Part shown: positions 1-64,000 of the stretch, one piece after another
Position numbering within the stretch: the first letter of the stretch is position 1
How the letters are laid out: the number at the start of each line of letters is the position of its first letter
DNA from: an uncultured Poribacteria bacterium
Lineage (GTDB): Bacteria > Poribacteria > WGA-4E > WGA-3G
Assembly: GCA_958295855.1 (NCBI GenBank)
Contig: OY282383.1
Span: 1,404,481 to 1,468,480, forward strand
Direction of reading: 5' to 3'
Length of the DNA: 64,000 nt
Program-made: the position numbers and the translations under genes
Notes under the pieces: generated by a model
Told to the model about the DNA's origin: nothing
What the model saw: the letters and a program-made list of their open reading frames with translations, nothing else
Databases searched by the model: none

Positions 1-1277
1 TTGTTGCGGGGTGCACGACTTTCCTGACGTTGTCTTATATTATTTTTGTTCAACCTGTGATGCTTTCGGATGTGGGCATGGATAGGGGTGCTGTGATGGT
101 TGCGACGTGCTTGTCGAGTGCGGGTGCGACGTTCCTGATGGCGTTTTTGGCGAACTATCCTGTTGCGCTTGCGCCTGCGATGGGCATTAATGCGTATTTT
201 GTGTATGATGTGTGCCTGAACCCTGCTATCGGTTTGCCGTGGCAGGAGGCGTTGGGTATCGTGTTTTTATCTGGGCTGTTGTTTATGCTGCTATCTTTCG
301 TGGGGTTACGCGAGGCGATTATGAATACGCTGCCGGTGTCGCTGCACCATGCGATTGCTGTTGGCATTGGTGTTTTTATTACGTTTATCGGGTTGCGGAT
401 GAGTGGGATGATTACGGGGCATCCTGTGACGTTTGTGACACTGGGTAATTTTGAATCTGCGCCGGTGCTGCTTTCCGTTTTTGGGCTGTTTGTGACACTG
501 GCTTTGATGGCTAAGAATGTTCGGGGTGCGATGCTTATCGGCATTCTTGCGACGGCTGCGCTGAGCTTGCTGCTGGGCTTGGTGACATATCAAGGGACTG
601 TGGCTATGCCGCCGCCTCTTGCGCCGACGTTCTTTGCGCTGCGGTTGCCGAATATCTTTGCTCGGCAGGAGCTGATTCCTGTGCTTTTTGTGTTTTTTGC
701 GCAGGATATGTTTGATAGCATCGGTACGCTGACGGCGACTGGGCATAAAGGGGAGCTGCTTGAAGATGGCAAGCTCTCGAAGGCTCGGCAGGCGCTTTTG
801 TCTGATGCTGCGGGTTCTGCGGGTGGTGCGCTGCTCGGTACGTCGACGGTGACGTGTTATATTGAGAGCATCTCGGGTATTGCGGCGGGCGGTCGGACTG
901 GGCTGACGGGTATTGTGACGGGGTGTCTGATGCTGTTGTCTCTATTTTTTTATCCGCTGGTGAGGATTGTGGGCGCGGGGTATCTCGCTGAGGGGAATAT
1001 AACGCTTTACCCGATTATTGCGCCTGCGTTAATCATTGTTGGGTGCTTGATGCTGAAAGAGCTTGTGCACATCAATTGGGAGGATATCACGGAGGCGATA
1101 CCGGGTGCTCTGACGGTGGTTATCACGCCTCTGGCTTTCAGCATTACCCACGGTATAGCGTTCGGGTTTATCTCAATCGCGTTTATGAAGTTAGTGACGC
1201 GGCGGAGAAAGGAACTTCACCCGCTCATCTACTTCTTTGCTGTCCTCTTTATCGCACGGTACATTGGCATTGCCTAA
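1..1277 (+). CDS. NCS2-family purine (adenine/guanine/hypoxanthine) permease, AzgA/PbuG-like; 5' end truncated by window edge
   Basis: The frame stays open back to position 3 (VAGCTTFLTLSYIIFVQP). Multiple TM segments are present, together with the NCS2/AzgA hallmark LTTFLTM-YIIFVNP-like N-terminal motif. Confidence 0.8.
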   Translation, partial: VAGCTTFLTLSYIIFVQPVMLSDVGMDRGAVMVATCLSSAGATFLMAFLANYPVALAPAMGINAYFVYDVCLNPAIGLPWQEALGIVFLSGLLFMLLSFVGLREAIMNTLPVSLHHAIAVGIGVFITFIGLRMSGMITGHPVTFVTLGNFESAPVLLSVFGLFVTLALMAKNVRGAMLIGILATAALSLLLGLVTYQGTVAMPPPLAPTFFALRLPNIFARQELIPVLFVFFAQDMFDSIGTLTATGHKGELLEDGKLSKARQALLSDAAGSAGGALLGTSTVTCYIESISGIAAGGRTGLTGIVTGCLMLLSLFFYPLVRIVGAGYLAEGNITLYPIIAPALIIVGCLMLKELVHINWEDITEAIPGALTVVITPLAFSITHGIAFGFISIAFMKLVTRRRKELHPLIYFFAVLFIARYIGIA

Positions 1278-1489
1278 ATACCGAGAACGACAGACAGGCA
1301 TTAGCCCTGCAAAGCAGGGACAATGCCAATTATTTGTAGGGGAAACCGAGCCTTGTGCCGGTTTCCCCTCAACTCAAATCAGAAACCTCCGACGAGAACT
1401 ACAAGCAACAAAAACAACAGCAAAAACCACCAGTGCTAAACAAGGCCGAAGAAAGGACAAACTGATAAGCCATAACCAAAATAAAAAAG

Positions 1490-2275
1490 ATGAGACTGAC
1501 TACCTTCGTCCTTTGTGGCGTTCTACTGCTATTCGGTTGCAATACCGATGAAGATTCCCACCCACCCCTTTCCGAACCAAGCGTGCAAGGAATGCCAAAC
1601 TATTTCCCCGATGCTGTCGGAAGCAGATGGGTTTACCAGGAAGCTAGCGGTATGCGATGGGCGCGGGAGGTTACAGACGAGCGCGGCACTCATGGAGAAG
1701 GTTATCAGGGCTTTGCCTATATGCCACCGGTTTCCCAAACCGTATTTGACTATCTGAAACCGGATGTCTATCGCGTTACGGAAAACCAGGTCCTTTTCGT
1801 CGTCAGTGAAAACATCGACAGCTACGTTCAAACTGAGCTCCCCAAAGCAGCGCAAGATGAATTCGCGGGTTTGGAACTGAACGTTGCAATAGAGGCCATA
1901 TCACACCCCGAACTCGTTTTCTTCCATATTCCACTAACCTCCAATTTCCGGTGGGATGCCCTCAATGTGACAGTTAGCGGGAACATCATCTTGCAAAATC
2001 TCGTACTGCTTCAGATTCCCTTTGAGGTGGATATAAGCGTCAAAGGAGAGGTTGTTTCCGAAAGTTCACTTGAAACGCCTGCCGGGAGCTTTGAGAAGAC
2101 ATATCAAATTGAATATCAGACAGAAATCACATACATTCTTTTTTCGGAAGCGGAGACGACGCGGCAGAGTCAGACAGTATGGTTTGCTCCGCATGTCGGC
2201 ATTGTCAAAATCGAAGATGAACGCGGCGTAACGGAGCTCACTGAGTACAAGGTAGGAGCGATGTCCGATTTGTAG
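1490..2275 (+). CDS. hypothetical lipoprotein
   Basis: Signal peptide with an LLLFGC lipobox at the N-terminus. There is no recognisable catalytic motif. Confidence 0.5.
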   Translation: MRLTTFVLCGVLLLFGCNTDEDSHPPLSEPSVQGMPNYFPDAVGSRWVYQEASGMRWAREVTDERGTHGEGYQGFAYMPPVSQTVFDYLKPDVYRVTENQVLFVVSENIDSYVQTELPKAAQDEFAGLELNVAIEAISHPELVFFHIPLTSNFRWDALNVTVSGNIILQNLVLLQIPFEVDISVKGEVVSESSLETPAGSFEKTYQIEYQTEITYILFSEAETTRQSQTVWFAPHVGIVKIEDERGVTELTEYKVGAMSDL

Positions 2276-2297
2276 GGGCAGTGCCTTGTGCCTGCCC
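2273..2297. repeat. B-family palindromic repeat (reverse orientation), ggggcagtgccttgtgcctgccc
   Basis: It matches the consensus gggcaggcacaaggcactgcccctac seen about 14 times in the window. Confidence 0.8.
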
Positions 2298-2326
2298 AAC
2301 CGTGTACCCCCAGATCTTCCCAAGGG

Positions 2327-2360
2327 TTAGTCACGCATTTTCAATGCGTGTTGAATTCTC
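2327..2360. repeat. H-family hairpin repeat, ttagtcacgcattttcaatgcgtgttgaattc
   Basis: An identical 32-nt copy occurs at 34247-34282. The stem is cacgcatt/aatgcgtg. Confidence 0.7.
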
Positions 2361-2389
2361 CCTATTTCTCCGCAAGGAATGTCGAAAAA

Positions 2390-3487
2390 ATGAAAGTTGT
2401 TATTTTAAGCGACAACAAACCGGGGCATTACAAGCAATCCTTAGGTATTGTCGAAAAATTGCCTGAATGCCGAATAGAATGGCTTGAGGTGCAATTCCGG
2501 CGTAAGTGGCGCGATAACCTTCTGCGCGTCTTTATGTGTATTTTTGGAGGCGTACCCCTCCCCATACTGTTCCTCCACGCCCTTCTCCGCTGGAGCCTCA
2601 CCCCGGCTGCTTACAATGCTCTCGCGCGCCTTCAAGCCGCTGACGTTATCCTTTCGACAGGTTCATCTGTGGCAGCTGTCAATCTACTCCTTGGCAGGCT
2701 TCTCCATGCCAAGACGGTCACCTGTCGCCATCCTTCACCGTTAGGCACGCGCCATTTTGACCTCGCGATTCTCCCGATGCTCTCGTGGCCCAGCGCGGCG
2801 CGCAAGGACAATGTGTGCAAAACTATCGGCGTGCCAAATCCGATCTCACCCGCAAATTTAGATGCATTGAAAAAGCAAGTACGAAAAGATATGAAACTGT
2901 CAGACAGCGCGCGGATTGGCATACTCCTCGGTGGCAATGACCGGCACGAAACTGTCACCGAAGCACATGCAAAGCGTTTGATTGACATCTGTCGGGCAAT
3001 TGCTGAAGAAATGAACGTACAAATATTAGTGACGACTTCACGTCGAACGTCTCCTGCTGTAACAGCATACTTGGCTACCGCGCTCAAACAGGCGGACTGG
3101 TGTCCATTATTTATTACCCCCGACAGCCCTTCAGAACTTGCCGACCCGTATCAAGCCATTCTCGCCCTAAGCGATCTGCTTATCGTCACCGCCGATAGCT
3201 TCTCAATGGTATGTGAGGCGGCGAGCAGTGGACGCAGGGTTATCATCCTAACGCTTGAACGTAGTTTAACCACTATTGAAAATGGTGGCAAACCTTCCCG
3301 CGCGCGACAGCCCAAGCGGTACCAGGTTTATCGCTATATGGCAGAACGTGCTATCGTGAAACAATGCGGACTTGATAACTTGGCCCCACAACTCACAGCG
3401 GCGTTTACCTCGGATGCTATCATCTCCTCACTCCAAGATACGAAAATAGCTGCCCGTGCCATCCGTTGTTTAGTAGCTAACAGTTAA
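2390..3487 (+). CDS. ELM1 / DUF1022 family protein (mitochondrial-fission ELM1-like, glycosyltransferase-like fold)
   Basis: Motifs DNKPGHYKQSLG, ILLGGNDRHE, TTSRRTSP and TADSFSMVCEA are typical of PF06258. The start was chosen at MKVVIL, downstream of the upstream repeats. Confidence 0.7.
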   Translation: MKVVILSDNKPGHYKQSLGIVEKLPECRIEWLEVQFRRKWRDNLLRVFMCIFGGVPLPILFLHALLRWSLTPAAYNALARLQAADVILSTGSSVAAVNLLLGRLLHAKTVTCRHPSPLGTRHFDLAILPMLSWPSAARKDNVCKTIGVPNPISPANLDALKKQVRKDMKLSDSARIGILLGGNDRHETVTEAHAKRLIDICRAIAEEMNVQILVTTSRRTSPAVTAYLATALKQADWCPLFITPDSPSELADPYQAILALSDLLIVTADSFSMVCEAASSGRRVIILTLERSLTTIENGGKPSRARQPKRYQVYRYMAERAIVKQCGLDNLAPQLTAAFTSDAIISSLQDTKIAARAIRCLVANS

Positions 3488-3562
3488 TCGGGAAAAATAG
3501 TGGAACTTCTTTTCACATTCGGTGTGACAACCAGTGCGATATGGAAGTTGATACAAATCAGT

Positions 3563-3737
3563 TTTTGTCATTCCTTGCGGAGTAATCAGCAAATGTAAGA
3601 AATAAAAAAGTTGTTCATTGGCCATTCACAACTTGGTATGAAACCCCTGCTTTGCAGGGGCAAATACCATTGGCAGGATACCAAAAACGCGCGCATTAGC
3701 GCGCCTCGTAGCTCTCGTCAGAGGTTTCTGATGCAAG
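3563..3737. repeat. composite nested repeat: D-left + E (terminator-like hairpin) + A hairpin + D-right
   Basis: tcattccttgcggagtaatcag ... gtaagaaataaaaaagttgttcattggccattcacaacttgg ... cccctgctttgcaggggcaaataccattgg ... ctctcgtcagaggtttctgatgcaag. The same architecture recurs at 63078-63243. Confidence 0.8.
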
Positions 3738-4018
3738 TTTTTTAATGCTTAATTAGCAGGGAACACACTACAACTCATTACGAAACCCGATTTTGACAGG
3801 TAAAAATCCCCTGCGTCAGGGGATAAATCGGTTGTGAATAACAACCCATCCATGATAAATTCCTTATCACGCTGTGTTTATCCGCTGACGAAGCAAAGCG
3901 GGGCATTATACCTCAACGGAAAAATCGGAGCAGAACCCCAATTAATGGAGCTCTGACGCAAGGTTTACATTGCAAAATGTGGAATCCGAATTGTTGATCA
4001 AACTGAAGGAGATAAACA

Positions 4019-5284
4019 ATGAAAGCCAAACACCTTGTACGAACACTTACCCTCCTAGTCGCTTTGGGAACAGTCGCATTTTTCGTAGCGCGCCCAGGTG
4101 CGCAAACAACTGAAGACGCTTGGAAGGCTTGGGTAGACGAACAGACCGAGACTGTGCTAAGATCTGCGGGAGAAATGGATGAAGCACGCCGCACTGAAAT
4201 GCGCGCCAGTATTCGGGCGAAGTTTTCGGCACTCGCTGCAGCGTTGAAAAACGAGGTCGCGTCGCCACCGCAGGCTGAGGACTACGTTAACTTGCAAACG
4301 GTCAAAGAGCTACGGGATGCCTATGACGAGGACTACAACCGCAGGCATCAGACTACCACCGTACGCGTGACATATAAGGCAGGAGACTCTGAAATTTTCA
4401 CCTATGATGAGAATATTCCGCTCGCCGAGGTCGACGCAAAATATCCACGCGATGCATGGCTCCAGAGGCTTCTTGATAGAGGTGGCACAATTGAGAACGC
4501 AGACGCGTATTGGGAATACCTGTTCCTGCGAGATACGTTAATGCATGTTGAAGAACATCCGCAGGTGTGGACATCCGGACTGTTCGGCATCCCGCCGACG
4601 AAGGAGTGGGAAACCTATAAAACGGCTTACATTGAGCGAGAACTCAGTCGGATTCAAAAAACCAAGCAGACATCGCACCGATTCCTAGAAGGGTTGCACA
4701 GTTTGCACCCGCACAATTGGGAGCAGCATCTAAAGGTACCTCATGTCCTAATCCCTGAATTGCCTAAGGTGACTTCCTTCACTGTGCATAAGCACTATAG
4801 CGGACCACAAACCGTCAAGGCACTCCGGGCCGCTTATGACGAGAAGTACAACGAGCGGTATGCCATGACTTCAGGAAGTGTCGTTTATAAACTCAATAGT
4901 GTCACGATTCTTGAATATCAGACCCCGCTCCCGATAAGCGAAGTGGAGGCGAAATATCCGCGCGACGAGTGGCTGCAAATGCTTCTTGAAAAAGGTATCA
5001 CTATTGACAATTTTGAAGAATATTGGACATATCTATCGCAGCGGGAAACATTGGTGCAGATTGAAAAGCATCCGGAAGTCTGGTCTTCCGGGCTTTTCAG
5101 CATTCTGCCCACCGACGATTGGGAAACCTATAAAGCCGCTTACTTGAAGCAAAACATTGAGAAACTTCGCGGCGAACGCTATGGCGTGGAAATAGGAGAG
5201 GACATCCACAAAGCCGAAACAGACGCCCGTGAGTTTGAGAGGCGAATTAGAGAACGGTTACAACGTCCGTTACTCGACCGGTAG
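4019..5284 (+). CDS. secreted hypothetical protein with two ~130-aa internal repeats (KYPRDAWLQ-LL-KG-TIENF motif family)
   Basis: N-terminal signal peptide. A duplicated module AKYPRD(A/E)WLQ(R/M)LL..G.TI(E/D)N...YW.YL...W.SGLF..P...WETYK.AY is present. It is paralogous to the gene at 8641-10041. Confidence 0.6.
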   Translation: MKAKHLVRTLTLLVALGTVAFFVARPGAQTTEDAWKAWVDEQTETVLRSAGEMDEARRTEMRASIRAKFSALAAALKNEVASPPQAEDYVNLQTVKELRDAYDEDYNRRHQTTTVRVTYKAGDSEIFTYDENIPLAEVDAKYPRDAWLQRLLDRGGTIENADAYWEYLFLRDTLMHVEEHPQVWTSGLFGIPPTKEWETYKTAYIERELSRIQKTKQTSHRFLEGLHSLHPHNWEQHLKVPHVLIPELPKVTSFTVHKHYSGPQTVKALRAAYDEKYNERYAMTSGSVVYKLNSVTILEYQTPLPISEVEAKYPRDEWLQMLLEKGITIDNFEEYWTYLSQRETLVQIEKHPEVWSSGLFSILPTDDWETYKAAYLKQNIEKLRGERYGVEIGEDIHKAETDAREFERRIRERLQRPLLDR

Positions 5285-5436
5285 ATTGCGTTGAATTTGC
5301 GCTGTATGGCGAGGGCTTCGTACCTCGCCATTTTCCCTTAATTCCTGGCCAGTACGAAATTTGCCCTCCACCGGTTGATAATATCCTGAGGCGAACAGAT
5401 ATCCATCGTACCGAAAATCATGGTATTTACCCATGC

Positions 5437-5530
5437 TTTACATCAGAAACCTCCGACGAGATTTTCAAGGTTCTCCGTTAAGACTACATAATGCCGTCAA
5501 GGTACTAGGCATAGACGAAAAAATCAAATG
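5437..5530. repeat. F-family repeat (reverse orientation)
   Basis: It matches copies at 21745-21832 and 23470-23548: tcgtctatgcctagtaccttga..gcattatgtagtcttaa...tcgtcggaggtttctgatg. Confidence 0.7.
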
Positions 5531-5749
5531 TCAGTTTGTCACTTGTCAGAATAGGGTTAGTGGCATGTTTTGATAAGCCACTGCGTCAATGTTAACTGAG
5601 AACCGATAACTATTGCAAAAAATGTTAAGGGCATTTCGTTCTCCTGTAGGAGGGAGCACCGAATCCCGTTCACAGCAGAGACACGGAGAACACAGAGGTA
5701 CGTGGCGCGTGGCATCGAAAAAACGAAAACTAAATAGCCCTAAAAAATG

Positions 5750-5779
5750 TTGACATTTTTCGACAAACGGAGGTATAAT
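5750..5779 (+). promoter_or_regulatory. near-consensus sigma70-type promoter (TTGACA-18-TATAAT) for rpn
   Basis: TTGACA at 5750-5755 and TATAAT at 5774-5779. The ATG of rpn at 5786 lies about 7 nt downstream of the -10, suggesting a leaderless or very short-leader mRNA. Confidence 0.5.
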
Positions 5780-5785
5780 AGTTGT

Positions 5786-6697
5786 ATGCTACAATATGAT
5801 CCCGTAGCGAAGCATCTGCTTGACCTGTTTTCTGAAGAGTTTGCAGCGTTAGCATTTGAGGGCACAGCGGTTGAAGTGTTAGAGAAACTGGACACCGAGC
5901 AACCCACCGTCGAGGTGCATCGCGACGATATGACGTTTAAGGTTCGCCTGCCAGATGAGGGAGAGGCGATTCTTCATATAGAATTACAAACTGGCGATAG
6001 CACAGACAAACCGATGCCGCTGCGGATGCTGGGGTATGCGAGTTTCCTTGTGGTTCGACATGAGATGTCGGTGTATTCGATGGTGCTGTATCTACGTCCG
6101 TCTGCGGGCCGGCATGACCCGGGGCATTATGGTTATGGCAATCCGGACTTGGGTTTGCAGTTCAACTATCGGGTGATTCGGTTGCGCGAGTTAGATGGAC
6201 AATCCGTTTTGGATAGTGGTTGTGTAGGGTTGTTGCCTTTCACGCCGTTAATGGCGGCCCCTGCGGGGTTGTCAGCGTCGGCGTGGGTAGAAACCTGCGT
6301 AGCTGCGGTGAAATCAGCGTCGGTTGACAAGCAGACGCGTGCGACGCTGTTGTTTGGTATGTCTGTGCTTGGGAGTTTGGCGCATGCGCCGGAGCTCTTT
6401 GAAAAATCAATGTCGGAGGACATCATGCAAGAGTCACCCTTTTACCAAGTGCACTTTGGAAAGGTGATGCAACGAGGGGTTGAACAAGGTATTGAACAAG
6501 GTATTGAACGCGGTGCGCGTGAGAATGCCATAGAGAATATTCTCACGGTGCTCACGGCGCGCTTCTCGCAGGACGATGCACACACCGTGCAGCCAACGCT
6601 TGAAACGATTACCGACCTGCATCGCCTGAAGCAGTTACATCTGTCTGCTGTGCTTGCGGCCAATTTTCAAACGTTCCTGCAAACGCTGGAAGCGTAG
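5786..6697 (+). CDS. rpn: Rpn-family recombination-promoting nuclease / putative transposase (PD-(D/E)xK YhgA-like N-domain + DUF4351 C-domain)
   Basis: Characteristic (EQGI)n tetrapeptide repeat and a C-terminal DUF4351-like segment. The N-terminal region is YhgA-like. The track start at 5747 overlaps the promoter and was rejected. Confidence 0.65.
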   Translation: MLQYDPVAKHLLDLFSEEFAALAFEGTAVEVLEKLDTEQPTVEVHRDDMTFKVRLPDEGEAILHIELQTGDSTDKPMPLRMLGYASFLVVRHEMSVYSMVLYLRPSAGRHDPGHYGYGNPDLGLQFNYRVIRLRELDGQSVLDSGCVGLLPFTPLMAAPAGLSASAWVETCVAAVKSASVDKQTRATLLFGMSVLGSLAHAPELFEKSMSEDIMQESPFYQVHFGKVMQRGVEQGIEQGIERGARENAIENILTVLTARFSQDDAHTVQPTLETITDLHRLKQLHLSAVLAANFQTFLQTLEA

Positions 6698-6767
6698 AGC
6701 CGCTGCATCGAGAAACGGGGGCGTGATAGTTCGTAGGCGTTGTGCTGAATGTTATCACGCCTCTTGT

Positions 6768-7295
6768 GGTTGTGTAGGGTTGTTGCCTTTCACGCCGTTG
6801 ATGTCAGTGCCTGCGGGTGTGTCTGCTGAGGCGTGGGTAGAAACCTGCGTAGGTGCGGTGCAGTCAGCGTCGGTTGACAAGCAGACGCGTGCGACGCTGT
6901 TGTTTGGTATGTCTGTGCTTGGGAGTTTGGCGCATGCGCCGGAGCTCTTTCAAAAATCAATATCGGAGGACATCATGCAAGAGTCACCCTTTTACCAAGT
7001 GCACTTTGGAAAGGTGATGCAACGAGGGGTTGAACAAGGTATTGAACAAGGTATTGAACAAGGTATTGAACAAGGTATTGAACAAGGTATTGAACAAGGT
7101 ATTGAACGCGGTGCGCGTGAGAATGCCATAGAGAATATTCTCACGGTGCTCACGGCGCGCTTCTCGCAGGACGATGCGCACATCGTGCAGCCAACGCTTG
7201 AAACGATTACCGACCTGCATCGCCTGAAGCAGTTACATCTGTCTGCTGTGCTTGCACCCAATTTTCAAACGTTCCTGCAAACGCTGGAAGCGTAA
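6768..7295 (+). pseudogene. tandem partial duplicate of rpn 3' half (DUF4351 region) with expanded EQGI repeat
   Basis: 6768-7298 is about 95% identical to 6216-6697. The 12-nt unit caaggtattgaa is present six times here versus twice in the parent copy. Confidence 0.6.
7031..7108 (+). repeat. 12-nt tandem repeat (ggtattgaacaa)x6 encoding (EQGI)6
   Basis: Perfect tandem copies are visible in the sequence. Confidence 0.9.
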
Positions 7296-7523
7296 CGCGT
7301 AGGCTGGATTGAACGATTTCGTTGTTATCCCCGCAAAGCGGGGCAGATACAACTCGCTGCAATGCACGCCGCCCCAAGAAAGCCGAGCCTTTCTAAACCG
7401 CGTCCCGGACACAAATACCGATTGAAACCCAACTTTTTTCTGCTGCATCGTTGGGTTTCACTTCCCTCCTTTCAAGATTTACCCCTCTTTTGAGGGCCGT
7501 TCAACCCAACCTATGATCTTTTG

Positions 7524-7550
7524 ATAACCGATAACCGATAACCGATAACC
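7524..7550. repeat. heptanucleotide microsatellite (gataacc)x4
   Basis: gataaccgataaccgataaccgataacc. Confidence 0.9.
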
Positions 7551-7642
7551 ATTTTTATCCAGACAGGACTTGCATCTTTCAGAAATTTCTGATATAATAT
7601 TCCCCAAAAGAAACCTTCGGCGAATTACCACATCTGAACATA

Positions 7643-8476
7643 TTGATGAATCTTCTGCCTTATGATTGGGTTGCCATCGGATATTTAGCGATAATAGGCG
7701 CGCTCATCCTAATTTTCCATAAAAACGTTGTTCGTTGGTACCTTTACCTGATTGCCCATCTGCTAGGGATCGCAGGCATTTTATCATTAACCTTCATTCA
7801 GGAATCTTTGGCCTTTCCGTTGCAATTTATACGGGATTGGTATCCGTTATCAACTATCGCGCTCTTCTACTTCGAGATGGGGAAGTTGACACAGATGGTG
7901 TTTCAACGCTATTTCGATGAAACAGTCATCCGTTGGGAGAAGCAGGTTTTTAAAGGGATGCCGAGCTTGGAACTCAGCCGGCGGTTTCCTTCCATCGTAC
8001 TCTCAGAGGTTTTACACCTCTGCTATTTTAGTTATTACGTCATCGCCGTGTTTTTAGCAGCGTGGCTCTATTTCGGAGGACAGACAGGACCCTTTCAGGA
8101 GACAGTCTTCGCCGAGACGTTAACTTTTAACCTGAGCCTGCTCTGTTATCCGTTTCTGCCTGCCACCGGGCCCCGTTATCTTTTTGAGAAGATTGAAGGC
8201 AAGTTGTCTGGTGGTTTTTTCTTCAAACTGACACACTCGATTCTCTCAAGGGGTTCATCAAAAGGCACGGCGTTTCCGAGTTCACATGTATCTTTATCGG
8301 TGATTGTCCTGCTTTGCGCGTTTCGTTATGATAGCACAGCGTTTCTGATTCTGCTTCCGATGTGTACCGGGCTGACTCTGGGCACTGTGTACGGTAGATT
8401 CCACTATGCGATTGATGCCCTCACCGGGGTAGTCTTGGGGTGCATCGTCTTTGGTATCACATCCAAAATCATTTAG
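7643..8476 (+). CDS. PAP2-superfamily membrane phosphatase/lipid phosphotransferase-like protein
   Basis: Multi-pass TM protein. Motifs KGTAFPSSHVS and GRFHYAIDALTG are present, corresponding to PSGH and SRxxxxxHxxxD of PAP2. Confidence 0.65.
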   Translation: MMNLLPYDWVAIGYLAIIGALILIFHKNVVRWYLYLIAHLLGIAGILSLTFIQESLAFPLQFIRDWYPLSTIALFYFEMGKLTQMVFQRYFDETVIRWEKQVFKGMPSLELSRRFPSIVLSEVLHLCYFSYYVIAVFLAAWLYFGGQTGPFQETVFAETLTFNLSLLCYPFLPATGPRYLFEKIEGKLSGGFFFKLTHSILSRGSSKGTAFPSSHVSLSVIVLLCAFRYDSTAFLILLPMCTGLTLGTVYGRFHYAIDALTGVVLGCIVFGITSKII

Positions 8477-8640
8477 TTCTTGAGTTTTCTGAATAACAGA
8501 ATACACGAAACATTGTAGTTGAATGCAAGGGAGACTTTTTTCCAAACCAGGTGGCACTTACCCCCGCAAAGCGGGGGTGCATACCCTTAGCCAAATAAAG
8601 CGCAGCCTTAATTTTCCATTCAAGGAAAAGGAGAAAAATC

Positions 8641-10041
8641 ATGAAGCACGTTGGACTAACTATTCTACTTTTGCTCATTTTCGGCACAACCTTTGTTGGG
8701 TGTCACATGATGCGAAACCTCAAGGTGAGGACAGAGAAATATACCGGACCCCAAACCCCTGAAGCCCTCATGGAAGCGTTTGATACCAAGTACAGTGCTC
8801 GGACAGCAGACACAAAGTGGGCTAGTACTGTAGAGAGATCTTATGGCGAAAAACGCAGCATTGCGTTTACGCTGACAGATATGGATACCAAATACCCGCG
8901 CGACGCGTGGCTTCAGATGCTCCTCAATAAAGGTGTAACGATAGAGAATTTCAAGGCTTATGATGACTACCTCAATATACGCTCGGATTTGATTTTGAAA
9001 GAATTTTATCACACCGGATATGATTGGGAAACTGCTAGAACAGCGTATATTGACACCCAGATTCAGGAGTATCAACTTATCAGTGATGCAAAGCAAGCCA
9101 ACCCAGAGGTGAAAGATTGGGTTGTGTTAGGTGAAAACGTGCTGCCTTCTATTCCGGGGATAATTTACGTACGAAAAACGGAATCAGGGGCTAGCATCTG
9201 GTATATGGCAAGTTCCAAAACAACATCAGGGGTGGTCAAGGGCCCGGAACTCTCTGATAAACAGAAGTCGGATTTATTGAATAGAGGGGTGGAGCCGGAG
9301 GGATGGGAAGTTGTCTATCTTGATGAAAAGGGAAACCTCAAGGTGAGGACAGAGAAATATACCGGACCCCAAACCCCTGAAGCCCTCATGGAAGCGGAGA
9401 AATATACCGGACCCCAAACCCCTGAAGCCCTCATGGAAGCGTTTGATACCAAGTACAGTGCTCGGACAGCAGACGCAAAGTGGGCTAGTACTGTAGATAC
9501 ACCTTATTTGGGCGAAAAACGCAGCATTGCGTTTACGCTGACAGATATGGATACCAAATACCCGCGCGACGCGTGGCTTCAGATGCTCCTCAATAAAGGT
9601 ATAACGATAGAGAATTTCAAGGCTTATGATGGGTACCTCAATATACGCTCGGGTTTGATTTCTAAAGAATTTTATCACACCGGATATGATTGGGAAACTG
9701 CTAGAACAGCGTATATTGACACCCAGATTCAGGAGTATCAACTTATCAGTGATGCAAAGCAAGCCAACCCAGAGGTGAAAGATTGGGTTGTGTTAGGTGA
9801 AAACGTGCTGCCTTCTATTCCGGGGATAATTTACGTACGAAAAACGGAATCAGGGGCTAGCATCTGGTATATGGTAAGTTCCACAACAACATCACGGAAT
9901 GGAAGAGCCACATCGGTGGTCAAGGGCCCGGAACTCTCTGAGAAACAGAAGTCAGATTTATTGGATAGAGGGGTGGAGCCGAAGGGATGGGAAGTTGTCT
10001 ATCTTGATGAAAAGGGAAACCTCATCTTGCCGGATAGATAG
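8641..10041 (+). CDS. secreted hypothetical protein, two near-identical ~210-aa tandem modules (paralog of 4019-5284)
   Basis: Signal peptide. Modules at about 8716-9335 and 9336-10020 are about 95% identical at the nucleotide level. They share the TKYPRDAWLQMLLNKG(V/I)TIENF motif. The second module carries a 42-bp microduplication, EKYTGPQTPEALMEA x2. Confidence 0.6.
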   Translation: MKHVGLTILLLLIFGTTFVGCHMMRNLKVRTEKYTGPQTPEALMEAFDTKYSARTADTKWASTVERSYGEKRSIAFTLTDMDTKYPRDAWLQMLLNKGVTIENFKAYDDYLNIRSDLILKEFYHTGYDWETARTAYIDTQIQEYQLISDAKQANPEVKDWVVLGENVLPSIPGIIYVRKTESGASIWYMASSKTTSGVVKGPELSDKQKSDLLNRGVEPEGWEVVYLDEKGNLKVRTEKYTGPQTPEALMEAEKYTGPQTPEALMEAFDTKYSARTADAKWASTVDTPYLGEKRSIAFTLTDMDTKYPRDAWLQMLLNKGITIENFKAYDGYLNIRSGLISKEFYHTGYDWETARTAYIDTQIQEYQLISDAKQANPEVKDWVVLGENVLPSIPGIIYVRKTESGASIWYMVSSTTTSRNGRATSVVKGPELSEKQKSDLLDRGVEPKGWEVVYLDEKGNLILPDR

Positions 10042-10181
10042 ACGTAGAACTTGAAAAGTTGTTAACCCTAAGGGCACCCGCATTTCCACCGGGTGAAAAC
10101 TTTGCGGCTGCCCACCGTAAATAGACAGTTTAATCCGCAATGCCTGTAGAAAGCTATGAACCTAGAAGATCGGAGGTTTGG

Positions 10182-11414
10182 ATGTCCAACCAATTGGCAA
10201 TTTCAGGCGGCACGCCTATACGCAACATAGAAAACAACCCGTGGCCCTCATGGCCGTTAAATACACCTCAAGAATGGGAATCCAAGATTGAGCCACTGCT
10301 CCGGCAAGTGTATCTGAGTGGTAACGAAGGCTCTGGCGGTACAATGATTGAGCGTTTCAGCGAACAATACGCACGGTATTCTGGAACGAACTACGCGCTC
10401 TTTATGCCGCACGGCACCGATTCCATCAGTGCTGCCTTAGCCGGTGCGCTCGACCTCGATGGATTTAGCGATGGCGGAGAAGTCATCGTGCCGAACTATA
10501 CGTTCGTAGCGACTGCAAGCGCGGTCTTGGAACGTCGATGCACCGTAGCGTTTGTAGATATTTCACCCGAGACTTTTACGCTCGACGCCGAGGCTGTTGA
10601 AGCCGCAATTCGGCCCGAAACCCGTGCTATTTTGCCTGTCCATCTCGGCGGGCACCCAGCAGATATGGGGGCACTACAAGAGATTGCCCAACAGCATCAA
10701 CTCGCAATTATTGAAGATTGCGCGCAGGCCCACGGTGCGGAATACCACACAAAAAAGGTGGGATCCCTCAGCGATGTTGGCGCGTTTAGCTTCCAAGCCT
10801 CTAAAAATCTGACTTCCGGCGAAGGCGGCATGGTCACCACGAACGACAAAGACATTCACGACCGGGTTTGTGCCTTTATGAATGTCGGACGGGCACCTGG
10901 CGGCGCGAGATGGGAATATCCACGGCTGGGATGGAATTACCGTCCGTCAGAATATCTCGCTGCGATATTGCAAGTGCGGTTGGAACTCCTGGAAACACAA
11001 ACAGATCTCCGCAATCGGAATGCTGCCTACCTTTCCAACGCGTTGGAGACAATTCCCGGTATCACACCGCCTAAACTTGCCACATGGGTTACCAAACACG
11101 GGTATCACCTGTACTGCTTGAAGTACAACCCTGAAGAGTTCGGTGGCACATCTCGGCAGGAATTTGTGAACGCGCTGTCTGCTGAAGGTATTCCATGTTC
11201 AATCGGCTACCGGTCGCCGCTGTCACAGGAGCCGGGAATGGCACACGTTGCTCAGAAGTACCCACACCTTATCCGGACCTTGCCCTGTCCGAACGCAGCG
11301 TTGGTTTGCGAACAGAGCGTGTGGCTCTTCCAAAACCTCTTCCTCGGTTCCAAGACAGACATGGCCCAGATCGTGGCAGCTATCACTAAAATTCAGCGTG
11401 CATGGCATGAATAG
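10182..11414 (+). CDS. DegT/DnrJ/EryC1/StrS-family PLP-dependent aminotransferase
   Basis: Fold-type I sugar aminotransferase pattern. The family-typical N-terminus ISGGTPIR... is present, and a lysine-containing FSFQASKNLTSGEGG segment marks the PLP site. Confidence 0.75.
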   Translation: MSNQLAISGGTPIRNIENNPWPSWPLNTPQEWESKIEPLLRQVYLSGNEGSGGTMIERFSEQYARYSGTNYALFMPHGTDSISAALAGALDLDGFSDGGEVIVPNYTFVATASAVLERRCTVAFVDISPETFTLDAEAVEAAIRPETRAILPVHLGGHPADMGALQEIAQQHQLAIIEDCAQAHGAEYHTKKVGSLSDVGAFSFQASKNLTSGEGGMVTTNDKDIHDRVCAFMNVGRAPGGARWEYPRLGWNYRPSEYLAAILQVRLELLETQTDLRNRNAAYLSNALETIPGITPPKLATWVTKHGYHLYCLKYNPEEFGGTSRQEFVNALSAEGIPCSIGYRSPLSQEPGMAHVAQKYPHLIRTLPCPNAALVCEQSVWLFQNLFLGSKTDMAQIVAAITKIQRAWHE

Positions 11415-13221
11415 ACCGCGCAGCACACCGCTCCTTGTTTACGATAACGACTGCGATTTTTGCCGATACTGGATTGAGCAGTGGCGGCACGTCACTGGGG
11501 AGCGTGTTCACTACGCGCCCTACCAAGAGGTCTCGGCGCAGTTTCCGCAGATACCGCTTTCAGCATTTGAAACCTCGGTGCAGTTGATTTTGGAAAACGG
11601 AACGGTGTTGAGCGGCACCGAGGCTATCCTGCGTGCCTTGAACAACGGCTGGATGCTCTGGTGCTACTACCACTTGCCCGGGTTCATGAGCGTGACAGAG
11701 GCAGTCTATCGCTTCATTGCACAGCACCGTCCGTTTTTCTCCCGATTGACGCGATGGTTGTGGGGGACACATACTGAGCGAACAACGTTCTGCTTTTCGC
11801 GCTGGCTGTTTCTGCGGGTACTCGGTTGTATCTATCTTATCGCATTTTTTTCTCTGTGGGTGCAAATTCACGGGCTTGTTGGAAGCAATGGGATTTTACC
11901 GGCGGAGCAATATTTGGCAGATGTCCATCAACAAATTGGGACGAGAGGCTATCACCTTTTTCCAACGCTGTTTTGGCTGAATCCGACAGATGCATGCCTC
12001 CATTTTTTGTGTGCTGGGGGTGTTCTTTTATCTTTCCTCCTCATCGCGGGCATTTTTGCTCCTTTCACCTTAGTCGGTTTGTGGGGGTTTTATCTGTCGC
12101 TTGTGACGGTCGGGCAAGTCTTTCTCAGCTTTCAATGGGATGTGCTGCTGTTAGAGGCAGGGTTTTTGGCAATCTTTTTCGCGCCGATGCAACTGCGCGA
12201 TGCATTTACACGTGCTTGGGAACCTTCCTCCGCTTTTTTGTGGCTTTTACGCTGGCTCCTATTTCGCTTGATGTTTGCCTCTGGGTTCGTTAAACTTGCT
12301 AGCGATGAGACATGGCGAAACCTTACTGCCCTCAACTTCCATTATGAAACGCAGCCCTTACCGACGTGGATAGGGTGGTATGTGCATCAGTTGCCCGAGT
12401 GGTTCCACAAAATTTCAGTTATCGGTATGTTTGGCGTTGAGTTAGTCATTCCGTTTCTGATTTTCGCCCCGCGACGTTTACGAACTATAGGGTGTATCGG
12501 ATTGGTTGGGCTACAACTGTTGATTCTTCTGACAGGGAATTACTGTTTTTTCAATCTGCTGACGATTGCGCTGTGTCTACTTCTCATCGACGACCTGACG
12601 TGGAAGAGGCTGCTACCCAAACGGTTCATGCCGGGCATTTGCCCGATCCAACTGCCGCCTCGCCGATATGGACGAATCTGCATAGCAGGTGTGACGGTAC
12701 TACTCTTTCTGTTGAGTAGCATCCGATTCGGTGGGCAACTTTTCAGAGAAGCGCGGCTGCCGGATGTTGCCTGGATCTCGCCATTTCGGAGCGTCAACAC
12801 CTACGGCCTCTTTGCAGATATGACTGAGACGAGGCCGGAAATTGTCGTTGAAGGCAGCAACGACCGGCTAACATGGACAACTTACCAATTTCGATGGAAA
12901 CCGGGTGAACTAACGCGTGCTCCCGGATGGGTCGCGCCGCATCAACCACGACTAGATTGGCAGATGTGGTTTGCTGCTCTCCAAGGGAGTTATCAGAATA
13001 CATCGTGGTTTCTTAATTTTGTGGCGGCACTGCTACAAGGAAAACCTGAGGTGCTGAAATTGTTAGCAGAAAACCCGTTTCCGGACAGACCTCCGCGCTA
13101 TATCCGGGCAACCCTTTACGATTACCGCTTCACCGAAATTGCCACGAAACGTGCGGCGGGAACGTGGTGGGCCCGAGAATGGAAGGGGATTTATTGCCCT
13201 GCAATTTCCCTCCGAAAGTAG
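11407..13221 (+). CDS. DCC1-like thiol-disulfide oxidoreductase (DUF393) fused to lipase-maturation-factor/HTTM-like membrane domain
   Basis: N-terminal LLVYDNDCDFCRYWI, a DUF393 CxxC motif. The remainder is polytopic, with LMF1/HTTM-like W-rich loops. ATGA overlap with the upstream stop gives translational coupling. Confidence 0.6.
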   Translation: MNRPRSTPLLVYDNDCDFCRYWIEQWRHVTGERVHYAPYQEVSAQFPQIPLSAFETSVQLILENGTVLSGTEAILRALNNGWMLWCYYHLPGFMSVTEAVYRFIAQHRPFFSRLTRWLWGTHTERTTFCFSRWLFLRVLGCIYLIAFFSLWVQIHGLVGSNGILPAEQYLADVHQQIGTRGYHLFPTLFWLNPTDACLHFLCAGGVLLSFLLIAGIFAPFTLVGLWGFYLSLVTVGQVFLSFQWDVLLLEAGFLAIFFAPMQLRDAFTRAWEPSSAFLWLLRWLLFRLMFASGFVKLASDETWRNLTALNFHYETQPLPTWIGWYVHQLPEWFHKISVIGMFGVELVIPFLIFAPRRLRTIGCIGLVGLQLLILLTGNYCFFNLLTIALCLLLIDDLTWKRLLPKRFMPGICPIQLPPRRYGRICIAGVTVLLFLLSSIRFGGQLFREARLPDVAWISPFRSVNTYGLFADMTETRPEIVVEGSNDRLTWTTYQFRWKPGELTRAPGWVAPHQPRLDWQMWFAALQGSYQNTSWFLNFVAALLQGKPEVLKLLAENPFPDRPPRYIRATLYDYRFTEIATKRAAGTWWAREWKGIYCPAISLRK

Positions 13222-13314
13222 CAGGCACGCTCCGCCGTGCCGTTGGCCAAACGAAAGTAGCCGGCACACACCGCCGTGCCGTTAAACCATTTCACGAATT
13301 AGATAGGGGAATTT

Positions 13315-14085
13315 ATGCCCAGTCAATTTTTAACCGTCGCGCTAGCGGCAGCCAAAAACGCTGAAGAGATTATCACTGCTTACTACACTGGCGATGCGAT
13401 GAAGGTAGAACTGAAAACTGACGAAACGCCGGTCACCCTCGCCGATACCGAAGCGGAGAAAGCCATCCGTAAAACCATCAAGCAGGCATTTCCCGAGCAC
13501 GGCTTCTTAGGCGAAGAATATGGGATAGAAGAAGGCACATCGCCATACCTCTGGATTATCGATCCCATTGATGCCACAAAAAATTATATCCGAAAAATCC
13601 CGATCTTCGGCACGCAGATAGCACTGATGAAAGGTGAGGAACTTATCCTCGGCGTTTCCAATGCCCCGCTTTTGAACGAACTGCTCTATGCGGAAGCAGG
13701 GGGTGGTGCTTTCTTGAACGGCGAACCCATCCAGGTGTCTAATGTGACACATCCTACAGACGCGATGGTATGCCACGGCGGGCTGAAGTGGTTTACAGAG
13801 AAGGACGTTTTACCCGGCATGTGCAATCTTATCAATGACGTAGCACGCTCCAGAGGGTTCGGCGATTTTTACATGTATCACCTCGTCGCTTCCGCAAGAG
13901 CAGATGTTGTCATTGAAGCAGCTATCAGCATCTGGGACATCGCTGCCGTTACTGTTATCGTGCGGGAAGCTGGCGGTAAGGTAACGGATATGCAAGGAAA
14001 AGCCATTACGAAAGATACTGTGGCAATGGTGGCGACAAATGGAGTCCTGCATAGCGCGGTACTGAACTATTTTAAACCTGCTTGA
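13315..14085 (+). CDS. inositol monophosphatase family protein
   Basis: FLGEEYG, WIIDPIDATKNYI and W-D----I motifs of the IMPase/SuhB family. Confidence 0.75.
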   Translation: MPSQFLTVALAAAKNAEEIITAYYTGDAMKVELKTDETPVTLADTEAEKAIRKTIKQAFPEHGFLGEEYGIEEGTSPYLWIIDPIDATKNYIRKIPIFGTQIALMKGEELILGVSNAPLLNELLYAEAGGGAFLNGEPIQVSNVTHPTDAMVCHGGLKWFTEKDVLPGMCNLINDVARSRGFGDFYMYHLVASARADVVIEAAISIWDIAAVTVIVREAGGKVTDMQGKAITKDTVAMVATNGVLHSAVLNYFKPA

Positions 14086-14104
14086 TTAAGGCTTCAGCCC
14101 TTGA

Positions 14105-14992
14105 CTACCAAAAGGTTCGCGCAAGCCCTGTCCAATCAATTTCAGGACCAAAGGATAGCAGCATATCTGCCCAGTCTGTCCGTTGGAGTGCGTAACCGAG
14201 GGAACGGAGCGGATTTTCATATCTACTTCCTTCGGCGGTTTGCCATACGCGTGGTGAAGGAATCGCTGCCTCTACTGACGTGATAATCTCCACCGGGTCT
14301 TCATCTGGGACCATCGGCTCACGAATCAATCCCTGCGGACGATGTTCTGAGGGTTCATCCCATTCTGCATAACCGACGATGCTTGCTCCGCGACGCAAGA
14401 CACGATACTGCTTCATATTGTATTGATGCACCTCCGGGGACTGAACATTCCAATAGACAGGAAAATTCTGACTCGCCCACCTCTTTTTAAGTTGATGTAA
14501 GATATCGAAATCATTACGGTTCACCTCTGTCCATTTGAGCAGAGAGGAATTTGGACGTGGCGAGAGGTGCGTTCGTAACTCTCTGGTAACCTCCTGATAT
14601 CCGACTTTCTGATACAATTGATAGGCTTTCGCAGTCTCCACATAAAGAATGCTTCCCCGATAGCCTTTTCTCTTAAAGTATGCATTTAGATCCCGCATCA
14701 AGCGGGTTGCGATACCTTGACGGCGCATGTTGGGGGCAACAAACATAACTGTTACCATCCCAAATTTTTGAGGCTTGCCCTCAAAAAACAAAAAAGTTCG
14801 TGAACCAAACACATGTCCAACAGCCCTTTCATTGACGAATGCCAAACGAATCCCTTCTGGTTCAAGGTCTGCGTCAAATTTCTTTTGGTAGTAGTCTTTA
14901 CTGATACTGAATTGTTCTGCTGGTAACAACAACGCTAAAATAGCATCGTCATCACCGGGCCGCCAATGTCTGTAAATAATTCTATCGCGCAT
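14105..14992 (-). CDS. GNAT-family N-acetyltransferase
   Basis: Acetyl-CoA-binding motif RRQGIATRLM together with a GNAT-like beta-strand pattern. Confidence 0.6.
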   Translation of the reverse strand: MRDRIIYRHWRPGDDDAILALLLPAEQFSISKDYYQKKFDADLEPEGIRLAFVNERAVGHVFGSRTFLFFEGKPQKFGMVTVMFVAPNMRRQGIATRLMRDLNAYFKRKGYRGSILYVETAKAYQLYQKVGYQEVTRELRTHLSPRPNSSLLKWTEVNRNDFDILHQLKKRWASQNFPVYWNVQSPEVHQYNMKQYRVLRRGASIVGYAEWDEPSEHRPQGLIREPMVPDEDPVEIITSVEAAIPSPRVWQTAEGSRYENPLRSLGYALQRTDWADMLLSFGPEIDWTGLARTFW

Positions 14993-15146
14993 GAATCTCC
15001 TTTGTTATTGGTAAAATACGTATTGAATTCCTCTATCAATAGAGCTTCACCTAATACACAGAACCGGATGCACTTTTTCGCGAGCCGTTTACCGATTTGA
15101 TCTTTCTATAATTGCCGTGTTAAAACGACTAAGTGGAAAATCTTCC

Positions 15147-15176
15147 TTGAATTGTTATGTGGGTATGTGCTATACT
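15147..15176 (+). promoter_or_regulatory. candidate sigma70 promoter TTGAAT-18-TATACT
   Basis: Located upstream of the cyclase-family gene. Confidence 0.35.
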
Positions 15177-15217
15177 ATACAAATAACAGATTAAAAAAAG
15201 AGAGTGAGAAACACAAA

Positions 15218-15910
15218 ATGCACCTTGCCACCTGTGTGAAAGATCAAAATGTGCTAGATCTGTCTTATGTCGTTGACGAAAATAGCCCATGCGAACTGCC
15301 AATTGATCCGGCCAAAATTTATGACCAGGCGACGTTGGAGAAAGATGGTTATTTTGAAAGCCGAGTCGACATGTCCGGACACTACGCCACGCATATGGAT
15401 GCCCCCTGTTTAATGTATCCCGGTGGGGCTACCATCGCCGAAATTCCGAAGGAGAAGCTGACCGGGCACGCGGTGTTGATGGACTTTTCTGCAATTAAGA
15501 AACCGAATGACGCTGTGACGGTTGAAGATATTAAAGCGTGGATAGCTGAAAACGGCGAGATTCCAGAGGGGCACATCGTTTTTATGCGAACGGGAATGGA
15601 TAGATTTGTCTATCAGGATAGTTTCAACAAACAGTGGATCGGATTCAGTAAAGATGCTGCCGAATTGCTCGTCCAAAAAGGTATAAAGGTTATCGGCACT
15701 GATGCCTGCAGCATTGACTCGGTGGCGGGCCATCCACCCTTACACGATGGGTTACCCCCAGCACACCTCGTCTTTCTTGGCGCGGGCATTCCACATGTTG
15801 AAGATCTGTGCAATTTAAGTCAATTACCGACGCACTTCTATGTGGTAATTGCCCCGCTGAAATTGGCGCGCAGTTCCGGGGCTCCCACGCGTGTCTTCGC
15901 ATTTGTATGA
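15218..15910 (+). CDS. cyclase-family protein (kynurenine formamidase-like, PF04199)
   Basis: HxGTHxDAP-type motif (SGHYATHMDAP) together with a downstream conserved His and Asp. Confidence 0.7.
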   Translation: MHLATCVKDQNVLDLSYVVDENSPCELPIDPAKIYDQATLEKDGYFESRVDMSGHYATHMDAPCLMYPGGATIAEIPKEKLTGHAVLMDFSAIKKPNDAVTVEDIKAWIAENGEIPEGHIVFMRTGMDRFVYQDSFNKQWIGFSKDAAELLVQKGIKVIGTDACSIDSVAGHPPLHDGLPPAHLVFLGAGIPHVEDLCNLSQLPTHFYVVIAPLKLARSSGAPTRVFAFV

Positions 15911-16187
15911 GTCTTCTCTTTTTTTTAGCCCAAACCTCCACTGAGATTTTTCGTCCCAGCTCGGGTTGCCAGGCCATTCAAGACGTATCTGTTTGTTTTT
16001 TCAAAAAGCAAGTAGTTTTGGACACTGGCATGTGGTTTCCCCTGCTTTGCAGGGGTTAATACCACCTTGGACAAAACGGGTTCAGTTGCAATCCCCGCTT
16101 TGCGGGGAAAACAACGATAACGCCGAGGTTCTGCTTTGCTAATTTTACTTTACCGAGCACTTGGCGAATTGTTGACAGCACGAAAAA

Positions 16188-17642
16188 ATGACACCAAAAA
16201 TTCCTGCACCTTTCGCGAAACTCTTACGGGAAATAGGCGAAGTGGGCGGAAAGGCAACCTACCTCGTTGGCGGATTTGTCCGCGACCTTCTGCTCAAGCG
16301 GCCGAGCCTTGACATTGATATTGTCGTGGAAGGGGATGCAATCCGAGTAGCAGAAGCGATGCAGCGTCGGTGGAACGGCACCTTGCGGGTGCATACGCAG
16401 TTTAGGACTGCAACCGTCACGCCCGCAAATCCTGACTATCCAAAGGTTGACTTCGCCACCGCACGCCATGAAACTTATCAATGCTCTGGAACGTTACCTA
16501 GTGTGGAATCAGGAAGTATCTCGGACGATTTGCAGCGGAGAGACTTTTCGATCAACGCCTTGGCGATGCGGTTAGATGCTGAGGCTTTTGGAACTATTGT
16601 TGATGAAACGGGCGGGCTTGCCGACCTGACGGATGGCGTGATTCGGGTTCTCCACAAGCGGAGTTTCATGGATGATCCAACCCGTGTTTTTCGCGCATTG
16701 CGGTATGCAGGACGCTACCAATTTCGGATTGCAGAAACCGATAAGTTTCTTATTCGGGAGGCACTCCCGGTATTGGCACAGCTGAGTGGAGAACGCATAC
16801 GGAACGAGATTGACAGGGTGCTTCTGGAGGAGAACGCCCCACAGATCGTGCAACAGTTCACACAGTTCGGCATAGCTGATGCTATCTTTGCAGGATGGCA
16901 GATATCCCCCGCGTTTGCTTGCGAATTCCAGGCAGCACAGCGGGCACTAACGTGGGCATCGCAGCACCTCGCGGATGAAGCGTTTCGACCTGTCCTTGTG
17001 CGATGGATGGCATTTTTCGGCAAAACAGTGCCGATATATCAGATTGAGGCAATCAGTTTTAGGCTCGTGTTGGAACATCAACTCCAACGATTGGTGAGTC
17101 ATGCCCAAGCGTTTCGACATGGTGTCTCACTTGAAAAAGTGACGCAATCTGCCTTTGAGAAACTCGGATTCCCGCTGGCGCAGAACGCCCGGGTTGAATA
17201 TCAAAACGGGAAGTGGCACATCGTCGACGCTGAAAACAGAGCCACTTACATAATTGGGGATGGGAACCTTTATCGGGTGGATACACCGCTAACTGCCTAT
17301 CGTCAATTGACACCGATATTGGAAGCTTTAACGGAAGTTACTGCGCCGGGAAGGATTTATCAATTGCTGAAACCTTATCCACTTGAAGCGTTGGTTCTGG
17401 CGTATCTCGATGAAACTGTGCCACACCCGAAGCGCGAAAAGGTCGGGAATTATCTACAGAATTTACGGAAGATACGCCCATTTATCACGGGACGAGACCT
17501 AATTCGGTGGGGCGAAAAGCCCAGTAAAACCTTTGAGACGTTGCTGGCGGAGTTATTCGCGGCACAATTAGATGGAAAAATCACCACAAAATCGGAGGCA
17601 TATTGCTGCCTGCAGAAAGTCAAGAGAGCTGCTAATCTATAG
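16188..17642 (+). CDS. cca: tRNA nucleotidyltransferase / poly(A) polymerase family protein (CCA-adding-type head domain), paralog 1
   Basis: GGFVRDLLL...DIDIVV class II NTase motifs, RRDFSINA and DPTRVFRALRY. Confidence 0.75.
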   Translation: MTPKIPAPFAKLLREIGEVGGKATYLVGGFVRDLLLKRPSLDIDIVVEGDAIRVAEAMQRRWNGTLRVHTQFRTATVTPANPDYPKVDFATARHETYQCSGTLPSVESGSISDDLQRRDFSINALAMRLDAEAFGTIVDETGGLADLTDGVIRVLHKRSFMDDPTRVFRALRYAGRYQFRIAETDKFLIREALPVLAQLSGERIRNEIDRVLLEENAPQIVQQFTQFGIADAIFAGWQISPAFACEFQAAQRALTWASQHLADEAFRPVLVRWMAFFGKTVPIYQIEAISFRLVLEHQLQRLVSHAQAFRHGVSLEKVTQSAFEKLGFPLAQNARVEYQNGKWHIVDAENRATYIIGDGNLYRVDTPLTAYRQLTPILEALTEVTAPGRIYQLLKPYPLEALVLAYLDETVPHPKREKVGNYLQNLRKIRPFITGRDLIRWGEKPSKTFETLLAELFAAQLDGKITTKSEAYCCLQKVKRAANL

Positions 17643-17739
17643 GGCAATCCATCTGTGCTTCCGTGGTCAATTATCAGTTATCGGGTAAAGAGCCATCTGA
17701 TGCACATCAGAAACCACTTTTAACCAAGAAACGAAAAAC

Positions 17740-18414
17740 ATGTTTAATCCATACCTAGCAATTCTTCGGGTGACGCAGTTCATTATCCTATTAACCTTTC
17801 ACGAGTGGGGGCACGCGAAATCTGCCAATATGCTCGGCGACCCAACTGCACGCGACCAGGGGCGCATGTCACTGAACCCGGCCGTGCATATCGATGCGAT
17901 TGGAACGCTTTTGCTACCCTTGCTTGGTACGCTCTTTGGCGGTGCGTTCTTTGGCTGGGCGAAACCAGTGCCAGTCAACCCTTACAATCTCAAAAATCCC
18001 AAAAGGGACATGATGCTTATCGCAGCGGCCGGGCCCTTCATGAATATTGTCTTGACTTTCGCTATTTTCTTGAGCATTAGATTGCTCAATGAATTTCTCG
18101 GTTTTCCGGTCTCCGGTTCCGCAATACAACGTGAGATTTTCAGGCAGTTAAGTATGTCCGCGTTGATTAGTGTTTTTCTCGCTGCTTTTAACATGCTCCC
18201 ACTTTTTCCTTTAGACGGCTTCAGTGTCGTACAGGGTTTGCTCCCGGGGCGCGCTGCACACCAGTTTGCAAAACTGAGCCCTTATGGAATGCCGATTCTG
18301 ATGTGTCTTATTTTTGTACCCGGACTTCTTGGGATACCCAATCCGGTATTCGGATTCCTAGGAATTGTCAGTTATGCTGTCCTCAATCTGATCCGGTCGA
18401 TAGTCGGGTTGTAA
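17740..18414 (+). CDS. site-2 protease (M50-like) family membrane metalloprotease
   Basis: HEWGHA zinc motif in a TM helix, with polytopic topology. Confidence 0.65.
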   Translation: MFNPYLAILRVTQFIILLTFHEWGHAKSANMLGDPTARDQGRMSLNPAVHIDAIGTLLLPLLGTLFGGAFFGWAKPVPVNPYNLKNPKRDMMLIAAAGPFMNIVLTFAIFLSIRLLNEFLGFPVSGSAIQREIFRQLSMSALISVFLAAFNMLPLFPLDGFSVVQGLLPGRAAHQFAKLSPYGMPILMCLIFVPGLLGIPNPVFGFLGIVSYAVLNLIRSIVGL

Positions 18415-18592
18415 TATGTAATCAATTTATTGCACAGGACTTACGCAAGTTTTGGAGTCGCTGTTTGAAACTCAGATCTGCACTTTTTTCGTCTTTCCTT
18501 ACTGTAGCTCTCGTCGGATGTTTCTGATGCAACGATTTTAAGACGAAACGTCATTTACTGAAATTAACCATGTGATTCCAGACCTATCCTGC

Positions 18593-18703
18593 CAATGGTA
18601 TTTGCCCCTGCTTTGCAGGGGTTTCATACCAAGTTGTGAATTTTGATGAACAACTTTTTTATTTCTTACTTATGCTGATTTCTCGGCAAGGAATATCGAA
18701 AAA
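18593..18703. repeat. composite: A hairpin + E terminator hairpin (reverse) + D-left (reverse) ending in RBS/ATG of scpA
   Basis: ccaatggtatttgcccctgctttgcagggg ... aagttgtgaattttgatgaacaacttttttatttctt ... ttctcggcaaggaatatcgaaaaaATG. Confidence 0.75.
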
Positions 18704-19483
18704 ATGCCACATAAGCTAGTTGAAACAACATCTACTATTCCAGCTATCCCTTCCATCTACTCTGTCAAACTAGAAGGCTTTGAGGGACCACTTGACCTGC
18801 TCCTCCATCTTATTCAGAAAGAGGAGATGGATATTCATGACATCCACATCGCTCAGATCACCGACCGGTATTTGGAATATGTGAATTTGATGGAGCAGCT
18901 AGATTTGGATGTTGCCTCCGAATTTTTGGTCATGGCAGCAACACTTCTCCATATTAAATCGCAAAGCATCCTTCCGCACTTTCCTAGAGATGGAATCTCA
19001 GATTCTGAGCATGCTATGGGGGACGAAGAGAATCTGGTCCGGCAGCTATTGGAGTATAAACAGTTTAAAGAAGCAGCACAAGTGTTGGAAGTTTATGCAG
19101 AACGGCGCACGTCGGTATATAGCAGAAACCCGAAGTTACACGCCGATTTAGATGGAGTACGCGAATTTGAGATTAAAGCTACGCTGTTCGATCTGCTCAC
19201 CGCTTTCAAGAATGTGAATGAACGGCTTGCGGTGGTGGAACCTGAAGAGGTTTATGAAACGGTGGAAGAGGAAACAATTACCGTTGAGGGCAAAATCGCC
19301 TTGATCGAAAGGCTGTTGGCAAGTGAAGACCAGCTGCTCTTTGATGATCTATTTCCGTTATCTGCAACTCGAGCGGATAGGATCGTCACATTCCTGGCTA
19401 TTTTGGAACTTATTCGGTTAGGCACAATTGTCACTGTACAAACTGATTATTTTGAGAGTATCTATATCGTTAAACAGTTGTAG
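18704..19483 (+). CDS. scpA: segregation and condensation protein A
   Basis: EGFEGPLDLLLHLIQKEEMDI...ITDRYLEY, the ScpA N-terminus. Confidence 0.8.
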   Translation: MPHKLVETTSTIPAIPSIYSVKLEGFEGPLDLLLHLIQKEEMDIHDIHIAQITDRYLEYVNLMEQLDLDVASEFLVMAATLLHIKSQSILPHFPRDGISDSEHAMGDEENLVRQLLEYKQFKEAAQVLEVYAERRTSVYSRNPKLHADLDGVREFEIKATLFDLLTAFKNVNERLAVVEPEEVYETVEEETITVEGKIALIERLLASEDQLLFDDLFPLSATRADRIVTFLAILELIRLGTIVTVQTDYFESIYIVKQL

Positions 19484-19520
19484 GGCGGCATTGTGCTGCC
19501 AACAAATAGGAACTTTACTT

Positions 19521-20120
19521 ATGGATTCTGAATTCGGGGTTGAAAACCCCTCACACGCTGAACGTCTAATAGATGAACCTGCCCCGATATCGGGGCAAGC
19601 CCCTCAGTCGATCTTGGAGGCAATTCTGTTCGCCGCGAGCGAACCGATTTCGGTGAAACAGTTTCAACACGCGCTTCCGGGGATATCAACACGCGAGATT
19701 CGGAAGGGGCTCACCCAACTTCGCGACGACTATCAACAGATGAACCGAAGTTTCCGCCTCGTTGAAATTGCGAATGGGTATCAAATCTGTACCTGCCCTG
19801 AGTATTCGGAATGGATTCGGAAGTTTTATACCCAGCAGGTGCGCGTCACGCTGTCGCCCCCTGCACTGGAAACGCTTGCAATTGTTGCCTATAAGCAGCC
19901 TGTCACGCGCGGTGATGTAGCTGCAATTCGGGGGGTAAACAGCGATGGCGTTCTTAATTCGCTTGTTGAGAAAGGGCTTGTTCGCATCGCGGGCAGAAAA
20001 GAGGGGGCAGGCCGCTCCCTACTCTTTGCCACCACCGACACGTTCCTCCAACATTTCGGATTGAAAGACTCTTCCGAATTGCCTTCGCTTGACGAGTTTT
20101 TGTTGTTCCTTGCGGAGTAA
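19521..20120 (+). CDS. scpB: segregation and condensation protein B
   Basis: ILEAILFAASEPISVKQ, and winged-helix repeats typical of ScpB. Confidence 0.75.
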   Translation: MDSEFGVENPSHAERLIDEPAPISGQAPQSILEAILFAASEPISVKQFQHALPGISTREIRKGLTQLRDDYQQMNRSFRLVEIANGYQICTCPEYSEWIRKFYTQQVRVTLSPPALETLAIVAYKQPVTRGDVAAIRGVNSDGVLNSLVEKGLVRIAGRKEGAGRSLLFATTDTFLQHFGLKDSSELPSLDEFLLFLAE

Positions 20121-20182
20121 TATAATGGCAAGGTAGCTTTAGAGATGCACTGTAGCTCTCGTCGGAGGTTTCTGATGCAAGT
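20100..20182. repeat. D-family ~85-nt repeat
   Basis: ttccttgcggagtaat...gcactgtagctctcgtcggaggtttctgatgcaag. Confidence 0.8.
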
Positions 20183-20258
20183 TTTGGTGATACACATTTT
20201 TGTGGGCACGGTTTCTAACGGGGCTACGTCCGGGAGCGAGTGACAGCAGCGTGCAGGA

Positions 20259-20362
20259 TAGGGTAGGCACAAGGCACTACCCCTACTTTTTCAGCACAAA
20301 CCTCTACTGAAATTTGACGTGTGATTCTAGAGGTAAGGGTAGGCACAAGGCACTACCCCTAC
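20259..20362. repeat. two B-family repeats (variant gggtaggcacaaggcactacccctac)
   Basis: Copies at 20259-20287 and 20337-20362. Confidence 0.8.
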
Positions 20363-20390
20363 GGATTTCTCCGCAAGGAAAGGCGAAAAA

Positions 20391-21719
20391 ATGAACTATA
20401 ACGCATGGTTTCAGTGCAGTGAAGGCTGCAACGACACCTACCCCCTGACCGAAATTATCTACCGATGCAAAAATTGTGATGGGTTGTTAGAGGTTCGGCA
20501 CGACATCGACGCTTTGAAATCGCGCAGAGCCGACGATTGGAAATGCCTTTTTGAGCAACGCTACATGCGAACCAAATACCCTTACGGAAGCGGAGTCTGG
20601 GGAAAAAAGGAACTTGTCTGTCCCACTATTGACGATGACAACATCATCTCTATGTATGAAGGCGGGACCAACCTGTTTTGGGCAGAACGCTTCGGTGAAC
20701 AATTGGGTGCCCCTGACTTGTGGATTAAGCAATGCGGAAACAGCCACACCGGCTCCTTCAAAGACCTCGGGATGACTGTGCTTGTTTCTATGGTAAAACA
20801 GATTATCGCCGAAGGGCGAGATATCCGAGCCGTTATGTGTGCTTCTACTGGAGATACCTCAGCAGCCTTGGCAGCTTATGCCTCTGCAGCAGGTATTCCC
20901 GCGGTTATTCTCTTGCCCAAAGAAAAGGTTACGCGCGAACAACTGATTCAACCGATTGCCAACGGCGCATTGACGCTCTCACTCGAAACAGATTTTGATG
21001 GATGCATGGATGTCGTCCAAAAACTCGCCGCACGGAAGGATTTCTATCTTGCCAATTCCATTAATTCCCTCCGCATTGAGGGACAGAAAACGATTAGCAT
21101 TGAGATAGTCCAGCAGTTTGATTGGGATGTTCCAGATTGGATTATCATTCCGGGCGGCAACCTCGGCAATGTTTCGGCACTCGGGCTCGGTTTTTTAATC
21201 ATGCAGGAACTCGGTATCATTGACAAACTGCCGCGCATCGCTTGTGCACAGGCCGAACGCGCGAATCCCCTCTACCGGAGTTATCAAACTGGGTTCACAG
21301 AGTTCCACGCTATTACTGCACAATCGACGCAGGCTACAGCGATTCAGATCGGGAACCCGGTTTCGGTTCATCGGGCCATCCGAACCTTGCGCCGGTTTGA
21401 TGGCATTGTCGACCAGGCTACGGAAGAAGAATTGGCGAACGCTGCAGCAAGAGCAGATAGGACTGGACTGTTCAATTGCCCGCATACAGGTGTCGCCTTA
21501 GCAGTCCTCATAAAAATGATCGCGCGCAAGCAGATTCTCCCAGATGACAGGGTCATCGTTATCTCTACAGCAAATGGCCTCAAATTCCCGAATTTCAAAG
21601 TAGGGTATCATAATGTCGCACCTGGTGAACCGCTACCGCGCTACCTAAACAAGCCGCTTGAATTGGAAGCAGACTATGAAGGCGTTCTGAAGCAGATTGA
21701 TGCCCACCTTAATGCCTAA
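20391..21719 (+). CDS. thrC: threonine synthase
   Basis: PLP-fold type II. Lysine motif SFKDLG, and full-length similarity to the ThrC pattern. Confidence 0.8.
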
Positions 21720-21744
21720 AACGCCACGTAGTTGGCGGTTATCA

Positions 21745-21832
21745 GTGTTTTTCGTCTATGCCTAGTACCTTGAGGGCATTATGTAGTCTTAAGGGCCTTG
21801 AAGATCTCGTCGGAGGTTTCTGATGTAAAGCG
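21745..21832. repeat. F-family repeat
   Basis: See 5437-5530. Confidence 0.7.
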
Positions 21833-21993
21833 GGGGTAAATACGATTCCTTGTAGGCGTGCTTTCCTAAGCGCACTTGAAAAAGAGCACGGTTGGAAACC
21901 TCGCCTACAAAGGAAAGTTAATATGAAAAATCACAGATTTTTCATAGTTTAACCTCCACAAAAGCACCTTGCTTCCTATCACATCCTACAAAT

Positions 21994-22070
21994 TTGCGTC
22001 AGAAACCTCTGACGAGATCTATAGTGCATTGTTAGACCTATCTTGCCTTCTCAATTCTCCGCAAGGAACG
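21994..22070. repeat. D-family repeat (reverse orientation)
   Basis: tgcgtcagaaacctctgacgagatctatagtgcattgttagacctatcttgccttctcaattctccgcaaggaacgac. Confidence 0.8.
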
Positions 22071-22090
22071 ACAAAAAGACTGAAAACCAG

Positions 22091-22120
22091 TTGCAATAAA
22101 CATGGAAAATATGTTATAAT
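22091..22120 (+). promoter_or_regulatory. candidate sigma70 promoter TTGCAA-18-TATAAT upstream of xylA
   Basis: TTGCAA at 22091-22096 and TATAAT at 22115-22120. An AGGAG RBS lies at 22141-22145. Confidence 0.45.
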
Positions 22121-22153
22121 TAAAAAAAACAACAAACAATAGGAGTGTAATGA

Positions 22154-23323
22154 ATGCCAGAACAGTATCAGCCTAAGCCTGAGCATAAGTTTACCTTTGG
22201 GTTGTGGACCGTGGGCAACCCAGGCCGTGATCCCTTCGGTGATGTTGTCAGGCCACCCTTGAAACCCACCTATACCGTCCAGAAATTAAGCGAACTAGGC
22301 GCGTACGGAGTCAATCTACACGATAACGACCTTGTGCCCTTTGATGCTTCAGCTGCAGAACGTGATGGAATAGTCAAAGAATTCAAGAAAGCACTCGCCG
22401 ACTACGGCATGAAAGTGCCGATGGCTACAACGAACCTCTTTTATCACCCAATCTTTAAAGATGGCGCGTTTACCTCAAATGACCCGAGGGTACGAGCGTT
22501 TGCAATCCAGAAAACTCTTAATGCGATTGACCTCGGGGTTGAATTGGGTGCAACTGTTTATGTGTTTTGGGGCGGCCGCGAAGGTGCCGAAGTCGATGCC
22601 TCTAAAAACGGACCCGATACTATTAAGTGGAACCGTGAAGCGATGAACTATTTCACGCACTACGTTAAAGACCAGGGATATGACCTCCGTTTTGCTTTGG
22701 AGGCAAAGCCGAATGAACCGCGCGGGGACATCTACCTGCCGACAACGGGACACATGCTTCACTTTATTGAGACGCTGGAGCACCCGGAAATGGTCGGCGT
22801 TAACCCCGAATTTGCCCACGAAACGATGGCAGGGCTGAATTTCATTCATGGGGTTGCACAGGCTTATGAGGCGGGAAAACTCTTCCATATTGACCTGAAC
22901 GACCAGAAGATGAGCCGGTTCGACCAGGATTTGCGCTTCGGTTCTGAAAACATTAAAGGCGCGTTCTTACTCGTCAAATTCCTTGAGGATGTTAACTGGG
23001 ACGGCTCCCGCCATTTTGACGCGCACGCCTACCGAACCGAAGATGAACAGGGCGTTTGGGACTTCGCCGCCGGGTGTATGCGCAGCTATCTGATTCTGAA
23101 AGAGAAGGCGCGCCGATTCAACGAAGATGCAGAGATTCAGGGACTTCTCGCACAACTGCAAGCACGCGATGCTGAACTTGAAGCCTTGATGGGAACTTAC
23201 ACTGCCCAAAACGCTAAAAAATTAAGAACCATAGATTTCAAACCGGACACTTTGGCTCAAAAGGGGCTTGGATACGAAAAACTAGACCAGCTCACGTTTG
23301 AAATTTTGACCGGCATTAGGTAA
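22154..23323 (+). CDS. xylA: xylose isomerase, class I (short, actinobacterial-type)
   Basis: [10 protein letters not shown]-terminus, [21 protein letters not shown], and a ~390-aa length. Confidence 0.85.
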
Positions 23324-23343
23324 ATGGCACTGAGGGTGCATAC

Positions 23344-23372
23344 CCCTGCTTGCAGGGGAAAATACCACCCTT
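23344..23372. repeat. A-family hairpin repeat
   Basis: cccctgcttgcaggggaaaataccacc. Confidence 0.7.
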
Positions 23373-23469
23373 ACAAACCCATATTGCATTTGCATCACAC
23401 CCCTCTGACGAGATTTGTCGTATATTGCCATCCCTATCTTGCGTTTACCATGCACTGCAAAGGATTTTC

Positions 23470-23548
23470 GTCTATGCCTAGTACCTTGACAGCATTATGT
23501 AGTCTTAACGGAGAACCTTGAAGATTTCGTCGGAGGTTTCTGTTTCTC
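23470..23548. repeat. F-family repeat
   Basis: See 5437-5530. Confidence 0.7.
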
Positions 23549-23554
23549 GGAGGC

Positions 23555-25498
23555 TTGCTTATGAGTACGCTTATCATTGCAGTTTTGAGTTTTATCGGGT
23601 TCATTGTTGCCTATCATACGTATGGCAGGTGGCTCGCGAGAAAGATTTTCGGCTTGGATGCCCGCGCGACGGTGCCAAGTCAAGAACTGCGAGATGATGT
23701 CGATTACTTCCCCACCAAGAAGGAGATCATCTTTGGGCATCACTTCACGAGCATCGCTGGCACCGGGCCCATCGTTGGGCCCGCCATCGCTGTCTTTTGG
23801 GGGTGGTTGCCAGCGCTGCTGTGGGTTGTCCTCGGTTCCGTTTTTATCGGTGCTGTTCATGATTTTGGCTCGCTCGTGGTTTCCCTCCGCAATCGTGGGC
23901 AGAGCGTCGGCGAAGTCGCAGGTAGAATGATTGGTCCCCGCGCCAAATTCCTCTTCCTCTTTGTCCTCTTTATGGGTTTGACGATTGTCCTTGCCATCTT
24001 CGGCCTGGTTATCGCCCTGATTTTTTCTTACTATCCGGAATCTGTACTATCGGTTTGGATAGAAATTCCGCTTGCTGTAGCCATCGGCATCTGGATTTAT
24101 CGCAGAGGTGGCAATATTTTGCTGCCATCTATTATTGCGCTCGGTGTGATGTATATTGCCATGGGGTTCGGTGCCTACATTCTGCCGATTGATTTAGGGC
24201 AATGGCTCGGCATTCCGTTGCTTGGGAAAACCTACCTGAGCGTCGTGGTAATTTGGACGCTGGTGCTTTTTGTCTACTGCTTTATCGCCTCTGTACTACC
24301 TGTGTGGACGCTACTTCAACCGCGCGATTTTATCAACAGCCACGAATTGGTGATAGCCCTGCTGCTGTTGGTGTTGGGACTCGCCGTCGCAGGTTTGACA
24401 GGGCAAGCAAACCTAACCGCATCAGCTCCTGCCATCGCTTCGGACATTCCACCAGATGCCCCGCCGATTTGGCCATTTCTCTTCATTACGATTGCGTGTG
24501 GTGCTGTCAGCGGATTCCACTGCATGGTGAGCTCCGGTACTTCCAGCAAACAGGTTGCATCCGAAGGTGACGCGCAATACGTAGGATATGGTGCAATGTT
24601 GCTTGAGGGCGGGCTTGCCGTTATCGTTATTCTTGCCTGCTGTGCCGGCATCGGCATGGGCATTTTCAACCGCACCGGCACTGGAGCAAGTTACACGTTC
24701 CAACCAATTGTCAAGGCAGACGTTCAATTCTCGCCTGCCAATGGCATGCTTTCATCGCAACCTATTACCAATCATGAGGCGTGGCAAACCCGCTATGCAA
24801 CGGGCAAAACAGTGACAAATCCCGATGGCACAACCCAGGTGGTAGGCGGCGGTTGGGCGAGTCACAACCTCAAAGCGAAGGTAAGTGCTTTTGTCGATGG
24901 CGGCGGAAATTTCCTGGCTACCCTCGGTATCCCGCTCAAGATGGGAATTGCAATTATGGCAGTACTCGTTGCCAGTTTCGCGGCTACAACGCTAGATACA
25001 GCGACGCGGCTCCAACGGTACGTCATCCAAGAACTCGCGCAGACCGCGAACATCAAGCCCTTAATGAATCGTTACGTTGCCACTGCATTTGCGTTGGTGA
25101 TTGCTGCGGCTGTTGCCTTGCTACAGGGATCGAGTGGCCCCGGTAGTGGTGGATTGACACTCTGGCCGCTCTTCGGCGCGACAAATCAACTCTTGGCGGG
25201 ATTAGCCTTCATGGTTATTGTCTTCTATCTCCGGCGCCGCAACAAACCGATCTGGTTCGCGCTTCTCCCAATGATAGTCATGCTGTTTATGCCTGCATGG
25301 GCGATGTTACACCAAATGTTTAATCCACAAACAGGATGGATTTTTACCGGCAAATACCTACTTTTCGGATTCGGTGTTGCGGTGCAGGTGTTGCAAGTCT
25401 GGATGATAGTTGAGGGAATCATCGCGTGGCGATATGCACGTGGGAATTATCCAGAACTTCCCCCCTTGGAAACCCTCGCTACCGAAGGCGAGGCATAG
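23555..25498 (+). CDS. cstA: carbon starvation protein A (peptide/pyruvate transporter family)
   Basis: Polytopic protein of about 650 aa. CstA-typical N-terminus and a GFHCMVSSGTSSKQ motif. Confidence 0.8.
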   Translation: MLMSTLIIAVLSFIGFIVAYHTYGRWLARKIFGLDARATVPSQELRDDVDYFPTKKEIIFGHHFTSIAGTGPIVGPAIAVFWGWLPALLWVVLGSVFIGAVHDFGSLVVSLRNRGQSVGEVAGRMIGPRAKFLFLFVLFMGLTIVLAIFGLVIALIFSYYPESVLSVWIEIPLAVAIGIWIYRRGGNILLPSIIALGVMYIAMGFGAYILPIDLGQWLGIPLLGKTYLSVVVIWTLVLFVYCFIASVLPVWTLLQPRDFINSHELVIALLLLVLGLAVAGLTGQANLTASAPAIASDIPPDAPPIWPFLFITIACGAVSGFHCMVSSGTSSKQVASEGDAQYVGYGAMLLEGGLAVIVILACCAGIGMGIFNRTGTGASYTFQPIVKADVQFSPANGMLSSQPITNHEAWQTRYATGKTVTNPDGTTQVVGGGWASHNLKAKVSAFVDGGGNFLATLGIPLKMGIAIMAVLVASFAATTLDTATRLQRYVIQELAQTANIKPLMNRYVATAFALVIAAAVALLQGSSGPGSGGLTLWPLFGATNQLLAGLAFMVIVFYLRRRNKPIWFALLPMIVMLFMPAWAMLHQMFNPQTGWIFTGKYLLFGFGVAVQVLQVWMIVEGIIAWRYARGNYPELPPLETLATEGEA

Positions 25499-25593
25499 TG
25501 AGAAGGGTACACTGAAATTTTAGGAATCTTGGGCAAAGACAACCAGCAGAAAGTAGTCAATGAAGTTTTGCAGCATTTTGGAGGTCAATAAAG

Positions 25594-25995
25594 ATGGACA
25601 AGCCTTACACAATTGTTCAACAAGACGATTACAAATTGACGCTCTATCGCGGAATCGAGCCACTGCATCCCGACAACGATAATGTTGATGTTCAAGTCAC
25701 CTTTCCTAACGGAGAGAACTTCTCCGCAGTCTTTTTCACTCTTCAAAACATTGACACTTTGATGAAGCACTACAAAAAGACTGGGGAGTGTGCCGATGGG
25801 CTCTATTTTTGGGCATCTGATATGATGATTGTCCAAAAACTTACTGAAGAGACTATCTGTGAGACGATCGACAATTTACTAATCTCAGAAGAGTTTGAGT
25901 CTGTTTTTTCAAAAAATGAGGAATCTACAGATATTTCTCCTGAAGAGGAAAACAAGTTCTTCAAATGCTTTCATGAATCTTTACAGTATTCCTAA
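25594..25995 (+). CDS. hypothetical small acidic protein in a low-GC islet
   Basis: Clean 133-aa ORF. GC is about 40% versus about 52% in the flanks. No recognisable motif. Confidence 0.4.
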   Translation: MDKPYTIVQQDDYKLTLYRGIEPLHPDNDNVDVQVTFPNGENFSAVFFTLQNIDTLMKHYKKTGECADGLYFWASDMMIVQKLTEETICETIDNLLISEEFESVFSKNEESTDISPEEENKFFKCFHESLQYS

Positions 25996-26073
25996 TATCC
26001 TGTGCTGTGCCTCCGCTCGTCTACAATAAAATGCACAATAACATATCCCGCTGGCAACTTGGATAATTTACCC

Positions 26074-26568
26074 CTATGTGGCATGTCCAATGAGTAATAC
26101 GGATGCTGGCAATGATGTCGCTGCTGCCTTTTCAAATGCCCTATGGATACATTCAATATCTGCATCCGTCTCTAGCATCTCATAAGGCAAACGCCATGCC
26201 TTGAGTGTCGGTTCAAGGAAGGTGGCAACGGAGTCAACCCACTGCCCGTTCGCATTACGGTTGTGAAACCCGCGATACCCGATGAATACTACCACCGGTA
26301 CCCGCATGTTCACCACGGTGCCGCGGATAGCATCGCCGGATTCCAAAAACCCTGTATTTTGGATGATGATGACCGGCCGCTTGCCTCCGACGTACAACCC
26401 CGATGCGATAGCGAATGCTTCTCCTTCACGGGTTACGGTGATGACTTCGATCTCTGGGTCGGCTCGCAGGAGCTCATAAATCCGGGCACTGCCGTTATCC
26501 GGTACACCTACGGCATGGGTAATGTGCTGTTTCTTCAGTTCGTCTACAATGTTTTGTGCTGATGCCAA
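26074..26568 (-). CDS. TPP-binding N-terminal-domain protein, sulfopyruvate/phosphonopyruvate decarboxylase alpha-subunit-like
   Basis: About 165 aa, resembling the ComD alpha subunit: HAVGVPDNGS...IQNTGFLESG...FIGYRG. No beta subunit is adjacent. Confidence 0.55.
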   Translation of the reverse strand: MASAQNIVDELKKQHITHAVGVPDNGSARIYELLRADPEIEVITVTREGEAFAIASGLYVGGKRPVIIIQNTGFLESGDAIRGTVVNMRVPVVVFIGYRGFHNRNANGQWVDSVATFLEPTLKAWRLPYEMLETDADIECIHRAFEKAAATSLPASVLLIGHAT

Positions 26569-26580
26569 GTTGTGCTCCTA

Positions 26581-26652
26581 GGTTTAACGGCACGGAGGTT
26601 GGTATTTGCCCCTGCTTTGCAGGGGTTAACACTCTTAGTGTGCCTACGATTT
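26581..26652. repeat. nested repeat: C-family palindrome (ggcacgg...gtgcctac) with an A hairpin inserted in its loop
   Basis: ggtttaacggcacggaggttggtatttgcccctgctttgcaggggttaacactcttagtgtgcctacg. A near-identical copy lies at 28621-28694 on the other side of acs. Confidence 0.8.
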
Positions 26653-26657
26653 AAGGG

Positions 26658-28601
26658 CTACCGTCTGCCTTCAACCAATGCGTCAACCACTGTCGGATCG
26701 GCAAGGGTTGATGTGTCACCGAGTTCAGAGATGTCTCCTTCCGCGATTTTGCGGAGGATGCGCCGCATAATCTTGCCTGACCGGGTTTTTGGCAAGGCAG
26801 GCGTAAACTGGATCTTGTCGGGCGTGGCGATAGGTCCGATTTGTTGCCGCACCGCTTGTTTGATGCCCGTTTCTACTGTGTCAGAGGCAGATTCGCCTGT
26901 CATGAGGGTGACATACGCATAGATGCCTTGTCCCTTTATGTCGTGTGGGTATCCGACGACTGCAGCTTCTGCTACCGCTGCGTGTTGCCCGATCGCCCCT
27001 TCTACCTCGGCTGTGCCTAATCTGTGCCCGGAGACATTTAGCACATCGTCCACGCGGCCTGTAATCCAATAATAGCCGTCTTCATCGCGTAGTACACCGT
27101 CGCCAGTCATATAATAACCGGGGAACCGGCGAAAATAGGTATCAAGAAATCGCTCATGGTCTCCGTACACTGTTCGCATAATGCCAGGCCACGCTGTTTT
27201 AATACAGAGATAGCCGGTGGCGGGGTTGCCCTCCACCTCATTGCCAGCTTCATCCAAAATCACAGGTTCAATGCCAAAGAAGGGGAACGTAGCGGAGCCC
27301 GGCTTCAGTGGTGTCGCCGCGGGCAGGGGAGTTATCAGAATTCCGCCCGTTTCAGTCTGCCACCACGTATCTACAATCGGGCACCGTTCCTCGCCGACTG
27401 TGTTGTAATACCACAACCACTCTGGTTCTTTGATGGGTTCGCCGACTGTGCCGAGCAACCTAAGTGTGGTTCTGTCATACGGCTCAACCCACGCATCGCC
27501 TTCCTTCATCAAAGCGCGCAGAGCTGTGGGTGCTGTGTAAAAGATATTGATGCGATGCTTTTCGACTACCTGCCAAAAGCGTCCGAAGTCCGGATAATTC
27601 GGCACGCCTTCAAACATAACGCTAATGGCTCGATTTGCAAGCGGCCCGTAGATGATGTAAGAGTGCCCAGTAATCCAGCCGATATCCGCAGTGCACCAAT
27701 AGATGTCGCCTTCGTGGTAGTCAAAAATCTGTTGGTGTGTGTAGGAGGTATAGACAAGATAGCCACCTGTGGTGTGCAAAACGCCCTTCGGTTTTCCAGT
27801 TGACCCGGAGGTATAGAGAATGAAAAGCGGGTCTTCAGCATTCATTACTTCGGGTTCGCATGCTGTATCTGCTGTTGCCATTGCTTCGTGCCACCAAATA
27901 TCGCGCGCCGCGTCAAAATCAACCGCGTCGCCTGTGCGTTCCACGACAACTACCTTTTCAATAGAGGGGCACGCTGCAACCGCCGCGTCTGCGTTCGCCT
28001 TCATCGGGATGTCACTGCGGGGTCCGCGCATTGCGGTATCTTGCGTTATCAGGAGTTTGCAGGCGGAGTCGTTAATCCGATCTCTGAGGGATTCTGCTGA
28101 AAATGCGCCGAAGACGATGGAGTGAACGGCACCAATCCTTGCACACGCCAACATTGCAATCGCCAACTCTGGCACCATCTGTAGGTAGATACAGACCCGG
28201 TCGCCTTTCTCAATGCCTTGTGCTTTCAGGACATTAGCAAACTTTTTGACCTCGGCGAGGAGTTCACTGTAACTGAACGTCTTATCTTCAGAGGGATGGT
28301 TTCCTTCCCAGATAATAGCGGTTGCATCGCCGTGGCCTGCTTCCACGTGCCGGTCGAGGCAGTTATAGCATGCGTTCAGCGTGCCGCCTTCAAACCATTT
28401 TATTTCCGCGTTGACAAAGTCATAATCGCGAATCGTATCCCATTTTTGATACCACGTCAACCGTTCTGCAATTGTTGCCCAAAACGCTTCCTGGTTTTGA
28501 ATGGATTCGGCGTATTGTGCTTGATATGCTTCTAAACTGTTGACGTGTGCGTCACCGATTGGATAGGCAGTTTCCACCGGTGGAAAAACGTTGTTAGCCA
28601 T
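26658..28601 (-). CDS. acs: acetyl-coenzyme A synthetase (acetate--CoA ligase)
   Basis: 647 aa. AMP-binding motif [11 protein letters not shown] and an Acs-typical N-terminus. Confidence 0.85.
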
Positions 28602-28620
28602 TTGTTTTTTCTCCCATAAG

Positions 28621-28694
28621 GGTTTAACGGCACGGCGGTTGGTATTTGCCCCTGCTTTGCAGGGGTTAACACTCTTAGTGTGCCTACTACTTTG
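28621..28694. repeat. nested C[A] repeat, second copy flanking acs
   Basis: See 26581-26652. Confidence 0.8.
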
Positions 28695-28826
28695 GGCACC
28701 CGGATGTTTCTTGAAGGTGCGGTGCCAGATTTCTTTTGTATAATCGGGCAGCCGCGTTCCTCTCTAAACCATTCTATAGTAAAACTTAGAATCTGTCAAG
28801 TTACGAGCGAAGGTGCTCAGGGATTT

Positions 28827-28911
28827 TCGTCATGCCTTGCGGAGAATGCAGAATGCAAGACAGGTGTGACAATGCACTATAGCTCTCGTCGGAGGTTTCT
28901 GACGCAAGGTT
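28827..28911. repeat. D-family repeat
   Basis: ttttcgtcatgccttgcggagaatgcagaatgcaagacaggtgtgacaatgcactatagctctcgtcggaggtttctgacgcaagg. Confidence 0.8.
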
Positions 28912-28949
28912 TACCTTCTGAAGAGGGGAATGGCGCCCAGAGGTTGTTC

Positions 28950-29180
28950 CTAAAAAGGAGCGCGAGTACTTGAAATGATTCCATATTCTTTGCACTTCTC
29001 GATTATTACTTCTTCATTTTTGCAGTTTTCCAGAATGAAGTAATTCTCCTTCAAATCCCTGATCTTGTTAATAGAAATGCTCTTCTGATTCAGGTGTTCA
29101 ATGAGAATCGTCGGAACAAAATATAGTTCAAACGCGTTATCGTCTGAATGTAAGAAATAAAAAAGTTGTTCGCTAGTCAC
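28950..29180 (-). CDS. hypothetical small protein (AT-rich islet); N-terminus contributed by an E-repeat
   Basis: 76-aa ORF at about 35% GC. The first residues MTSEQLFYFL are encoded by the reverse strand of the E element. An upstream ~45-aa ORF at 29319..29185 may be the original 5' part of the same gene. Confidence 0.3.
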   Translation of the reverse strand: MTSEQLFYFLHSDDNAFELYFVPTILIEHLNQKSISINKIRDLKENYFILENCKNEEVIIEKCKEYGIISSTRAPF

Positions 29181-29193
29181 TCACAACTTGGGT
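29142..29193. repeat. E-family element (hairpin aagttgt...acaactt preceded by gtaagaaataaaaa)
   Basis: Read on the opposite strand it is hairpin + TTTTTTATTTCTT, an intrinsic-terminator shape. Confidence 0.7.
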
Positions 29194-29526
29194 GAATCCC
29201 AATGACAACATCTGAGGTTGTAGTGGATTGCGTACGCTGGCAGATGTACAGGAATATCACCATCTACCCGAATAATGCTTTCGCCAAAGTCGTTTATAAT
29301 TTCGGTAATGTTGTCCATGATTTGTTCGTATGTTACCCCTGCTTTGCAGGGGCTAATACCCTTTGCTCAAAACCGATCTGTGCCCCTGTTCTGTCCATTC
29401 CAACACCTTGTTTAGAGGACGCGGTTAGGTGTTGCGCCGCGATGCTGCACAAGAATTGTCCAAACTTCAGTAAATTATAGCACAATTGTCGAAAAAGTGC
29501 AATAATAGTATCAAAGTCTGGCAGGG

Positions 29527-29621
29527 TGGGCAGGCACAAGGCACTGCCCCTACAATGAAAGGTCAACCCAAATTCTGCGGATACGCGGCAGAATAGGCAG
29601 GCACAAGGCACTGCCCCTACA
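29527..29621. repeat. two B-family repeats; the distal one supplies the stop codon of the CPBP gene
   Basis: Copies at 29527-29554 and 29595-29621. The minus-strand stop TAG is the complement of the cta in ccccTAc. Confidence 0.8.
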
Positions 29622-30351
29622 TGATTAGATGTGAAATGCTGACAACTACCACATCCATTGTCATCGCGACGAGCCAGTGAATTGCGGCACCGTAAATAAA
29701 CGAGCGGGTTTCGAGAGCAAGAATCCCGAGCAACACCCCTGCAACAATTGAACCGAGTGCCTCCGGCAAAGGCTTGGAATAGTGCATTACCGCAAATGGG
29801 ATAGTCTGGATGAGGATGCTGTAATTTCCGAATCGCTTTTCTAACCCAAATAGCATGAACCCGCGGAAGAAGAATTCCCATGAAAACATGTAAACCCCGT
29901 ACGCGAGTTGGTACAGAAGGAAGGTTTGCCAACTATTAGCGACTACCTTGCAAAGCGGATACTTTGCGAGGAAGGGCCGATACACTATTACTGCTAAGAT
30001 GACAACCGGAATCATCAGTATCCATGCCGCTAACGTCACACTCCAGCCCAGTTTCTGATTTCCCAACCGAATTCCGTAATCACTCAGCCGCTGTCTTGTT
30101 CCAAATTTAGCAACAAGAGCAGGCACGAGTAACAAGGTGAGTGCGGTTGTCAAAAACCAGTAGTAGTATGAATAGCTTTCTGCCAGCGGGGCGTTTCCGA
30201 AATACTCAGCGAAATGGAGTTGGAAAAAACGCCGCCGGCTATAATATCGGTGCAACGTTAACAGAAGGGCAGAAGCGAGTAAAATTAACGTCGCTTGGCG
30301 TTCCCAACCCTGCAGATATTTTTCTCTTAATGTTTGGAGACGTGAATTCAC
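29617..30351 (-). CDS. CPBP-family intramembrane glutamic endopeptidase (CAAX protease/Abi-like)
   Basis: Motifs WEFFFRG, FAVMH and HWLVAMTMD in TM helices. Confidence 0.65.
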   Translation of the reverse strand: MNSRLQTLREKYLQGWERQATLILLASALLLTLHRYYSRRRFFQLHFAEYFGNAPLAESYSYYYWFLTTALTLLLVPALVAKFGTRQRLSDYGIRLGNQKLGWSVTLAAWILMIPVVILAVIVYRPFLAKYPLCKVVANSWQTFLLYQLAYGVYMFSWEFFFRGFMLFGLEKRFGNYSILIQTIPFAVMHYSKPLPEALGSIVAGVLLGILALETRSFIYGAAIHWLVAMTMDVVVVSISHLIM

Positions 30352-30409
30352 CTTGACATCCTGTCTGTTTTTAGGGTATTATACCGTGACTAGTAGAAAT
30401 TTGCAATTT

Positions 30410-30493
30410 TCGTTATTCCTTGCGGAGAATTCAGGGTGCAAGGGAGGTCTGACAATGCACTGTAGATGTCGTCGGATGTTTCTGACGCAAGGT
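30410..30493. repeat. D-family repeat
   Basis: ttattccttgcggagaattcagggtgcaagggaggtctgacaatgcactgtagatgtcgtcggatgtttctgacgcaagg. Confidence 0.8.
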
Positions 30494-30518
30494 TTACATT
30501 TGGTGGGGGCTATGCGTT

Positions 30519-31586
30519 ATGGAAGCGGAACGAGTGGGCAGGCACAAGGCACTGCCCCTAGAACAGATTCAGGGCCTCTTAATCATAAGACTGGCTCCGC
30601 TGGGTGAGACAGTTTTGACAACGCCTGTTATTCGTGCCTTGCGAAACCATTTCCCCGACGCGTATATCGCCTACATGGTGGCTCCCACGCGGGAGGATTT
30701 GGTGTCGGCAAACCCGCATCTGAATGAGGTGCTTACTTATCAGCCTTCGGTGCCGAAACTCATCTATCAAATTGCTCGGCGAAAATTCCAAATGGCGGTT
30801 GTGTTGCAACCAACCTTCCGTTTGGTGCTTCACACGTTTCTTGCCCGAATTCCGTTCCGCGTTGGGTTTGAAACGAACACCGGCGGCCGGAAACTGCTGA
30901 GTCTTGCCGTACCAAATAACACTGTTCAGCATGAAGCACAACGCTATCTTGATGTTGTTCGCGCGCTCGGCGTTGAGGCGGTGGATGATGAACCGGAAGT
31001 GTTCGTTAATAACGCGGGAAAAGCATGGGTTGACAACTTTCTCGCAGATTTGAACCTTAATGATAATTGTCCCTTAATCGGACTCAACCCGGGGGCTGCC
31101 ACATCCTACCGCCGGTGGCCGGATGGTAACTTTGCTCTGCTCGGAGACCTGCTTCAGAAAACGTACGACGCGCACATACTCATCACAACGGGCCCCCGGG
31201 AAGGAGAACTCGCATATCATGTGGCAAACCAGATGGCACATTCGCCCATTATTGTTAACAGTACAACACCCATGCAATTGGCCGCTCTCCTGCAACGGTG
31301 TCATCTCTACATCAGCAACGATACGGGACCCATGCACCTCAGTACTGCGGTAAAAACCCCAACGATTGCCTTGTTTGGTGCATCAAACCCAATTCAGTGG
31401 GGGCCACCGTGGGACAAACACACCGTTATTGCGCGCAAGGGGTGTGAGTTTATGAAGACGCTATCGCCCAAGGAGTGGGACGAACATGCCGCGATTGCAC
31501 GCCAGAATTTCGCGGTGCTTACCCCGGACATGGTTATCGCCGCAGTGGAGAAGTTAGAATGGAAAAACTCGAGCGCAACAGACTGA
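30519..31586 (+). CDS. glycosyltransferase family 9 (ADP-heptose:LPS heptosyltransferase-like); 5' end uncertain, a B repeat is embedded in the N-terminal region
   Basis: ILIIRLAPLGETVLTTPVIRAL, with downstream GT9 motifs (GLNPGA, TGPREGE, ISNDTGPMHL). The in-frame B repeat at 30536-30561 encodes GRHKALPL. Confidence 0.7.
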   Translation: MEAERVGRHKALPLEQIQGLLIIRLAPLGETVLTTPVIRALRNHFPDAYIAYMVAPTREDLVSANPHLNEVLTYQPSVPKLIYQIARRKFQMAVVLQPTFRLVLHTFLARIPFRVGFETNTGGRKLLSLAVPNNTVQHEAQRYLDVVRALGVEAVDDEPEVFVNNAGKAWVDNFLADLNLNDNCPLIGLNPGAATSYRRWPDGNFALLGDLLQKTYDAHILITTGPREGELAYHVANQMAHSPIIVNSTTPMQLAALLQRCHLYISNDTGPMHLSTAVKTPTIALFGASNPIQWGPPWDKHTVIARKGCEFMKTLSPKEWDEHAAIARQNFAVLTPDMVIAAVEKLEWKNSSATD

Positions 31587-31660
31587 GGGTGCATACCCCT
31601 GCTGGCAGGGGTAAATACCACTCGCAGAATTCAGATGAACAGTCCATCCAAAATTGTCTA

Positions 31661-33151
31661 ATGGATATCCGAGCTCGAATGCACAGGCAAACCCTCTTGC
31701 AAACGGTGGTGTCAGCTGTCTTTTTTGGACTACTTGTGCTTGCTACCCTGTTTATTGTTGATCGAATAATTCGCCTTCCTATACAGTTGTTTAGTATTAC
31801 TTGCCTAGTCATTTCTGGGGCAATGGTTGTTGGTATCTGCTTCAGTTTCAAACGTCGAAAGGATTTGCGATTTGTGGCGCGAACTGTGGACAGGGACATG
31901 GGGCTCAAGGAACGATTGAGCACGGCGTTTGAATTGATACAGGATGATACCCAAAGCGATTTAGCTCGACTCCAAATTCGAGATGCTGCTGCCACTGTTG
32001 CAACCCTAGCGGTAGCAAAAGTCAGTCCATATCGCATGCCTTTGTTACTGAAAGGGCTTCCAGTTCCGATTCTTTTCATTGCACTTTCTTTCGCGATACC
32101 GCGCTTCTACCACCTGCCGCAACTGCTTACTGCTGCTCAGCAGGAAGTGGTAGATATAGCTGTTGCAAACCTTGAAAAGGTACAGGTTAACAATCAGACG
32201 CTACAGGTGCAAATCCAAGAAACGGTTAAAAAGTTGAAGGAGGCAGAGGATGTTGACACTGCGCAGGCGCACCTCAGCAGTTTGAATAGGGACGTTCGCA
32301 AACAGAAATTGGAGCATAAGGCAGCAATTGAATCTGCTATTACCAAAGCGACACAAGCGACACAACGTTTTGGTGGCATGGATGCCAACCAACTTGCGGC
32401 AGAGTTGGAAGCGGTCATGGAACAACCTGAGATGCCGCCAGAACTCCAAGCTGAACTTGCGGAACTCTTTGCACGCTTGACTGAACGTCTGCCACAGGAT
32501 TCGCTAAGCGATTCACTAACTCAGATTCAGGGGAAGGCAGTTAGCCAAGAAACGTTGCAGGACATTGTTGATGTCCTCCGGCAGGCAGAAAAGTCGATGC
32601 AACTTGCACAACTGGAGGCACAGCTCACGGCAAGCCGAAAGGAATTAGCACTTGCGGGTATTGAAATACAACAAGCTTCGAGCGGGATTGCTAATAGTGA
32701 TGGAGCGCCTGGGCAAAACAGGGGCGATAGCGAAGTGCAAGGCACGCTTGAAGCGGCATCCGATTTTGCGTCGCAGCCAACAACGTCTACAGCCAATGAA
32801 GCGGAAGGTGATATGACAATAGAAGGAGATAACTTTATAGATTCCGGGCAACCCCCGCTAACCGGTGAAACAACCTCACCGTTACAGGTTGGCGGGACAC
32901 AGTTGACGCTCACAACGGAACCTTCACTTGATTCCCAACGCTTTTCGAGAGTTTTCACAGGTGAAGGGCAGGCACAAGGCACTGCCCCTACCGACGCGCC
33001 AGACTATCTTCCCTTCAGCCACGCTGTCCTCAACGCGAAACGCGCGTATGCGCAAGCTATGAACAACAACCGTATTCCGGTGCGGTATCAAACACAGATG
33101 AAAGCCTATTTGGAGGCAATTGCCACGGTTAATGAAAAACAGGGTGACTAA
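31661..33151 (+). CDS. hypothetical membrane-anchored coiled-coil protein
   Basis: Two N-terminal TM helices followed by a long Q/E/A-rich coiled coil. The start was chosen at MDIRARMH. An in-frame B repeat at 32965-32991 encodes GQAQGTAPT. Confidence 0.5.
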   Translation: MDIRARMHRQTLLQTVVSAVFFGLLVLATLFIVDRIIRLPIQLFSITCLVISGAMVVGICFSFKRRKDLRFVARTVDRDMGLKERLSTAFELIQDDTQSDLARLQIRDAAATVATLAVAKVSPYRMPLLLKGLPVPILFIALSFAIPRFYHLPQLLTAAQQEVVDIAVANLEKVQVNNQTLQVQIQETVKKLKEAEDVDTAQAHLSSLNRDVRKQKLEHKAAIESAITKATQATQRFGGMDANQLAAELEAVMEQPEMPPELQAELAELFARLTERLPQDSLSDSLTQIQGKAVSQETLQDIVDVLRQAEKSMQLAQLEAQLTASRKELALAGIEIQQASSGIANSDGAPGQNRGDSEVQGTLEAASDFASQPTTSTANEAEGDMTIEGDNFIDSGQPPLTGETTSPLQVGGTQLTLTTEPSLDSQRFSRVFTGEGQAQGTAPTDAPDYLPFSHAVLNAKRAYAQAMNNNRIPVRYQTQMKAYLEAIATVNEKQGD

Positions 33152-33815
33152 ACTTATCATCACTGCCGGCATTATTGCAGCAGTTTATTTTGTGTTGAGA
33201 CACTATGGTGTGACAGACACTATTCGGCTGGAAAACGTCCCGAAAATCAAAACATGGGTAGCGAGTTTTGGTACGATAGCACCCTTAGTCTACATTGGGC
33301 TCTACATTGTCTCGACTATCTTTTTTCTCCCAGGCACCCCGGTGACCGTGTTAGCCGGCATCGCCTTTGGTCCGCTTTGGGGTATTTTCTACGCGTCGAT
33401 AGCCTCTATTATTTCTGTTGCTATCGCTTTTCTTATTGCCCGTTACGCTGCACGGGGGCTCGTGGAAAGTTGGGTGAAGGACAATGCACAGTTCCGCGAA
33501 ATAGATGCCCAGGTTGAACAGCAAGGCTGGCGAATTTTGATGTTTACGCGCCTAGTCCCACTTTTTCCATTTAACCTTCAAAACTATGCCTACGGGCTCA
33601 CCAGTATCCGATTTTCCACGTTTGTGCTTGTTTCTGCTATCTTTATGTTACCGGGAACAATAGCATTGGTTCAACTTGGGGGCGCGTTTATCAGTGGTGA
33701 GGGGAATATTTGGAAGACGATGTTCTATCTCGGTGTTGCAGGTGTTCTTATTCTTCTCGTCTCCCTCATTCCAACTTTTTGTCGTTCCTTGCGGAGAATT
33801 GAGAAGGCAAGATAG
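33132..33815 (+). CDS. TVP38/TMEM64 (DedA-like) family membrane protein
   Basis: FFLPGTPVTVLAGIAFG and F-R--P-FPF motifs of PF09335. The C-terminal 12 residues and the stop are encoded by a D repeat. Confidence 0.7.
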   Translation: MKNRVTKLIITAGIIAAVYFVLRHYGVTDTIRLENVPKIKTWVASFGTIAPLVYIGLYIVSTIFFLPGTPVTVLAGIAFGPLWGIFYASIASIISVAIAFLIARYAARGLVESWVKDNAQFREIDAQVEQQGWRILMFTRLVPLFPFNLQNYAYGLTSIRFSTFVLVSAIFMLPGTIALVQLGGAFISGEGNIWKTMFYLGVAGVLILLVSLIPTFCRSLRRIEKAR

Positions 33816-33858
33816 GTCTAACAATGCACTATAGCTCTCGTCAGAGGTTTTTGACGCA
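33778..33858. repeat. D-family repeat
   Basis: gtcgttccttgcggagaattgagaaggcaagataggtctaacaatgcactatagctctcgtcagaggtttttgacgca. Confidence 0.8.
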
Positions 33859-33887
33859 TTTTTTTTGGACTTGAAAAAAGTTGGTGG

Positions 33888-34232
33888 ATGGGGGTGCCAC
33901 GATACCCATTCAATCCAGAGACGTGGATACCGTATCATCTCGCCACCGATGCGGAGGTGCAACTGGCAATTTATGACACCCGAGGTGCCTTAGTCCGGCA
34001 GTTAGCCCTCGGCTATCAGCCTGTGGGCCACTACGAAAGTCGGAGTCGTGTAGCGTATTGGCAGGGTATGACACCCCTGCAAAGCAGGGGACATATACCA
34101 CTGGGCAGAAATGCGGTGGGCGAACGTGTCGCGAGTGGCATCTACTTCTACACGTTCACCGCAGGGGATGTCGCGGCGGCGCGGAAAATGCTCAGCCTGA
34201 AGTCAGCTGCTCTTCCCCTTCTCATATTGTAG
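33888..34232 (+). pseudogene. orphan C-terminal FlgD-Ig-like / T9SS-type sorting-domain fragment, with an A-repeat insertion
   Basis: AEVQLAIYDTRGALVRQLALGYQPVGHY...GRNAVGERVASGIYFYTFTAGD matches the ~80-aa C-terminal beta-sandwich tail of large secreted proteins. Only the tail is present. An A hairpin at 34074-34103 lies within it. Confidence 0.4.
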
Positions 34233-34246
34233 AGCGAGGTGCGGGG

Positions 34247-34282
34247 TACTTAGTCACGCATTTTCAATGCGTGTTGAATTCG
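34247..34282. repeat. H-family hairpin repeat
   Basis: Identical to the copy at 2327-2360. Confidence 0.7.
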
Positions 34283-34422
34283 TCCGCGTTAAAAAACGCC
34301 TTGTGCCTCGCCCTATTTTTCTTCCGCTCCAGCATATTGCAACGCGTTGCGTTTCCACAGAGATTCAGTTCTCGGAGATTAGGAATTCTACAAGGAACCC
34401 CAACTACCATCAGTGAGGTTAC

Positions 34423-34728
34423 TTATTGAATATCCCGTGTTTTGTGAGGACGAATAGGTGTTTGGTGGCCCTGGCGCGGCTCGTCTGTGCTCATCTGTAC
34501 AACAATCCGCTTGTCACCCACCCAAAGGACGTTGCCTTGTGCCCGAATTTGGGGTGACGGTTCAAACTTCACCTGGCCTTCCACCACATGTAGGGTAACC
34601 TCAATAGTTTGGGGGGTACGCCGCTTTTCAATTTCGGCTAAGGTCTCAAAAAACTGGCTTCCGAGCAGCGCGTCATCGTCACGGGCGAGATACGCTTCAA
34701 ATTTTGCATCAAGGGTTTTAGGGTTCAT
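34423..34728 (-). CDS. hypothetical protein (101 aa), translationally coupled to upstream gene
   Basis: Overlaps the stop of 34718-35548 by 11 nt. No recognisable motif. Confidence 0.4.
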   Translation of the reverse strand: MNPKTLDAKFEAYLARDDDALLGSQFFETLAEIEKRRTPQTIEVTLHVVEGQVKFEPSPQIRAQGNVLWVGDKRIVVQMSTDEPRQGHQTPIRPHKTRDIQ

Positions 34729-35548
34729 GGACAGATTCTCCTAATTGTTGTCGCTGTAAGACTTTCTGCTTCCAAAGATTGTACTCAACTATGACGAAAC
34801 GATATTCAAGGAATGTTGTGCTCACCACTTGTGGGAGTTTTGATGCGGCTTGCATCAGGTCGCTACTGACAGTTTCTCCATTTATGCGGTGCCATGCTGG
34901 TTCTGTGAGCACCACGATGCGAACATAACATCGATTTTGCACATCGTACAGTCGAGTGATATAGAAATCACAAGTTAGCGGGAACGAACGCGCGACGTAG
35001 AGAAAATATGTCGTATTCTTGATATCGCCGGTCATATTTAGCAAAGTTAAGTCGCACGGCGAGAATCGTTCGGCGCGCACCCGCAAATCATGCGGTGTAA
35101 ACTGGATACCTGTCTCTGTCATGTCTCGAAAAATCGTCAGTTCAAAGATTGAACCGCGAGCAAAAGAAGCCCACCAATAGAGACAATAAGCGAGGAGGCA
35201 TTCCGTTTCAGGTGTTTTCCCTAGTGTGAAGGGTTCACAGCACAGCTGGGCGAAAATCTCCCGCGCGTAGCCTGCTTGGATCGCTGGTGCGCGGGCAGGG
35301 ACATCGGTCTCTGCGTAGAGCTCAGCGATGAACGCGTCGCTTTTTACGTCGTCAATGAAGCGGTCATAAAAGGCCTGAAAGGTCAGCCGCTGCTGATTCA
35401 ATTGCACGGTCGCCTCCGCAAGCATCGTGAATGCTTCCAACAGCGTGACCCATTCGGTTAACGAAAACCGTTCTGCTTCTCCCAAATAGCGTAGTAGCAA
35501 TGTTTTCTGTGCGTCGGTCAAGGTCTGCGTGAGTTCAACAGCGACCAA
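34718..35548 (-). CDS. hypothetical protein with possible PD-(D/E)xK nuclease-like motif
   Basis: FSPCDLTLLNMTGDIKNTTYFLYVAR fits PD-x(n)-(D/E)-x-K spacing. No other family signature is present. Confidence 0.4.
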   Translation of the reverse strand: MVAVELTQTLTDAQKTLLLRYLGEAERFSLTEWVTLLEAFTMLAEATVQLNQQRLTFQAFYDRFIDDVKSDAFIAELYAETDVPARAPAIQAGYAREIFAQLCCEPFTLGKTPETECLLAYCLYWWASFARGSIFELTIFRDMTETGIQFTPHDLRVRAERFSPCDLTLLNMTGDIKNTTYFLYVARSFPLTCDFYITRLYDVQNRCYVRIVVLTEPAWHRINGETVSSDLMQAASKLPQVVSTTFLEYRFVIVEYNLWKQKVLQRQQLGESVHEP

Positions 35549-35905
35549 GGGTTAGCCCTCCATCTTTTTCTGTGCTTTCTGCTCACTCCAGCGAGACTGT
35601 TACTCACAGGCACGTTTTAAGGAATTAACGTTGTTTATGCAGCTATTTTAAAAATCGTGTTGTTTCATGTTATGGATATCATCGCACAATTTGAAAGGAA
35701 TCGCAAGGGAATGCACGTCGCATTTGGGCGTGTCCGCCGCAAAAACGCAGTGCCATTCCGTTCTCCCGTAGGAGCAATCTCCGAATCTCGACGCTCCGCC
35801 AGTGAGGCATATCATGCAAGACTACCACCCCGCTTCGGTCAGAAGACGAGCGGAGACAGGGCATCGCCCTTGCGATTCAAGTTGGAGTCGTATAAAGAGT
35901 TCAAC

Positions 35906-37186
35906 CTACTGACGAATTAACGCCTCTGCGGCGGCGAGTGCCTCCTCGCGCGTCACAATCTCGCCATCGAACTGGTGTTCCTCAATCTGTTTCAACAACA
36001 TCCCAATTTCTTTTCCTTCTTTCATATTAAACGTACGAATCAGATCTTCGCCGGTGATGAGTTTTCCCTGCTTGAGGATAGGAAGGACATGGCGGTAGTA
36101 GGTATCCGCAATTTGTCTGAGTATTGCTTCGTCAATCGGATGCATCGCTGCGGAAAAAAGAAGCACACCCCGCCAATCGGAGGCTGTGGTTCTTAGAAAG
36201 TGGATTATCTGTTTCCGCGTCAATTGCTTTTTTGTAAGCTGTTGATGTCCCCAAACGAGACATTTCATAAACTGCACCCCTTTTCGGCTCAGTCGCAGTT
36301 GTTTGCCGACATCACCGAGGCTTCCCTGTAAGCACAGGCAGAGCTTAATCAACGAACGACGGTTGATTTCCAAACCTAATTCTTCTCTGAGATAGGCATC
36401 GATTTCAGTTTGGTAAGGGCGAAGCGGCGCAGGGATTGGGGTATCCTCAAAGGTGTCAAGCGGTTGCCAGGGCACGGGGGCTTGTCCTACACAAGGCATA
36501 ACGTGTGCTAACAGTTCTATTTCAGACATTTTTTGCAAATAAGGACTTGCCTTCTCAACGCTGAGAATCTTCATTAATTCGTCGCGTACGCGTTCCGCGG
36601 AAACGTGAGGCAATAGGTGCTGATACTTCTGTACCAAGCCGATAGCATTTTGGGACATCTCAAAATCTAGCTGTGCCGCGAATCTATAAATTCGCATCAG
36701 GCGGAGTGGGTCATCGGGGACGACTTGTTCGCTCGAAAATTGAAGCAGACGGGTTGCCAAGTCATTTTTACCACCACACGGGTCAATCACGTGAAAGGGG
36801 CTTGACATCAGTACAGATTCGAGCGAGATTGCCATTGCATTCATCGTCAAGTCGCGTAAACGCAAATCATCGATGAGGGATGCGGCTCTAAATTGTGCGA
36901 AGTCCATGCTCACGCGAGGCGTTCTCACAATAACGCGTGCAGTAGGTGGTTGCTCCTCAAGCGCAATACAAGTTGCGCCGAAGCTATCGGCAAACGTTTT
37001 GGCAAACTGGATTGCGTCCGAAGCCAGCGCGAAATCCAAATCGGCGATAGGCCGGTTGAGCAACAGATCACGTACGCTGCCCCCGACGAGGTAGAGCTGA
37101 ACACCTCGCGTCTTTGAAAAAGTGCTGAGTGCTTGAATAACTGCGTTGCTGCGTAGTTCTTGGCATGTGAATGTCGTTGTCTTCAA
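35906..37186 (-). CDS. tRNA nucleotidyltransferase / poly(A) polymerase family protein, paralog 2
   Basis: LYLVGGSVRDLLLNRPIADLDFAL, RDLTMNAMA and DPLRLMRIYRFAAQL. A second Pol-beta-type CCA-family enzyme in the window. Confidence 0.7.
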   Translation of the reverse strand: MKTTTFTCQELRSNAVIQALSTFSKTRGVQLYLVGGSVRDLLLNRPIADLDFALASDAIQFAKTFADSFGATCIALEEQPPTARVIVRTPRVSMDFAQFRAASLIDDLRLRDLTMNAMAISLESVLMSSPFHVIDPCGGKNDLATRLLQFSSEQVVPDDPLRLMRIYRFAAQLDFEMSQNAIGLVQKYQHLLPHVSAERVRDELMKILSVEKASPYLQKMSEIELLAHVMPCVGQAPVPWQPLDTFEDTPIPAPLRPYQTEIDAYLREELGLEINRRSLIKLCLCLQGSLGDVGKQLRLSRKGVQFMKCLVWGHQQLTKKQLTRKQIIHFLRTTASDWRGVLLFSAAMHPIDEAILRQIADTYYRHVLPILKQGKLITGEDLIRTFNMKEGKEIGMLLKQIEEHQFDGEIVTREEALAAAEALIRQ

Positions 37187-37251
37187 AGGTATTAGCCCTC
37201 AAGCCTCTGACGAGATACGCCTTGGATATTTCATGCCCGACTTTCTTTATC

Positions 37252-37355
37252 GAATGCACGTCGCATAAGTAAGAAATAAAAAAGTTGCTTGCTAATCACG
37301 CGCAACTTGGGCGCAGTGGTATATTACCCCTGCAAAGCAGGGGAAACTGATACCA
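37252..37355. repeat. composite E (GC-stem variant) + A hairpin
   Basis: gaatgcacgtcgcataagtaagaaataaaaaagttgcttgctaatcacgcgcaacttgggcgca is 65 nt identical to 61301-61365. It is followed by cccctgcaaagcagggg. Confidence 0.8.
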
Positions 37356-37370
37356 TTACGCCGCAAATCG

Positions 37371-37993
37371 CTATACCAAAAACTGGTTTGCACGTGCTTT
37401 TCGCCGTTGCGCTTTGCGCGAACGGAATAGGATACCATCAAGGTGCAGGTGCGTTGCATAGCCGATGAAACTTGCGACGTAGAACGGAACACCGCTACGA
37501 ACAGCATCAGGAAGTTCTTTCCATTCTACCAACGAACGAAGTAAATCCGGCAATGTATCCCACGCTGCACCCCAAGATGGATATGCCGCATAAATCGGGA
37601 TAAACAGAAACACACACGGTAGCAGCAGCATCGTCACTTTGGAGTGAGTCCACCCGCGATGTTTGCTAATAAGTGGGAGCATAGCAAACAACCCGAATAG
37701 GGCTGATTCTAGATACTTTTGATTCAGAATGAGCGCGATGTTCAACGCGAACAGCACACTATAAAATATTTTTCGGCTCTTGCTCTTAATATCCACGTCT
37801 GGCCACAGCCCGAACAGTACAGCGATGGCGAAACATCCGATGGCTTTTACAGGATTCACCACCGAAATCGTTGGATTCCAGTCTAGTGGCAATGCACAAA
37901 AGATTGAAACAGCGATAGTGGCGACGAGCGATATGATGAAAAAGGTGCTGTAGGTTACCACCCCGCCGATCCAGTGTTCACGAAACATACTCA
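37371..37993 (-). CDS. membrane-bound metal-dependent hydrolase (YdjM/DUF457 family)
   Basis: KHRGWTHS and ATHLHLDG motifs with four TM helices. The start was chosen at MSMFREHW. Confidence 0.55.
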
Positions 37994-38486
37994 TAAGAGA
38001 TAGTATAGCATATCCTGTAGGAAAATAAAAATCATTTTCTGTGGGCAAGCAACACAAGCAACACAAGGATGTGTAAATATTTTGTCAAAAGTTTGAAGTT
38101 GACTGCGGGCATTGCATAAGGTGAAATCGGGGTTGAAAACCGCTCCTACAAGAGAGAGATTATGGCTAATGTCAAAAACTTTACACACCGGCAACACAAT
38201 TTTAATTTGACTTTTCATTTCAAATATGATACAATTATATCATATTGTCGCGAATCTATCTATCCACATGCTGTAGCAGCGTTATATTTTCCCGTGATGG
38301 AGGGGCCACAGGGCGGGCTGTAGAACACGTCCGACAGGCAGATGCAGAAATAACAGTCGAACCGCTTGATGTTGATCTGGGTAAGATCGAGGCAACTATT
38401 GCCTTTTTCAAAGGGTCTAGTGGCGAGGTAATTGCGTTTTTTGAGACGCATTAATCAGCTGTTTAGCGTACCACGCAGGAATTAGC

Positions 38487-38515
38487 TTGATTTCAAAAAG
38501 GAAAACGTGTAATAT
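38487..38515 (+). promoter_or_regulatory. candidate sigma70 promoter TTGATT-17-TAATAT upstream of rimP-nusA-infB
   Basis: Hexamers with 17-nt spacing, about 150 nt before rimP. Confidence 0.4.
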
Positions 38516-38669
38516 GTAACGTAAAGCTTGTAGGTGAGAGTTAACACGCCGTGCTTGGGCATCGGTAGAAGTGGTGAAACGCCCTGTCTTTCGGCGCGTG
38601 AAATACCACAAGATGAACCGCGAGGAATCTCTACTACTGGGAACTATCGCGTTTTTTTTATACCAACAG

Positions 38670-39119
38670 ATGACAGAAACCCAGAAGAACTCCGTTTTTG
38701 AGATGTTAGTACCTATACTTCAAATTGATGGTATTGAGCTAGTGGATGTTGAAACACAAGGCAAGACGTTACGGCTTCTCATTCACAAACCTGGCGGTCT
38801 TTCGGTGGCTGATTGCCAAGCAGTGAATCAGGTTGTTCACCCGATTTTGGCGGTTCATCAGTATTTAACCGACTATACTCAGCTTGAAGTTGCTTCGCCG
38901 GGGGTAGACAGACCTTTGAGAACTGCCAGGGATTTTCAGCGAAATCGAGGCAGAACTGTTCACATAAAAGCCTCCGCAGAAAACGACCGGACGTATGAAG
39001 TACATGGCACTATCACGGCAGTACTTGCCGGGGCGGTAGTTTTGGCACAAGCTTCTGGTGAGCAGGTCTCCGTTGAAATTTCACAGATTCGCAACGCGCG
39101 CATAAAACTTAACTGGTAA
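38670..39119 (+). CDS. rimP: ribosome maturation factor RimP
   Basis: LVPILQIDGIELVDVE...LRL..HKPGG, and synteny immediately upstream of nusA. Confidence 0.7.
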   Translation: MTETQKNSVFEMLVPILQIDGIELVDVETQGKTLRLLIHKPGGLSVADCQAVNQVVHPILAVHQYLTDYTQLEVASPGVDRPLRTARDFQRNRGRTVHIKASAENDRTYEVHGTITAVLAGAVVLAQASGEQVSVEISQIRNARIKLNW

Positions 39120-39375
39120 CCGACACAACCTGTTTTCTTCATAGGTGCAGCCGACAAAGGTTTATTAAGTTTTAGAATTTATGGCATAATTGTTTTCCGG
39201 CCCCGAGAAAAAGTCCGATAAAGGGATTTCCAGCCGATTTCTTCGTGGGTGCAGCAGACAGTTTTTTCTTAGGCTTTAGGGATAACTTTTCATGAGATAG
39301 CGTTGTTTCCAGCCTTTACAAAAATTTGAAAAGGAGCAAGCGGGCTGAAACTGAAAAAGAACCGCGAACATCATT

Positions 39376-40635
39376 ATGTTAGAGAATCTCCAGAATGCTA
39401 TTCGTCAAAACACAGCGCAAACAGATCTCCCTGAACACATTTTTGTTGAAGCGATAGAAGCTGCTTTGCGTGCTGCTGCGCGTCGAGTTTACGGTGCCGA
39501 AGCTGACATTTCTGTGGAGATTAACCTGGATAAGGGGGAGATACGCTGCTACGTCCCTAAAACGGTTGTTAATATTATGCGCGATTTTTCCACAGAAATT
39601 CCGATTGAGGAAGCTGTGAAACTCCAAGCTGATGTGGAACTTGGGCAGGTACTTAAGGTTGAGATTAACCCGACTGAGTTTGGACGGATTCCAGCGCAAT
39701 TAGCCAAGCAAATCCTTTTCCAAAAAATAAAGCAGGCGGAACGGGAAAAGATCTATCAGGAATTTGAGGGGCGTGAAGGTGAAGTTATCGCTGGCCACGT
39801 TCAACGGTTTGAACGCGGCGGCATCATCCTTGACCTTGAACAAACAGAAGCCTTTTTGCCGCCTCGAGAGATGCCACGTTCTCAAAACTATGAACGCGGC
39901 AAACGTTTGCAATGCTTGATTTTAGAAGTGAAAAACGAAACGCGGGGTGCCCCAATTATCGTCTCACGCACGCATCCCGACCTTGTCGCAATGCTGTTTG
40001 AGCAAGAGGTACCCGAAATTTATGAGGGACAGGTGCGAATTGTGGCAGTCGCACGCGATCCGGGGAACCGCGCGAAGGTTGCGGTTACGGCAACCGAGGA
40101 AGGCATAGATGCTGTCGGTACATGTGTGGGAGTCAAGGGCATTCGGGTCCAGACTATTGTCAGCGAACTAGATGATGAAAAAATAGATCTGCTTGAATGG
40201 AGTGGCGACGCAAATGTCTTTATTGTCAATGCTTTACGCCCTTTGGATCCTGCCTTTGTCCGGAGAGTTGAACTGAATGAGGAAGAGAAAAGTGCGCGTG
40301 TCATTGTAGCGGACGATCAACTCTCATTGGCAATTGGGCGCCGCGGACAGAATGCGCGCCTCGCTGCAAAATTGACAGGTTGGAAGGTTGACATAAAAAG
40401 TGAATCCGAGGCAACTGTTTCAATTAATGAACTTTTTAAACCGGTAGCCCCTGAACCAAAGGATGAAGACGATGCGGCTTCAGCGGAGATAGAAGGGCCT
40501 GGTGAGATAGCGGAGAATACAGAGGTAAGCTCTCCTACCACTATTGTTGAAACCACAGATTCTGCCGGTGAATCTGAATCGCTTCCTGAGGCTGAATGGA
40601 ACCAGAGTGCTAATGAGGAATCGGATCGGAAATAG
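39376..40635 (+). CDS. nusA: transcription termination/antitermination factor NusA (with acidic C-terminal tail)
   Basis: S1 and KH domains (GQNARLAAKLTGWKVDIKSE). Synteny with infB. Confidence 0.85.
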   Translation: MLENLQNAIRQNTAQTDLPEHIFVEAIEAALRAAARRVYGAEADISVEINLDKGEIRCYVPKTVVNIMRDFSTEIPIEEAVKLQADVELGQVLKVEINPTEFGRIPAQLAKQILFQKIKQAEREKIYQEFEGREGEVIAGHVQRFERGGIILDLEQTEAFLPPREMPRSQNYERGKRLQCLILEVKNETRGAPIIVSRTHPDLVAMLFEQEVPEIYEGQVRIVAVARDPGNRAKVAVTATEEGIDAVGTCVGVKGIRVQTIVSELDDEKIDLLEWSGDANVFIVNALRPLDPAFVRRVELNEEEKSARVIVADDQLSLAIGRRGQNARLAAKLTGWKVDIKSESEATVSINELFKPVAPEPKDEDDAASAEIEGPGEIAENTEVSSPTTIVETTDSAGESESLPEAEWNQSANEESDRK

Positions 40636-40846
40636 TTTTTAGTTGGCAGGATTGACACGAGAGCCCGCTTGAATGAAACTTAATAATTTCATTCGGTACT
40701 GTAAGGGCAGATAGGTAGGAGGGGTTTGTAACCCCGGTTTCCTGCCCAGTGTAGGAGCGGATATGCGGGAGGGGTTTGTAACCCCGATTTCCCCAAATAT
40801 TTCTTTAAACTTCATAAAAATGGGCCTCCCGAGGTTGAAATTGTTG

Positions 40847-41170
40847 ATGGATGTTATTCGCACTTGTATTGGGTGCCGTGGTAAATTTCCGCAGAAAACG
40901 CTGCTCCGATTTACGTGTCACAGGAAAGGAACGTTGCAGGTGGATGTAGAAAAGAAGTTAACCGGGCGAGGGGCTTACGTCTGCCGTGCTGAAGCCTGCA
41001 TTCGGAAGGCGTTTAAGGCTCCAAACCGGATTAATTCTTTGCTACGTGTGCAATTGTCGAGAGCGGTTATCGTGCAATTTGAAAAGACACTTCTTGAATG
41101 GACAGAAAAATTGTCCCCCGGTGTTGCTCTCCCAGAAGGAAAAAGGAGGAATCGCAATGAAGACATCTGA
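40847..41170 (+). CDS. ylxR: YlxR/DUF448 family RNA-binding protein
   Basis: RTCIGCRGKFPQKTLLRF...GRGAYVC motif. Located between nusA and infB. Confidence 0.7.
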   Translation: MDVIRTCIGCRGKFPQKTLLRFTCHRKGTLQVDVEKKLTGRGAYVCRAEACIRKAFKAPNRINSLLRVQLSRAVIVQFEKTLLEWTEKLSPGVALPEGKRRNRNEDI

Positions 41171-43196
41171 GCCGCAAAGGCAGAAGCTTGCCAAAGCCAA
41201 TCGTGGGGAAAATCAATCCGCAAGTACGCGGGTTTATGAATTGGCAAAGCAATGCAATCTAACTAGCAAGGCACTTATCAAAGTATTGGAGACTCATGGT
41301 GTTCGTGTTAAAAACCACATGAGTACGCTCGACCCAGAAACCGTTGCGCTTGTAGAATCTGAGTTGGCAGCCAACCTTTCTGAGGAAACTTTCGTTCCAC
41401 CGAACAAGCCTATTGTGGGTGACTCTGATGCGCAGGCGGCTACAAGGAATGGTTTGCAAATCAAAGAGGGCACAACTGTTTCGGTGCTTGCCTCATCGCT
41501 CAATTTGCAGCCTACTGCGTTGATTATACGGCTGATGAAGTTAAAGGTGATAGCTAATATTAATCAACCTTTGGATTACGATACACTTGTGATGGTTGGG
41601 CGGCACTTAAATTTTGAAGCAGTGAAAAAGCGGACCCTGGAAGAGGAGTTGTTAGCCGATACCCCGGATGCTCCGGAATCACTACAACCGCGTGCCCCTG
41701 TAATCACAATTATGGGACACGTAGATCACGGCAAAACCTCTCTTTTAGACTCTATTCGTCAATCAAATATCAGCGAAACTGAGGCAGGTAATATCACACA
41801 ACATATTGGTGCTTACCATGTGAAGTTAGAGACCGGGAGCATCGTTTTCTTAGATACGCCAGGACACGCGGCGTTCACAGCAATGCGGGCGCGGGGTGCC
41901 CAGGTAACGGATATTGTGGTGCTGATTGTGGCGGCAAACGACGGTGTGATGCCACAGACGATAGAGGCGATTAATCACGCAAAAGCGGCGCAAGTTCCTA
42001 TTGTTGTTGCTGTCAACAAAATTGATGTCGCTGGCGCGCGCCCTGATTATGTTAGACAACAATTGGCGGAACATGATCTTGTTCCAGAGGAATGGGGCGG
42101 TCAAACAATTTGCGTCGAAACCTCTGCAACAGAGGGGACAGGCATCGACTTTTTGCTGGAGATGCTGCTCCTTGAGTCCGCACTTCTTGAACTCAAGGCG
42201 AATCCGGCTAAGCCCGCACGGGGTGTTGTGATCGAAGCGCAGGTGGACAAGGGGCGCGGGCCTGTTGCTACCGTTCTCGTCCAGGCGGGAACGTTGCGGG
42301 TTGGGGATGTATTCGTTTCAGGAAGGTACTCTGGAAGAGTGAAAGCAATGATGGACGATTTAGGGAAACGGATGCGTGAAGCGGGGCCTTCCATCCCTAT
42401 TGAGGTACTCGGTTTTACAGGTGTACCAGAAGCCGGGGACAAGTTTTACGTTGTTGAATCGGATAAGGATGCACGAACTATCAGCGAAGCTCGGCAGGAC
42501 CGGTATCGCACTGCACAACTTGGGTCGAACAGCCGCGTCAGTTTGGATTCTCTTTCCCAACGGATTCAAGAAGGTGACATTAAAGAATTGAATGTTGTGC
42601 TTAAAGGCGATGTGCAAGGCTCTGTGCAAGCTGTCACCGAGTCGCTGCTCAAACTAAGTACCGATGAGGTTAAAATCAATATCATCCACCAAGCAGTCGG
42701 TGGTATCACCGAAACCGACATTTTGCTGGCTTCTGCCTCGGATGCTATTGTGGTGGGTTTCAATGTTCACCCGACAACAGAAGCAGTTCAATCGAAGGAG
42801 GCTGAGGGGATTGATGTGCGGACATATAACATTATCTATAACCTCATCTCGGATGTCCGGTCTGCTATGGAAGGTTTGCTTGAGCCTGAGGTACGAGAAG
42901 TCGTCATCGGGCGTGCAGTGGTGAGGGAGTTGTTCAAAGTGCCGCGGCTAGGGTTAGTTGCTGGAAGTTATGTCAACTGGGGACGGATTTCGTATAACCA
43001 ACCCCTTCGCGTGCTTCGCGACAATCGGTTGATTCATGAAGGCAAGGTGAATTCGCTTCGCCGCTTCAAGGACAGTGTGAACGAGGTGCAAGCAAACTAT
43101 GAGTGCGGCGTAGGAATTGAAACGTTTGATGACCTGAGGGTGGGCGATGTTCTTGAATGTTATGTCCACGAGCATATAGCACGATCGCTCTCGTAG
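41157..43196 (+). CDS. infB: translation initiation factor IF-2
   Basis: G domain [17 protein letters not shown] and NKID. A strong AAAAGGAGGA RBS lies at 41141-41150. Confidence 0.9.
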
Positions 43197-43251
43197 ACAA
43201 CGTGTGGAAAAACTGAGTTCCCAGGGGTGAGCCCACACAACACAGATTACC

Positions 43252-43536
43252 ATGCACATCGGTGTTTGTAAAATTTGGCTCCACATTCCAGAGAGCCACT
43301 CGCTGAAGACGAAACGCCGGGTTATCAAAAGTCTTATCGCCCGGCTCAAAAATCGATTTAATATAGCTGTTGCGGAAGTAGATGCGTTGGATGTGCATCA
43401 ATCTGCAGTGTTAGCGGCTGTCTCGGTTTCTAACGATACTGCGTATCTGAACAGCCTGATTTCGCGTGTTATAACTTTTATTGAGACGAATGCTGGTGCT
43501 GAATTGGTGGATTACGAAACCGAATTTTTCTTTTGA
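43252..43536 (+). CDS. DUF503 (YlxP-like) family protein
   Basis: About 95 aa, in its conserved position after infB. Carries an LHIPESHSLKTKR motif. Confidence 0.65.
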   Translation: MHIGVCKIWLHIPESHSLKTKRRVIKSLIARLKNRFNIAVAEVDALDVHQSAVLAAVSVSNDTAYLNSLISRVITFIETNAGAELVDYETEFFF

Positions 43537-43580
43537 TAACCGCTTGAGCGTATAGGTTTACGGTAAACGGAAGGAGCAAC

Positions 43581-43997
43581 ATGGTAGACAATAGAAGGCA
43601 AGATCGGGTAGGGACCCTCATCCAGAGAGAGTTAAGTGAGCTTATCCAACGTTCTGTCAAAGACCCGCGCGTTGAATTTTGTACTGTCACCCAAGCGGAG
43701 GTTTCATCGGATCTGAAATATGTAGATGTGAAGGTGAGTGTTATTGGTGACGAGGCACAGAAGGATAACACGCTCGCTGGCCTGAAAAGTGCCGCAGGGT
43801 TTTTGAGGCGAGAAATCGGCCGTCGCTTAACGCTCCGCTATTCCCCAGAACTCCGGTTCACCTTGGATGAATCTGTGGACTACCTCATGAAAATAGATGG
43901 GCTCCTGAAATCTATTGAGGCTGAAGACGAAACGCCGGAAAACCTCTCGGCTGAGCCAACGACGAGCGGAGCACAGTCCGCGCCTACAGACAGTTGA
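43581..43997 (+). CDS. rbfA: ribosome-binding factor A
   Basis: RVGTLIQRELSELIQ...DPRV...VT..EVS.DL KH-like domain. Confidence 0.8.
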   Translation: MVDNRRQDRVGTLIQRELSELIQRSVKDPRVEFCTVTQAEVSSDLKYVDVKVSVIGDEAQKDNTLAGLKSAAGFLRREIGRRLTLRYSPELRFTLDESVDYLMKIDGLLKSIEAEDETPENLSAEPTTSGAQSAPTDS

Positions 43998-43998
43998 T

Positions 43999-45003
43999 AT
44001 GCGCAACTACAGCACACTTTTAACGCTATTTGAGCAGCACCATACCTTCGCGCTTTCAACACACCTTAACCCCGACGGCGATGCAATTGGTTCGGAGATG
44101 AGCCTCTATCTCTTTCTCAAAAGATTGGGGAAGTCGGTGAAAATGTTTAATACGGATGCAGTACCGCTCAACTATAGATTTCTACCGTTTTGGGATAGCA
44201 TTCAGAACGCACAGGCTGTTGGAACGTATCGCCCGGAGGTGTTGGTTGTTTTGGACGCAAGCACACTGGAACGAATTGGCAAGACTTTGTCTAAAACGTT
44301 GCTACCGACGCACGCCCTCGTGAACATAGACCATCACGCCACAGCAGAAGCGTTTGGGGATATCAACCTGATCGTTCCTTCAGCCTCTTCCACATCAGAA
44401 ATTGTTTACAAACTCATTAAACACCATCAAACACCGATAGGCAAAGCGTGCGCCCTTTGTCTCTATACCGGACTGATGTTTGACACAGGTTGTTTTCGCT
44501 ATAGTAATGCGACAGCGGAAACGCATCGAATCGCGGCGGAATTGATTGAGATAGGGGATTTCGCCCCGGATGAAGTCTACCGAAACGTTTATGAACAGGT
44601 ACCTGTAGGCAAAATTCGCCTATTGAGTGATGTGCTCCGTACCTTGCGAGTAACGGATAATGGTAAGATAGCATCGGTGTACGCAACGCAGGCGATGTTC
44701 CGTAAAACTGGAACAACTGCTGATGCCGTAGAGGGCATTGTAAATCAGATCCAAACGGTCGCCGGGGTTGAGGTGGCACTTTGTGTGACTGAACTCAAGG
44801 ATGGAAGCGCGAAGGTAAGTCTACGGAGCCAAGGCCAAGTTGATGTTGGTAAACTCGCAGCGAAGTTCAATGGCGGCGGCCACGCCCGTGCCTCAGGTTG
44901 CCGGCTTATGATGCCGTATCCTTCAGCTATTACTGCCCTCGTTGCAAGTGCACAAGAGTGCATCCATCAAAACACAAAAACTAACAAAAGTCGGGATTGC
45001 TAG
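43999..45003 (+). CDS. nrnA: DHH-family phosphoesterase, NrnA-like bifunctional oligoribonuclease/pAp phosphatase
   Basis: HLNPDGDAIGS, DHH and GGGH motifs. Confidence 0.75.
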   Translation: MRNYSTLLTLFEQHHTFALSTHLNPDGDAIGSEMSLYLFLKRLGKSVKMFNTDAVPLNYRFLPFWDSIQNAQAVGTYRPEVLVVLDASTLERIGKTLSKTLLPTHALVNIDHHATAEAFGDINLIVPSASSTSEIVYKLIKHHQTPIGKACALCLYTGLMFDTGCFRYSNATAETHRIAAELIEIGDFAPDEVYRNVYEQVPVGKIRLLSDVLRTLRVTDNGKIASVYATQAMFRKTGTTADAVEGIVNQIQTVAGVEVALCVTELKDGSAKVSLRSQGQVDVGKLAAKFNGGGHARASGCRLMMPYPSAITALVASAQECIHQNTKTNKSRDC

Positions 45004-45099
45004 TGCTTTGCCCACCTCAAAATTGCAGGTTGGTAGTCGCACAATTTATTGCGCATGGAGAGGCACAATGGATTGTGCTATTATGAACCCATTTAAAAG

Positions 45100-46071
45100 T
45101 TGAAAATGGATATAGCCCTAGAGGGGTTGAACAACGTGGAAACTTTTTATAGCTTAGACGATGTCCCCGAATTCGGCAGGCACTCGGCAGTCACCTTTGG
45201 CGTGTTTGATGGGATTCATATTGGCCACCAATCGGTTATCAATATGCTTCTCAAGGAGGCTGCGCAAAATAAGTTGATGAGCCTCCTGGTTGGTTTCTAT
45301 CCACATCCTCTGGCGTTTCTTGCCCCGGAACGCTGCCCACCTATCCTGATGCCGCTTGCCAAGCGCATCGAAATCCTTGAGCAACTTGGTATTGATAAAA
45401 CTGTCATTCTGAGTTTTGATGCGGAGATTGCCTCCATGTCACCTGAGACGTTTGTAAAGCGCGTGCTATTGGAAAAGTGTCGCGCCAAGCATGTGGTTGT
45501 TGGATATGCCTGTCAGTTTGGGAAGGACCGGGCAGGCAATGCACAAAGTTTACAGGAACTTAGCCGGTCTCGTTCGTTTCATGTCTCAATTGTTCCACCT
45601 ACAGAAATAAACGGTGCCCCTGTACATAGTACACGTATCCGCGAAGCCCTCGCGAGGGGGGATCTTCAATGGAGTTCGCAATTATTGGGGCGTCCCTATT
45701 CCCTTGTTGGCGATGTGGTTCGCGGTGACGGCAGAGGTAGACACCTCGGCTTTCCAACCGCGAATATAGAGACTCAAGATCAAATTTGTCCTCCGAATGG
45801 GGTGTACGCGATTCGCGCCAAACTGGAGGGGCGGTGGTTAGATGGCGTATTAAACATCGGAATACGTCCCACATTTAACGCGCTGAATTTTCAGGTAGAA
45901 AGTCACTTTTTTGACTTTGATGAAACTATCTATGGGAAATCGGTAGAAATCTTTTTTGTAGAGAAAATTAGGGGCGAACGGAAGTTTCCGAATCTTGAAT
46001 CTTTGATTCAACAGATACAACGGGATATCGCTGTTGCGTCTGAGATTCTGGCAGAGTCAGTTTGCATTTGA
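45100..46071 (+). CDS. ribF: bifunctional riboflavin kinase / FAD synthetase
   Basis: GVFDGIHIGHQ FAD-synthetase motif and a C-terminal riboflavin kinase (GRxLGFPTAN). Confidence 0.85.
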   Translation: MKMDIALEGLNNVETFYSLDDVPEFGRHSAVTFGVFDGIHIGHQSVINMLLKEAAQNKLMSLLVGFYPHPLAFLAPERCPPILMPLAKRIEILEQLGIDKTVILSFDAEIASMSPETFVKRVLLEKCRAKHVVVGYACQFGKDRAGNAQSLQELSRSRSFHVSIVPPTEINGAPVHSTRIREALARGDLQWSSQLLGRPYSLVGDVVRGDGRGRHLGFPTANIETQDQICPPNGVYAIRAKLEGRWLDGVLNIGIRPTFNALNFQVESHFFDFDETIYGKSVEIFFVEKIRGERKFPNLESLIQQIQRDIAVASEILAESVCI

Positions 46072-46226
46072 GCTAGAGAACGCGCCAGGGGTTGCGCGCC
46101 TAGAAACCCTGCGTCATCCGTGGCTTAGCCAATCATGCGCGCCTTTTATTTCTTGTGTCCAATCCCCCCACAAAACGGATAACTGCAGACCGAAAACTGA
46201 ATACCTCTAACTATCCTCAGTTTAAT

Positions 46227-46255
46227 TTGAATTTTAGGTTGATTTGTGGTATCAT
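46227..46255 (+). promoter_or_regulatory. candidate promoter TTGAAT-17-(TG)TATCAT for rpsO
   Basis: Extended -10 element tggTATCAT. An AAAGGAGG RBS lies at 46291-46298. Confidence 0.4.
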
Positions 46256-46301
46256 ATATTAATGAAAAATATGTGTTAGGCATTCAACTGAAAGGAGGTA
46301 A

Positions 46302-46598
46302 ATGCAATTGGCAATTGGTGCAGCAGAGAAGCAGGAATTAATCCAACAGTACCAGATACACGAACGGGATACCGGTTCCCCGGAGGCTCAAGTGGCCGTT
46401 TTGAATGCTCGCATTCGACAGTTAACTGAACATTTTCGGACGCACAGGAAGGACTATCATTCCCGCCATGGACTTTTCCGCTTAGTTGGCAAACAGCGTC
46501 GGTTGTTACGATATCTTTATAAGAAGGACATTACGCGCTACTATCGTTTAATTAAGGAACTCGGAATTCGTGACACTATCGGATCCAGGAGCAGTTAG
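46302..46598 (+). CDS. rpsO: 30S ribosomal protein S15
   Basis: Conserved [11 protein letters not shown] and LLRYL motifs. Confidence 0.85.
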
Positions 46599-46690
46599 GA
46601 GGTTTTTTGCAGCCTTCACTCTGATGATTTGAAAACGCACGGAGCGCATGAATGGTATTGTGATTTGGAAATACAGGAGTAGGATATAAA

Positions 46691-49018
46691 ATGAAAGTTG
46701 AAATGCAACTTGGGAGCGAGAAGTTATCGATTGAAACCGGAAAAATTGCTAAACAGGCAGACGGTGCTGTTTGGGTGCAATACGGTGGAACGGTTGTCTT
46801 AGTCACGGTGGTAGCCGATGATAGTGAGCATGACCTGGATTTCTTTCCCTTAACAGTAGATTATAGAGAGAGGGCTTACGCCAGTGGACGCATTCCGACA
46901 GTCTATGGCAGACGAGAGCCCCGCCCCGGAACGTCAGAACAGCTCGTCGGACGCTTAATCGACCATTGCATCCGGCCACTCTTCCCGAAGGACTTTAAGG
47001 CTGAAGTACAAGTTTTATGCAATGTGTTTTCATCGGATGGAGTTCACCCTGCGGACGTACCTGCACTCATCGGTACTTCCGCTGCGTTATCAATTTCCGA
47101 TATACCCTTTAACGGCCCAGTTGCCGCAGTCACTGTTGGTAAAATTGAAAACGAATTGATAATCAACCCGACTTACGAGGCATTACATGCCTCCGAGATG
47201 GAACTTTTCGTAAGTGGCAAGGCAGATGCGGTGATGTCGGTTGAAGGCGGCGGGCATGAAATCCCCGAAGACGAGGTCATTGACACAATTATCGCCGCAC
47301 ATGAACAGATAAAAGAAGTTATTAAGATTCAAGAGGGATTGGCCGCCGTGTGCAGTAATACGAAGCGCGACTATGCCTCCAAAAGCGTAGAGGCACACCT
47401 CAGTAGCCGTGTGCGACATCTTGCCACCTCTCGAATCCGAGAGTCCATTGGGATGGCAGATAAAAAATTACGTGAAGATTATCTCGAACAAGTGCAAGAA
47501 GAAGTCCTGTCAGAAATCCTTGAGGATGCGCCGGAGGAAACCGATCCCAATGCGACGAAAGACACGATTTCTATCCTAAGTGAAATTGAAAAAGAGGAGA
47601 TGCGCGCAGCGATTCTCACAGAAGGCAAACGCGTTGATGGACGGGGCGTAACCGACATCCGCACGATTTCTGGCGAAGCCGCTTTGCTGCCGTACACCCA
47701 CGGTTCCGCGCTCTTTAGCAGGGGGCAGACACAGGCACTCTGTGTCACAACGCTCGGTACATCTGGCGATGAAGATGTGCAACGTGGACTTGACGGTGAA
47801 GCAAGACGTTCCTTCTTCCTACACTACAATTTCCCACCCTTTAGTACCGGCGAAGTCAAGCGAATGATGGGCCCCGGGCGTCGAGAAATCGGGCACGGCG
47901 CGCTCGCACAAAAGGCACTTGAACCTGTCATTCCGGGTAAGGAGGAGTTCCACTATACCATCCGAGTTGTCTCGGAGATATTAGAATCTAACGCTTCGTC
48001 CTCGATGGCAACCGTTTGCGGCGCGACGCTGGCACTGATGGATGCCGGCGTGCCTCTTAAAAGACCTGTGGCAGGCATTGGAGTCGGTCTCATCAAAGAG
48101 GGGGAACAGGAAGTCATACTTACTGATATGCTCGGTACTGAAGATTTTCTCGGCGATATGGACTTCAAGGTAGCGGGAACTGATGAAGGTGTCACGGCTG
48201 TACAGATGGACATCAAGATTGACGGTGTGACACCGGAGTTAATGCGTCGCGCGATTCATCAGGCGAAAGATGCCCGACTTGCAGTTATTGAGCAGATGCG
48301 GGCTGTCATCGCTGAACCACGTGCCGAACTTTCACCCTACGCCCCCAGAATTTACTCGCTTCAAATCGCACAGCAGAAAATTAAGGACCTCATTGGACCG
48401 CGCGGCAAAACTGTGCAAGGGCTTCAGGAGGAAACCAACACTACCATTAACATTGAAGATGATGGCACTGTGGAAATCGCCGCAACGAGGGTTGAGGATG
48501 TTAAACGGGCTGAGGAGCAGATTCGCGCAATCACCGCTCTGCCTGAAATTGGCAAGGAGTACACTGGAAAAGTAGTGCGAACTGCCCCTTTTGGGGCGTT
48601 TGTAGAAATTTTGCCCGGGAAAGACGGACTCGTTCATATTTCACAGATGGGAGATGGCTATGTCCGCCGCGCAGAAGATGTCATGCAGGTGGGTGACGAA
48701 GTCACCGTCCGTATCCTGACTATTGATGATCAGGACCGGGTGGATCTAACCCTTGTGGCTGTTGGTGATGTTCCTGTTGAAGAAATTAAAGTTGACGCTG
48801 ACACTGATAGCGATTCCTCATCAGAGTGGAACACGCCGCGGGAACAGCGTGATACAAGCCGGGGCAACTACCGTGATTCTCGGGACTCGCGTGAATACCG
48901 CGAAAGACGCAATAGTGATACGCGGGAAAGACGCAACAACCGTTACGAACCGCGGGATAATGCTCGCGACGCTCGCAATCGTCGTTCGCCGCGCATTCCT
49001 AAAGGGCGTCCTAGATAG
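46691..49018 (+). CDS. pnp: polyribonucleotide nucleotidyltransferase (PNPase) with ~60-aa Arg/Asp-rich C-terminal tail
   Basis: Two RNase PH domains, KH and S1. The tail is REQRDTSRGNYRDSRDSREYRERRNSDTRERRNNRYEPRDNARDARNRR. Confidence 0.9.
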   Translation: MKVEMQLGSEKLSIETGKIAKQADGAVWVQYGGTVVLVTVVADDSEHDLDFFPLTVDYRERAYASGRIPTVYGRREPRPGTSEQLVGRLIDHCIRPLFPKDFKAEVQVLCNVFSSDGVHPADVPALIGTSAALSISDIPFNGPVAAVTVGKIENELIINPTYEALHASEMELFVSGKADAVMSVEGGGHEIPEDEVIDTIIAAHEQIKEVIKIQEGLAAVCSNTKRDYASKSVEAHLSSRVRHLATSRIRESIGMADKKLREDYLEQVQEEVLSEILEDAPEETDPNATKDTISILSEIEKEEMRAAILTEGKRVDGRGVTDIRTISGEAALLPYTHGSALFSRGQTQALCVTTLGTSGDEDVQRGLDGEARRSFFLHYNFPPFSTGEVKRMMGPGRREIGHGALAQKALEPVIPGKEEFHYTIRVVSEILESNASSSMATVCGATLALMDAGVPLKRPVAGIGVGLIKEGEQEVILTDMLGTEDFLGDMDFKVAGTDEGVTAVQMDIKIDGVTPELMRRAIHQAKDARLAVIEQMRAVIAEPRAELSPYAPRIYSLQIAQQKIKDLIGPRGKTVQGLQEETNTTINIEDDGTVEIAATRVEDVKRAEEQIRAITALPEIGKEYTGKVVRTAPFGAFVEILPGKDGLVHISQMGDGYVRRAEDVMQVGDEVTVRILTIDDQDRVDLTLVAVGDVPVEEIKVDADTDSDSSSEWNTPREQRDTSRGNYRDSRDSREYRERRNSDTRERRNNRYEPRDNARDARNRRSPRIPKGRPR

Positions 49019-49106
49019 TGGAAGATAGATTGTCCATCAACGTTTGAAGTCATTTTTGGCTTTTCGTAGAGGTGGATTCTTTCGTATTATTGCAGGACCG
49101 GACTCA

Positions 49107-49142
49107 AAATAGGGTAAAGGAACTCTCCTTTGCCCTATTTTC
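49107..49142 (+). terminator. candidate intrinsic terminator after pnp
   Basis: aaaatagggtaaagg-aactct-cctttgccctatttt: a 13-bp stem with one mismatch, followed by a short T-run. Confidence 0.4.
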
Positions 49143-49477
49143 ATGACTTCTTTTTCCACCTTGGATGGGAATGCCTGTTCTGTGGGTTCCAAGGTCTTGT
49201 TTAGAGAGTGCTAAAGCCCTGGGCAGTTAGATTGTGCGACATGTCGTAAACTGACGGTTTGTGCAACGGACACCGAACTCACATTTATATCAAACTCACG
49301 TTATATCAGATTAACTGGATGCGTATTGTTTTTGCTCGGCGGCAGACAGGCGGATACAGGACACCACTCTTACCAATTAAGTAATATGGGATGAAGCGGA
49401 TTTTTGAAATAGATTGTATGACGAACAACACTGGGGCTGGTAGAAATAGCGGACCCAAAAAACTGTAGGCAAATCTG

Positions 49478-49741
49478 ATGAAAGTGCGACACAATACTAC
49501 TAAACAAACCGTTCATAAAGGAGATCTGCTGGATCAGAAGTGGATGACCTATTTTTTAGTTGTTGTGCTCATTCTACTTATCGTTGTCTTCGTTGTTCTA
49601 TCGTCACCTGTCTATAAGAAATACGTTATGGAGCGCATCAAATCTGTGTTTTATGGCGGAAATCAGAAGGCACCGCGACCCCGGGCTGCGCCAGTAAAAT
49701 TTCAGATTCCCTCGCTTTCACCCGGGTTGACATTCCAGTAA
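49478..49741 (+). CDS. hypothetical small membrane protein
   Basis: Single strong TM helix (YFLVVVLILLIVVFVVL). No recognisable motif. Confidence 0.3.
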   Translation: MKVRHNTTKQTVHKGDLLDQKWMTYFLVVVLILLIVVFVVLSSPVYKKYVMERIKSVFYGGNQKAPRPRAAPVKFQIPSLSPGLTFQ

Positions 49742-49865
49742 TTAGGGGTTTTGAGCAGTCTGAACAATGGACAGGTGGTAAGCCGCTCTTGTAAATGTAA
49801 AGCAAAGTTCCTTGTTTTCCACATTATTTGGTTTTCCGCGTATACGCAAAATTTGGGAGGGTAAG

Positions 49866-50381
49866 ATGTCTAAAACGATGTTGATGTTAGGGCTACCGAT
49901 ATGGTTCAGTTTGATGTGCGGATGTGGGTATGTCTCTACCTCATCGTATCTGGAGCATATCAAAACTATCCGTGTTTCACCTGTTGAAATTCAGGATGCA
50001 GAGATGGCTTATGATAATACTTCGCAGCGGCCGTACGATGAAGTCATCCACGAGAAGTTGACCCAACGTTTCAATCGGAAATGGCGAGATGGGAACGATT
50101 CCCAATTTACGATGCGGATACAGGATTACGATATAAGGGGGCACGGGTTCGGACCTAATGGCGAAGTTGAACTCGTGCGGATGGCTCTACAGGTTGAGTA
50201 TGAATTTCTAGATCGGGTTCGCAACAATATGATTGCTCAAACGGATACCCATGTCCAGATTCATGATTTCTACGTCGTGCCAAACCGAGGCGAACCGGTG
50301 GAAACCCCGGATCAGGCCAAAAGTCTGCTGATAGACGAGCTGATAGAAGACCTTTACAACGAACTTGCTGAACAGTGGTAA
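49866..50381 (+). CDS. hypothetical signal-peptide/lipoprotein
   Basis: N-terminal hydrophobic segment ending in CGCG. No clear family. Confidence 0.4.
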   Translation: MSKTMLMLGLPIWFSLMCGCGYVSTSSYLEHIKTIRVSPVEIQDAEMAYDNTSQRPYDEVIHEKLTQRFNRKWRDGNDSQFTMRIQDYDIRGHGFGPNGEVELVRMALQVEYEFLDRVRNNMIAQTDTHVQIHDFYVVPNRGEPVETPDQAKSLLIDELIEDLYNELAEQW

Positions 50382-50436
50382 AGGCTTTTTGCGAGTGTCA
50401 TCCCAAGGACGTATTGCGCGTGTGGATGCACGGGGA

Positions 50437-50506
50437 AGGGCAGGCACAAGGCACTGCCCCTCCTACGAACCCGCTGAAATGCACGGCGCATAAGTAAGAA
50501 ATAAAA
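50437..50506. repeat. B repeat + partial E element
   Basis: gggcaggcacaaggcactgcccc ... gcgcataagtaagaaataaaaaaa. Confidence 0.7.
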
Positions 50507-50540
50507 AAAGGACAAAGCACTAGGTTTTCTGATTATAGCT

Positions 50541-51578
50541 ATGATACGCGAAATATCACTCATTTTTCTTTTTTGCCTGATACTCCTTTCATGCCATGAG
50601 GAACAGGGAAACTGGACAGCTGTTCACCAGGAAGGCGCGTATATATACGGTGTGTGGAAAAGCCGCACAGCGAAAATAGCAGAGCAGACAATGATAGAGG
50701 TCGCCGCAAACATCCGCACCCAAGATGATGGGGTGTCAGCACCGCTAAAGCGCGGGGTCAAAGAATCTCTGGGACAAACAAACATCGCCCCAGAGCACCT
50801 CTTGCCTGCGGATGACGAGGCCGCGGGATGGGTACGGTCGCGAGCACCGTCAACCTATCAGGGTGCAACGCTCTACCGAGATAGAGCTGCAGCACCTGCA
50901 CTTTACTACGCTTATGGCTTCCAACAGCAGGCAGAGGTTGAATATCAAAACCCGCGATTTGGTTCAAAGCCCCTGATTTTACTAGAAATTTTTGATATGG
51001 AAACCCCAGAAAATGCCTTTGGAATTTACAGTTTCAACACCTATCCACAAGCAAAATTTGAATGGGTTGGCAGCAGGGCAATGCTTTCGGGCGGTTATCT
51101 CCGGTTTTCAAAAGGAAAGTATTTCATCCAGATAGAGGGCTACGAATTCGCAACTGGCATTCGCGACGGAATGATTATGCTCGCAAAATCTGTTGCGGCT
51201 CGAATTAAAGCACCTTCCACGCTTTCTCGCAAGCGTGACTGGGCATCTATACTTAGACTGTTACCTAACAACAAGGTGAACGGAAGTGTCAAACTGTTTC
51301 GCACGAATTGGGCATTGAGCCAAATCTACAGTACTTTACCTGAAAATGTGCCACAATTGAATGATGAGGCACTTGGTATTTCTGCACTCTATAAAGAGGA
51401 TTACGATTCAGCAAAGTGGATGGATGCTCGGATTGTTTTTATTCTCTGTTTTCCTGAGCCATCTATGGCTGAATCTGCTTACACGCTTTACCGACAAGCC
51501 CTAGTGGAACGGAGCGTACCTGTTGAAATTGGCGTAAGCGGAGAAATTCTTATTAACGAACACCCTGTTCCGAAGTAG
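50541..51578 (+). CDS. hypothetical lipoprotein
   Basis: LILLSC lipobox. No recognisable motif. Confidence 0.45.
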   Translation: MIREISLIFLFCLILLSCHEEQGNWTAVHQEGAYIYGVWKSRTAKIAEQTMIEVAANIRTQDDGVSAPLKRGVKESLGQTNIAPEHLLPADDEAAGWVRSRAPSTYQGATLYRDRAAAPALYYAYGFQQQAEVEYQNPRFGSKPLILLEIFDMETPENAFGIYSFNTYPQAKFEWVGSRAMLSGGYLRFSKGKYFIQIEGYEFATGIRDGMIMLAKSVAARIKAPSTLSRKRDWASILRLLPNNKVNGSVKLFRTNWALSQIYSTLPENVPQLNDEALGISALYKEDYDSAKWMDARIVFILCFPEPSMAESAYTLYRQALVERSVPVEIGVSGEILINEHPVPK

Positions 51579-51588
51579 ATGTGCCCTA

Positions 51589-51746
51589 ATGTAAAAAATA
51601 AAAAAGTTGTTCATTAAAATTCACAACTTGGGTAGGCACAAGGCCTACCGCTACAATGGAAACCGTATGCGCTTTAACAAATATAAGAAATAAAAAAGTT
51701 GTTCATTAAAATTCACAACTTGGGTAGGCATAAGGCCTACCCCTAC
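51589..51746. repeat. two tandem E + B-variant composite units
   Basis: (gtaaaaaataaaaaagttgttcattaaaattcacaacttgg + gtaggcacaaggcctac) x2, with a period of about 90 nt. Confidence 0.8.
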
Positions 51747-51781
51747 AAAAGAACTCTAGCGGAGAAATAAGGTAGTAGGGG

Positions 51782-51885
51782 TGGTATTTGCCCCTGCAAG
51801 CAGGGGTTATGGTTCTTAGTGTCTAGTGGTACGCAGTAAACCTCGGCAACCCTTGCTATGGCACACGGAGTGTGCCTGCTACTAT
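51782..51885. repeat. A hairpin + C-family palindrome upstream of amidohydrolase gene
   Basis: tggtatttgcccctgcaagcagggg ... ccttgctatggcacacggagtgtgcctgctact. Confidence 0.75.
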
Positions 51886-51909
51886 GCTGCAAACAAAAGG
51901 AGAATCAAA

Positions 51910-52692
51910 ATGCGTGGCGATTTTGAAGCCTATCTCAATGATTCATTTCGTGATGAAAATGGAAGGCTGGATTTAGCGGCATTATTAACATTGGAAGATG
52001 AAGCCGCCATGGATGTAGCAGTCATCATGCCCAATACCCAACCCGATCCGCAAAATGATGAACTTGCCGATGCTATTCGCGGAAACCCGCGTGCCCTCGG
52101 CTGCGCGCTCGTGCATCCGACAGAACCAGAACCGGTTGAACAAGTCAAGTTGGCGGCGGAGGTGTGGGGAATGCGCGGTATTAAGCTCATGCCTGCTGTT
52201 CACAACTACAATGTGGACGACCCCATCGTACGCCCTGTCGTTGAATCCGCACGTGACTATGGACTTATCGTTTCAATTCACTCCGGACCTAACAATTGCC
52301 ATCCCAACCGCATCGGCACCGTTGCAAGTTGGGTGCCAGAAACGCCTGTCATCATGGATCACATGGGGTTTCCTGATGACTTAGATGCTGCCATCTCTGT
52401 AGCCAAGGCAAACAAGAATATCTCACTTGGAACGACTATCTTACGTTTTCATCGCCGCTGGGGGACGGATGCAAACACCGTTGTTCCTACAGAGGTAAAA
52501 GATGCAGTGGATGCGCTCGGCCCGGAACAGATCGTCTTTGGCTCTAATTTGCCGGAATACCGTCCTATTCAGGTGATTAATGCCCTCAAGCGGTTGGAAC
52601 TCGGCGATGATGCAGAGGCACTAATTTTCGGCGATAACCTCGCGCGCATCTATGGATTAGAAGGTTTTTCGTCATTCCTTGCGGAGAATTGA
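51910..52692 (+). CDS. amidohydrolase-2 (TIM-barrel metal-dependent hydrolase) family protein; C-terminal 8 aa and stop encoded by a D repeat
   Basis: HxH-less amidohydrolase_2 pattern (MDHMGFPD, FGSNLPE). The protein ends GFSSFLAEN*, read from tttttcgtcattccttgcggagaattga. Confidence 0.6.
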   Translation: MRGDFEAYLNDSFRDENGRLDLAALLTLEDEAAMDVAVIMPNTQPDPQNDELADAIRGNPRALGCALVHPTEPEPVEQVKLAAEVWGMRGIKLMPAVHNYNVDDPIVRPVVESARDYGLIVSIHSGPNNCHPNRIGTVASWVPETPVIMDHMGFPDDLDAAISVAKANKNISLGTTILRFHRRWGTDANTVVPTEVKDAVDALGPEQIVFGSNLPEYRPIQVINALKRLELGDDAEALIFGDNLARIYGLEGFSSFLAEN

Positions 52693-52925
52693 GAATGCTT
52701 GGTAGGTCTGGCAATGTACTGTAGCTCTCGTCGGAGGTTTTTGACGCAAGGTTTTTTAACTTTCCTTGCGGAGAATTGAGAATGCAAGATAGCTCTTACC
52801 ATTCTTTGTAGCTCTCGTCGGAGGTTTTTGACGCAAGGTTTTTTAACTTTCCTTGCGGAGAATTGAGAATGCAAGATAGCTCTTACAATTCTTTGTAGCT
52901 CTCGTCGGAGGTTTTTGACGCAAAG
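52667..52925. repeat. three tandem D-family elements (period ~88 nt)
   Basis: D1 52667-52751, D2 52761-52839 and D3 52848-52925. The minus-strand ORF 52650..52874 in the track is an artefact of this array. Confidence 0.85.
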
Positions 52926-52953
52926 TTTACGTTACGTTTAAAATGGTGGCAAA

Positions 52954-54063
52954 ATGAAAAGAACGCCCCTTTATGAGGTTCACAAAGCCCTCAACGCCAA
53001 ATTTACCCAATTCGGTGGATGGGACATGCCGCTCCAATATAGCAGTATTGTTGAGGAGCATCTGGCTGTCCGAACCACTGCTGGTTTGTTTGACTTGTCG
53101 CACATGGGTGAGATTGAGGTCTGCGGACACGGGGCGAACGAGTTGGTGCAAAAACTCAGCACCAACGACGTGAACCGTTTAACCGATGGGCGTGTGTTGT
53201 ATACACTCCTTTGTAAGGAGACAGGCGGAATAGTTGATGATATTCTCATTTACCGCCGCGCCGATAACTACTATATGCTGGTTGTCAATGCTGCCAACAT
53301 TGAAAAAGATCTGGCATGGGTGGAAGCCCATAATGACGAGGGCGCGGAAGTAAGAGATGTAAGCGAGGATACAACCCTCATCGCGCTACAGGGGCCCGCA
53401 GCGATGGACATTCTGCGTCCCTTGGCTTGCTATGGCACACGGAGTGTGCCTGCTACTTTTGGGTTTGCTAGCGGCGAGGTAGCAGGTATCCCGACCGTGA
53501 TTTCACGAACCGGTTACACGGGGGAAGTCGGTTTTGAGTTGTATGTAAACGCGCGTTTGAATAAATGGGGTGCAAAACGTTTGTGGGATACGCTTTATCC
53601 TATAGTGACGGCGGCGGGCGGGCAACCTGTCGGACTTGGTGCACGCGACACACTACGACTTGAAGCTGGACTTCGCCTCTACGGCATGGACATGGACGAA
53701 AGCACGACACCGTTTGAAGTTGGGCTTGGTAGGTTTGTCAAATTTAAGAACCGGCAATTTATCGGCAAGGCTGCACTTCTTGCACAGAAACGGAAGGGAG
53801 CTCTTGCGAGGCAGATGGTAGGATTTCAGATGCTTGGCCGCGCGGTCGCGCGTGCTGGCCATCCTGTCTATCAAAAAGGTGAACACATAGGCGCTGTGAC
53901 GAGCGGTGCGCCTTCACCGAGTCTTAAATGCAATATCGGCTTTGCCTCCGTCGAAAGCAGTAGGCGGGCAGGCACAAGGCACTGCCCCTACAATGAAAAC
54001 ATCGATGTAGAAATTCGTGGGAAGATGCACCCTGCGAAAATCGTAGAAATTCCTTTTTTATAG
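52954..54063 (+). CDS. gcvT: glycine cleavage system aminomethyltransferase T, carrying in-frame C-repeat and B-repeat insertions
   Basis: GcvT motifs throughout. Inserts: ACYGTRSVPATFGF (C repeat, 53425-53460) and [11 protein letters not shown] (B repeat, 53966-53991). Confidence 0.85.
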   Translation: MKRTPLYEVHKALNAKFTQFGGWDMPLQYSSIVEEHLAVRTTAGLFDLSHMGEIEVCGHGANELVQKLSTNDVNRLTDGRVLYTLLCKETGGIVDDILIYRRADNYYMLVVNAANIEKDLAWVEAHNDEGAEVRDVSEDTTLIALQGPAAMDILRPLACYGTRSVPATFGFASGEVAGIPTVISRTGYTGEVGFELYVNARLNKWGAKRLWDTLYPIVTAAGGQPVGLGARDTLRLEAGLRLYGMDMDESTTPFEVGLGRFVKFKNRQFIGKAALLAQKRKGALARQMVGFQMLGRAVARAGHPVYQKGEHIGAVTSGAPSPSLKCNIGFASVESSRRAGTRHCPYNENIDVEIRGKMHPAKIVEIPFL

Positions 54064-54066
54064 ATT

Positions 54067-54228
54067 TCGTCTTTCCTTGCGGAGAATTCAAGTGGCAAGA
54101 TAGGTCTGACGTTGCACTGTAGATGTCGTCGGAGGTTTGTGCTGCAAGAAAAAAGAGGTTTGAATGCAGGTCGCATAAGTAAGAAATAAAAAAGTTGTTC
54201 ATTAAAATTCACAACTTGGGTATGAACA
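54067..54228. repeat. D element followed by E element
   Basis: tcgtctttccttgcggagaattcaag...gtcgtcggaggtttgtgctgcaag ... gcataagtaagaaataaaaaagttgttcattaaaattcacaacttggg. Confidence 0.8.
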
Positions 54229-54254
54229 CCATCCAATGGCGGTGATTTAAAAAG

Positions 54255-55993
54255 ATGAAACACAACTCGTCTCTGATGAAGGGCTTTATGGTATTACTCT
54301 CCCGGCCTTCGGAGACCGGGGGTATAAAACTTTTATTGTCTTTCCTAATTTTGGGACTTCTCATTTCGATCTCACGTCCAGAGGTTTACTCACAGACAGT
54401 TTCCGAAAGAGCCTCAGCATCTACAGTACGATTGGTCGCGTTTTTCGGTGGGGGTAGCGGGTTTTTCGTGGCACCAGACAAAATTGCAACGAATTTTCAC
54501 GTCGCCGCATCTGTCGAAAGGGGTCCGATTTTCGCAAAAGTGGTTGACAACGAGACTATCTGGGCAGTAGAAGGTGTCATGGCATTTGACGTTAAGAACG
54601 ACCTCGCCATCCTAAAAATCGCAGGGGCCGGCACGCCGCTTCCTATTGGTGACAGTGATATGCTCCAAATAGGGTTCGGTGCAGTGGCGTAAAATGTAAT
54701 CAAATCTATACAAATGTAATCAAATCTATCTGAAAGAGGTAGTCTTATCTGACAGATACAGAGGATGGTGAATGGAGCGTGAGTAGCGTTTCCTACTGCA
54801 CGATGCGAAGTGGCACGCTGAACAGGCCTACCCCCCGTGAAAAAGGTATTTACCCTGCAAAGCAGGGCGAATACCACCTGCGGATGAAGAGTTGGCAATG
54901 CGACTGCAGAAAGGTATTATCCCCGCTTTGCGGGGTAAATACCGATGCCGACGGTGGAGGTGGCGATAAGACCTACGTGAGACCCCTAGCCAACAACGTC
55001 TCACTACAGCATCAGAGACGACACGAACAATCGTTACGACACGTCGCGGACAGCTTAGCCGAGACGTCAAACGCCTGTGGATGCTATGTAAGCCCTACAC
55101 TGGTAGGCGATGGCAGATGAAGCAGGAAGTGTGGCAACTGATGGAAGAACCTGTTAGATTTGAACAGGTTTGACTAGAAATGTATAAGTCCCACAGAGCG
55201 GGAGTCTGTTTATTTGGCGGGTTACCCTTATCTAGGAAAATATAGGGTTACGGAGGGCATTATAGAGGATATCCGGCAGAGCGATAAATGGATACGGACG
55301 ACAACCGAAGCGTATCCGGGAAACAGCGGCGGTCCCGTGCTAAACAGTAAAGGGGAAGTCATTGGTATTCACGTCGGCCACGGCTATGACGCGCGTCCCT
55401 CAAACGCGCTCAAGGCATTGCTTGCTGCTTCTACGTCTACAGAGCCCTTAGCACAGTGGCAGAAACGTGCACTTGTTCGGGCGTATGTCTACGTCAAACG
55501 AGGCAGAAGAAAATATGATGATGGGGACGCTGCTGGGGCAATTACTGACTTGGATAAAGCGATCAAACTTAACCCGAACGATGCCGAAGCCTACAAATAT
55601 AGAGCGAAGGCAAAGGCGAAACTTGGCAACCTTGTAGGAGCGATAGCGGACTATAATCAAGCGATTAAACTTAAATCTGATGATGACTATGCTTATAGTC
55701 ACCGTGGAATGGCAAAGTCTGAACTTGGTGACCATGATGGTGCGATAGACGATCACGACAAAGCCATTCGACTCAGCCCTAAAAGTGCCTATTTCTACAA
55801 TAATCGCGGAGAAGCAAAGCGTTCCGTAGGCGATTATGCAGGGGCAGTAGAGGACTATAATCAAGCCATCAAACTAAATCCTAAGTATTCCACTGCTTAC
55901 TACCATCGCGGGCTTGCAAAGGAGGCACTTGGGCAGCAGGCGGCAGCGAAAATTGATTTTGAGAAGGCAAAGGCTTCCTTGCCCGGCCCGTGA
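54255..55993 (+). pseudogene. trypsin-like (S1) serine protease fused to TPR repeats, interrupted by a ~520-bp insertion
   Basis: His (TNFHV) and Asp (NDLAIL) lie in the 5' ORF 54255-54692. Ser (GNSGGP) plus about six TPR units lie in the 3' ORF 55214-55993. The two parts are in different frames. Confidence 0.6.
54693..55213. mobile_element. ~520-bp non-coding insertion flanked by 5-bp direct repeat TGGCG (target-site duplication) inside S1 protease gene
   Basis: gcagTGGCG|taaaatg ... gtttattTGGCG|ggttaccc. Removal restores ...IGFGAVAGYPYLGKY..., a protease-consensus junction. The insert contains two A hairpins and a 17-nt direct repeat, and has no ORF with a recognisable motif. Confidence 0.55.
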
Positions 55994-56005
55994 GGAAAAA
56001 AATAA

Positions 56006-56395
56006 ATGTTTCCACAAAACTTAAAATACATGGAAAGCCATGAATGGGCTAGGCAAGAAGGTGACATCGCTACTATCGGTATCAGCGACTATGCCCAATC
56101 CGAAATTCAGGATATTGTCTACGTCGAATTGCCTGAAGTTGGCACTGAAGTCGTACAGCAGACAGAGTTCGGGGTGATAGAGTCTGTGAAAGCGGCATTT
56201 GATCTCTACGCCCCTGTCAGTGGGGAAGTCATTGCTGTCAACGAATCACTCCTTGATGCCCCGGAACAGGTCAATGAGTCTCCGTACGATAAGGGCTGGT
56301 TGCTCAAAATCAAAATGGTGGCCTTGGACGAACTTGACGTGCTTCTTGATGCCGATAGTTATCGTCATTCCTTGCGGAGTAATCAGAACGTATGA
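56006..56395 (+). CDS. gcvH: glycine cleavage system H protein; last ~11 aa and stop contributed by a D repeat
   Basis: Lipoyl-lysine motif ESVKAA. C-terminus ...YRHSLRSNQNV* is read from cgtcattccttgcggagtaatcagaacgtatga. Confidence 0.85.
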   Translation: MFPQNLKYMESHEWARQEGDIATIGISDYAQSEIQDIVYVELPEVGTEVVQQTEFGVIESVKAAFDLYAPVSGEVIAVNESLLDAPEQVNESPYDKGWLLKIKMVALDELDVLLDADSYRHSLRSNQNV

Positions 56396-56443
56396 TGGTT
56401 CTTACAATACTTTGTAGCTCTCGTTGGAGGGTTCTGACGCAAA
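56361..56443. repeat. D-family repeat
   Basis: See gcvH. Confidence 0.8.
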
Positions 56444-56461
56444 CAAGAGAGGTGGTTACTG

Positions 56462-59431
56462 TTGGAAAATTCTTTCTTCTATCGACACATAGGTCCGCGT
56501 CCAGAAGACATTGAGTTGATGTTAACAACGCTCGGTTATTCGTCAATGGCATCTTTTATTGAAGACGTTGTGCCGGCAGATATTCGTCTAGCATCTCCCC
56601 TCAGTTTATATGTTGCCCACTCTCCCGATTCCGATGGGGAGAGGAAGGGTAGGCACAAGGCACTGCCCCTACCAGAATTTGAAATGCGGGCAGCCTTGGC
56701 GCAGCTTGCTTCTCAGAACCAGATCTACCGTTCCTTTATCGGCATGGGCTACGCTAACTGCATCGTGCCGCCGGTCATCCAACGAAACATCCTTGAGAAT
56801 CCCGGATGGTATACCCAATACACTCCCTATCAAGCCGAAATTTCACAGGGCCGCTTAGAAGCATTGCTAAACTTCCAAACAATGGTTATTGACTTAACCG
56901 GGCTCCCTATTGCTAATGCTTCCCTCCTAGACGAAGCAACAGCCGCCGCTGAAGCCATGGGAATGTGCATCGCAAGAGGGCAGGCACAAGGCACTGCCCC
57001 TACCGAGCAACAGACAGGTTTCCGTAACTTCTTTGTTTCAGAAACCTGTCATCCACAAACAATTGCCGTTTTGCAAACGCGTGCCGAACCTCTCGGGATT
57101 CAATTAGACATTGGTAACCATCAAAACGTGGATTTCGAGGCACCTATCTTGGGAGCTATCGCGCAATACCCGGCTACGGATGGTGCAGTTTACGATTACC
57201 ACGAGTTCGCCAAACGGGTGCATGCCGCTGGTGGCTTATTTGCTATTGCCACGGACCTATTAGCACTGACACTCCTGAAACCGCCTGGTGAGGTTGGTGC
57301 GGACATCGCTATCGGCAGTGCCCAAAGGTTTGGTGTCCCCCTCGGCTACGGAGGGCCCCACGCTGCGTTTCTCTCTACGCGCGAGGAACTCAAACGCCGA
57401 ATACCCGGACGGATTGCAGGGGTTTCTCAAGATGCAACGGGCAAACCTGCCATCCGCTTGGCACTCCAAACGCGAGAGCAACATATCCGGCGTGAAAAAG
57501 CGACCAGCAACATCTGCACAGCGCAAGTACTCCTCGCTGTCATGGCAGGGATGTATGCAGTCTATCACGGGCCCACGGGGCTTAAGCGAATTGCGGAACG
57601 CATCCAGAAACTCACCAACACCCTACGCACAGGGCTTGAGAAATTGGGTTACTCTACTGGGGATGCGCCTTGCTTTGATACGGTTCGGGTAGGGGTTTGC
57701 TACGGAAACCCACGGAGTGTGCCTGCTACTTTTGCTGCGGAACTGCTGGCTGCTGCACGGGCGAGAGGGATAAATCTTCGCGCGATTGGGGCAGGCACAA
57801 GGCACTACCCCTACAACATCGGGATATCGCTGGACGAAACAACGACGCTGGGGGATGTTGAGGAGTTGCTTGGTATTTTTGAGGATGCGAGGGATTTTCG
57901 GTGTAGTAGGGATGTTTGCTACGGAAACCCACGGAGTGTGCCTGCTACTTTACAACGAAAAACGCCCTATCTGACCCATCCTGTTTTCAATAGTTACCAC
58001 TCTGAAACCGAGATGCTTAGGTATATCCACAGACTCCAAACTAAAGATCTCTCCTTAGTCAACGCTATGATACCGCTCGGTTCCTGTACCATGAAACTCA
58101 ATGCTACGGCAGAGATGGTGCCGGTAACATGGCCAGGGTTCAGCGAGCTTCACCCATTCGCACCGCAGGAGCAAGCATCCGGTTACCACGTTCTGTTTGA
58201 ACAACTGGAGGCGTGGTTAGCGGAGATAACGGGATATGGGGGTATCTCATTGCAACCGAATGCTGGCTCACAGGGCGAATATGCGGGGCTGTTAGTCATC
58301 CGCAAATACCACCAAAGCCAAAACGAAGCCCATCGCAATGTCTGCTTAATACCCACATCTGCTCACGGTACAAACCCTGCCAGTGCAGTCATGGCGGGGA
58401 TGAAAGTCATCGTCGTTGCATGCGACACAGAAGGCAACGTTGACCTGGTGGATCTACGGAAGAAAGCTGAGCGTTATAGTGAAACCCTCGCCGCTGCCAT
58501 GGTTACTTATCCTTCAACACATGGTGTATTTGAAGAACAGATTCGCGAGATATGCGATATCGTTCATCAATATGGTGGGCAAGTCTACATGGACGGTGCC
58601 AATCTCAATGCACTCGTTGGACTCAGTCGTCCAGCAGATATCGGCCCTGATGTGTGCCATCTCAACCTCCACAAAACGTTCTGCATCCCCCATGGTGGCG
58701 GTGGCCCGGGGATGGGGCCTATTGGAGTCAAGGCACATCTAACCGATTTTTTACCGACGCATCCACTCGTCACCGTTGGGGGTAAGTCTGGAATCGGTGC
58801 TGTTTCAGCGGCCCCGTGGGGGAGCCCCGGGATTTTACCTATTTCTTGGGCGTATATTGCGATGATGGGAGCAGAGGGGCTCAAATCGGCGACAGAGGTT
58901 GCTATTCTCAACGCCAACTACATCTCCAAACAGTTAGCCCCCCACTATCCGATCCTTTACACAGGTAGGAAGGGGTTAGTTGCCCACGAATGTATTGTAG
59001 ATCTGCGTCCCTTTAAGAGAACGGCTGATGTAGATGTAACCGATGTTGCAAAACGGTTGATGGATTATGGGTTTCACGCACCAACTGTATCCTGGCCGGT
59101 TCCCGGAACAATGATGATTGAACCCACAGAGAGTGAATCTAGAACTGAACTAGATCGGTTCTGCGCTGCGCTTGTTGCGATCCGCTCTGAGATTGCCGAG
59201 ATTGAGACAGGGAAAGCAGATGGACGAGACAACGTTCTCAAAAATGCACCTCACACCGTAGAAACGGTCACGCAAACAGATTGGCCCCACTCCTACTCGC
59301 GCGAAAAGGCTGTGTTTCCAAAGCCTTGGGTGCGCGATGCTAAGTTTTGGCCTGCGGTGGCACGTATTAATGAAGTCTACGGGGACAGGAATCTTTTGTG
59401 TGCCTGTCCACCCCTTGATGACTATTTTTAG
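56462..59431 (+). CDS. gcvP: glycine dehydrogenase (decarboxylating), single-chain P protein, with five in-frame repeat insertions
   Basis: Full-length GcvP motifs. Inserts:
- B at 56646-56672 (GRHKALPLP)
- B at 56977-57000 (GQAQGTAPT)
- C at 57694-57733 ([12 protein letters not shown])
- B at 57788-57816 ([10 protein letters not shown])
- C at 57914-57951 ([13 protein letters not shown])
Start codon likely TTG at 56462. Confidence 0.85.
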
Positions 59432-59594
59432 TCGTTCCTTGCGGAGAAATGAGAATGCAAGACATGTCTGACAATGCCTTATAGATCTCGTCGGAGGTTT
59501 CTGACGCATTTTTGTTATTCCTTGCGGAGTAATCAGGTTGCAGGATAGTTCTGACGTTGCACTGTAGATGTCGTCGGAGGGTTGTGCTGCAAGG
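59432..59594. repeat. two adjacent D-family repeats immediately after the gcvP stop
   Basis: Copies at 59432-59509 and 59514-59594. Confidence 0.8.
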
Positions 59595-59595
59595 C

Positions 59596-59676
59596 CTACC
59601 TAAGAGTCCTCTGACGAGATTTCTAATAGATTTCTAACTACAGCGGAAAGCATGGTACTCCGCAAGGTATGTTAAA
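59596..59676 (+). repeat. G element: conserved ~85-nt leader shared by trkA and trkH
   Basis: taagagtcctctgacgagat...aactacagcggaaagcatggtactccgcaaggtatgttaaaaa. The second copy is at 61457-61540. Both end about 5-20 nt before the start codon. Confidence 0.6.
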
Positions 59677-59679
59677 AAG

Positions 59680-61095
59680 ATGAAAGCAATAATCATAGGG
59701 GCGGGGGAGGTGGGTTTTCATACAGCGAAACTGCTAACTACCGAAGCGAACGATGTCGTTCTCATCGATGAATCCGTTGAAGCCTGCAACCGAGTCAGTG
59801 AACAATTAGATTTGCAGACTTTACGCGGTTCTGGTGCCTCCCCGCGTCTTCTCAAAACAGCCGGTATTGACGAGGCTGGGCTCCTCATTGCGGTTACGAA
59901 CAGCGATGAAATTAACATGCTTGCTTGTCAGATAGCTGACCGGTACAGCGTTGGCACCAAGATTGCGCGCGTCTCAAATACTGACTACTTTTCATCTGGA
60001 AGCGGACTCACGCCCAAGGATTTCGGCATAGACCTCTTGGTTAATCCTGAACAGCTTTGTGTAGCCGAATTTGTTCGCCTTTTAAAGATACCTGAAGCGA
60101 AAGAGATTGTTGAATTTGAGGGAGGCACGGTACAACTTGTCTCTTTTCGCATCAAAAAGACTAACCCCTTGGTTGGAAAATCTCTTGCTGAGTTAGATAA
60201 CAGTGGACTTTTAGCCGATATTCGATTTGCCGCAATTAGCAGGCGAGGGGGTGGTTTAACGGCACGGCGGAGCGTGCCTACTACTTTCGCAAACAGGTAC
60301 ATTATCATTCCTAGAGGCACAGATATTTTGGAACAAGGAGATGATGTATTCGTTATTGGTAGCGCGTTGGCAGTCGAACAGTTGCTGCGCCTGAACGGAA
60401 TCATGTTTAACGAATACCTTGACCGGGTCATTATTGTTGGTGCGAGCCCCATCGGCATCCAACTCGCCCGCACCCTAGAACAAAACAACACTGATGTTAA
60501 ACTCATTGAAGCCAGTCAAGAGCGGGCAGAATTGGCCTCGCGGCTCTTGAAACGGACGACTGTCTTACACGGCGACTATCTCCAATTCAGGCTTCTTGAG
60601 GAAGCAGGAGTCCTTGATGTGAACGGGTTTGTCTCTGTCACAGGTGACGATGAAAACGATATTATGGCGTGCATGACAGCGAAAGAGAACGGTGCACAGC
60701 GCGCCCTCGCCCTGATTCAGCAGCCACGCTACCTGCCGCTGTTGGCACGGATTCCACGGCTTGATGGGGTAGTCAGTCGGCACCTCTCCGTGGTCAGCAA
60801 CATCCTCCGGCTCATTCGCCGTGGGAATATTGTTTCTGTTGCGTCGCTCCATGGCATAGATGCAGAAGTTATTGAAATTGTCGCAGGTATCAACGCGAAA
60901 ATTGTTCACAAGGAGCTTCTGTCATTCAAAACGAAATTTCCAGAAAACGCTTTTATTGGTGCAGTCCTCCGGCGCGACAAACTCATTATTCCGAACGGGC
61001 AGTCTGTTATCCAACCCGCAGATCGTGTTATTGTCTTTAGTATGCCTGATGCAATTCCTATTGTGGAAGATCTGTTCGCGGAACGCAGAATATAG
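59680..61095 (+). CDS. trkA: Trk potassium uptake system NAD-binding protein TrkA (two RCK-N/RCK-C pairs) with in-frame C-repeat insertion
   Basis: GAGEVG and GASPIG Rossmann motifs. Insert GGLTARRSVPTTFAN at 60253-60290 sits in the first RCK_C, just before the IIPRGTD strand. Confidence 0.85.
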   Translation: MKAIIIGAGEVGFHTAKLLTTEANDVVLIDESVEACNRVSEQLDLQTLRGSGASPRLLKTAGIDEAGLLIAVTNSDEINMLACQIADRYSVGTKIARVSNTDYFSSGSGLTPKDFGIDLLVNPEQLCVAEFVRLLKIPEAKEIVEFEGGTVQLVSFRIKKTNPLVGKSLAELDNSGLLADIRFAAISRRGGGLTARRSVPTTFANRYIIIPRGTDILEQGDDVFVIGSALAVEQLLRLNGIMFNEYLDRVIIVGASPIGIQLARTLEQNNTDVKLIEASQERAELASRLLKRTTVLHGDYLQFRLLEEAGVLDVNGFVSVTGDDENDIMACMTAKENGAQRALALIQQPRYLPLLARIPRLDGVVSRHLSVVSNILRLIRRGNIVSVASLHGIDAEVIEIVAGINAKIVHKELLSFKTKFPENAFIGAVLRRDKLIIPNGQSVIQPADRVIVFSMPDAIPIVEDLFAERRI

Positions 61096-61111
61096 GCATG
61101 GGATTCGTGGC

Positions 61112-61196
61112 TTTTCGTCATTCCTTGCGGAGAATTGAGAATGCTTGGTAGGTCTGGCAATGTACTGTAGATCTCGTCGGAGGTTTCTGATGCAAC
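61112..61196. repeat. D-family repeat
   Basis: ttttcgtcattccttgcggagaattgagaatgcttggtaggtctggcaatgtactgtagatctcgtcggaggtttctgatgcaa. Confidence 0.8.
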
Positions 61197-61252
61197 CTCA
61201 ATTAGGAGGAAGTACTCTACAACTTGTAAGAACCCCGATTTTGAGACAAAGT

Positions 61253-61400
61253 AAATACCCCGCAAAGCGGGGCGAATCCCACCGCGGAAAACTCGGAGCA
61301 GAATGCACGTCGCATAAGTAAGAAATAAAAAAGTTGCTTGCTAATCACGCGCAACTTGGGCGCAAAGGGTGTTAGCCCCCGCTTTGCGGGGGATATCACC
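61253..61400. repeat. A variant + E (GC-stem variant) + A variant
   Basis: ccccgcaaagcgggg ... gcataagtaagaaataaaaaagttgcttgctaatcacgcgcaacttggg ... cccccgctttgcggggg. Confidence 0.75.
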
Positions 61401-61456
61401 TACTCGCCGCAAAACTGAATTGACGAAAGCTCTCGTCGGAGGTTTTTGATGCAAGG

Positions 61457-61540
61457 TTTACATAAGAGTCCTCTGACGAGATCTGTAAGGGTTTTTGAAC
61501 TACAGCGGAAAGCATGGTACTCCGCAAGGTATGTTAAAAA
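61457..61540 (+). repeat. G element, second copy (leader of trkH)
   Basis: See 59596-59676. Confidence 0.6.
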
Positions 61541-61557
61541 ACTGAATACCATTCCCC

Positions 61558-63063
61558 ATGAGTCGTAAGTTAATTTTCTACACCTTCGGTAATTTGCTAA
61601 TTTGTCTTGCTGGCACTATGTTATTCCCCGTGGGAGTGGCTATCTACTATCAGGTGGCAGCAGATGAACCCCAGACAGATTTAGTCACGTTTATTTTGTC
61701 AGCAGTACTCACCGTAATTGTTGGTTTCATCCTTCGCTTCAGTATGAGGACGCGACAGCAAGAACTTGGCATCCGCGAGGGCTTTGCTGTCGTTGCCTTG
61801 GGTTGGGTAACGGTTGCCTTCTTTGGCGCGTTTCCCTACATGTTTGCGGGGGTGTTTAAAACAGATGGCCGCTTGCCTTTGACAGAATTCTCCTTCTGCT
61901 ATTTTGAATCACTAGCTGGGTTTACAACGACAGGCGCGACAGTCCTAACAGAGATTGAGCACCTTTCGCATGCAATGCTATTCTGGCGAAGCTTCTCACA
62001 CTGGCTCGGTGGGATGGGGATAGTTGTCCTTGCCGTGGCAATCCTTCCGATGCTCGGTGTCGGCGGCATGCAGTTGTTTCGAGCGGAGGCACCGGGGCCC
62101 CAAACTGACCGGCTCACGCCGCGCATCGCCCAAACTGCTAAACTGCTTTGGGGGGTTTATCTCCTCCTGTCTATCGTAGAAACTGTGTTACTACAGCTCG
62201 GGGGCATGTCTCTCTTTGACGCACTGTGCCATACGTTCGGAACAATGGCAACTGGTGGTTTTTCGACAAAAAACCTCAGCATCGCACATTACGATAGCGT
62301 TTATATTGACCTTGTTATCAGTCTCTTTATGTTTCTCGCTGGCACCAATTTCGCGCTTCATTACCGCGCGCTCCATGGCAATGTTAAAGCCTATCTTCAA
62401 GATACGGAATTCAAATTTTACTGCATCGTTATCGCTGTGAGTATCACTTTAATCTCATGGAATACTGTCAGATTTCAGGTTGATGGGCAGGTGCCTTATG
62501 AGTCAATGTGGGTATCGTTACGCTATGCTACATTTCAGGTTATGTCCATTATTACAACCACAGGCTACGGCACCGCTGACTTTGAAAAATGGCCCGCCCT
62601 TTCCCAATTCATCTTAGTGACGCTTATGTTCTACGGCGGGTGTGCAGGCTCAACTGGTGGTGGCATGAAACAGATACGGTTTCTACTCCTTATCAAACAG
62701 AGCCGTGCCGAAATTAAACGAATCCTCTTCCCACATGCAGTACTACCTATTCGCGTAAACGACAGAGTCATCCCAGCCGAAGTCATGACAAACGTCCTCG
62801 GATTTTTCTTCTTTTTTATCGGAATTTTTGCGATTGTAACGTGTGTCATGGCAACATTAGGGCTTGACCTCGTCAGTGCCGCAGGATGTACAATTGCCAC
62901 GATGGGAAACATAGGCCCCGGCCTCGGCAGTGTGGGCCCCACGGACAACTATGCACATATTCCCACTGCTGGAAAATTCATCCTGTCTTTCTGTATGTTG
63001 CTGGGACGCTTGGAACTCTATACCGTGCTTATCCTCTTTTCACCGAATTTTTGGAAGAGGTAG
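61558..63063 (+). CDS. trkH: TrkH/KtrB-family potassium uptake membrane protein
   Basis: Polytopic. Selectivity-filter-like GTTGYG-type motifs (TTTGAT, TTTGYGT, SGGMKQ). Confidence 0.85.
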   Translation: MSRKLIFYTFGNLLICLAGTMLFPVGVAIYYQVAADEPQTDLVTFILSAVLTVIVGFILRFSMRTRQQELGIREGFAVVALGWVTVAFFGAFPYMFAGVFKTDGRLPLTEFSFCYFESLAGFTTTGATVLTEIEHLSHAMLFWRSFSHWLGGMGIVVLAVAILPMLGVGGMQLFRAEAPGPQTDRLTPRIAQTAKLLWGVYLLLSIVETVLLQLGGMSLFDALCHTFGTMATGGFSTKNLSIAHYDSVYIDLVISLFMFLAGTNFALHYRALHGNVKAYLQDTEFKFYCIVIAVSITLISWNTVRFQVDGQVPYESMWVSLRYATFQVMSIITTTGYGTADFEKWPALSQFILVTLMFYGGCAGSTGGGMKQIRFLLLIKQSRAEIKRILFPHAVLPIRVNDRVIPAEVMTNVLGFFFFFIGIFAIVTCVMATLGLDLVSAAGCTIATMGNIGPGLGSVGPTDNYAHIPTAGKFILSFCMLLGRLELYTVLILFSPNFWKR

Positions 63064-63077
63064 GCATTACGCGATTT

Positions 63078-63243
63078 TTTTCGTCATTCCTTGCGGAGAA
63101 ATCAGCAAATGTAAGAAATAAAAAAGTTGTTCATTAAAATTCACAACTTGGTATGAAACCCCTGCTTTGCAGGGGCAAATACCATTGGCAAGAGAGGTCT
63201 AACAATGCACTATAAATCTCGTCGGAGGTTTTTGACGCAAGGT
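63078..63243. repeat. composite nested repeat D-left + E + A + D-right (same architecture as 3563-3737)
   Basis: tcgtcattccttgcggagaaatcagcaaatgtaagaaataaaaaagttgttcattaaaattcacaacttgg ... cccctgctttgcaggggcaaataccattggca ... tctcgtcggaggtttttgacgcaagg. Confidence 0.85.
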
Positions 63244-63280
63244 TACAGAATAAATGCCAAGGGAGGCACCGCTCTACTTT

Positions 63281-63976
63281 ATGAACACTGATAAACTGCG
63301 CAGAGAATACATAGCACACAGCGGACACCTGCTTGAGCAGCATGCCGCCCCCGAACCATTTGAACAGTTTGAGAAGTGGTTCGCTGATGCGACCCGGGCC
63401 AAACTCGATCTACCGGATGCAATGACATTGGCAACCTCGAGCCTACAGGGAATTCCCTCTGCCCGCATGGTAGTGCTCAGAGGCTTTGATGCAAAAGGTT
63501 TCTGTTTTTATACAGACTATGAGAGCCAAAAGGGAAAGGAGCTCGTGCAGAACCCGAACGCCGCGCTCGTCTTCTATTGGCGTGAACTTGACCGGCAGGT
63601 GCGAAGCACCGGCATCGTTGAAAAAATGAGCGAGGCGGAATCAGATGCCTATTTCGCCAGCCGCCCGGTTGAGAGTCAACTCGCAGTGTGGGCAGAACGC
63701 CAAAGCCGCGTTATCGCAGGACGAGAACACCTTACGGAAGGCTTCAGGCAGGCAGAACAGACCTATTCACCTGATTTGCCTATCAGCTCAACTCAATATC
63801 AGAATGTAGAAGCACGAATTGATAGTCAAATTCCACGGCCACCTTATTGGGGTGGCTACCGGCTCGTACCCAATCTGTTTGAATTTTGGCAGGGATGTCC
63901 AAACCGACTCCACGACCGGCTCTGTTACACGCTGCAACCCTCAGGCACGTGGGAAATGACGCGCCTGTCGCCGTGA
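63281..63976 (+). CDS. pdxH: pyridoxamine 5'-phosphate oxidase
   Basis: RMVVLRGFD, FYTDYESQKG, RQVRSTG and P--WGGYRL motifs. Confidence 0.85.
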   Translation: MNTDKLRREYIAHSGHLLEQHAAPEPFEQFEKWFADATRAKLDLPDAMTLATSSLQGIPSARMVVLRGFDAKGFCFYTDYESQKGKELVQNPNAALVFYWRELDRQVRSTGIVEKMSEAESDAYFASRPVESQLAVWAERQSRVIAGREHLTEGFRQAEQTYSPDLPISSTQYQNVEARIDSQIPRPPYWGGYRLVPNLFEFWQGCPNRLHDRLCYTLQPSGTWEMTRLSP

Positions 63977-64000
63977 GTCTAACGTTCTGAAACTAAAAGA

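Follow-up and report, generated by a model that had tools for sequence, protein, structure and literature searches.

A dense community of nested small repeats, including GTAG-tagged hairpins in frame in essential genes, in a Poribacteria-like sponge symbiont

Results

Repeat load of the window

The window analysed here is a 64-kb stretch from the genome of a Poribacteria-like sponge symbiont (ENA sample ERZ19489113). NCBIfam and Pfam scans of its ORFs returned housekeeping genes only. Genes of the window include gcvT, gcvH, gcvP, trkA, trkH, acs and an amidohydrolase gene. A tRNA scan found no tRNA in the window, and a scan against Rfam 15 gave no matches at gathering scores and two chance-level ones at E < 1. 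Two relatives are used for comparison throughout: L097, a syntenic 20-kb contig with ~90–93% nucleotide identity in genes, and L001, with 96% nucleotide identity to the window.

Between and within these genes we found at least five families of short repeats, designated A to E, none of which encodes protein, with ~75–80 copies per 64 kb in total. A sequence-only reading had proposed these families and more than 70 copies, and both the families and their positions proved real. The A core CCCCTGCTTTGCAGGGG has 13 matches at ≤2 mismatches (~0.01 expected from shuffles) and A2, CCCCGCAAAGCGGGG, has six, two of them shared with A, which together with loop variants amounts to the ~20 copies proposed. 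For B (~14 proposed) we counted 12 copies plus two B’ variants (51631, 51722), for C (7 proposed) five copies plus two with A in the loop (26581, 28621), to which 13258 and 60252 are added, for D (~15 proposed) 20 right and 18 left ends, and for E (~9 proposed) nine copies. The claims that repeats build most of the intergenic DNA and make up almost every intergenic region were overstated, with ~27% of intergenic bases covered and a repeat in 25 of the 44 spacers of ≥30 nt. A further 563 nt of repeat DNA lie inside ORFs.

Forty of the 46 B, C, D and E copies are on the plus strand (p = 3e-7), and this bias persists beside minus-strand genes; the GC skew is positive over most of the window, its cumulative value climbing to 1.34. 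Copies also occur in the flanks outside the window and at L103, an unrelated locus from the same sample, so that the repeats are not confined to one locus, a test that the sequence-only reading had itself suggested. An identity as CRISPR repeats was ruled out by the irregular spacing.

Family D, an 88-nt MITE-like element at gene ends

Family D, 88 nt long, is MITE-like and has imperfect terminal inverted repeats of 11 nt. The ends of the 88-nt consensus, CCTTGCGGAG and CTGACGCAAGG, pair across 7–11 nt, and 17 copies share an invariant left end. Its length within 70–300 bp, its terminal inverted repeats and its lack of coding capacity are those of a MITE. T-runs flank both ends, and comparison with the empty sites of L097 revealed replaced sequence and no clear target-site duplication. 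D is found on or just after stop codons, with 8 of the 14 plus-strand left ends located from −15 to +26 nt of the stop of the upstream co-oriented gene, and is probably co-transcribed. Copies include the following.

52661..52930, + strand: three D units in tandem (period 87 nt), with the amidohydrolase stop codon provided by the first
20090..20185, + strand: D, overlapping the end of ORF 19428-20120
28823..28916, + strand: D, still on the plus strand although among minus-strand genes
30406..30499, + strand: D, in a divergent intergenic region
33775..33866, + strand: D, overlapping the stop codon of ORF 33120-33815
54065..54151, + strand: D, beginning 2 nt past the gcvT stop codon
56357..56446, + strand: D, including the stop codon of gcvH, which directly overlaps gcvP in L097
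59425..59684, + strand: D, D and inverted D, filling the entire gcvP-trkA spacer; the first D gives the gcvP stop codon
21748..21843, + strand: D2 variant, left end TTTTCGTC, right module ATCTCGTCGGAGGTTTCTGA
23465-23548, + strand: D2, further copy
5423-5522, − strand: D2, further copy
21988..22078, − strand: full D in reverse orientation
2364..2394, − strand: inverted D left-end fragment (family D14), CTCCGCAAGGAAnnnCGAAAAAATG, placing the SD-like sequence AAGGA 11 nt ahead of the start codon of the gene at 2390

The triple array at 52661-52930 is only partly matched in L001, which has one 88-nt unit fewer. In the array at 59425-59684 the inverted left end lies immediately upstream of the trkA ATG, and the corresponding spacer measures 19 nt in L097. 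An AAGGA placed 11 nt before an ATG by an inverted D left end recurs at 18678-18708 and 20365-20395.

The D copies yielded neither a consensus structure nor covariation (−4.9 kcal/mol), and single copies folded no better than shuffles. The D core hairpin CGUCGGA/UCUGACG contains G-U pairs, which are possible on the sense strand only. A terminator scan flagged three D cores as terminator-like and showed no enrichment overall (23 sites versus 21.6 expected).

Families B and C, GTAG-tagged REP hairpins

B (26 nt) and C (about 32–38 nt) are GTAG-tagged REP hairpins. Beside the hairpin both terminate in CTAC, read as GTAG on the opposite strand: on the plus strand the ends read ...CCCCTAC in 10 of 12 B copies and ...TGCTAC in C copies, and on the opposite strand GTAGGGG... 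and GTAGCA..., respectively. The B hairpin consists of a 6-bp stem, a 1-nt bulge, 2 more bp and a 5-nt loop (CTTGT on the GTAG strand), that of C of a 7-bp stem, GGCACAC/GTGTGCC, and the 3-nt loop GGA, followed by TGCTAC. In 25 distinct B-type variants the inner stem pairs covary while GTAGGGG, the loop CTTGT and CCC are retained, with 10, 8 and 3 double changes at pairs 10-21, 12-20 and 13-19; the outer five pairs are imposed by the selection of variants and were therefore not counted as covariation evidence. In these stems 96.5% of cells are paired, and none of 500 shuffles reached the observed score.

B and C thus have the stem of 5–13 bp, the loop of 2–20 nt, the unpaired terminal GTAG and the compensatory stem variation by which GTAG REPs are defined (PMC3733652). 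REPs are predominantly extragenic, whereas ORFs contain 3 of 5 C copies and 6 of 12 B copies, a count that includes the copy at 30536, for which the true start codon possibly lies further downstream, and a C2 variant is inside trkA. In place of the inverted doublets of REPINs, B and C occur in the window as singletons or head-to-tail pairs in one orientation; inverted, REPIN-like C doublets are present in other metagenomes. The GTAG-REP nature of B and C, their in-frame genic copies and their occurrence across phyla had not featured in the sequence-only reading. Copies outside the essential genes include the following.

29528-29553 and 29595-29620 (span 29528..29620), + strand: two intergenic B copies beside minus-strand genes
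20261-20286 and 20337-20362 (span 20261..20362), + strand: two B copies, compensated stem variant GGGTAG...CTACCC
2272..2297, − strand: the sole reverse-orientation B in the window
30536-30561 and 50438-50463, + strand: further B copies
51588..51753, + strand: E + B’, two tandem units 92 nt apart; B’ is GGGTAGGCAYAAGGCCTACCCCTAC
1334..1369, − strand: additional, longer-stemmed member of the GTAGGGG...CTTGT...CCC hairpin superfamily
51852..51883, + strand: C, intergenic, the amidohydrolase gene starting 27 nt further on
13217..13281, − strand: tandem pair of C-type GTAG hairpins where ORF 11407-13221 ends

Families A and E and the nesting of elements

A, a palindrome of about 36 nt without a tag, inserts within or next to the loops of other hairpins. 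E is A-rich and contains two hairpins. The following positions show them alone and in composites.

18596..18632, + strand: representative A palindrome, TGGTATTTGCCCCTGCTTTGCAGGGG...ATACCA, fold −21 kcal/mol, z = −3.9
1304, 7329, 8561, 16039, 16093, 23340, 29336, 31590, 34074, 37327, 51790, 54852, 54921: A/A2 cores
37253..37310, + strand: long form of E, AATGCACGTCGCATAAGTAAGAAATAAAAAA plus hairpin, then A
29147-29191, 54163-54220 and 50478-50508: other E copies, the last truncated
around 18625-18672, − strand: other E copy
3560..3743, + strand: composite D, with E + A between the D ends (the region flagged by the sequence-only reading)
63076..63244, + strand: second composite D(E+A), just past the trkH stop codon
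26581..26647, + strand: C2 with an A palindrome in its loop; direct copy at 28621-28687, on the opposite side of the acs gene
61111..61546, + strand: mosaic in the trkA-trkH spacer, with D, an A2 hairpin (61249-61281), E (61302-61359), an A-type hairpin (61367-61399) and a D pair

In the flagged composite the D left end TTCCTTGCGGAGTA (3571-3584) is followed by E (3592-3636), an A palindrome (3633-3669) and the D right end GTAGCTCTCGTCAGAGGTTTCTGATGCAAG at 3708-3738. The D orthologous to the second composite is plain in L001, without the 79-nt E+A module. The D pair of the trkA-trkH mosaic, a right end plus an inverted D at 61421-61546, folds strongly (z = −3.65), and in L001 a 119-nt A2+E block is missing from this spacer. 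At L103 an A is nested in the loop of an E. The modular and nested character claimed for the families was thus confirmed, including every case that had been named (A in the C loop at 26581 and 28621, E+A in D at 3563 and 63078, tandem E+B at 51589).

In-frame copies in gcvP, gcvT and trkA

Copies of B and C are written in frame into the essential genes gcvP, gcvT and trkA, where they frequently swap out ancestral codons rather than lengthen the gene.

56647..56672, + strand: B in gcvP; lacking in L001 (96% identity); net +30 nt
56978..57003, + strand: B in gcvP, second reading frame; net +27 nt
57789..57814, + strand: B in gcvP, third reading frame; not in L001 or L097
53966..53991, + strand: B near the gcvT C-terminus; +27 nt versus L097
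32966..32991, + strand: B in frame in ORF 31475-33151, encoding 11 residues
53426..53459, + strand: C in gcvT, replacing an ancestral segment of equal length
57695..57732, + strand: C variant in gcvP; +24 nt versus L097; identical 38-mer at 57914-57951
60252..60289, + strand: C2 variant in trkA; in neither L001 nor L097

The B at 56978 is shared with L001 and missing from L097 and seven other aligned homologues. At 57789, 14 ancestral nt were exchanged for 32 nt; in trkA, ~27 nt for ~36 nt (net +9); and the gcvT C event, with a net change of 0, left 26% identity to the L097 sequence. The net length of the coding events accordingly varies (0, +9, +18, +24, +27 and +30 nt). Substitutions are concentrated in the flanks of these events, also beside new B copies, and the ancestral sites of two gcvP B events hold CACAC/CACAAG, similar to the B loop. 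The ORFs remain open across the inserted elements, and GcvP with its inserted elements scores 1470 bits against a TIGR00461 cut-off of 859. Elements are also associated with a split trypsin-TPR gene.

Comparison with relatives

Across its 20 syntenic kb, L097 has no copy of any family, and its spacers measure 19 nt where the window has 190–250 nt of repeats. The indels between the window and L001 are whole repeat units, namely D of 88 nt, B of 30 and 18 nt, A2+E of 119 nt and E+A of 79 nt inside D; elsewhere this independent relative shares elements at the same sites. Contigs L094-L096 and L098-L102 from the same sample are 100% identical to the window and hence provide no polymorphism data. 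These alignments show that the families multiplied after the split from the ~90–93%-identical relative and that copies still differ between genomes only ~4% apart. Judged from such comparisons, the repeats appear to be mobile, or very recently so, and the mobile-like behaviour noted in the sequence-only reading is borne out in the relatives.

Distribution beyond the lineage and search for a mobilising enzyme

The exact B 22-mer occurs in at least 10 phyla and B was also found in cyanobacterial genomes, while the exact C 23-mer is present in at least 120 metagenome contigs; copies of B and C are spread over hundreds of unrelated public assemblies. Among the B- and C-bearing loci from other assemblies, the two were never at one locus. 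B gave no matches in viral contigs, the 618 kb of B-bearing loci from other phyla contained no A, D or E, and the D right-end pattern had no match in 241 million metagenome records. In other phyla, tandem 5′ partial copies ending at the hairpin apex, (GGGCAGGCACAAG)n, precede B. A full-text literature search retrieved no paper with the B sequence or B-encoded peptides and no Poribacteria paper describing such repeats.

No RAYT/Y1 transposase was found in the window, its ±4.5-kb flanks, 618 kb of B-bearing or 618 kb of C-bearing loci. A search by HUH...Y motif regex and phmmer, with RayT, IS200 and IS608 TnpA queries, gave a single match across the window ORFs and ~1.2 Mb of loci: a Chloroflexi locus has an IS200 TnpA at a distance of 4 kb from a B copy. 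Pfam on 145 ORFs adjoining B in other phyla revealed no enriched mobile-element family within the 25 most frequent ones listed. L001 carries one TnpB-only IS, which was rejected as parent element as its ends are unrelated to A–E; the search for a parent IS with D ends also ended negative, the TnpB IS ends of both L001 and L103 being unrelated to D.

Discussion

Relation to known repeat systems

The window is a crowded case of known repeat types (REP, MITE and BIME) and no new kind of system. In E. coli, BIMEs are intergenic mosaics of REP hairpins and other short motifs in variable order, mostly after genes. The arrays at 51579-51909, 59432-59679, 61096-61557 and 63064-63253 resemble them in organisation only; the sequences are unrelated, and an 88-nt MITE-like unit and true loop nesting are added here. 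The cyanobacterial SDR1-8, which Elhai and colleagues reportedly described in 2008 from Nostoc and other cyanobacteria, are said to be 21–27 nt modules, often hairpin-like, that lie within larger repeats and genes, insert precisely and are mobile by orthologous-site comparison. Some of these SDR features are given in PMC4390886. B is found in cyanobacterial genomes as well; the window differs in host phylum and in its longer units D and E. Since BIMEs and SDRs are likewise mosaic and nested, the statement that the present repeats are more modular than the classical examples is doubtful.

With GTAG REPs (PMC3733652) B and C share the short GC-rich stem-loop, the unpaired GTAG at one end and the covarying stems. 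As here, there are several families per genome and some published families are common to distant organisms; C elsewhere forms head-to-head doublets like REPINs. Intragenic copies are also documented, for example in Opitutus terrae of the PVC group (PMC3733652). The present hairpins differ in that half of the copies are intragenic, singletons have one orientation, no RAYT was found, B and C are identical across many phyla and several events overwrite target DNA. Rickettsia palindromic elements (RPEs), as cited in PMC3733652, are palindromes in frame in functional genes that add short peptides. B and C are in-frame palindromes in functional genes, too, but add 0–10 residues, sometimes replace residues and have unrelated sequences. 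RPE-1 is longer than B and C and adds tens of residues. D resembles bacterial MITEs (Nezha, ERIC, NEMIS/Correia, RUP) in its 88-nt length, imperfect terminal inverted repeats, non-coding nature, gene-adjacent position and tandem and inverted arrays, and differs in having no clear target-site duplication or detectable parent IS and in often overwriting the upstream stop codon.

Origin and spread of the repeats

The best explanation, which we consider fairly probable, is a dense community of small repeats mobilised in trans and nested by insertion and recombination. Copies would be made by at least one enzyme encoded elsewhere in the genome. The movement of GTAG REPs by RAYT tyrosine transposases is thought likely (Di Nocera et al. 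2013, PMC3733652; Bertels & Rainey 2011, PMC3116915), and for B and C the most likely candidate would be a RAYT/IS200-type HUH tyrosine transposase acting on single-stranded hairpin DNA, with which their strong same-strand orientation bias is consistent. The mosaic appearance could arise by two routes, the insertion of elements into hairpin loops and into one another, and recombination or gene conversion between dispersed copies, by which variants such as plain D and D carrying E+A would be swapped. Within genes only frame-preserving events would survive, leaving short hairpin-encoded peptides in tolerant loops. The sequence-only reading had also proposed a transposase acting in trans. Its part on mobility, present or recent, fits our data; no RAYT, IS200-type or other transposase turned up in the window or its flanks, and the mobilising enzyme is therefore only inferred. 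Against the RAYT candidate, the B and C singletons of the window differ from the inverted REP doublets (REPINs) that RAYTs are thought to move, and from co-evolving, vertically inherited REP-RAYT pairs the cross-phylum identity of B and C is not expected. The replacement of ancestral sequence is not predicted by a plain transposase model either, and is not known from HUH transposition.

This replacement leads to a second reading, templated patch copying, in which a nascent strand would switch, in the course of replication or repair, to an ectopic hairpin copy and back, or short-patch gene conversion would act, with the target overwritten. The variable net length of the replacement events and the substitutions clustered beside new B copies agree with it, as do the loop-like CACAC/CACAAG at two ancestral gcvP sites, the occurrence of plain D and D(E+A) at orthologous sites, resembling conversion between D variants, the tandem partial B copies in other phyla, as if copying had stuttered, and the failure to find a transposase. 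We nevertheless regard patch copying as unlikely. Selection on frame and protein length acts as a filter on coding events and may have inflated the share of replacements among them; the microhomologies amount to two short cases (n = 2); template switching offers no obvious reason for the invariance of the GTAG tag, the conservation of the loop or the strand bias; and the intergenic events align poorly.

More speculative, and in our view doubtful, is the idea that B and C, GTAG hairpins of 22–26 nt that are identical in cyanobacteria, Chloroflexi, Bacteroidota and Poribacteria, are pan-bacterial hairpin ‘writers’, which by a structure-guided overwrite in place of classical transposition would replace a target of similar length and be spread by a horizontally transferred, highly specific and so far unrecognised enzyme, the source of their cross-phylum identity, with D rewriting gene ends (stop codons, RBS and start-codon cassettes). 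If true, such an overwrite would let B and C colonise essential genes in frame.

Improbable as well is selection for a function in cis with mobility being secondary, D and E serving as 3′-end RNA hairpins or terminators or as RBS-start cassettes and A, B and C as hairpins that bind protein or RNA. The D left ends near upstream stop codons, the three AAGGA placements, the sense-only G-U pairs and the few terminator-like copies suggest such a role, and published REPs are likewise mainly downstream of genes (PMC3733652). L097, however, lacks the elements and its genes work with 19-nt spacers; moreover, near-identical genomes differ in which elements they carry, coding sequence contains copies as well, the split trypsin-TPR gene is associated with elements, D has neither consensus structure nor covariation, and terminator-like sites barely differ in number from expectation. 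An assembly or local segmental-duplication artefact, to which the tandem arrays of D (×3, 52661-52930) and E+B’ (×2, 51588-51753) might point, can be rejected, given copies across all 64 kb, in the flanks and at L103, the recurrence of these elements at matching positions in the independent relative L001 (96%), several redundant, 100% identical contigs of the same assembly, and B and C in hundreds of unrelated public assemblies.

Significance

For annotators of sponge-symbiont genomes, these elements explain why spacers are inflated and genes split, why gene ends look odd and where short spurious ORFs come from. The three genomes, 4–10% apart, constitute a natural experiment on small-repeat colonisation, one being repeat-free, one intermediate and one heavily colonised, and the repeat-free genome allows insertions, nestings and gene-end rewrites to be polarised. 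REP-type hairpins are here in frame in core metabolic genes, those for the glycine cleavage P and T proteins and TrkA, and some of them overwrite codons. These in-frame REPs, together with their sharing across phyla, bear on how REPs and SDRs move and on whether their inheritance is always vertical and coupled to a RAYT.

Repeat families in the window

The sequence-only reading had flagged positions 3563-3737 as part of a nested palindromic repeat system, and the system is real: both ends of a MITE-like unit (D), an A-rich module (E) and an untagged palindrome (A) can all be read there.

D left end: TTCCTTGCGGAGTA
E module: AATGTAAGAAATAAAAAA plus a hairpin
A palindrome: TTGGTATGAAACCCCTGCTTTGCAGGGGCAAATACCA
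D right end: GTAGCTCTCGTCAGAGGTTTCTGATGCAAG

The core of A matched 13 times at ≤2 mismatches, compared with 0.01 matches expected from dinucleotide shuffles. With a repeat finder and fuzzy searches, the families previously defined by eye, including the GTAG-tagged hairpins B and C, were recovered at similar counts.

Copy numbers of the repeat families in the window (A2 and B' are variants of A and B)
A-type hairpins (A, A2, loop variants): about 20
B: 12, plus 2 B' variants
C-type hairpins: about 9
D: 20 right ends, 18 left ends
E: 9

The reported nesting was likewise found, with A inside the C loop (26581 and 28621), E plus A within D at 3563 and 63078, and tandem units at 51588-51753 that consist of E and the variant B'. 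The statement that almost every intergenic region is composed of repeats went too far, as conservative self-BLAST assigned to them 3.2 kb of the 11.95 kb of intergenic DNA (27%) and, of the 44 spacers that reach 30 nt, showed ≥20 nt of repeat in 25; counting the short hairpins that BLAST misses would put the coverage somewhat higher, yet still short of that claim.

A is a nearly perfect palindrome of ~36 nt (fold -21 kcal/mol, z = -3.9) that occurs repeatedly in or abutting other hairpins, namely in C loops, in an E loop and directly 3′ of the E hairpin, which suggests hairpin tips or single-stranded DNA as its target. E combines the A-rich module with two small hairpins. In the 88 nt consensus of D, the left end, TTCCTTGCGGAG, does not vary and the right module, TCTCGTCGGAGGTTTYTGAYGCAAGG, is conserved; together its two ends form an imperfect terminal inverted repeat, and no RNA fold or covariation was supported for D. 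The acetyl-CoA synthetase gene (minus strand, 26658-28601) is flanked on both sides by near-identical composites of the C variant C2 with A (26581-26647 and 28621-28687, direct orientation, 2040 nt apart), an arrangement that could be due to chance or represent a composite unit. Large tandem repeats within ORFs that have no assigned family (4426-5150, 6216-7294 and 8714-10024; units of ~500-670 nt, 72-98% identity) are unrelated to the small families, and a 466-aa ORF at 8641-10041 is built of repeated segments.

Comparison with close relatives

The proteins closest to GcvP are labelled Candidatus Poribacteria, and exact protein matches assign the window to ENA sample ERZ19489113. Two syntenic loci were compared: L001, from this sample, with ~96% nucleotide identity to window 46.1-64 kb, and L097, from JGI metagenome 3300006541, with ~90-93% identity in genes to window 47.6-64 kb. 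Besides a contig of more than 1 Mb, the sample includes several redundant short contigs with 100% identity to the window. Not one copy of any family is present in 20 kb of L097, compared with ~35 in the matching stretch of the window, and its gcvP-trkA spacer and the spacer between trkH and the next gene measure 19 nt each; in the window they measure 248 and 190 nt and are 89-100% repeat. Nearly all indels >15 nt between the window and L001 are repeat units.

Window only: one 88-nt D in a tandem array
Window only: B in gcvP, 30 nt and 18 nt
Window only: A2+E block, 119 nt
Window only: E+A block, 79 nt, within a D
L001 only: 78-nt A2 unit
L001 only: E+E+A block

The repeat-free L097 and these unit-sized indels bear out the earlier view of mobile DNA, and the elements are mobile now or were so until very recently. 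Confinement to this locus, which would have pointed to a local duplication artefact, was not observed: A, A2, B, D and E also occur in the flanks outside the window and at L103, an unrelated locus of the same sample that includes an E hairpin whose loop is split by A-type hairpins.

Elements inside genes

The earlier reading missed that elements also lie within genes (6 of 12 matches for B and 3 of 5 for C are intragenic). The gcvP ORF (56462-59431) stays open across three B and two C copies, and its product still fits the glycine dehydrogenase model over the full length (1470 bits, cut-off 859). Each of the three B copies is translated in a different frame, with encoded peptides including GAGTRHYPY.

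In-gene elements (for gcvP, from an alignment with nine homologues, L001 and eight others)
gcvP, two B copies: window only
gcvP, one B and one C: window and L001, absent from the other eight
gcvP, second C in a variable linker: window and L001, no aligned equivalent in the other eight
gcvT: in-frame C at 53426, B at 53966
trkA: in-frame C2 at 60252
ORF 31475-33151: in-frame B at 32966

The counterpart of the first gcvP B site in L097 (8460-8500, orthologous to window ~56640) carries a different small hairpin-like insert, GGGCAGGGTGAACATGCCC, and this GcvP loop may be a recurrent landing site. L001 gcvT (8276-9413) is called as two overlapping ORFs owing to a 1-nt insertion (GGCGAGGGTAG vs GGCGAGGTAG). 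It follows the in-frame C by ~20 nt and reflects either a genuine frameshift or an error in homopolymer sequencing. A trypsin-like protease/TPR gene (54255-55993) is split into ORFs 54255-54692 and 55214-55993, ~520 nt apart, with two A-type hairpins in the gap (54844-54876 and 54912-54944); a single 558-aa gene occupies the equivalent site in L097, whereas in L001 the gene is missing and only 84 nt separate gcvT from gcvH. The window copy is probably a repeat-disrupted pseudogene.

Three-way alignments showed that target DNA was overwritten in several events. In place of the ~35 nt C in gcvT, L097 has an unrelated segment of identical length (9/35 identical, as for random sequence), and the peptide encoded by C, LACYGTRSVPATF, can be matched to solved GcvT structures one residue at a time. 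In trkA, ~27 nt were replaced by ~36 nt, and in one gcvP B event 14 nt by 32 nt; a substitution cluster flanks one new gcvP B copy. Net length changes of coding events were 0, +9, +18, +24, +27, +27 and +30 nt. The coding events seen have certainly been filtered by selection for an intact protein, but the mechanism must still be capable of replacement outcomes. Plain D and D containing E+A at orthologous sites look more like exchange between D variants than fresh insertion. More than one copy of this composite exists, and homology is available in the D sequence on either side.

D also rewrites gene ends. Of 14 forward left ends, 8 fall in the interval from 15 nt before to 26 nt past the upstream gene's stop codon. 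Five genes (gcvP, gcvH, the amidohydrolase gene and two ORFs with ends at 20120 and 33815) now have their stop codon within D, which, as seen against L097, has overwritten what was originally the C-terminus or stop codon. Three inverted left-end fragments lie exactly 11 nt upstream of start codons and supply an AAGGA motif.

B and C are GTAG REPs

On the opposite strand both hairpins carry an unpaired GTAG beside a GC-rich stem, the published definition of GTAG REPs (PMC3733652).

B: GTAG-GGGCAG-T-GC-CTTGT-GC-CTGCCC
C: GTAG-CA-GGCACAC-TCC-GTGTGCC

Such REPs form several families per genome, some common to distant organisms, and intragenic copies are recorded, with the highest number in Opitutus terrae of the PVC group (PMC3733652). 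The exact B 22-mer was found in at least 92 stretches in a scan of one genome per species, with hosts among Chloroflexota, several cyanobacteria (among them Chlorogloeopsis fritschii PCC 6912, as a complete chromosome), Latescibacterota, Bacteroidota, Methylococcales, Patescibacteria, Nitrospirae and others. In these hosts B is frequently accompanied by another hairpin in inverted orientation, GTAGGGGCGnnCCCTTGTGGTCGCCC. A comparison of 25 distinct variants showed no change in GTAGGGG, CCC or the CTTGT loop, with covariation of the inner stem pairs (96.5% of cells paired, a score reached by 0 of 500 shuffles), the outer five pairs being imposed by the selection of variants. In eight loci from other phyla (L008, L048, L052, L056, L067, L074, L076 and L080), 2-4 tandem partial copies of the 5′ half precede B and stop at the hairpin apex, e.g. 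(GGGCAGGCACAAG)n, which looks like stuttered copying. At least 120 metagenome contigs contain the exact C 23-mer, commonly in REPIN-like doublets that are arranged head to head and extended by GTCCGC...GCGGAC. B and C did not co-occur in these loci and contigs. A, D and E were all missing from the 618 kb of loci that carry B in other phyla, and D had no match among 241 million metagenome records. Only B and C are cosmopolitan; on this limited sampling, A, D and E look lineage-specific. Window 1285-1371 gave a chance-level Rfam match to the Xanthomonas sRNA sX14 (E = 0.79); its terminal hairpin has a GCCUUGUGC loop, as in GTAGGGG...CTTGT hairpins, so a loop of this kind could be a recurring feature of REP-like hairpins across unrelated bacteria.

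Possible mechanisms

Of the B, C, D and E copies, 40 of 46 are on the plus strand (p = 3e-7), as are all oriented copies beside minus-strand genes. GC skew is positive over most of the window, its cumulative value climbing to 1.34, and together with the strand bias it is consistent with a process coupled to a single replication strand; the bias also fits the single-strand action of IS200/IS605/RAYT HUH transposases. GTAG REPs have been linked to RAYT transposases (PMC3733652). Given the GTAG tags and the orientation bias, our best guess is that B and C would be copied by a RAYT-type enzyme acting in trans. Searches of the window, the flanking DNA and ~1.2 Mb of related loci detected no RAYT-type gene.

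The only nearby sign of IS200/IS605-type movement in this lineage is a TnpB-only IS605-family element (L001:1-1105, upstream of rpsO; domains OrfB_IS605 and Cas12f-like) that is absent from the window (~46072-46150). It has many close relatives in the database (48 member sequences in its 90%-identity cluster), and a second copy at L103:4001-5173 has no adjacent TnpA. Its ends are unrelated to A-E, and it was rejected as their source.

A templated-patch or conversion mechanism stays alive as a rival to the RAYT-type enzyme, since four observations sit badly with the RAYT model: the replacements, the clusters of substitutions in their flanks, the sequence identity across phyla and the tandem partial B copies of other phyla that end at the hairpin apex. 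Spread of B and C via an unrecognized overwrite mechanism is a minority possibility. A purely functional role as terminators or ribosome-binding cassettes is weakened by the absence of any element from L097, the polymorphism among close relatives, the location of elements within genes and the lack of enrichment of terminator-like sites.

The repeat system proved richer than the earlier reading had it, but the repeats of the window fall under known kinds, GTAG REPs, untagged palindromes and a MITE-like element, and their organization resembles BIME/SDR mosaics; no description of such repeats in Poribacteria was found in the literature searched. What deserves attention in this organism is the dense and recent expansion, the large fraction of REPs in frame within genes, the replacement-type events, the gene ends rewritten by D and the identity of B and C across phyla.

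Follow-up and report, generated by a model that had tools for sequence, protein, structure and literature searches.

The question raised by this locus is whether a tRNA nucleotidyltransferase gene (NTase2) and the two genes that follow it on the same strand work together as one system and, if they do not, what the remaining two genes encode. The window analyzed here is a 64,000-nucleotide stretch of contig OY282383.1 from an uncultured Poribacteria bacterium, and it also carries a second nucleotidyltransferase gene (NTase1). In a preliminary description of this DNA, NTase2, a 276-aa protein with a nuclease-like motif and a 101-aa protein were grouped into an operon reminiscent of defence or toxin-antitoxin modules. 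Our reading, held with slightly less than even confidence, is that the 276-aa and 101-aa proteins form a new toxin-antidote-like cassette of nuclease and inhibitor, which sits beside an unrelated NTase2 of the CC-adding type.

Layout of the locus

The features of the window that bear on this question are as follows.

NTase2: 35906-37186, minus strand, 426 aa, TTG start; class II tRNA nucleotidyltransferase, predicted CC-adding type
Spacer: 35549-35905, minus strand, 357 nt; upstream of the two-gene cassette
276-aa protein gene: 34718-35548, minus strand, TTG start; uncharacterised family, candidate nuclease or toxic effector
101-aa protein gene: 34423-34728, minus strand, ATG start; small partner, candidate neutraliser
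NTase1: 16188-17642, plus strand; class II tRNA nucleotidyltransferase of the A-adding / Thermotoga CCA-adding clade
Segment absent from a sister genome (blastn): 34754-35910, 1,157 bp; spacer plus nearly all of the 276-aa gene
114-aa ORF: 33888-34232, plus strand; remnant of a FlgD_ig-like C-terminal domain

The ORF coordinates, the 357-nt gap, the 11-nt overlap between the ATG of the 101-aa gene and the end of the 276-aa gene, and the PCD...GDIK motif of the 276-aa protein (...SPCD166LTLLNMTGD175IK177...) were all found to be as first described. In addition, a GGAGG sequence was found 8 nt upstream of the TTG start of the 276-aa gene. On sequence grounds the 276-aa, 101-aa and NTase2 ORFs are real genes and not chance ORFs, since homologues were recovered for each (69 for the 276-aa protein by a word-indexed protein search, 32 for the 101-aa protein and >1,800 for NTase2). 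The term operon was accurate with respect to strand and adjacency, but co-transcription with NTase2 was not upheld, because (i) a promoter-like site is present at 35673-35645 inside the spacer (a consensus match only, with the number of such sites not above that of shuffled sequence); and (ii) the pair is found elsewhere without an NTase. Rfam and tRNA scans of the window returned nothing.

The 114-aa ORF belongs to the same lineage-specific insert, which is bounded by NTase2 and the VTT/DedA gene. A faint Pfam FlgD_ig match was obtained with its orthologue in a sister genome (L070), and the ORF was missing in two other Poribacteria loci (L071 and L072) and mostly deleted in a third (L075).

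The 276-aa and 101-aa genes form a conserved pair

Comparison of homologous loci revealed a conserved unit composed of a protein of ~274 aa followed by an acidic protein of ~80-100 aa. At 63 of the 67 loci a homologue of the small gene was positioned immediately downstream of the large gene, and every intact large gene was accompanied by a small gene (52/52 loci). The two genes were spaced by a median of -4 nt, with overlap in 39 of 58 pairs. The small gene is thus a true, tightly coupled partner, as the preliminary description had supposed from the overlap, and the arrangement of the 101-aa gene is, as judged from the sequence, consistent with translational coupling to the 276-aa gene. Clustering of all neighbouring ORFs identified no third recurring gene. 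Proteins of ~1,410 aa encoded downstream of the pair at two loci (L005 and L007) were considered as a shared partner and found to be unrelated to each other.

A profile search expanded the 276-aa family to about 358 cluster representatives at E ≤ 1e-3 among 1.84 billion proteins, most of them from Chloroflexota, Acidobacteriota and Poribacteria. The 276-aa protein of the window has its closest relatives in Chloroflexi (70-71% identity), and the copies from other Poribacteria are 36-43% identical to it. Ten genomes carry two to four copies of the pair, which are mutually 30-66% identical. The genes surrounding the pair are diverse and, according to Pfam, mostly housekeeping, with 132 neighbouring proteins matching 124 different Pfam families and no family matched by more than two of them. 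Defence-model matches among these 132 neighbours were sporadic (MADS, SspD, RT and MTase; one to three proteins each, counted without a background rate).

The 276-aa protein has a nearly invariant candidate active site

Searches of Pfam, NCBIfam, PADLOC and PHROG returned nothing for the 276-aa protein, neither the window protein nor any of 31 family members had a Pfam match at E ≤ 10, and a profile search against the PDB was empty. All full-length members of the family are 270-280 aa with no fusions. The E...D...(D/E)xK arrangement to which the candidate motif belongs proved nearly invariant when conservation was counted in 142 family members: E136 was conserved in 140, D166 in 141, D175 in 139 (plus one E) and K177 in 138. 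Three further residues that lie outside the PD-(D/E)xK signature were similarly conserved, namely H153 (138 members), the invariant D154 beside it, and R161 (140 members). The AF2 model of the protein (pLDDT 93.2) has a helical N-terminal half and an alpha/beta C-terminal domain that includes E136, H153, R161, D166 and D175-x-K177. Within this domain a long helix carries E136, a strand begins at D166, and the strand after it contains D175-x-K177. The helix-strand-strand-strand order places the motif residues as in PD-(D/E)xK enzymes; the helix expected after the (D/E)xK strand is atypical in that it spans only 4 residues in the model.

Structural comparison was suggestive of a nuclease fold on one side and negative on the other. 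When Foldseek was used to search BFVD, the model matched a phage protein annotated as a 'Holliday junction resolvase' (probability 0.96, TM 0.62 normalized to target length, rmsd 3.8 Å over 97 columns), and, more weakly, a protein with a PD(D/E)XK endonuclease domain and one of the DUF559 family; all of these matches had E ≥ 0.011. Against the PDB, by contrast, nothing was found at E ≤ 0.001 for the whole model or for the separately predicted C-terminal domain, the best E-value reached with the whole protein being 0.034 and that with the C-terminal domain 0.12 (to protein kinases). The top PDB matches, RecJ-Cdc45 and the MK2 kinase, were set aside as local helix-hairpin similarity (rmsd above 7 Å, TM about 0.2). 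Alignment of the family profile by hhalign with the NucS_C domain encoded at locus L005 and with Pyrococcus Hjc gave probabilities of <1% in both cases; both are tests of low power. Overall, the model and its matches lend only moderate support to a PD-(D/E)xK nuclease fold, and the 276-aa protein is a putative nuclease.

These same results leave some room for a non-nuclease, a reading that we consider unlikely. According to it, the protein would have a different or new fold (e.g., with a phosphotransferase-like centre formed by H153-D154 and D175) or would be no enzyme at all, with the small protein as its partner or chaperone. Such a reading accommodates the lack of a significant PDB match, the absence of an HMM link from nuclease families to this family, the invariant H153-D154 and R161 that are foreign to the PD-(D/E)xK signature, and the nature of the top PDB matches, which are local and fall in the protein kinase region made up of a helix, the catalytic loop and a hairpin (probability up to 0.69, for MK2). 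However, the kinase matches span only 66-82 columns at the poor fit noted above, and neither a kinase N-lobe, a glycine-rich loop nor a VAIK-type lysine is evident in the protein. Moreover, the E, D and (D/E)xK residues are located on the expected secondary-structure elements, and the BFVD search gives nuclease-annotated proteins.

The small partner is acidic

The 101-aa protein is composed of a family core of ~80 aa and a lineage-specific basic tail of 20 aa. Its family is strongly acidic, with a median pI of 4.46 and a net charge of -9. The protein had no match in Pfam, NCBIfam, PADLOC or PHROGs, none of 32 diverse small proteins matched the HTH, RHH or AbrB families, Pfam scans run over all aligned members of either protein family pointed to no family consistently even among weak matches, and no homology of the small proteins to immunity families was found. 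A repeat scan of the region containing the window spacer revealed no prominent operator-like short palindromes. Comparison with PDB profiles gave weak EF-hand-like matches (best whole-sequence E-value 0.0015, over calmodulin repeats); the per-domain E-values were 7 or higher, and an EF-hand identity was rejected because the similarity reflects an acidic helix-loop-helix resemblance. The small protein may neutralise the large one by binding to it.

Deletion variants have lost the large gene

Natural variants of the locus were identified by blastn in closely related genomes. The sister genome L070, 97-98% identical to the window, lacks exactly the segment 34754-35910; this deletion removes the large gene, along with the spacer, and leaves the small gene intact, and its junction is an in-frame fusion in which the NTase2 sequence ...ALIR continues into RQQLGESVHEP and a stop codon. 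Locus L075, which derives from the same sample as L070 (ERZ19489113), carries the same deletion, and a further deletion has truncated its small gene. A similar asymmetry was observed more widely, as an intact small gene stands next to a large gene that is broken or truncated in at least 8 GTDB loci, and no GTDB locus has an intact large gene without a small one. Assembly errors may account for some of the frameshifts seen in large genes of metagenome-assembled genomes. At one further locus (L073), an orphan chimeric small gene was found in a region rich in toxin-antitoxin genes.

The natural deletion variants point to a toxin-antidote relationship between the two proteins. We propose, tentatively, that the pair may be an undescribed chromosomal toxin-antidote or abortive-defence family, in which a nuclease-like E/H/D/D/K effector, its fold unmatched among solved structures, is encoded with a coupled acidic inhibitor. 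In this mechanism the 276-aa protein would cut nucleic acid and would be harmful when free; the small acidic protein would be translated, coupled, from the same mRNA, and would bind and neutralise the large protein in the manner of an immunity protein or antitoxin. The cassette would act as a toxin-antidote module (addiction, possibly defence), and would spread and decay independently of its neighbours. If this proposal is right, the sampled Poribacteria may represent a decay series running from the intact pair, through deletion of the effector and truncation of the antidote, to the empty site. The asymmetric decay, in which the large gene is lost first, is the only evidence, and an indirect one, for growth arrest by the putative toxin and for its neutralisation through binding of the small protein.

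Strict co-occurrence and linked decay would also be expected of an obligate, non-toxic heterocomplex. The pair could be a non-selfish accessory enzyme complex, e.g., a resolvase-like nuclease that is structure-specific or acts in repair, with an obligatory regulatory or structural subunit, harmless alone. In keeping with this explanation, the highest-ranking fold match with an annotation is to a phage Holliday junction resolvase, housekeeping genes predominate among the neighbours, and the two genes strictly co-occur and are tightly coupled. Nonetheless, we judge it to be rather improbable, as the family is rare and patchy across phyla, divergent copies occur several to a genome, presence and absence differ from strain to strain, the large gene goes first while the small one persists, and the nearest relatives are in another phylum. 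None of these features is typical of repair functions.

Spread of the cassette

The cassette is an accessory, strain-variable, horizontally acquired two-gene unit. It occupies many unrelated intergenic contexts, crosses phyla and forms a discrete insert relative to other Poribacteria, features that would also be expected of a self-mobilising element in which a homing-endonuclease-like nuclease drives its own insertion at intergenic sites. This explanation is very unlikely given that (i) the borders of the insert have no terminal repeats or target-site duplications; (ii) the copies within genomes are old and divergent; (iii) no association of the pair with introns, inteins, integrases or transposases was detected among its neighbours; and (iv) an unrelated gene remnant is also present in the insert of the window. 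No copies of the family were found in plasmids and phages by tblastn or in a scan of IMG/VR contigs.

The neighbouring nucleotidyltransferase is not part of the cassette

The preliminary description had treated NTase2, the 276-aa protein and the 101-aa protein as one architecture. The three genes are adjacent on a common strand, and the deletion in the sister genome joins the small gene directly to NTase2. However, phmmer searches with both NTases of the window detected no NTase within 10 kb of the 276-aa homologue in any of 69 loci (flanks of up to 10 kb), and in five metagenomic contexts the pair was set among unrelated genes. Conversely, in the Poribacteria loci L071 and L072 NTase2 directly adjoins the VTT/DedA gene and the cassette is absent. 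The defence-system check likewise found no support for a joint system, as no PADLOC model (PADLOC-DB v2) matched any of the three proteins at E ≤ 1. Further counterevidence is provided by the 357-nt spacer with its promoter-like site and by the identity of NTase2, a class II CCA-family enzyme whose best structural relative is a CC-adding enzyme. A single operon-encoded defence or toxin-antitoxin system of three genes is effectively refuted by the lack of co-occurrence; the trio is not one system, and a CC-adding-type enzyme lies beside an unrelated two-gene cassette.

NTase2 is instead a core housekeeping gene of the Poribacteria lineage, outside the cassette. The gene order infB-nusA-rimP-ydjM-NTase2 was conserved across the Poribacteria loci compared, and among the matches listed for NTase2 there were >120 homologue clusters of 58-96% identity, the named ones being Poribacteria.

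Two nucleotidyltransferases may divide CCA synthesis

Both NTases of the window have the Pfam PolyA_pol head domain and PolyA_pol_RNAbd. NTase2, in which PolyA_pol was detected at 1.4e-19, also matches Pfam tRNA_NucTran2_2, and its alignment displays the Pol-beta head motifs GGSVRD...DLD (motif A, pattern GGxVRD...DxD), RLRD (motif B, RRD-type) and DDPLR (motif D, pattern (E/D)DxxR). The comparison of the flexible loop suggested in the preliminary description was performed for both enzymes and revealed the loop to be absent from NTase2 and present in NTase1. The flexible-loop and B/A region of NTase2 was 14 residues shorter than that of NTase1, with 8 residues between DFA and DDL compared with 22 in NTase1, where RHE and the loop are present. 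The hallmark of bacterial CC-adding enzymes is that the flexible loop, with the B/A motif, has been lost from the stretch separating motifs A and B (PMC7014341). The best PDB match of NTase2 was the 3WFO-3WFS series (104 bits), with 3WFO aligning with the same short region; of this series, 3WFR is listed as the CC-adding enzyme in PMC4810234.

NTase1 was found to group with A-adding enzymes and the Thermotoga CCA-adding enzyme. Its closest PDB matches were 3H37 (195 bits), 4WBY (185 bits), 1VFG (180 bits) and 4WBZ, and its best NCBIfam match was the A-adding model (212 bits, compared with 68 bits for NTase2). Both NTases score far under the NCBIfam equivalog cut-offs, and the A-adding model, at 880 positions, includes a long N-terminal region that NTase1 lacks. 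The loop deletion and the 3WFO-3WFS match of NTase2, together with the A-adding match of NTase1, support the interpretation, already raised in the preliminary description, that the pair fits split CCA synthesis, with NTase2 as a predicted CC-adding and NTase1 as a predicted A-adding enzyme. On this assignment, C74 and C75 would be added by NTase2 and A76 by NTase1. The CC versus A specificities are predictions from sequence, and NTase1 could be a full CCA-adding enzyme. Poribacteria are not among the bacterial examples named in passages of two tRNA nucleotidyltransferase papers.

Comparison with known systems

Taken together, the analysis (i) removes a false lead, in that the NTase-nuclease defence trio is not a unit; (ii) assigns a likely division of labour between CC addition and A addition to two Poribacteria tRNA nucleotidyltransferases; and (iii) delimits a small uncharacterised two-gene family that comes with a confident model, a candidate active site in sharp outline and deletion variants found in nature. 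If confirmed, the cassette would extend the range of bacterial addiction and defence modules by a new pair of effector and inhibitor, which would be a modest advance with no conceptual change.

The two NTases resemble the split CCA systems of Aquifex aeolicus, Synechocystis and Deinococcus in that two class II paralogues are present per genome, and differ in scoring so far below the equivalog cut-offs. NTase2 is like bacterial CC-adding enzymes in lacking the flexible loop and the acidic B/A-motif residue, and NTase1 is like A-adding enzymes and the Thermotoga CCA-adding enzyme in keeping the RHE motif and loop.

The 276-aa protein shares with PD-(D/E)xK nucleases, such as Hjc-type resolvases and Mrr-like type IV enzymes, the E...D...(D/E)xK residues on a modelled helix-strand-strand-strand core and a predicted arrangement in which the catalytic domain is C-terminal and is preceded by a non-catalytic one. 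It differs from these enzymes in its very short second helix, in the extra invariant H153, D154 and R161, and in having no HMM link or significant PDB fold match to them.

Nucleases are paired with acidic inhibitors in barnase-barstar, in colicin DNases with their Im proteins, and in polymorphic toxins whose REase domains are matched by immunity proteins. The 276-aa family has no secretion or delivery domain and the small protein has no homology to known immunity families, which sets the cassette apart from these pairs; the cassette resembles them in that a candidate nuclease is encoded beside a small, strongly acidic protein, which accompanies every intact large gene.

A toxin-first gene order is known from type II toxin-antitoxin modules such as higBA, hicAB and mqsRA. 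Compared with type II modules, the cassette has no sequence or profile similarity to known families, its putative toxin is large (about 274 aa), and its small partner has no recognisable DNA-binding domain. Like these modules, the cassette is a co-directional, coupled two-gene unit (63/67 loci), occurs in variable chromosomal contexts and in several divergent copies, has spread horizontally, and decays with the putative toxin lost first.

Conserved unit at the locus

A preliminary description of three minus-strand open reading frames (ORFs) had proposed that a tRNA nucleotidyltransferase (NTase2), a 276-aa protein (large protein), and a 101-aa protein (small protein) form a possible defense or toxin-antitoxin (TA) module. 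The positions of the three ORFs were found to match exactly, and the 357-nt gap, the overlap of the large and small genes, and the PCD...GDIK motif of the large protein (SPCD166-LTLLNMTG-D175-I-K177) were each confirmed in the sequence:

35906-37186, minus strand: NTase2, 426 aa
35549-35905: spacer of 357 nt between NTase2 and the large gene
34718-35548, minus strand: large gene, 276 aa, TTG start with GGAGG ahead of it
34423-34728, minus strand: small gene, 101 aa, ATG 11 nt inside the 3′ end of the large gene

Each of the three ORFs has numerous homologs and is therefore not a product of chance; homologs of the large gene also start with TTG or GTG and share its N-terminus. Scanning the window for Rfam families and tRNAs gave no match. 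Within the spacer lie a perfect 12-nt inverted repeat (35698-35709, GAATCGCAAGGG; 35867-35878, CCCTTGCGATTC), with arms 157 nt apart, and a promoter-like site (35673-35645).

A word-indexed protein search gave 69 matches to the large protein, and in a search of 1.84 billion proteins 358 cluster representatives of its compact family reached E ≤ 1e-3; full-length members were all about 270-280 aa, and no domain fusions were present. Contexts were fetched for five metagenomic loci and for 60 loci in genomes of GTDB species. A small-protein homolog was directly downstream in 63 of 67 loci with a large-protein ORF and accompanied every intact large gene (52/52). The distance from large-gene stop to small-gene start had a median of −4 nt, with overlap in 39 of 58 pairs and a distance of ≤25 nt in 51. 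When the same surroundings were searched by phmmer with both nucleotidyltransferases of the window, none of 69 loci matched. Thus, the small gene is a coupled partner of the large gene, as suggested; the conserved unit is the large and small gene only (here termed the cassette), and the architecture of the trio is an accident of adjacency. No recurring third gene was found among the cassette neighbors: the 132 immediate neighbors represented 124 different Pfam families, each in at most two proteins, and were mostly housekeeping genes with occasional TA or transposase genes, while PADLOC matches were sporadic. The proteins of about 1,410 aa that follow the pair in two comparison loci (L005 and L007) were considered as a shared component and rejected, as they are mutually unrelated. 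That of L005 (L005:3863-8113; 1,416 aa) immediately follows a copy of the pair with 70% identity and carries an N-terminal Sacsin (HATPase-like) and a C-terminal NucS_C nuclease domain; together with the methyltransferase fragment and IS66 remnant beyond it, this makes the neighborhood resemble a defense island. The 1,410-aa protein at the equivalent position of L007 has no Pfam match.

Nucleotidyltransferase paralogs

NTase2 is a vertically inherited core gene, as indicated by a gene order shared between the window and three other Poribacteria genomes: infB-(ylxR)-nusA-rimP-...-ydjM-NTase2, followed by a convergent VTT/DedA gene, an approximately 500-aa protein, a family-9 glycosyltransferase, and an Rce1-like protease. 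Among the matches listed, the homologs bearing names were from Candidatus Poribacteria, and at least 120 homolog clusters (58-96% identity) had one common three-domain architecture. The ydjM-like gene (window 37371-38066, minus strand) is separated from NTase2 by a 184-nt gap (37187-37370) in the window and likewise in its sister genome (L070), whereas in two other Poribacteria (L071 and L072) it extends 4 nt into the start of NTase2; the coupling of NTase2 to ydjM therefore differs among Poribacteria lineages.

Both NTase2 and its paralog NTase1 (16188-17642, plus strand, 484 aa) contain a PolyA_pol head domain and PolyA_pol_RNAbd. The best solved relatives of NTase1 were 3H37 (195 bits), the Thermotoga CCA-adding enzyme, and then 4WBY, 1VFG, and 4WBZ (180-185 bits), the Aquifex A-adding enzyme. 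The NCBIfam A-adding equivalog was the best model for NTase1 (212 bits) and scored 68 bits with NTase2; both fall under the equivalog cut-off because the model spans 880 positions. In the paralog alignment, NTase1 displayed VDFATA-RHETYQCSGTLPSVESGSIS-DDLQRRD, which comprises the 'RHE' motif (basic/acidic), a flexible loop of full length, and RRD in its canonical form, while NTase2 and its Poribacteria orthologs read MDFA-QFRAASLI-DDLRLRD, with 14 residues fewer than NTase1 and without the acidic B/A residue. According to PMC7014341, the hallmark of bacterial CC-adding enzymes is that this loop has been lost. The short segment is common to NTase2 and its best solved relatives, 3WFO-3WFS (104 bits, head and C-terminal region both covered); 3WFR is listed as a CC-adding enzyme (PMC4810234), and the structure of the Aquifex CC-adding enzyme is described in a review (PMC3925840). 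The loop deletion, PDB relatives, and NCBIfam scores support, at the sequence level, the earlier suggestion that the paralogs are a further case of the known split into CC-adding and A-adding enzymes.

Gain, loss, and decay of the cassette

In L071 and L072 the cassette is absent and NTase2 abuts the VTT gene. The sister genome L070 is collinear with the window at 97-98% DNA identity over the region, except that 34754-35910 is missing, which corresponds to the 357-nt spacer and the large gene save its last 12 codons. At the junction (L070:6276) NTase2 is fused in frame to the final 11 codons of the large gene (...ALIR joined to RQQLGESVHEP-stop) and grows from 426 to 436 aa, and the small gene, intact save one substitution, is now coupled to NTase2. 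Another contig, from the sample that also yielded L070 (L075:3976-4325; ERZ19489113), has the identical deletion plus one of 33904-34531 that cuts the small gene after about residue 65; the two deletion alleles of this sample are thus nested. These alleles form a series from intact pair to deleted large gene, decaying small gene, and empty site. A plus-strand ORF of 114 aa beside the cassette (33888-34232) resembles a sorting domain of FlgD_ig/T9SS type from the C-terminus of a larger protein whose upstream body is missing; it is a gene remnant within the same lineage-specific insert as the cassette, is missing from L071 and L072, and is mostly deleted in L075.

The large gene was frameshifted or truncated next to an intact small gene in at least eight GTDB loci, and in L063 only its last ~43 residues were left; an intact large gene without a small gene was not found among the loci compared. 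Another Poribacteria genome (L073:4001-4309) contains a chimeric, orphan small gene but no remnant of the large one; in this chimera a new N-terminus joins a C-terminal half 75% identical to the window small protein; its neighbors are HNH, DUF4177, MazE/UPF0175, DUF3368, and CopG genes. In L061 (L061:1631-4327) the large gene is truncated C-terminally and 1.6 kb separates it from the downstream small gene; with two opposite-strand ORFs in between, the pair seems to have been split by an insertion. Ten genomes have 2-4 cassette copies each, with a mutual identity of just 30-66%. With proteins from Chloroflexi the window large protein shares 70-71% identity, compared with 36-43% for the other Poribacteria copies, which points to horizontal acquisition. 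Searches of plasmids, phages, and IMG/VR contigs yielded no copy. Overall, the cassette is an autonomous, tightly coupled two-gene unit that spreads horizontally, occupies arbitrary contexts, varies among strains that are otherwise almost identical, and sheds the large gene ahead of the small one.

Predicted properties of the two proteins

The large protein had no match in Pfam, NCBIfam, PADLOC, PHROG, or PDB sequences. It was modeled by AlphaFold2 from a 31-sequence alignment (pLDDT 93.2, pTM 0.90), and a separate model of residues 105-276 agreed with the full model (pLDDT 91.4). The modeled N-terminal half is helical with two small hairpins. In the C-terminal domain, an initial 34-residue helix leads into short strands (150-152, 167-169, and 172-176), which are followed by a helix of 4 residues, a pair of longer hairpins, and a last helix at the terminus. 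All conserved polar residues fall within this domain: among 142 full-length members, E136 and R161 are each present in 140, H153 and K177 in 138, D166 in 141, and D175 in 139 (E in one more). In the model E136 is on the long helix, D166 starts one strand, and D175-x-K177 is on the next, a placement as in PD-(D/E)xK nucleases. Foldseek against the PDB gave nothing significant: RecJ-Cdc45 ranked best (E 0.034), and kinases including MK2 aligned locally (E about 0.1, rmsd >7 Å). Against predicted viral structures, the C-terminal domain matched uncharacterized phage proteins (E 0.011-0.03, probability 0.92-0.97). A protein annotated as 'Holliday junction resolvase' was matched with probability 0.96 and rmsd 3.8 Å over 97 columns (TM 0.62 when normalized by target length); further matches were to a DUF559 protein (E 1.2) and to one named 'PD(D/E)XK endonuclease domain-containing protein' (E 0.33). 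This fold evidence is mixed, and a non-nuclease enzyme or new fold, consistent with the PDB result, is the foremost alternative though an unlikely one; with the residue placement considered, the large protein probably has a PD-(D/E)xK-like nuclease fold.

The small-protein family (alignment A6) has an N-terminal acidic helix-loop-helix and a beta-rich C-terminal part, with a median pI of 4.46 and a net charge of −9. The window protein has an additional C-terminal 20-residue basic, proline-rich tail (TDEPRQGHQTPIRPHKTRDIQ; 34423-34485) that is absent from relatives of ~81 aa, and therefore its pI is 6.3 versus the family median of about 4.5. With the A6 profile, the N-terminal ~40 residues gave weak repeated matches to EF-hand proteins (calmodulin, centrin, and troponin C), of which the best reached E 0.0015 for the whole sequence, with no significance per domain; in the window protein, D17-D18-D19...E28 is reminiscent of a Ca-binding loop at its positions 1, 3, and 12, but this loop is unconserved across the family.

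Proposed mechanism and relation to known systems

Three features, namely residues that look like an active site, an acidic partner, and decay that is asymmetric, lead us to infer that the pair may be a toxic nuclease and its neutralizing partner. The large protein would be a metal-dependent nuclease, harmful when unopposed; the small acidic protein, translated in step with it through coupling, would bind and block it; and the cassette would persist by addiction or act in abortive defense. A benign obligate nuclease complex is consistent with the strict pairing and is a rather improbable reading beside the preferential loss of the large gene. A self-mobilizing element is very doubtful. Least credible of all is the nucleotidyltransferase-linked system first envisaged, as neither nucleotidyltransferase found a match in any of the 69 loci. 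With the trio dismissed, there remains an orphan family that is well delimited and testable and has a naturally occurring decay series. As judged from sequence, the cassette lies outside every described family, each such sequence test having come out negative. In its proposed working it is likened to toxin-first type II TA modules, from which it differs in that no DNA-binding antitoxin domain is recognizable in the small-protein family, and to nuclease-immunity pairs, in which the antitoxin or immunity protein blocks the enzyme.

Follow-up and report, generated by a model that had tools for sequence, protein, structure and literature searches.

REP sequences carry a GT(A/G)G head followed by a palindrome. 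REP and REPIN elements (mobilised by RAYT/Y1 transposases; PMC2817692, PMC3116915) are extragenic, often lie just 3′ of genes, and occur in arrays and inverted pairs with a strong strand bias. Other small bacterial repeats—ERIC/IRU, Correia/NEMIS, RUP/BOX/SPRITE, and BRE—fuse with gene ends (Delihas 2011, PMC3184786; PMC10969869), and clustering and mutual insertion have been described for the pneumococcal repeats. Rickettsia palindromic elements (RPEs; ~150 bp) are selfish and survive in coding genes with translation intact, being read through in frame as an internal peptide. In Neisseria, the end of the REP2 repeat, which contains a start site and promoter-associated elements, gives downstream genes their 5′-UTR and start region.

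Here, we describe D, a dispersed repeat in a 64-kb stretch of Poribacteria DNA (referred to as the window). As a repeat family D is new, but it belongs to a known kind of element, behaves in a documented way, and involves no new mechanism. Like bacterial MITEs and other small repeats, it is short, non-coding, multi-copy, mainly intergenic, and often clustered or nested; it differs in its lack of sequence similarity (Rfam, phage, and plasmid collections), in its weak inverted termini, in that no target-site duplication was found, and in its host, a member of an uncultivated sponge-symbiont phylum. D resembles REP sequences in its extragenic location, often just 3′ of genes, and in its arrays, inverted pairs, and strong strand bias. 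Moreover, its 3′ half, which consists of (G/A)TAG with an invariant TAG, a 4-nt gap, and an 18-nt hairpin, is reminiscent of the GT(A/G)G head and palindrome. However, at 87 nt D is much longer than a REP, it is not a symmetrical REP pair, and it lacks the long-hairpin architecture of a REPIN (z ~0), long-range pairing being seen only between D(+) and D′(-) across spacers. Two co-resident repeats, B and E, fit the head rule exactly (GTAG head plus palindrome), yet they occur within coding sequence (gcvP, gcvT, and others), an uncommon place for a REP. In this they behave like RPEs, translation remaining intact. D, unlike RPEs, terminates translation, so that a gene would tolerate it nowhere but at its very 3′ end. 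Reversed D termini next to start codons are comparable to the Neisseria REP2 arrangement, although D itself has no ATG.

A profile search identified 13 full copies of D (85-89 nt) in the window, all but one on the + strand (P = 0.003), along with about twelve partial or diverged copies, including split and truncated ones (Table 1). Pairwise identity among the full copies ranges from 68 to 98%, and subfamilies are present. No copy has an ORF of its own; D is thus small, non-coding, and dispersed, as are MITEs. On its forward strand, the consensus contains a stop codon in each frame, approximately 9, 13, and 19 codons from the 5′ end, and most individual copies likewise stop all three forward frames, while the reverse frames are frequently open. 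The inverted termini are short and imperfect: CCTTGCG/CGCAAGG (7 nt) plus a looser match of ~18 nt (GTnAnnCCTTGCGnnAGAA), with D-type termini being of the TTTTCGTCATTCCTTGCGGAG type. All copies retain an invariantly placed 7-bp hairpin (CGTCGGAGGTTTCTGACG), in which substitutions turn G-C pairs into G-U or A-U. T-runs flank both sides in roughly seven of twelve copies, as read by eye in the alignment. We considered the T-run as an insertion target or target-site duplication and rejected this, since the forward unoccupied sequences lack it; the 5′ T-run is consequently part of D, and the A-runs that precede the start codons of scpA and trkA were there ancestrally. Comparing filled with unoccupied sites yielded no clean target-site duplication, and several filled sites show a replacement (insertion plus deletion) instead of a simple insertion. 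A sister family with D-like termini and a different core occupies 21748-21829, 23465-23542, and 5444-5522.

Table 1 Copies of the D repeat and associated features (positions within the window)
Feature	Position	Strand	Remarks
Split D	3562-3740	+	similar to the split copy at 63078-63244
Split reversed D at scpA	18580-18704	-	terminus adjoins scpA ATG at 18704
D in scpB 3′ coding region	20098-20183	+	supplies FLLFLAE and TAA
Old diverged reversed D	20289-20389	-	adjoins PALP ATG at 20391; orthologous to L008 5681-5764
D in PALP to AP-endonuclease spacer	21991-22077	-	only full young copy on the - strand
Old reversed D	23389-23464	-	orthologous to L008 8419-8502, 73% identical
D in spacer adjoining - strand genes	28824-28911	+	present in strain L009
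D between two - strand genes	30407-30494	+	antisense to both
D at VTT/TVP38	33777-33860	+	same insertion in ~97%-identical strain L009
Amidohydrolase gene (Amidohydro_2)	51910-52692	+	ATG start at 51910 as in orthologues (MRGDFEAYLNDS)
D unit 1 of array	52666-52752	+	encodes FSSFLAEN and TGA of amidohydrolase; subfamily of the 61112 copy
D units 2, 3 of array	52754-52839, 52841-52926	+	subfamily differs from unit 1
D after gcvT	54065-54149	+	1 nt 3′ of gcvT stop (54061-54063); other repeat type at 54163-54220
D at gcvH-gcvP	56360-56444	+	replaces last 9 gcvH codons and first gcvP codons
gcvP-trkA spacer, all repeats	59426-59677	mixed	D 59426-59509 (+), D 59509-59594 (+), D′ 59601-59677 (-)
trkA-trkH block	61112-61539	mixed	D 61112-61198 (+), D′ 61458-61539 (-), hairpin repeats between
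Split D after trkH	63078-63244	+	begins 14 nt 3′ of trkH stop; two other repeat types nested

Rfam returned no family for the whole window at gathering thresholds and none for 52600-53000 at E <= 1, a tRNA/tmRNA scan gave no match, and plasmid and phage collections searched by blastn contained no match to a D-D-D′ spacer. Exact D patterns (two per collection) had 0 matches in representative-genome and JGI metagenome collections, which speaks to the absence of the young subfamily only, given that diverged copies such as those in the related contig L008 would escape such scans. There is no transposase or RAYT gene within the 64-kb window, and neither the window nor the public genome and metagenome collections, scanned by exact pattern, yielded a full-length autonomous relative of D. 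Literature searches found no description of repeats or MITEs in Poribacteria.

The original prediction held that repeat elements supply the stop codons and C-terminal residues of at least six genes. We locate the stop codon within D for five—the amidohydrolase, gcvH, VTT/TVP38, gcvP, and scpB—the last of which had not been listed. A random 86-nt element would cover the stop of a long ORF with p ~0.075, and we observed this at five of ten independent D sites (binomial P = 4e-4). In the three genes proposed to end in D, the stops indeed lie inside it (amidohydrolase TGA, 52690-52692, in unit 1 of the array; gcvH TGA, 56393-56395; VTT/TVP38 TAG, 33813-33815). Comparison with orthologues also bore out that C-termini have been rewritten: for all five proteins, similarity stops exactly at the D boundary, and tails of 1-11 residues have been added at the cost of few native ones. 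Of about 60 amidohydrolase orthologues inspected, nearly all end in IYGL plus 0-4 residues, to which the window protein adds FSSFLAEN as its last 8 residues. Similarly, GcvH ends in RHSLRSNQNV versus QARIEAEHA in orthologues, and the VTT/TVP38 protein in CRSLRRIEKAR versus ...LRKRQANL or ...LRKYQTKL. In scpB (TAA at 20118-20120), FLLFLAE forms the new tail and the native one of ~23 residues is gone, the old tail and stop persisting as a decayed remnant downstream of D (~20205-20250). The gcvP stop (TAG, 59429-59431) falls in the first bases of D, leaving GcvP without ESDN. The predicted repeat-encoded tail peptides read ...IYGLEGFSSFLAEN, ...DADSYRHSLRSNQNV, and ...IPTFCRSLRRIEKAR.

Three stops had been described as abutting a D; this applies to gcvT (1 nt before the repeat) and to gcvP, whose stop is inside it, but not to trkA, where 16 nt separate the stop (61093-61095) from the D that follows. 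The assignment of the CPBP protease stop to a B element was correct: this Rce1-like gene (29617-30351, - strand) takes its stop from a B-type hairpin repeat (29592-29627), whose GTAG head contains the TAG.

Between the amidohydrolase gene and gcvT, Tandem Repeats Finder delimits an array at 52661-52928 with a period of 87, 3.1 copies, and 90% matches. The proposal that its three D units reflect local amplification holds for units 2 and 3, which are 98% identical and, judged by their sequences, fit a recent tandem duplication. Unit 1, however, has 82% identity to these two and 95% to the copy at 61112, arguing that it represents a separate insertion from another subfamily. An exact-sequence look-up for other contigs found neither the window amidohydrolase nor its GcvT on record.

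To what extent D has altered operon architecture became apparent from relatives. Unoccupied sites were found at eight junctions (in L002, L005, L007, L008, L011, and L012), with contigs running continuously through the junctions in L002 and L007 (88-89% nucleotide identity), L005 (75%), L011, and L012. In relatives the junctions overlap or nearly abut, whereas the same genes are 66-462 nt apart in the window. Thus, gcvH and gcvP are spaced by 66 nt versus -8 in relatives (an 8-nt overlap), gcvP and trkA by 248 nt versus 19 in L005, trkA and trkH by 462 nt versus 0 in L005 (contiguous, TAAATG), and scpB and PALP by 270 nt versus -1 in relatives. N-termini are affected as well: GcvP and TrkH lost theirs and that of ScpA is changed. 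The gcvP start is now a TTG at 56462 behind a ribosome-binding-like motif (GAGAGGTGG), and trkH has lost its 7 initial ancestral codons to the trkA-trkH block. The two forward copies in the gcvP-trkA spacer belong to different subfamilies, and the left terminus of the diverged D′ that follows them adjoins the trkA ATG at 59680. Reversed D-type termini stop 1-2 nt short of the start codons (ATG) of scpA (18704), PALP (20391), and trkA (59680), and probably also of an Elm1-like gene (2390). The notion of recurrent insertion at gene 3′ ends is therefore upheld by the five stops inside D and too narrow in that D-family termini adjoin start codons too. A general rule whereby the left terminus always faces a gene was dismissed: it applies on the stop side of 9/10 spacers, on the start side of only 5/9, and is confounded with the strand bias.

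The same D insertions occur in independent contigs (L001, L009, and L010) and hence are not assembly artefacts. Two old copies are common to the window and L008 at orthologous sites; L011 and L012, which are more distant, lack them, and this distribution dates the family. For the one old copy measured, the 73% identity to its L008 orthologue is similar to that of four-fold degenerate sites in flanking genes (58-74%); thus, there is no sign of constraint. Nesting is frequent: two B hairpins have invaded the old copy at 20289-20389 in the window, a sister-family element (23465-23542, + strand) is inserted at the left terminus of the copy at 23389-23464, and a 39-nt hairpin repeat sits in the 3′ hairpin of the copy at 30407-30494 in strains L009 and L010. 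All three forward frames of B are open, and B/E hairpins replace sequence rather than merely adding it (26 nt for 8 nt at 32963-32998 relative to L009). Between ~97%-identical strains, the smaller repeat families are polymorphic for presence, arguing that small repeats are currently changing in the population; no such polymorphism was seen for D among the closest strains, its three comparable copies being fixed.

The reading we favour (probability of roughly 75%) is that D is a selfish, non-autonomous repeat, mobile in the manner of MITEs and REPs, which occurs only in one subclade of Candidatus Poribacteria and has recently multiplied in the window lineage. The subfamilies, nested insertions, unoccupied sites in relatives, C-termini that diverge at D, and roughly neutral divergence support this reading. 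Against it count the absence of a transposase from the window, the weak inverted termini, the replacements in place of clean target-site duplications, the fixation of D among the closest strains, and the persistence of the strand bias beside - strand genes. D could instead be an RNA element of 3′-UTRs or intercistronic regions that selection maintains, a function also suggested for REP/BIME, ERIC, and Correia elements: a terminator, a site of RNase processing, or a barrier to 3′-exonucleases that stabilises the upstream mRNA. The 12 of 13 full copies on the + strand, that of most window genes, and the 7-bp hairpin kept throughout would agree with such a role, as would the three of 13 copies that pass a lenient terminator scan, each followed by a T-run. 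Whole spacers bounded by inverted D termini also fold better than their shuffles (gcvP-trkA, z = -3.0; trkA-trkH, z = -3.9). Single D units, however, do not (z +0.4 to -1.4 for six sequences folded), nor does the triple array (z = -0.9); the centroid fold of D pairs its termini, yet the unit as a whole is no more stable than shuffled sequence. The hairpin has 7 pairs (3-4 G-C, one G-U) without any compensatory double change, and CAAGG precedes any T-run, so D does not form the GC-rich hairpin with an immediate U-run of an intrinsic (Rho-independent) terminator. Accordingly, the scan as a whole is not enriched (19 matches versus 14.9 ± 4.1 expected), and the suggestion that D acts as a stable terminator or stabiliser hairpin was not borne out. 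With z near zero and no compensatory pairs, we discarded a structured-RNA reading of single units. Termination would, moreover, harm the operons in which many of the copies lie (gcvT-H-P, trkA-trkH), close relatives do without D at the same junctions, the old copy diverged at a neutral rate, and Rfam has no match, making a selected RNA function unlikely.

Quite unlikely, too, is that D serves as a junction element, with the forward orientation providing stops in three frames, the reversed purine-rich terminus (CTCCGCAAGGAA..CGAAAAA-ATG) a ribosome-binding-like leader, and inverted pairs looping the spacer out of the mRNA so that stop and start come together. Such a role would account for the reversed termini just before the scpA, PALP, trkA, and probably Elm1-like start codons, for the three-frame stops of most copies, for the PALP arrangement being kept in L008, and for the outer termini of the gcvP-trkA and trkA-trkH spacers pairing together in minimum-energy folds. 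Yet this geometry is automatic once elements fill a junction of 0-20 nt, four spacers present the right end of D and not its left terminus to the start codon, AAGGA is ~13 nt from the ATG and thus beyond the usual ribosome-binding-site distance, and the neutral divergence of the old copy again argues against a function. Finally, D might never have transposed: recombination or gene conversion could have carried it from one intergenic sequence to another, or it might be an artefact of metagenome assembly. Segment replacement at several filled sites, the lack of an evident target-site duplication, and the like behaviour of B/E hairpins point in this direction; but D occupies many unrelated loci whose dissimilar flanks offer no substrate for homologous recombination, its subfamilies and nesting are typical of mobile repeats, and recurrence of the same insertions in independent contigs and ~97%-identical strains speaks against an artefact. 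We regard this last explanation as very improbable.

For D as a selfish mobile repeat, we infer that a trans-acting enzyme transposed the copies and that selection produced their positional pattern. The ancestral operons would have been compact, with stop and start codons overlapping or a few bases apart, such that an 87-nt insertion would be non-lethal only at junctions and within the last few codons. Given its stops in all three forward frames, a D landing at a gene end would cost few residues and add a short tail; such insertions would survive, whereas those further upstream would be removed by selection. The five replaced C-termini, the moved or new starts of gcvP, trkH, and scpA, and the loss of overlapping stop/start junctions would be the consequences. 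Tandem arrays may have arisen by two routes, insertion of new copies at the terminus of a resident one and occasional local duplication of a unit. The + strand bias persists beside - strand genes (28824 and 30407), which selection for stop supply would not by itself account for; the copy at 28824-28911, adjoining - strand genes, is not at a co-oriented 3′ end.

It is conceivable, albeit doubtful, that D, B, E, and other small repeats have been shaped by selection for compatibility with translation, with D as a junction element, B open in its three forward frames, and inverted D pairs keeping neighbouring genes coupled. If true, a symbiont genome of free-living size would tolerate invasion of its core operons and enzymes by repeats at a density described so far mainly for Rickettsia.

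Small repeats can thus reshape the ends of proteins, start codons, and the junctions within operons, here in a sponge symbiont that is uncultivated and ecologically dominant, and relatives with unoccupied sites allow this remodelling to be resolved base by base. In such genomes, gene callers will mistake tails encoded by repeats for genuine protein sequence, as in P0121, which public collections already contain, and will call split genes and wrong N-termini; short-read assemblies likely under-represent lineages with so many repeats. The locus provides strain-typing markers for Poribacteria, and gcvT-H-P, trkA-trkH, and scpA-scpB, with versus without spacers of 66-462 nt, constitute a natural experiment on lost translational coupling.

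The tandem array at 52661–52928 (period 87, 3.1 copies, 90% matches in Tandem Repeats Finder) is made of a unit that is one member of a dispersed repeat family, D (consensus TTTTCGTCATTCCTTGCGGAGAATTGAGAATGCAAGATAGGTCTGACAATGCACTGTAGCTCTCGTCGGAGGTTTCTGACGCAAGGTTT). With a profile built from the D copies and run over the 64-kb window, we recovered 13 full copies—12 on the + and one on the − strand—as well as split, deleted and diverged copies and short fragments; members of a sister family have both D termini in common with D and a different core. The window has 49% G+C and a positive GC skew throughout, and its + strand carries almost all genes. A tRNA scan of the window found none and an Rfam search no family.

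Repeat copies (D copies from the profile), gene ends inside D (stop codons read directly from the frames) and spacers widened relative to related Poribacteria loci
Feature	Window position	Strand	Detail
Full D copies (starts)	20098, 28824, 30407, 33777, 52666, 52754, 52841, 54065, 56360, 59426, 59509, 61112	+	
Full D copy	21991–22077	−	
D copies split by other, nested repeats	3562–3740, 63078–63244, 18580–18704		
D copy with internal deletion	18480–18535		
Diverged D′ copies (2)	59601–59677, 61458–61539	−	
Old diverged D copies (2)	20289–20389, 23389–23464	−	
Sister family	21748–21829, 23465–23542, 5444–5522		
Amidohydrolase end	51910 (true start, ATG)–52692		GLEG + FSSFLAEN, TGA, D frame 1
scpB end	19428–20120		SLDE + FLLFLAE, TAA, D frame 1 (variant copy)
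VTT/TVP38 end	33120–33815		IPTF + CRSLRRIEKAR, TAG, D frame 2
gcvH end	56006–56395		DADSY + RHSLRSNQNV, TGA, D frame 2 (variant copy)
gcvP end	59431		...DDYF, TAG in first bases of D
gcvH–gcvP spacer			66 nt; relatives −8
gcvP–trkA spacer			248 nt; relatives 19
trkA–trkH spacer			462 nt; relatives 0
trkH–pdxH spacer			about 190 nt; relatives 3
scpB–PALP spacer			270 nt; −1 in L011, L012
Amidohydrolase–gcvT spacer			261 nt; relatives 68 or 110

That the repeats supply stop codons, as the original prediction held, was borne out by direct reading of the frames: five genes (amidohydrolase, scpB, VTT/TVP38, gcvH and gcvP) stop inside D, and the − strand Rce1-like (CPBP) protease gene takes its stop from a B-type hairpin repeat, whose GTAG head contains the TAG. 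Of the stops said to abut D, that of gcvP lies within it and that of gcvT 1 nt before it, but 'abutting' is too strong for trkA (16 nt upstream); the trkH stop lies 14 nt upstream of a split D. Each of the three forward frames contains a stop in most D copies, at ~9, 13 and 19 codons, and the reverse frames are often open. A real stop codon is covered at five of ten independent D sites, against a random expectation of ~7.5% per site (P = 4e-4).

Comparison of the C-termini with orthologues lacking the repeat indicates that the protein tails do derive from D. Nearly all of the 60 closest amidohydrolase orthologues inspected have 242–254 residues and end in ...ARIYGL plus 0–4 residues, the closest (96% identity) terminating in ...GLEG; VTT orthologues end in ...LRKRQANL or ...LRKYQTKL, and the D tail is common only to P0121, a same-species protein in public collections. 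ScpB orthologues continue for ~23 residues past ...ELPSLDE. In syntenic DNA of related Poribacteria loci (nucleotide identity to the window 88–89% for L002 and L007, 87% for L008, 75% for L005; L011 and L012 more distant), D sites are unoccupied with contigs continuous across the junctions, and similarity to the window stops at the D boundary in every case. Past the D copy in scpB, comparison with L008 still picks out a decayed remnant of the former 3′ coding sequence and its stop, direct evidence that D inserted into the coding 3′ end.

Gene starts are affected as well. In L002 and L005, gcvH and gcvP share 8 nt (ATGCCTGA); in the window D has displaced nine codons from the end of gcvH along with the opening codons of gcvP, whose start is now TTG 56462, preceded by GAGAGGTGG. 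In L005 trkA is joined directly to trkH (TAAATG), whereas a 430-nt repeat block holds them apart in the window, where trkH begins at former codon 8; the scpA start codon is likewise shifted. Reversed D-type left termini (CTCCGCAAGGAA..CGAAAAA) lie 1–2 nt upstream of the ATG of four + strand genes (2360–2390, 18673–18704, 20365–20391, 59654–59680), the one upstream of the PALP gene also being kept in L008. Such a terminus may serve as a ribosome-binding-like leader; alternatively, its position may merely follow from the filling of a very short junction.

The idea that D forms a stable, terminator-like hairpin was not supported by folding. Six D sequences were folded singly: the consensus and the 33775–33870 stretch, each read forward and reversed, plus the 52748 and 59423 copies. 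None folded better than shuffles (z +0.4 to −1.4), nor did the triple array (z = −0.9). The D alignment supports a 4-bp and a 7-bp hairpin only and contains no compensatory change on both sides of a pair. Three copies pass a lenient terminator scan by the 7-bp hairpin and a T-run, and overall matches are not enriched (19 versus 14.9 ± 4.1). Spacers with inverted D termini at both ends do fold better than shuffles (z = −3.0 and −3.9), their outer termini pairing together, which may reflect mere inverted repeats.

The triple array had been ascribed to local amplification, and one such step stands: identity between units 2 and 3 is 98%. Unit 1, however, shares only 82% identity with them and 95% with the copy at 61112; rather than a single threefold amplification, the array therefore comprises at least two independent arrivals at one spot and one recent local duplication. 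The 59426/59509 pair combines two different subfamilies (73% identity). These sequences point to insertion beside resident copies, as does a sister-family element whose insertion point coincides exactly with the end of one old D copy (23464/23465).

Homologues of window proteins carry the name Candidatus Poribacteria, a sponge-symbiont phylum, and an identical gcvH occurs in ENA assembly ERZ19489113. Exact-pattern scans found no D in representative genomes or JGI metagenomes, and the profile found none in L002, L005, L007, L011 or L012. In L008, each of the two old window copies has a diverged, reversed counterpart at the orthologous site, and L011 and L012 show an overlapping TAATG junction at the scpB–PALP site. 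From this distribution, the origin of D falls within one subclade of Poribacteria, followed by expansion in the lineage of the window. The one old copy measured (23389–23464) is 73% identical between window and L008, consistent with decay at the neutral rate (four-fold degenerate sites of flanking genes, 58–74%).

Three comparable D copies are common to the window and the same-sample strains L009 and L010 (~97% identical), among which smaller hairpin repeats are present or absent, one of them nested in a D copy and another within an ORF. The polymorphic elements are ~38-nt GGTAT..CCCCTGCTTTGCAGGGG..ATACC hairpins and a 41-nt AATGTAAGAAATAAAAAAGTTG.. element (window 29328–29365, 29147–29187, 30479; L010 6375–6411); in both L009 and L010, D30407 has one of these hairpins nested in its own 3′ hairpin. 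The B hairpin at 32963–32998 in ORF 31475–33151 is absent from L009 (about 9853); 26 nt stand in place of 8 (net +18 nt, frame kept), a replacement and no clean insertion. L009 4104–6123 (window 28620–29235) also holds, between the acetyl-CoA synthetase and Rce1-like genes, an N6/N4 DNA methyltransferase (430 residues) and a 171-residue ORF. Both are missing from the window, which makes this an indel between strains that affects a possible restriction-modification gene.

The best-supported reading of these sequence comparisons is that D would be a selfish, non-autonomous mobile repeat of MITE/REP type. With almost no intergenic space in the genome, it would persist only at gene junctions and in last codons, and its three-frame stops would make gene-end insertions cheap. 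A single-strand (RAYT or IS200-like) mechanism is a candidate that several features would fit: D's 3′ half, which combines (G/A)TAG with a hairpin; the co-resident B/E repeats with exact GTAG-plus-palindrome form; and a chromosome-strand bias that holds even beside − strand genes. A GTAG head with a palindrome behind it also characterises the REPs that RAYT transposases mobilise. The 64-kb window contains no transposase gene; comparison of filled and unoccupied D sites found no clean target-site duplications, and several sites resemble replacements. Read on the − strand, B (20258–20369, 29525–29627, 50435–50470 and other copies) and E begin with GTAG and then a palindrome, with similar hairpins in L005 and L008; the + strand carries 11 of the 14 B copies, those beside − strand genes among them. 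L005, which lacks D, carries an IS605 OrfB/TnpB-type gene (19321–20412) just downstream of syntenic pdxH, with no window counterpart.

Smaller repeats also lie within genes. GcvP (989 residues; 953 in L005) contains five in-frame segments matching small hairpin repeats (56644–56679, 56975–57010, 57786–57821, 57695–57732, 57914–57951), with B (GGGCAGGCACAAGGCACTGCCCCTAC) translated in all three frames and a second repeat translated twice as a 12-residue peptide. gcvT holds one of each (53422–53459, 53963–53998); its E takes the place of native sequence of equal length and adds nothing. These resemble Rickettsia palindromic elements. A short divergent TrkA segment (GGGLTARRSVPTTF; HASNNGHPINNG in L005; ~60250–60290, coordinates estimated from the protein alignment) is similar to the E-encoded peptide RSVPATF, and a repeat may thus have decayed here within the gene. 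Between gcvT and gcvH, L002 has a single 558-residue Trypsin_2 + TPR gene; within window 54255–55993 the matching parts (54255–54674, 55202–55969) are in different frames around a ~527-nt block that includes a 20-mer tandem repeat and hairpin repeats. Probably this gene has been split or inactivated. Window 5747–10041 contains four ORFs (7643–8476, PAP2_3; 5747–6697, 6654–7295 and 8641–10041 without Pfam match) with long internal direct repeats (300, 299, 241 and 110 nt, 94–98% identity) and perfect tandem arrays of a 12-mer (TTGAACAAGGTA; 6480–6509, 7030–7107) and a 45-mer (9352–9441).

D has no sequence match to ERIC, Correia, RUP/BOX, BRE, Rickettsia repeats or Neisseria REP2, and the papers on Poribacteria that were retrieved make no mention of such repeats. 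ERIC, Correia, RUP/BOX and BRE lengthen gene 3′ or 5′ ends, nest mutually and cluster (PMC3184786, PMC10969869); in-frame repeats within Rickettsia genes and start regions carried by Neisseria REP2 are documented. D is therefore a new family with known behaviour. The wider picture—several repeat families, five in-frame gcvP insertions and a split protease gene—may be worth a separate finding, and the unoccupied sites in relatives document this repeat behaviour unusually well.

Follow-up and report, generated by a model that had tools for sequence, protein, structure and literature searches.

A protease gene of a Poribacteria bacterium is interrupted by a short mobile element that is probably a non-autonomous IS607-type element

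In a stretch of 64,000 nucleotides from an uncultured Poribacteria bacterium (contig OY282383.1; hereafter the window), the genes gcvT and gcvH are separated by two open reading frames on the same strand, ORF1 and ORF2, which together make up one Trypsin_2 plus TPR protein: a Pfam Trypsin_2 match to residues 67–195 of the fused product bridges the gap between them. As it stands, the gene stops after 145 codons, with the catalytic His and Asp upstream of the break and the catalytic Ser and the TPR region downstream of it. Has this protease always been made in two pieces, or has something moved into its gene and, if so, what was it and how did it move? An earlier note on this DNA had read the interval 54693–55213 as a non-coding insertion flanked by a clean 5-bp target-site duplication, TGGCG, and had left the choice between a transposed non-autonomous element and a structured RNA gene. 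Here we locate the ends of the interrupting DNA, compare it with a second copy and weigh the classes of mobile DNA to which it might belong. The features of the locus are collected in Table 1.

Table 1. Features of the split protease gene and of the element within it (window coordinates)
Feature	Positions	Strand	Description	Basis
gcvT	52954–54063		upstream neighbour of the split protease gene	
ORF1	54255–54692	+	145 aa; reads into the element (FGAVA*), stop codon 54690–54692	
Protease, 5' part	54255–54674	+	signal peptide, catalytic His (NFHV) and Asp (NDLAILK); ends ..DMLQIG	orthologs, HMM
Left GG	54673–54674	+	putative overlap (crossover) dinucleotide; in Gly codon GGG 54672–54674	orthologs, L183
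Mobile element proper	54675–55199	+	525 nt; without terminal inverted repeats; none of its ORFs matches a known family	homology span with L183
Left TGGCG	54685–54689	+	within the element; same TGCAGTGGCGTAAAATG in L183, at an unrelated locus	
Left-end array	54692–54731	+	four direct 10-bp units, helically phased: AAATGTAATC, AAATCTATAC, AAATGTAATC, AAATCTATCT; presumed transposase binding sites	
REP-like hairpin doublet	54845–54943	+	inverted orientation; 31-nt arms 54845–54875 and 54913–54943	
Right-end array	55152–55181	-	inverted 10-bp units: ATTTCTAGTC at +21 (7/10), AAACCTGTTC at +31 (8/10), AAATCTAACA at +41 (9/10)	
Right GG	55200–55201	+	putative overlap dinucleotide at the right junction	L183
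Protease, 3' part	55202–55993	+	GAG TCT GTT TAT TTG GCG = ESVYLA, then GYP.., catalytic Ser (GNSGGP), TPR	orthologs, HMM
ORF2	55214–55993	+	259 aa; TTG start at 55214; same strand as ORF1	
Right TGGCG	55215–55219	+	within the protease coding sequence, Leu-Ala codons of ESVYLAGYP	orthologs, HMM
gcvH	56006–56395		downstream neighbour of the split protease gene	

The split is a derived insertion with a second copy

The closest named homologs come from the Poribacteria. We found more than 2,800 homologs of the protease, syntenic orthologs included, and all are single chains; two relatives carry the intact gene in the same gene order, DUF6599–Amidohydro_2–gcvT–protease(–gcvH–gcvP). Since the syntenic orthologs are uninterrupted, the split is an insertion, and the comparison with uninterrupted orthologs that the earlier note had proposed confirms its claim that about 0.5 kb of non-coding DNA truly divides this gene and is derived. 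The break falls within Trypsin_2 itself, with the catalytic Asp on one side of it and the catalytic Ser on the other. Apart from the split the two halves show no decay, with the catalytic His, Asp and Ser all intact. An ancestral or functional split, in which the protease is normally made as two polypeptides, can be set aside: both halves are open and a GGAG precedes the TTG start of ORF2 (55214) by 9 nt, but the intact orthologs and the single-chain homologs contradict it, the break lies within one domain, and the interrupting DNA is a repeated element. Two further contigs (L001 and L002, ENA assembly ERZ19489113) match the window at 100% identity and therefore add no variation, and exact sequence look-ups returned no record for ORF1 or for seven possible spurious ORFs.

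The second copy came to light when a 125-aa reading frame of the insert was searched against 1.84 billion protein representatives and led to a 59-aa spurious ORF (P0362) on L183, a 3.98-Mb contig (ERZ19489113 s22.ptg000023l) that comes from the same sample as the window but from another Poribacteria genome. There the element occupies positions 4838–5387 (to 5389 with the GG described below) of a locus that is unrelated to the protease locus, its flanks being unrelated by DNA alignment. The copy at an unrelated site, together with the lack of any gene inside, identifies the interrupting DNA as a mobile element, distinct and non-autonomous, as had been proposed, and the protease split as its derived insertion. 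The window and L183 copies are the two that are known. Within the 64-kb window the insert outside its hairpin repeats is unique, again as described before. An 18-mer of the element (AAATGTAATCAAATCTAT) gave 43 chance single matches in species-representative genome contigs, none of them from Poribacteria, in a set that evidently lacks this genome or this element; four patterns searched in viral contigs gave chance matches or none, and blastn of the element against plasmids and phages gave no match.

The two copies are 92–100% identical over the left end and the interior and about 70% identical over the 110 nt proximal to the right end. The right end is the least conserved region between the copies, which is unusual for an end bound by a transposase. 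Like the window copy, the L183 copy is inserted in sense within an ORF, and removing it together with one GG leaves an open frame of 172 aa (fused ORF ..HSLVGEEKW|ANVTITNGEWFDM..) that has a weak match to a 3-keto-disaccharide hydrolase across the junction (E 0.0016).

Ends, repeat arrays and interior of the element

Three lines of evidence, namely ortholog DNA, a homolog HMM and the second copy, agree in placing the ends at 54675 and 55201 rather than at 54693 and 55213. First, ortholog DNA at the site reads ..CAA ATC GGT GAG TCT GTT TTC CTC GCG GGA TTC CC (QIGESVFLAGFP), and the window after 55201 reads GAG TCT GTT TAT TTG GCG GGT TAC CC, which encodes ESVYLAGYP in the frame of ORF2; from 55202 onward, directly past 55201, 10 of 10 nt match the ortholog in that frame. 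The last 18 nt of what had been taken for the insert are therefore protease coding sequence (ESVYLA). Second, when scored with an HMM built from 11 intact homologs, the fusion at the GG junction (..LQIG|ESVYLAGYP..) reaches 353.0 bits versus 335.4 bits for the fusion based on TGGCG, which is 17.6 bits worse and carries a one-residue gap. Third, homology to the L183 copy starts directly after GGG (window 54675 = L183 4838) and ends at ..ACAGAGCGG (window 55201 = L183 5389), these last 9 nt being the same in both copies.

The junctions so defined read AATAG-GG-TTCGG...CAGAGC-GG-GAGTCT in the window and AAATG-GG-TAAGT...CAGAGC-GG-CTAACG in L183. A GG thus stands at both junctions of both copies, the 5' flank is G-rich, and the target is not duplicated. 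The empty target as reconstructed from the orthologs is CAA ATA G|GG| GAG TCT (CAAATAGGGGAGTCTGTTTAT), and the element sits at the GG in its Gly-Glu codons (..LQIG|ESVYLAGYP..). The terminal inverted repeats that the earlier note suggested looking for were not found: neither terminus of the element (GGTTCGGTGCAG.. on the left, ..CCCACAGAGCGG on the right) is an inverted copy of the other.

Two other candidate boundaries were tried and rejected. A GCA|TTG junction, with group II-like ends (GTGGCG..TTTAT), scores 337.2 bits, below the GG junction, and a longer, diverged target-site duplication (GAGTCTGTTTATTTGGCG versus TTCGGTGCAGTGGCG) has only chance identity outside TGGCG and is contradicted by L183.

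What, then, of the TGGCG pair? Both copies are present, although the coordinates of the earlier note are a few nucleotides off, and removing 54690–55219 (530 nt) does fuse the two ORFs in frame (..LQIGFGAVAGYPYLGKYRV..). However, the left copy belongs to the element and the right copy to the coding sequence (Table 1), and 29% of shuffles yield a frame-compatible 5-mer that both open flanks have in common. The apparent target-site duplication is a coincidence. The same observations make it very improbable that the insert is a DDE-type MITE spanning 54690–55214 and transposed with a 5-bp duplication of TGGCG. The two TGGCG copies, and the in-frame ORF that results when the segment and one copy are removed, are what such an insertion would leave, but the homology to L183 begins 15 nt upstream of 54690, takes in the same TGCAGTGGCG and stops 13 nt before 55214; the 18 nt preceding ORF2 match ortholog coding DNA, and the fusion that this reading implies is the lower-scoring, gapped one. 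Bacterial MITEs derived from DDE elements resemble the element in being short, ORF-less and non-autonomous and in lying within a gene; they are, however, defined by terminal inverted repeats together with a target-site duplication, neither of which is present here.

Both ends carry arrays of 10-bp repeats with the consensus AAATSTAWWC, which start 20–21 bp from each terminus and are inverted between the ends. Counted from the GG, the four left-hand units lie at +20, +30, +40 and +50. The left array of L183 is the same except for a 66-nt insert in unit 4, and the right end of L183 has units AAATCTCACA at +21 (8/10) and AAATCTATAC at +30 (10/10). The direct repeat that had been noticed at the left end, of 17/18 nt, is indeed there (54692–54709 and 54712–54729) and forms part of the left array. 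Phased pairs of such units occur by chance only about 4 times in the 128 kb of window sequence (both strands), and the 9-mer TCAAATCTA has three occurrences in the 64 kb, all within the element. The offsets of the arrays from the revised termini are equal, whereas from the ends first proposed they would be 3 and 34; this equality independently supports the revised boundaries.

The interior of the element yielded no coding relic: a six-frame Pfam scan of the element was empty and tblastn found nothing, in keeping with the earlier statement that the insert holds no ORF with a recognisable motif. The two hairpin repeats described before are present (54845–54875 and 54913–54943) and form a doublet of the repeat family CCCYGC-AAA/TTT-GCRGGG, which is found genome-wide and has 17 copies in the window. 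The L183 copy holds one of the two hairpins; because the first is missing there, that hairpin was either acquired secondarily or lost. The suggestion of a structured RNA gene gained no support. Rfam, to which the earlier note had pointed, matched no family on the window, on the 2-kb region or, even at E<=10, on either copy alone, and gave only sub-threshold miRNA and snoRNA noise on the hairpin doublet. Folding of the whole insert appears strong (z -3.4 and -5.1), but this stems from the doublet, outside of which the values are -0.62 and +0.16 relative to shuffles, that is, no excess.

The class of the element

We consider that this 525-bp ORF-less element is probably a mini-element of the IS607 type, not autonomous and dependent on a serine TnpA acting in trans. 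IS607-family elements have no terminal inverted repeats and make no target-site duplication, their termini contain GG, and the target has a GG at the site of exchange, with (G)GG preferred (PMC6188088). In the circular form of IS607 the GG is the overlap dinucleotide (PMC4058570), and integration of the IS607 type strictly requires GG, with TGGG preferred, and is matched by precise excision (PMC10690162). The TnpA of IS1535 binds four helically phased 9-bp direct repeats about 20–60 bp from the left terminus, and also two motifs near the right end (PMC6188088). Our element has GG at its junctions and in the inferred empty target, and phased, inverted subterminal repeats about 20 bp from its ends that are predicted binding sites. 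Because these arrays, the GG on both sides and the lack of terminal inverted repeats and of a target-site duplication match the published ends of IS607, we read the element as IS607-type; it is from the architecture of the ends only that we infer the family.

The likeness extends to IS607, IS1535, ISC1926 and the TnpA-S of the CboIStron, which have no terminal inverted repeats or target-site duplication, GG junctions and a G-rich 5' flank, with repeats phased at about 10 bp from about 20 bp inward and more of them at the left end (PMC6188088, PMC4058570, PMC10690162). In contrast to these family members, which measure about 1.7–2.5 kb, the element has 525 bp and lacks tnpA, tnpB and a recognisable omega-RNA. 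Indeed, the six-frame Pfam scan detected no IS607 TnpA (a MerR-like HTH with a serine-recombinase domain) in the element, tblastn with IS607 TnpA and TnpB gave no match in the element or the 64-kb window, and there was no TnpB relic or RAGATH-18-class omega-RNA in the element or the window (Rfam at E<=10, both copies). An autonomous partner with the same ends was not found in the sequences searched. In a bona fide IS607 from Moorena (L180), phased repeats were not obvious with the seed that was applied, which shows that not every member of the family carries such arrays. A shallow search of the literature found no description of ORF-less IS607 derivatives.

If the element is of the IS607 type, it would move as that family does. 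There, dimers of the serine recombinase TnpA attach to the phased subterminal repeats and bring the two ends together; the element leaves as a double-stranded circle closed through the GG, a junction that would here read ..CCCACAGAGC-GG-TTCGGTGCAGTGG..; and the circle recombines with any GG in a target. The same chemistry would excise the element without a scar and restore the protease gene exactly. The serine transposase, the circular intermediate and the reversibility are all steps that we infer.

A cyanobacterial element family offers a parallel. It was found by scanning metagenome contigs with a degenerate array pattern, for which the matches listed were mostly 10-bp tandem repeats and satellites, and it carries a 400-aa TnpB (L175, positions 2186–3851; also L177, L178, L139, L147 and L071). 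Its layout is that of the window element, with nearly the same motif: from about 20 nt inside the left end there are three to four direct units of the AAATGTAGTC type, the last being AAATCTGTC, while the right end carries the inverted units AAATCTAGTC and AAATGTGACA, and the decamer TTTGACTAGA is common to the right ends of both. There is no further sequence similarity between the two, and the junction of the cyanobacterial element is apparently TA (G-TA-T targets) rather than GG. A nearby IS607 tnpA was considered as the partner of this cyanobacterial element and rejected, since comparison with L180 shows the TnpB element to be simply nested at a TA just upstream of that tnpA.

Among other classes, a PATE derived from IS200/IS605 is unlikely and in our view a minor rival. 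On that reading a Y1 HUH transposase would mobilise the element in single-stranded form, and insertion would follow on the 3' side of a short G-rich motif. PATEs too are ORF-less and have neither terminal inverted repeats nor a target-site duplication; the similar 5' flanks of the two copies, ATAGGG and AATGGG, may represent a target-adjacent motif, a hairpin can form 30–55 nt from the right end in either copy, and the TnpB of the cyanobacterial look-alike is of a kind found in IS605 as well. PATEs, however, are marked by a subterminal hairpin at each end and by an AT-rich target motif, whereas the left end of our element lacks a hairpin and carries instead four direct, 10-bp-phased repeats that fit a protein lying along one face of a duplex, and a 2-bp crossover would be expected to leave the same GG at the two junctions, as is seen here. 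A 2026 review of OMEGA systems assigns insertion behind AT-rich motifs to IS605-type elements and insertion behind G-rich motifs to IS607 (PMC13565253).

It is less probable still that another conservative recombinase was at work, be it a tyrosine recombinase or a DEDD enzyme of the IS110 type that works with a bridge RNA. Such enzymes leave a short identical core at the junctions and no terminal inverted repeats, with which the 2-nt core of this non-coding element and its lack of terminal repeats and target duplication are consistent. In a test for a bridge-RNA guide, though, no segment of the element of at least 7 nt matched or complemented the reconstructed target, and GG is the published core of IS607. 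To our knowledge, IS110 elements have not been described as carrying phased repeats near both of their ends.

We give little credence to the last alternative, that the element is an intervening sequence excised from RNA (group I or IStron-like, group II, or of a new kind) and the protease is still made. This reading would account for the sense orientation of both copies within ORFs, for the frame that reopens in both when the element and one GG are removed, and for the undecayed gene halves with their catalytic residues; IStrons likewise insert in sense within genes, and those of the IS607 type share GG (TGGG) as their integration site. A sense orientation in two out of two copies, however, has p = 0.25. 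Neither copy is matched by a group I or group II model, even at E<=10, and the ends are not intron-like, which agrees with the earlier remark that intron boundaries are missing: the 5' exon would end in G rather than U (..AUAG(GG)), and the element, (GG)UUCGG...GAGC(GG), lacks GUGYG/AY ends. IStrons have a group I core and TnpB with omega-RNA, whereas neither the core nor TnpB or omega-RNA is detected here. Once the REP doublet is set aside, the RNA is folded no more strongly than its shuffled versions, and the substitutions between the copies disrupt a predicted hairpin rather than compensating for each other.

What the element may mean

For the annotation of this genome, ORF1 and ORF2 should become one disrupted protease gene. 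More generally, the case cautions that a tidy short flanking repeat is weak evidence of a target-site duplication until orthologs or further copies have been consulted. Elements of the IS607 type have neither terminal inverted repeats nor target-site duplications and are therefore missed by tools that find MITEs. The reading of the element as a mini IS607-type element suggests that elements with serine transposases also spawn miniature passengers. The present case offers exact ends, two copies and a clear array of putative binding sites, from which comes a search motif for Poribacteria and cyanobacteria, GG-N17-(AAATSTAWWC)x4.

Finally, since excision by a serine recombinase would be scarless, insertions of this kind within genes should be reversible in principle. 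Both copies lie in sense in undecayed genes, and their interiors are 92–100% identical as against about 70% at the right end, and on these grounds such elements might be more than dead transposon fragments. It is conceivable, if rather improbable, that ORF-less IS607-like elements act as reversible gene switches by scarless excision, or that they hold an undescribed functional RNA, which could be a new guide RNA for a TnpB acting in trans or a new spliced intervening sequence.

In-frame and intergenic repeats around the split protease gene

The repeat GGCACAAGGCACTGCCCCTAC, at least about 21 nt long, is present 12 times in the window, where none is expected. Several of these copies lie in frame inside coding genes, including the copy in gcvT, the gene upstream of the split trypsin-like/TPR protease gene. 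The gcvT product is 369 amino acids long in the window versus 357–360 in its orthologs, and gcvP is likewise longer; the copies within genes look like in-frame insertions of a palindromic element into proteins. The ORF translations also contain a second in-frame repeat, which reads CYG(T/N)(R/P)RSVPATF and is found once in gcvT and twice in gcvP.

A separate repeat family of about 87 nt, which contains TTCCTTGCGGAGAATT, occurs 19 times in the window where 0.7 occurrences are expected. Copies flank the protease gene in the spacer on either side and also follow gcvH, and the family is likewise present in a second Poribacteria genome from the same sample (contig L183, 9237–9341).

Repeat families in the window
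Feature	Window positions	Remark
GGCACAAGGCACTGCCCCTAC repeat, gcvT	53971–53991	
GGCACAAGGCACTGCCCCTAC repeat, gcvP	56652, 56983, 57794	
GGCACAAGGCACTGCCCCTAC repeat, further copies	2272, 20266, 20342, 29533, 29600, 30541, 32971, 50443	
CYG(T/N)(R/P)RSVPATF repeat, gcvT	53440–53465	
CYG(T/N)(R/P)RSVPATF repeat, gcvP	about 57660–57700 and 57890–57930	
~87-nt TTCCTTGCGGAGAATT family	52661–52928	3.1 tandem copies
~87-nt TTCCTTGCGGAGAATT family, other sites	including 54073, 56368, 59435, 59518, 61121, 63087	
REP-like hairpins	1305, 3645, 7329, 16040, 16093, 18606, 26610, 28650, 61258, 61377, 63160	example sites
TTGAACAAGGTA repeat	6480–6509 and 7030–7107	

Repeats in other ORFs

Two tandem, paralogous ORFs (5747–6697 and 6654–7295) both carry a coding 12-nt repeat, TTGAACAAGGTA, that is translated as (GIEQ)n and is present in 2.5 copies in the first and 6.5 in the second. 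The ORF at 8641–10041 (466 aa), a paralog of ORF 4019–5284, is built as an internal two-fold repeat; this ORF also contains a perfect 45-nt tandem duplication (9352–9441).

A cyanobacterial TnpB-only element

A cyanobacterial contig, L175, carries at 2186–3851 a TnpB-only element with arrays of AAATGTAGTC; comparison with a Moorena contig (L180, 2560–2610) shows it nested at a TA directly 5' of the ATG of an IS607 tnpA gene. Because the targets in the three fully sequenced copies are G-TA-T, the sequences suggest that the overlap dinucleotide of this element is TA and not GG.

Hairpins and the second copy of the IS607-like element

REP-like hairpins with the core CCCYGC-AAA/TTT-GCRGGG and GGTAT..ATACC shoulders are found at 17 sites in the window, and some form inverted, REPIN-like doublets. 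In one such hairpin, the loop is flipped between the window's IS607-like element and its second copy on L183, and the stem shows a compensating change. The fourth left-end repeat unit of the L183 copy holds a 66-nt insert (L183 4888–4953). With its direct repeats of GTTTAACCACTA and inverted repeats of TAGTGGTAAAC, this insert is probably another small hairpin element, one that would break up the presumed transposase-binding array of the L183 copy.
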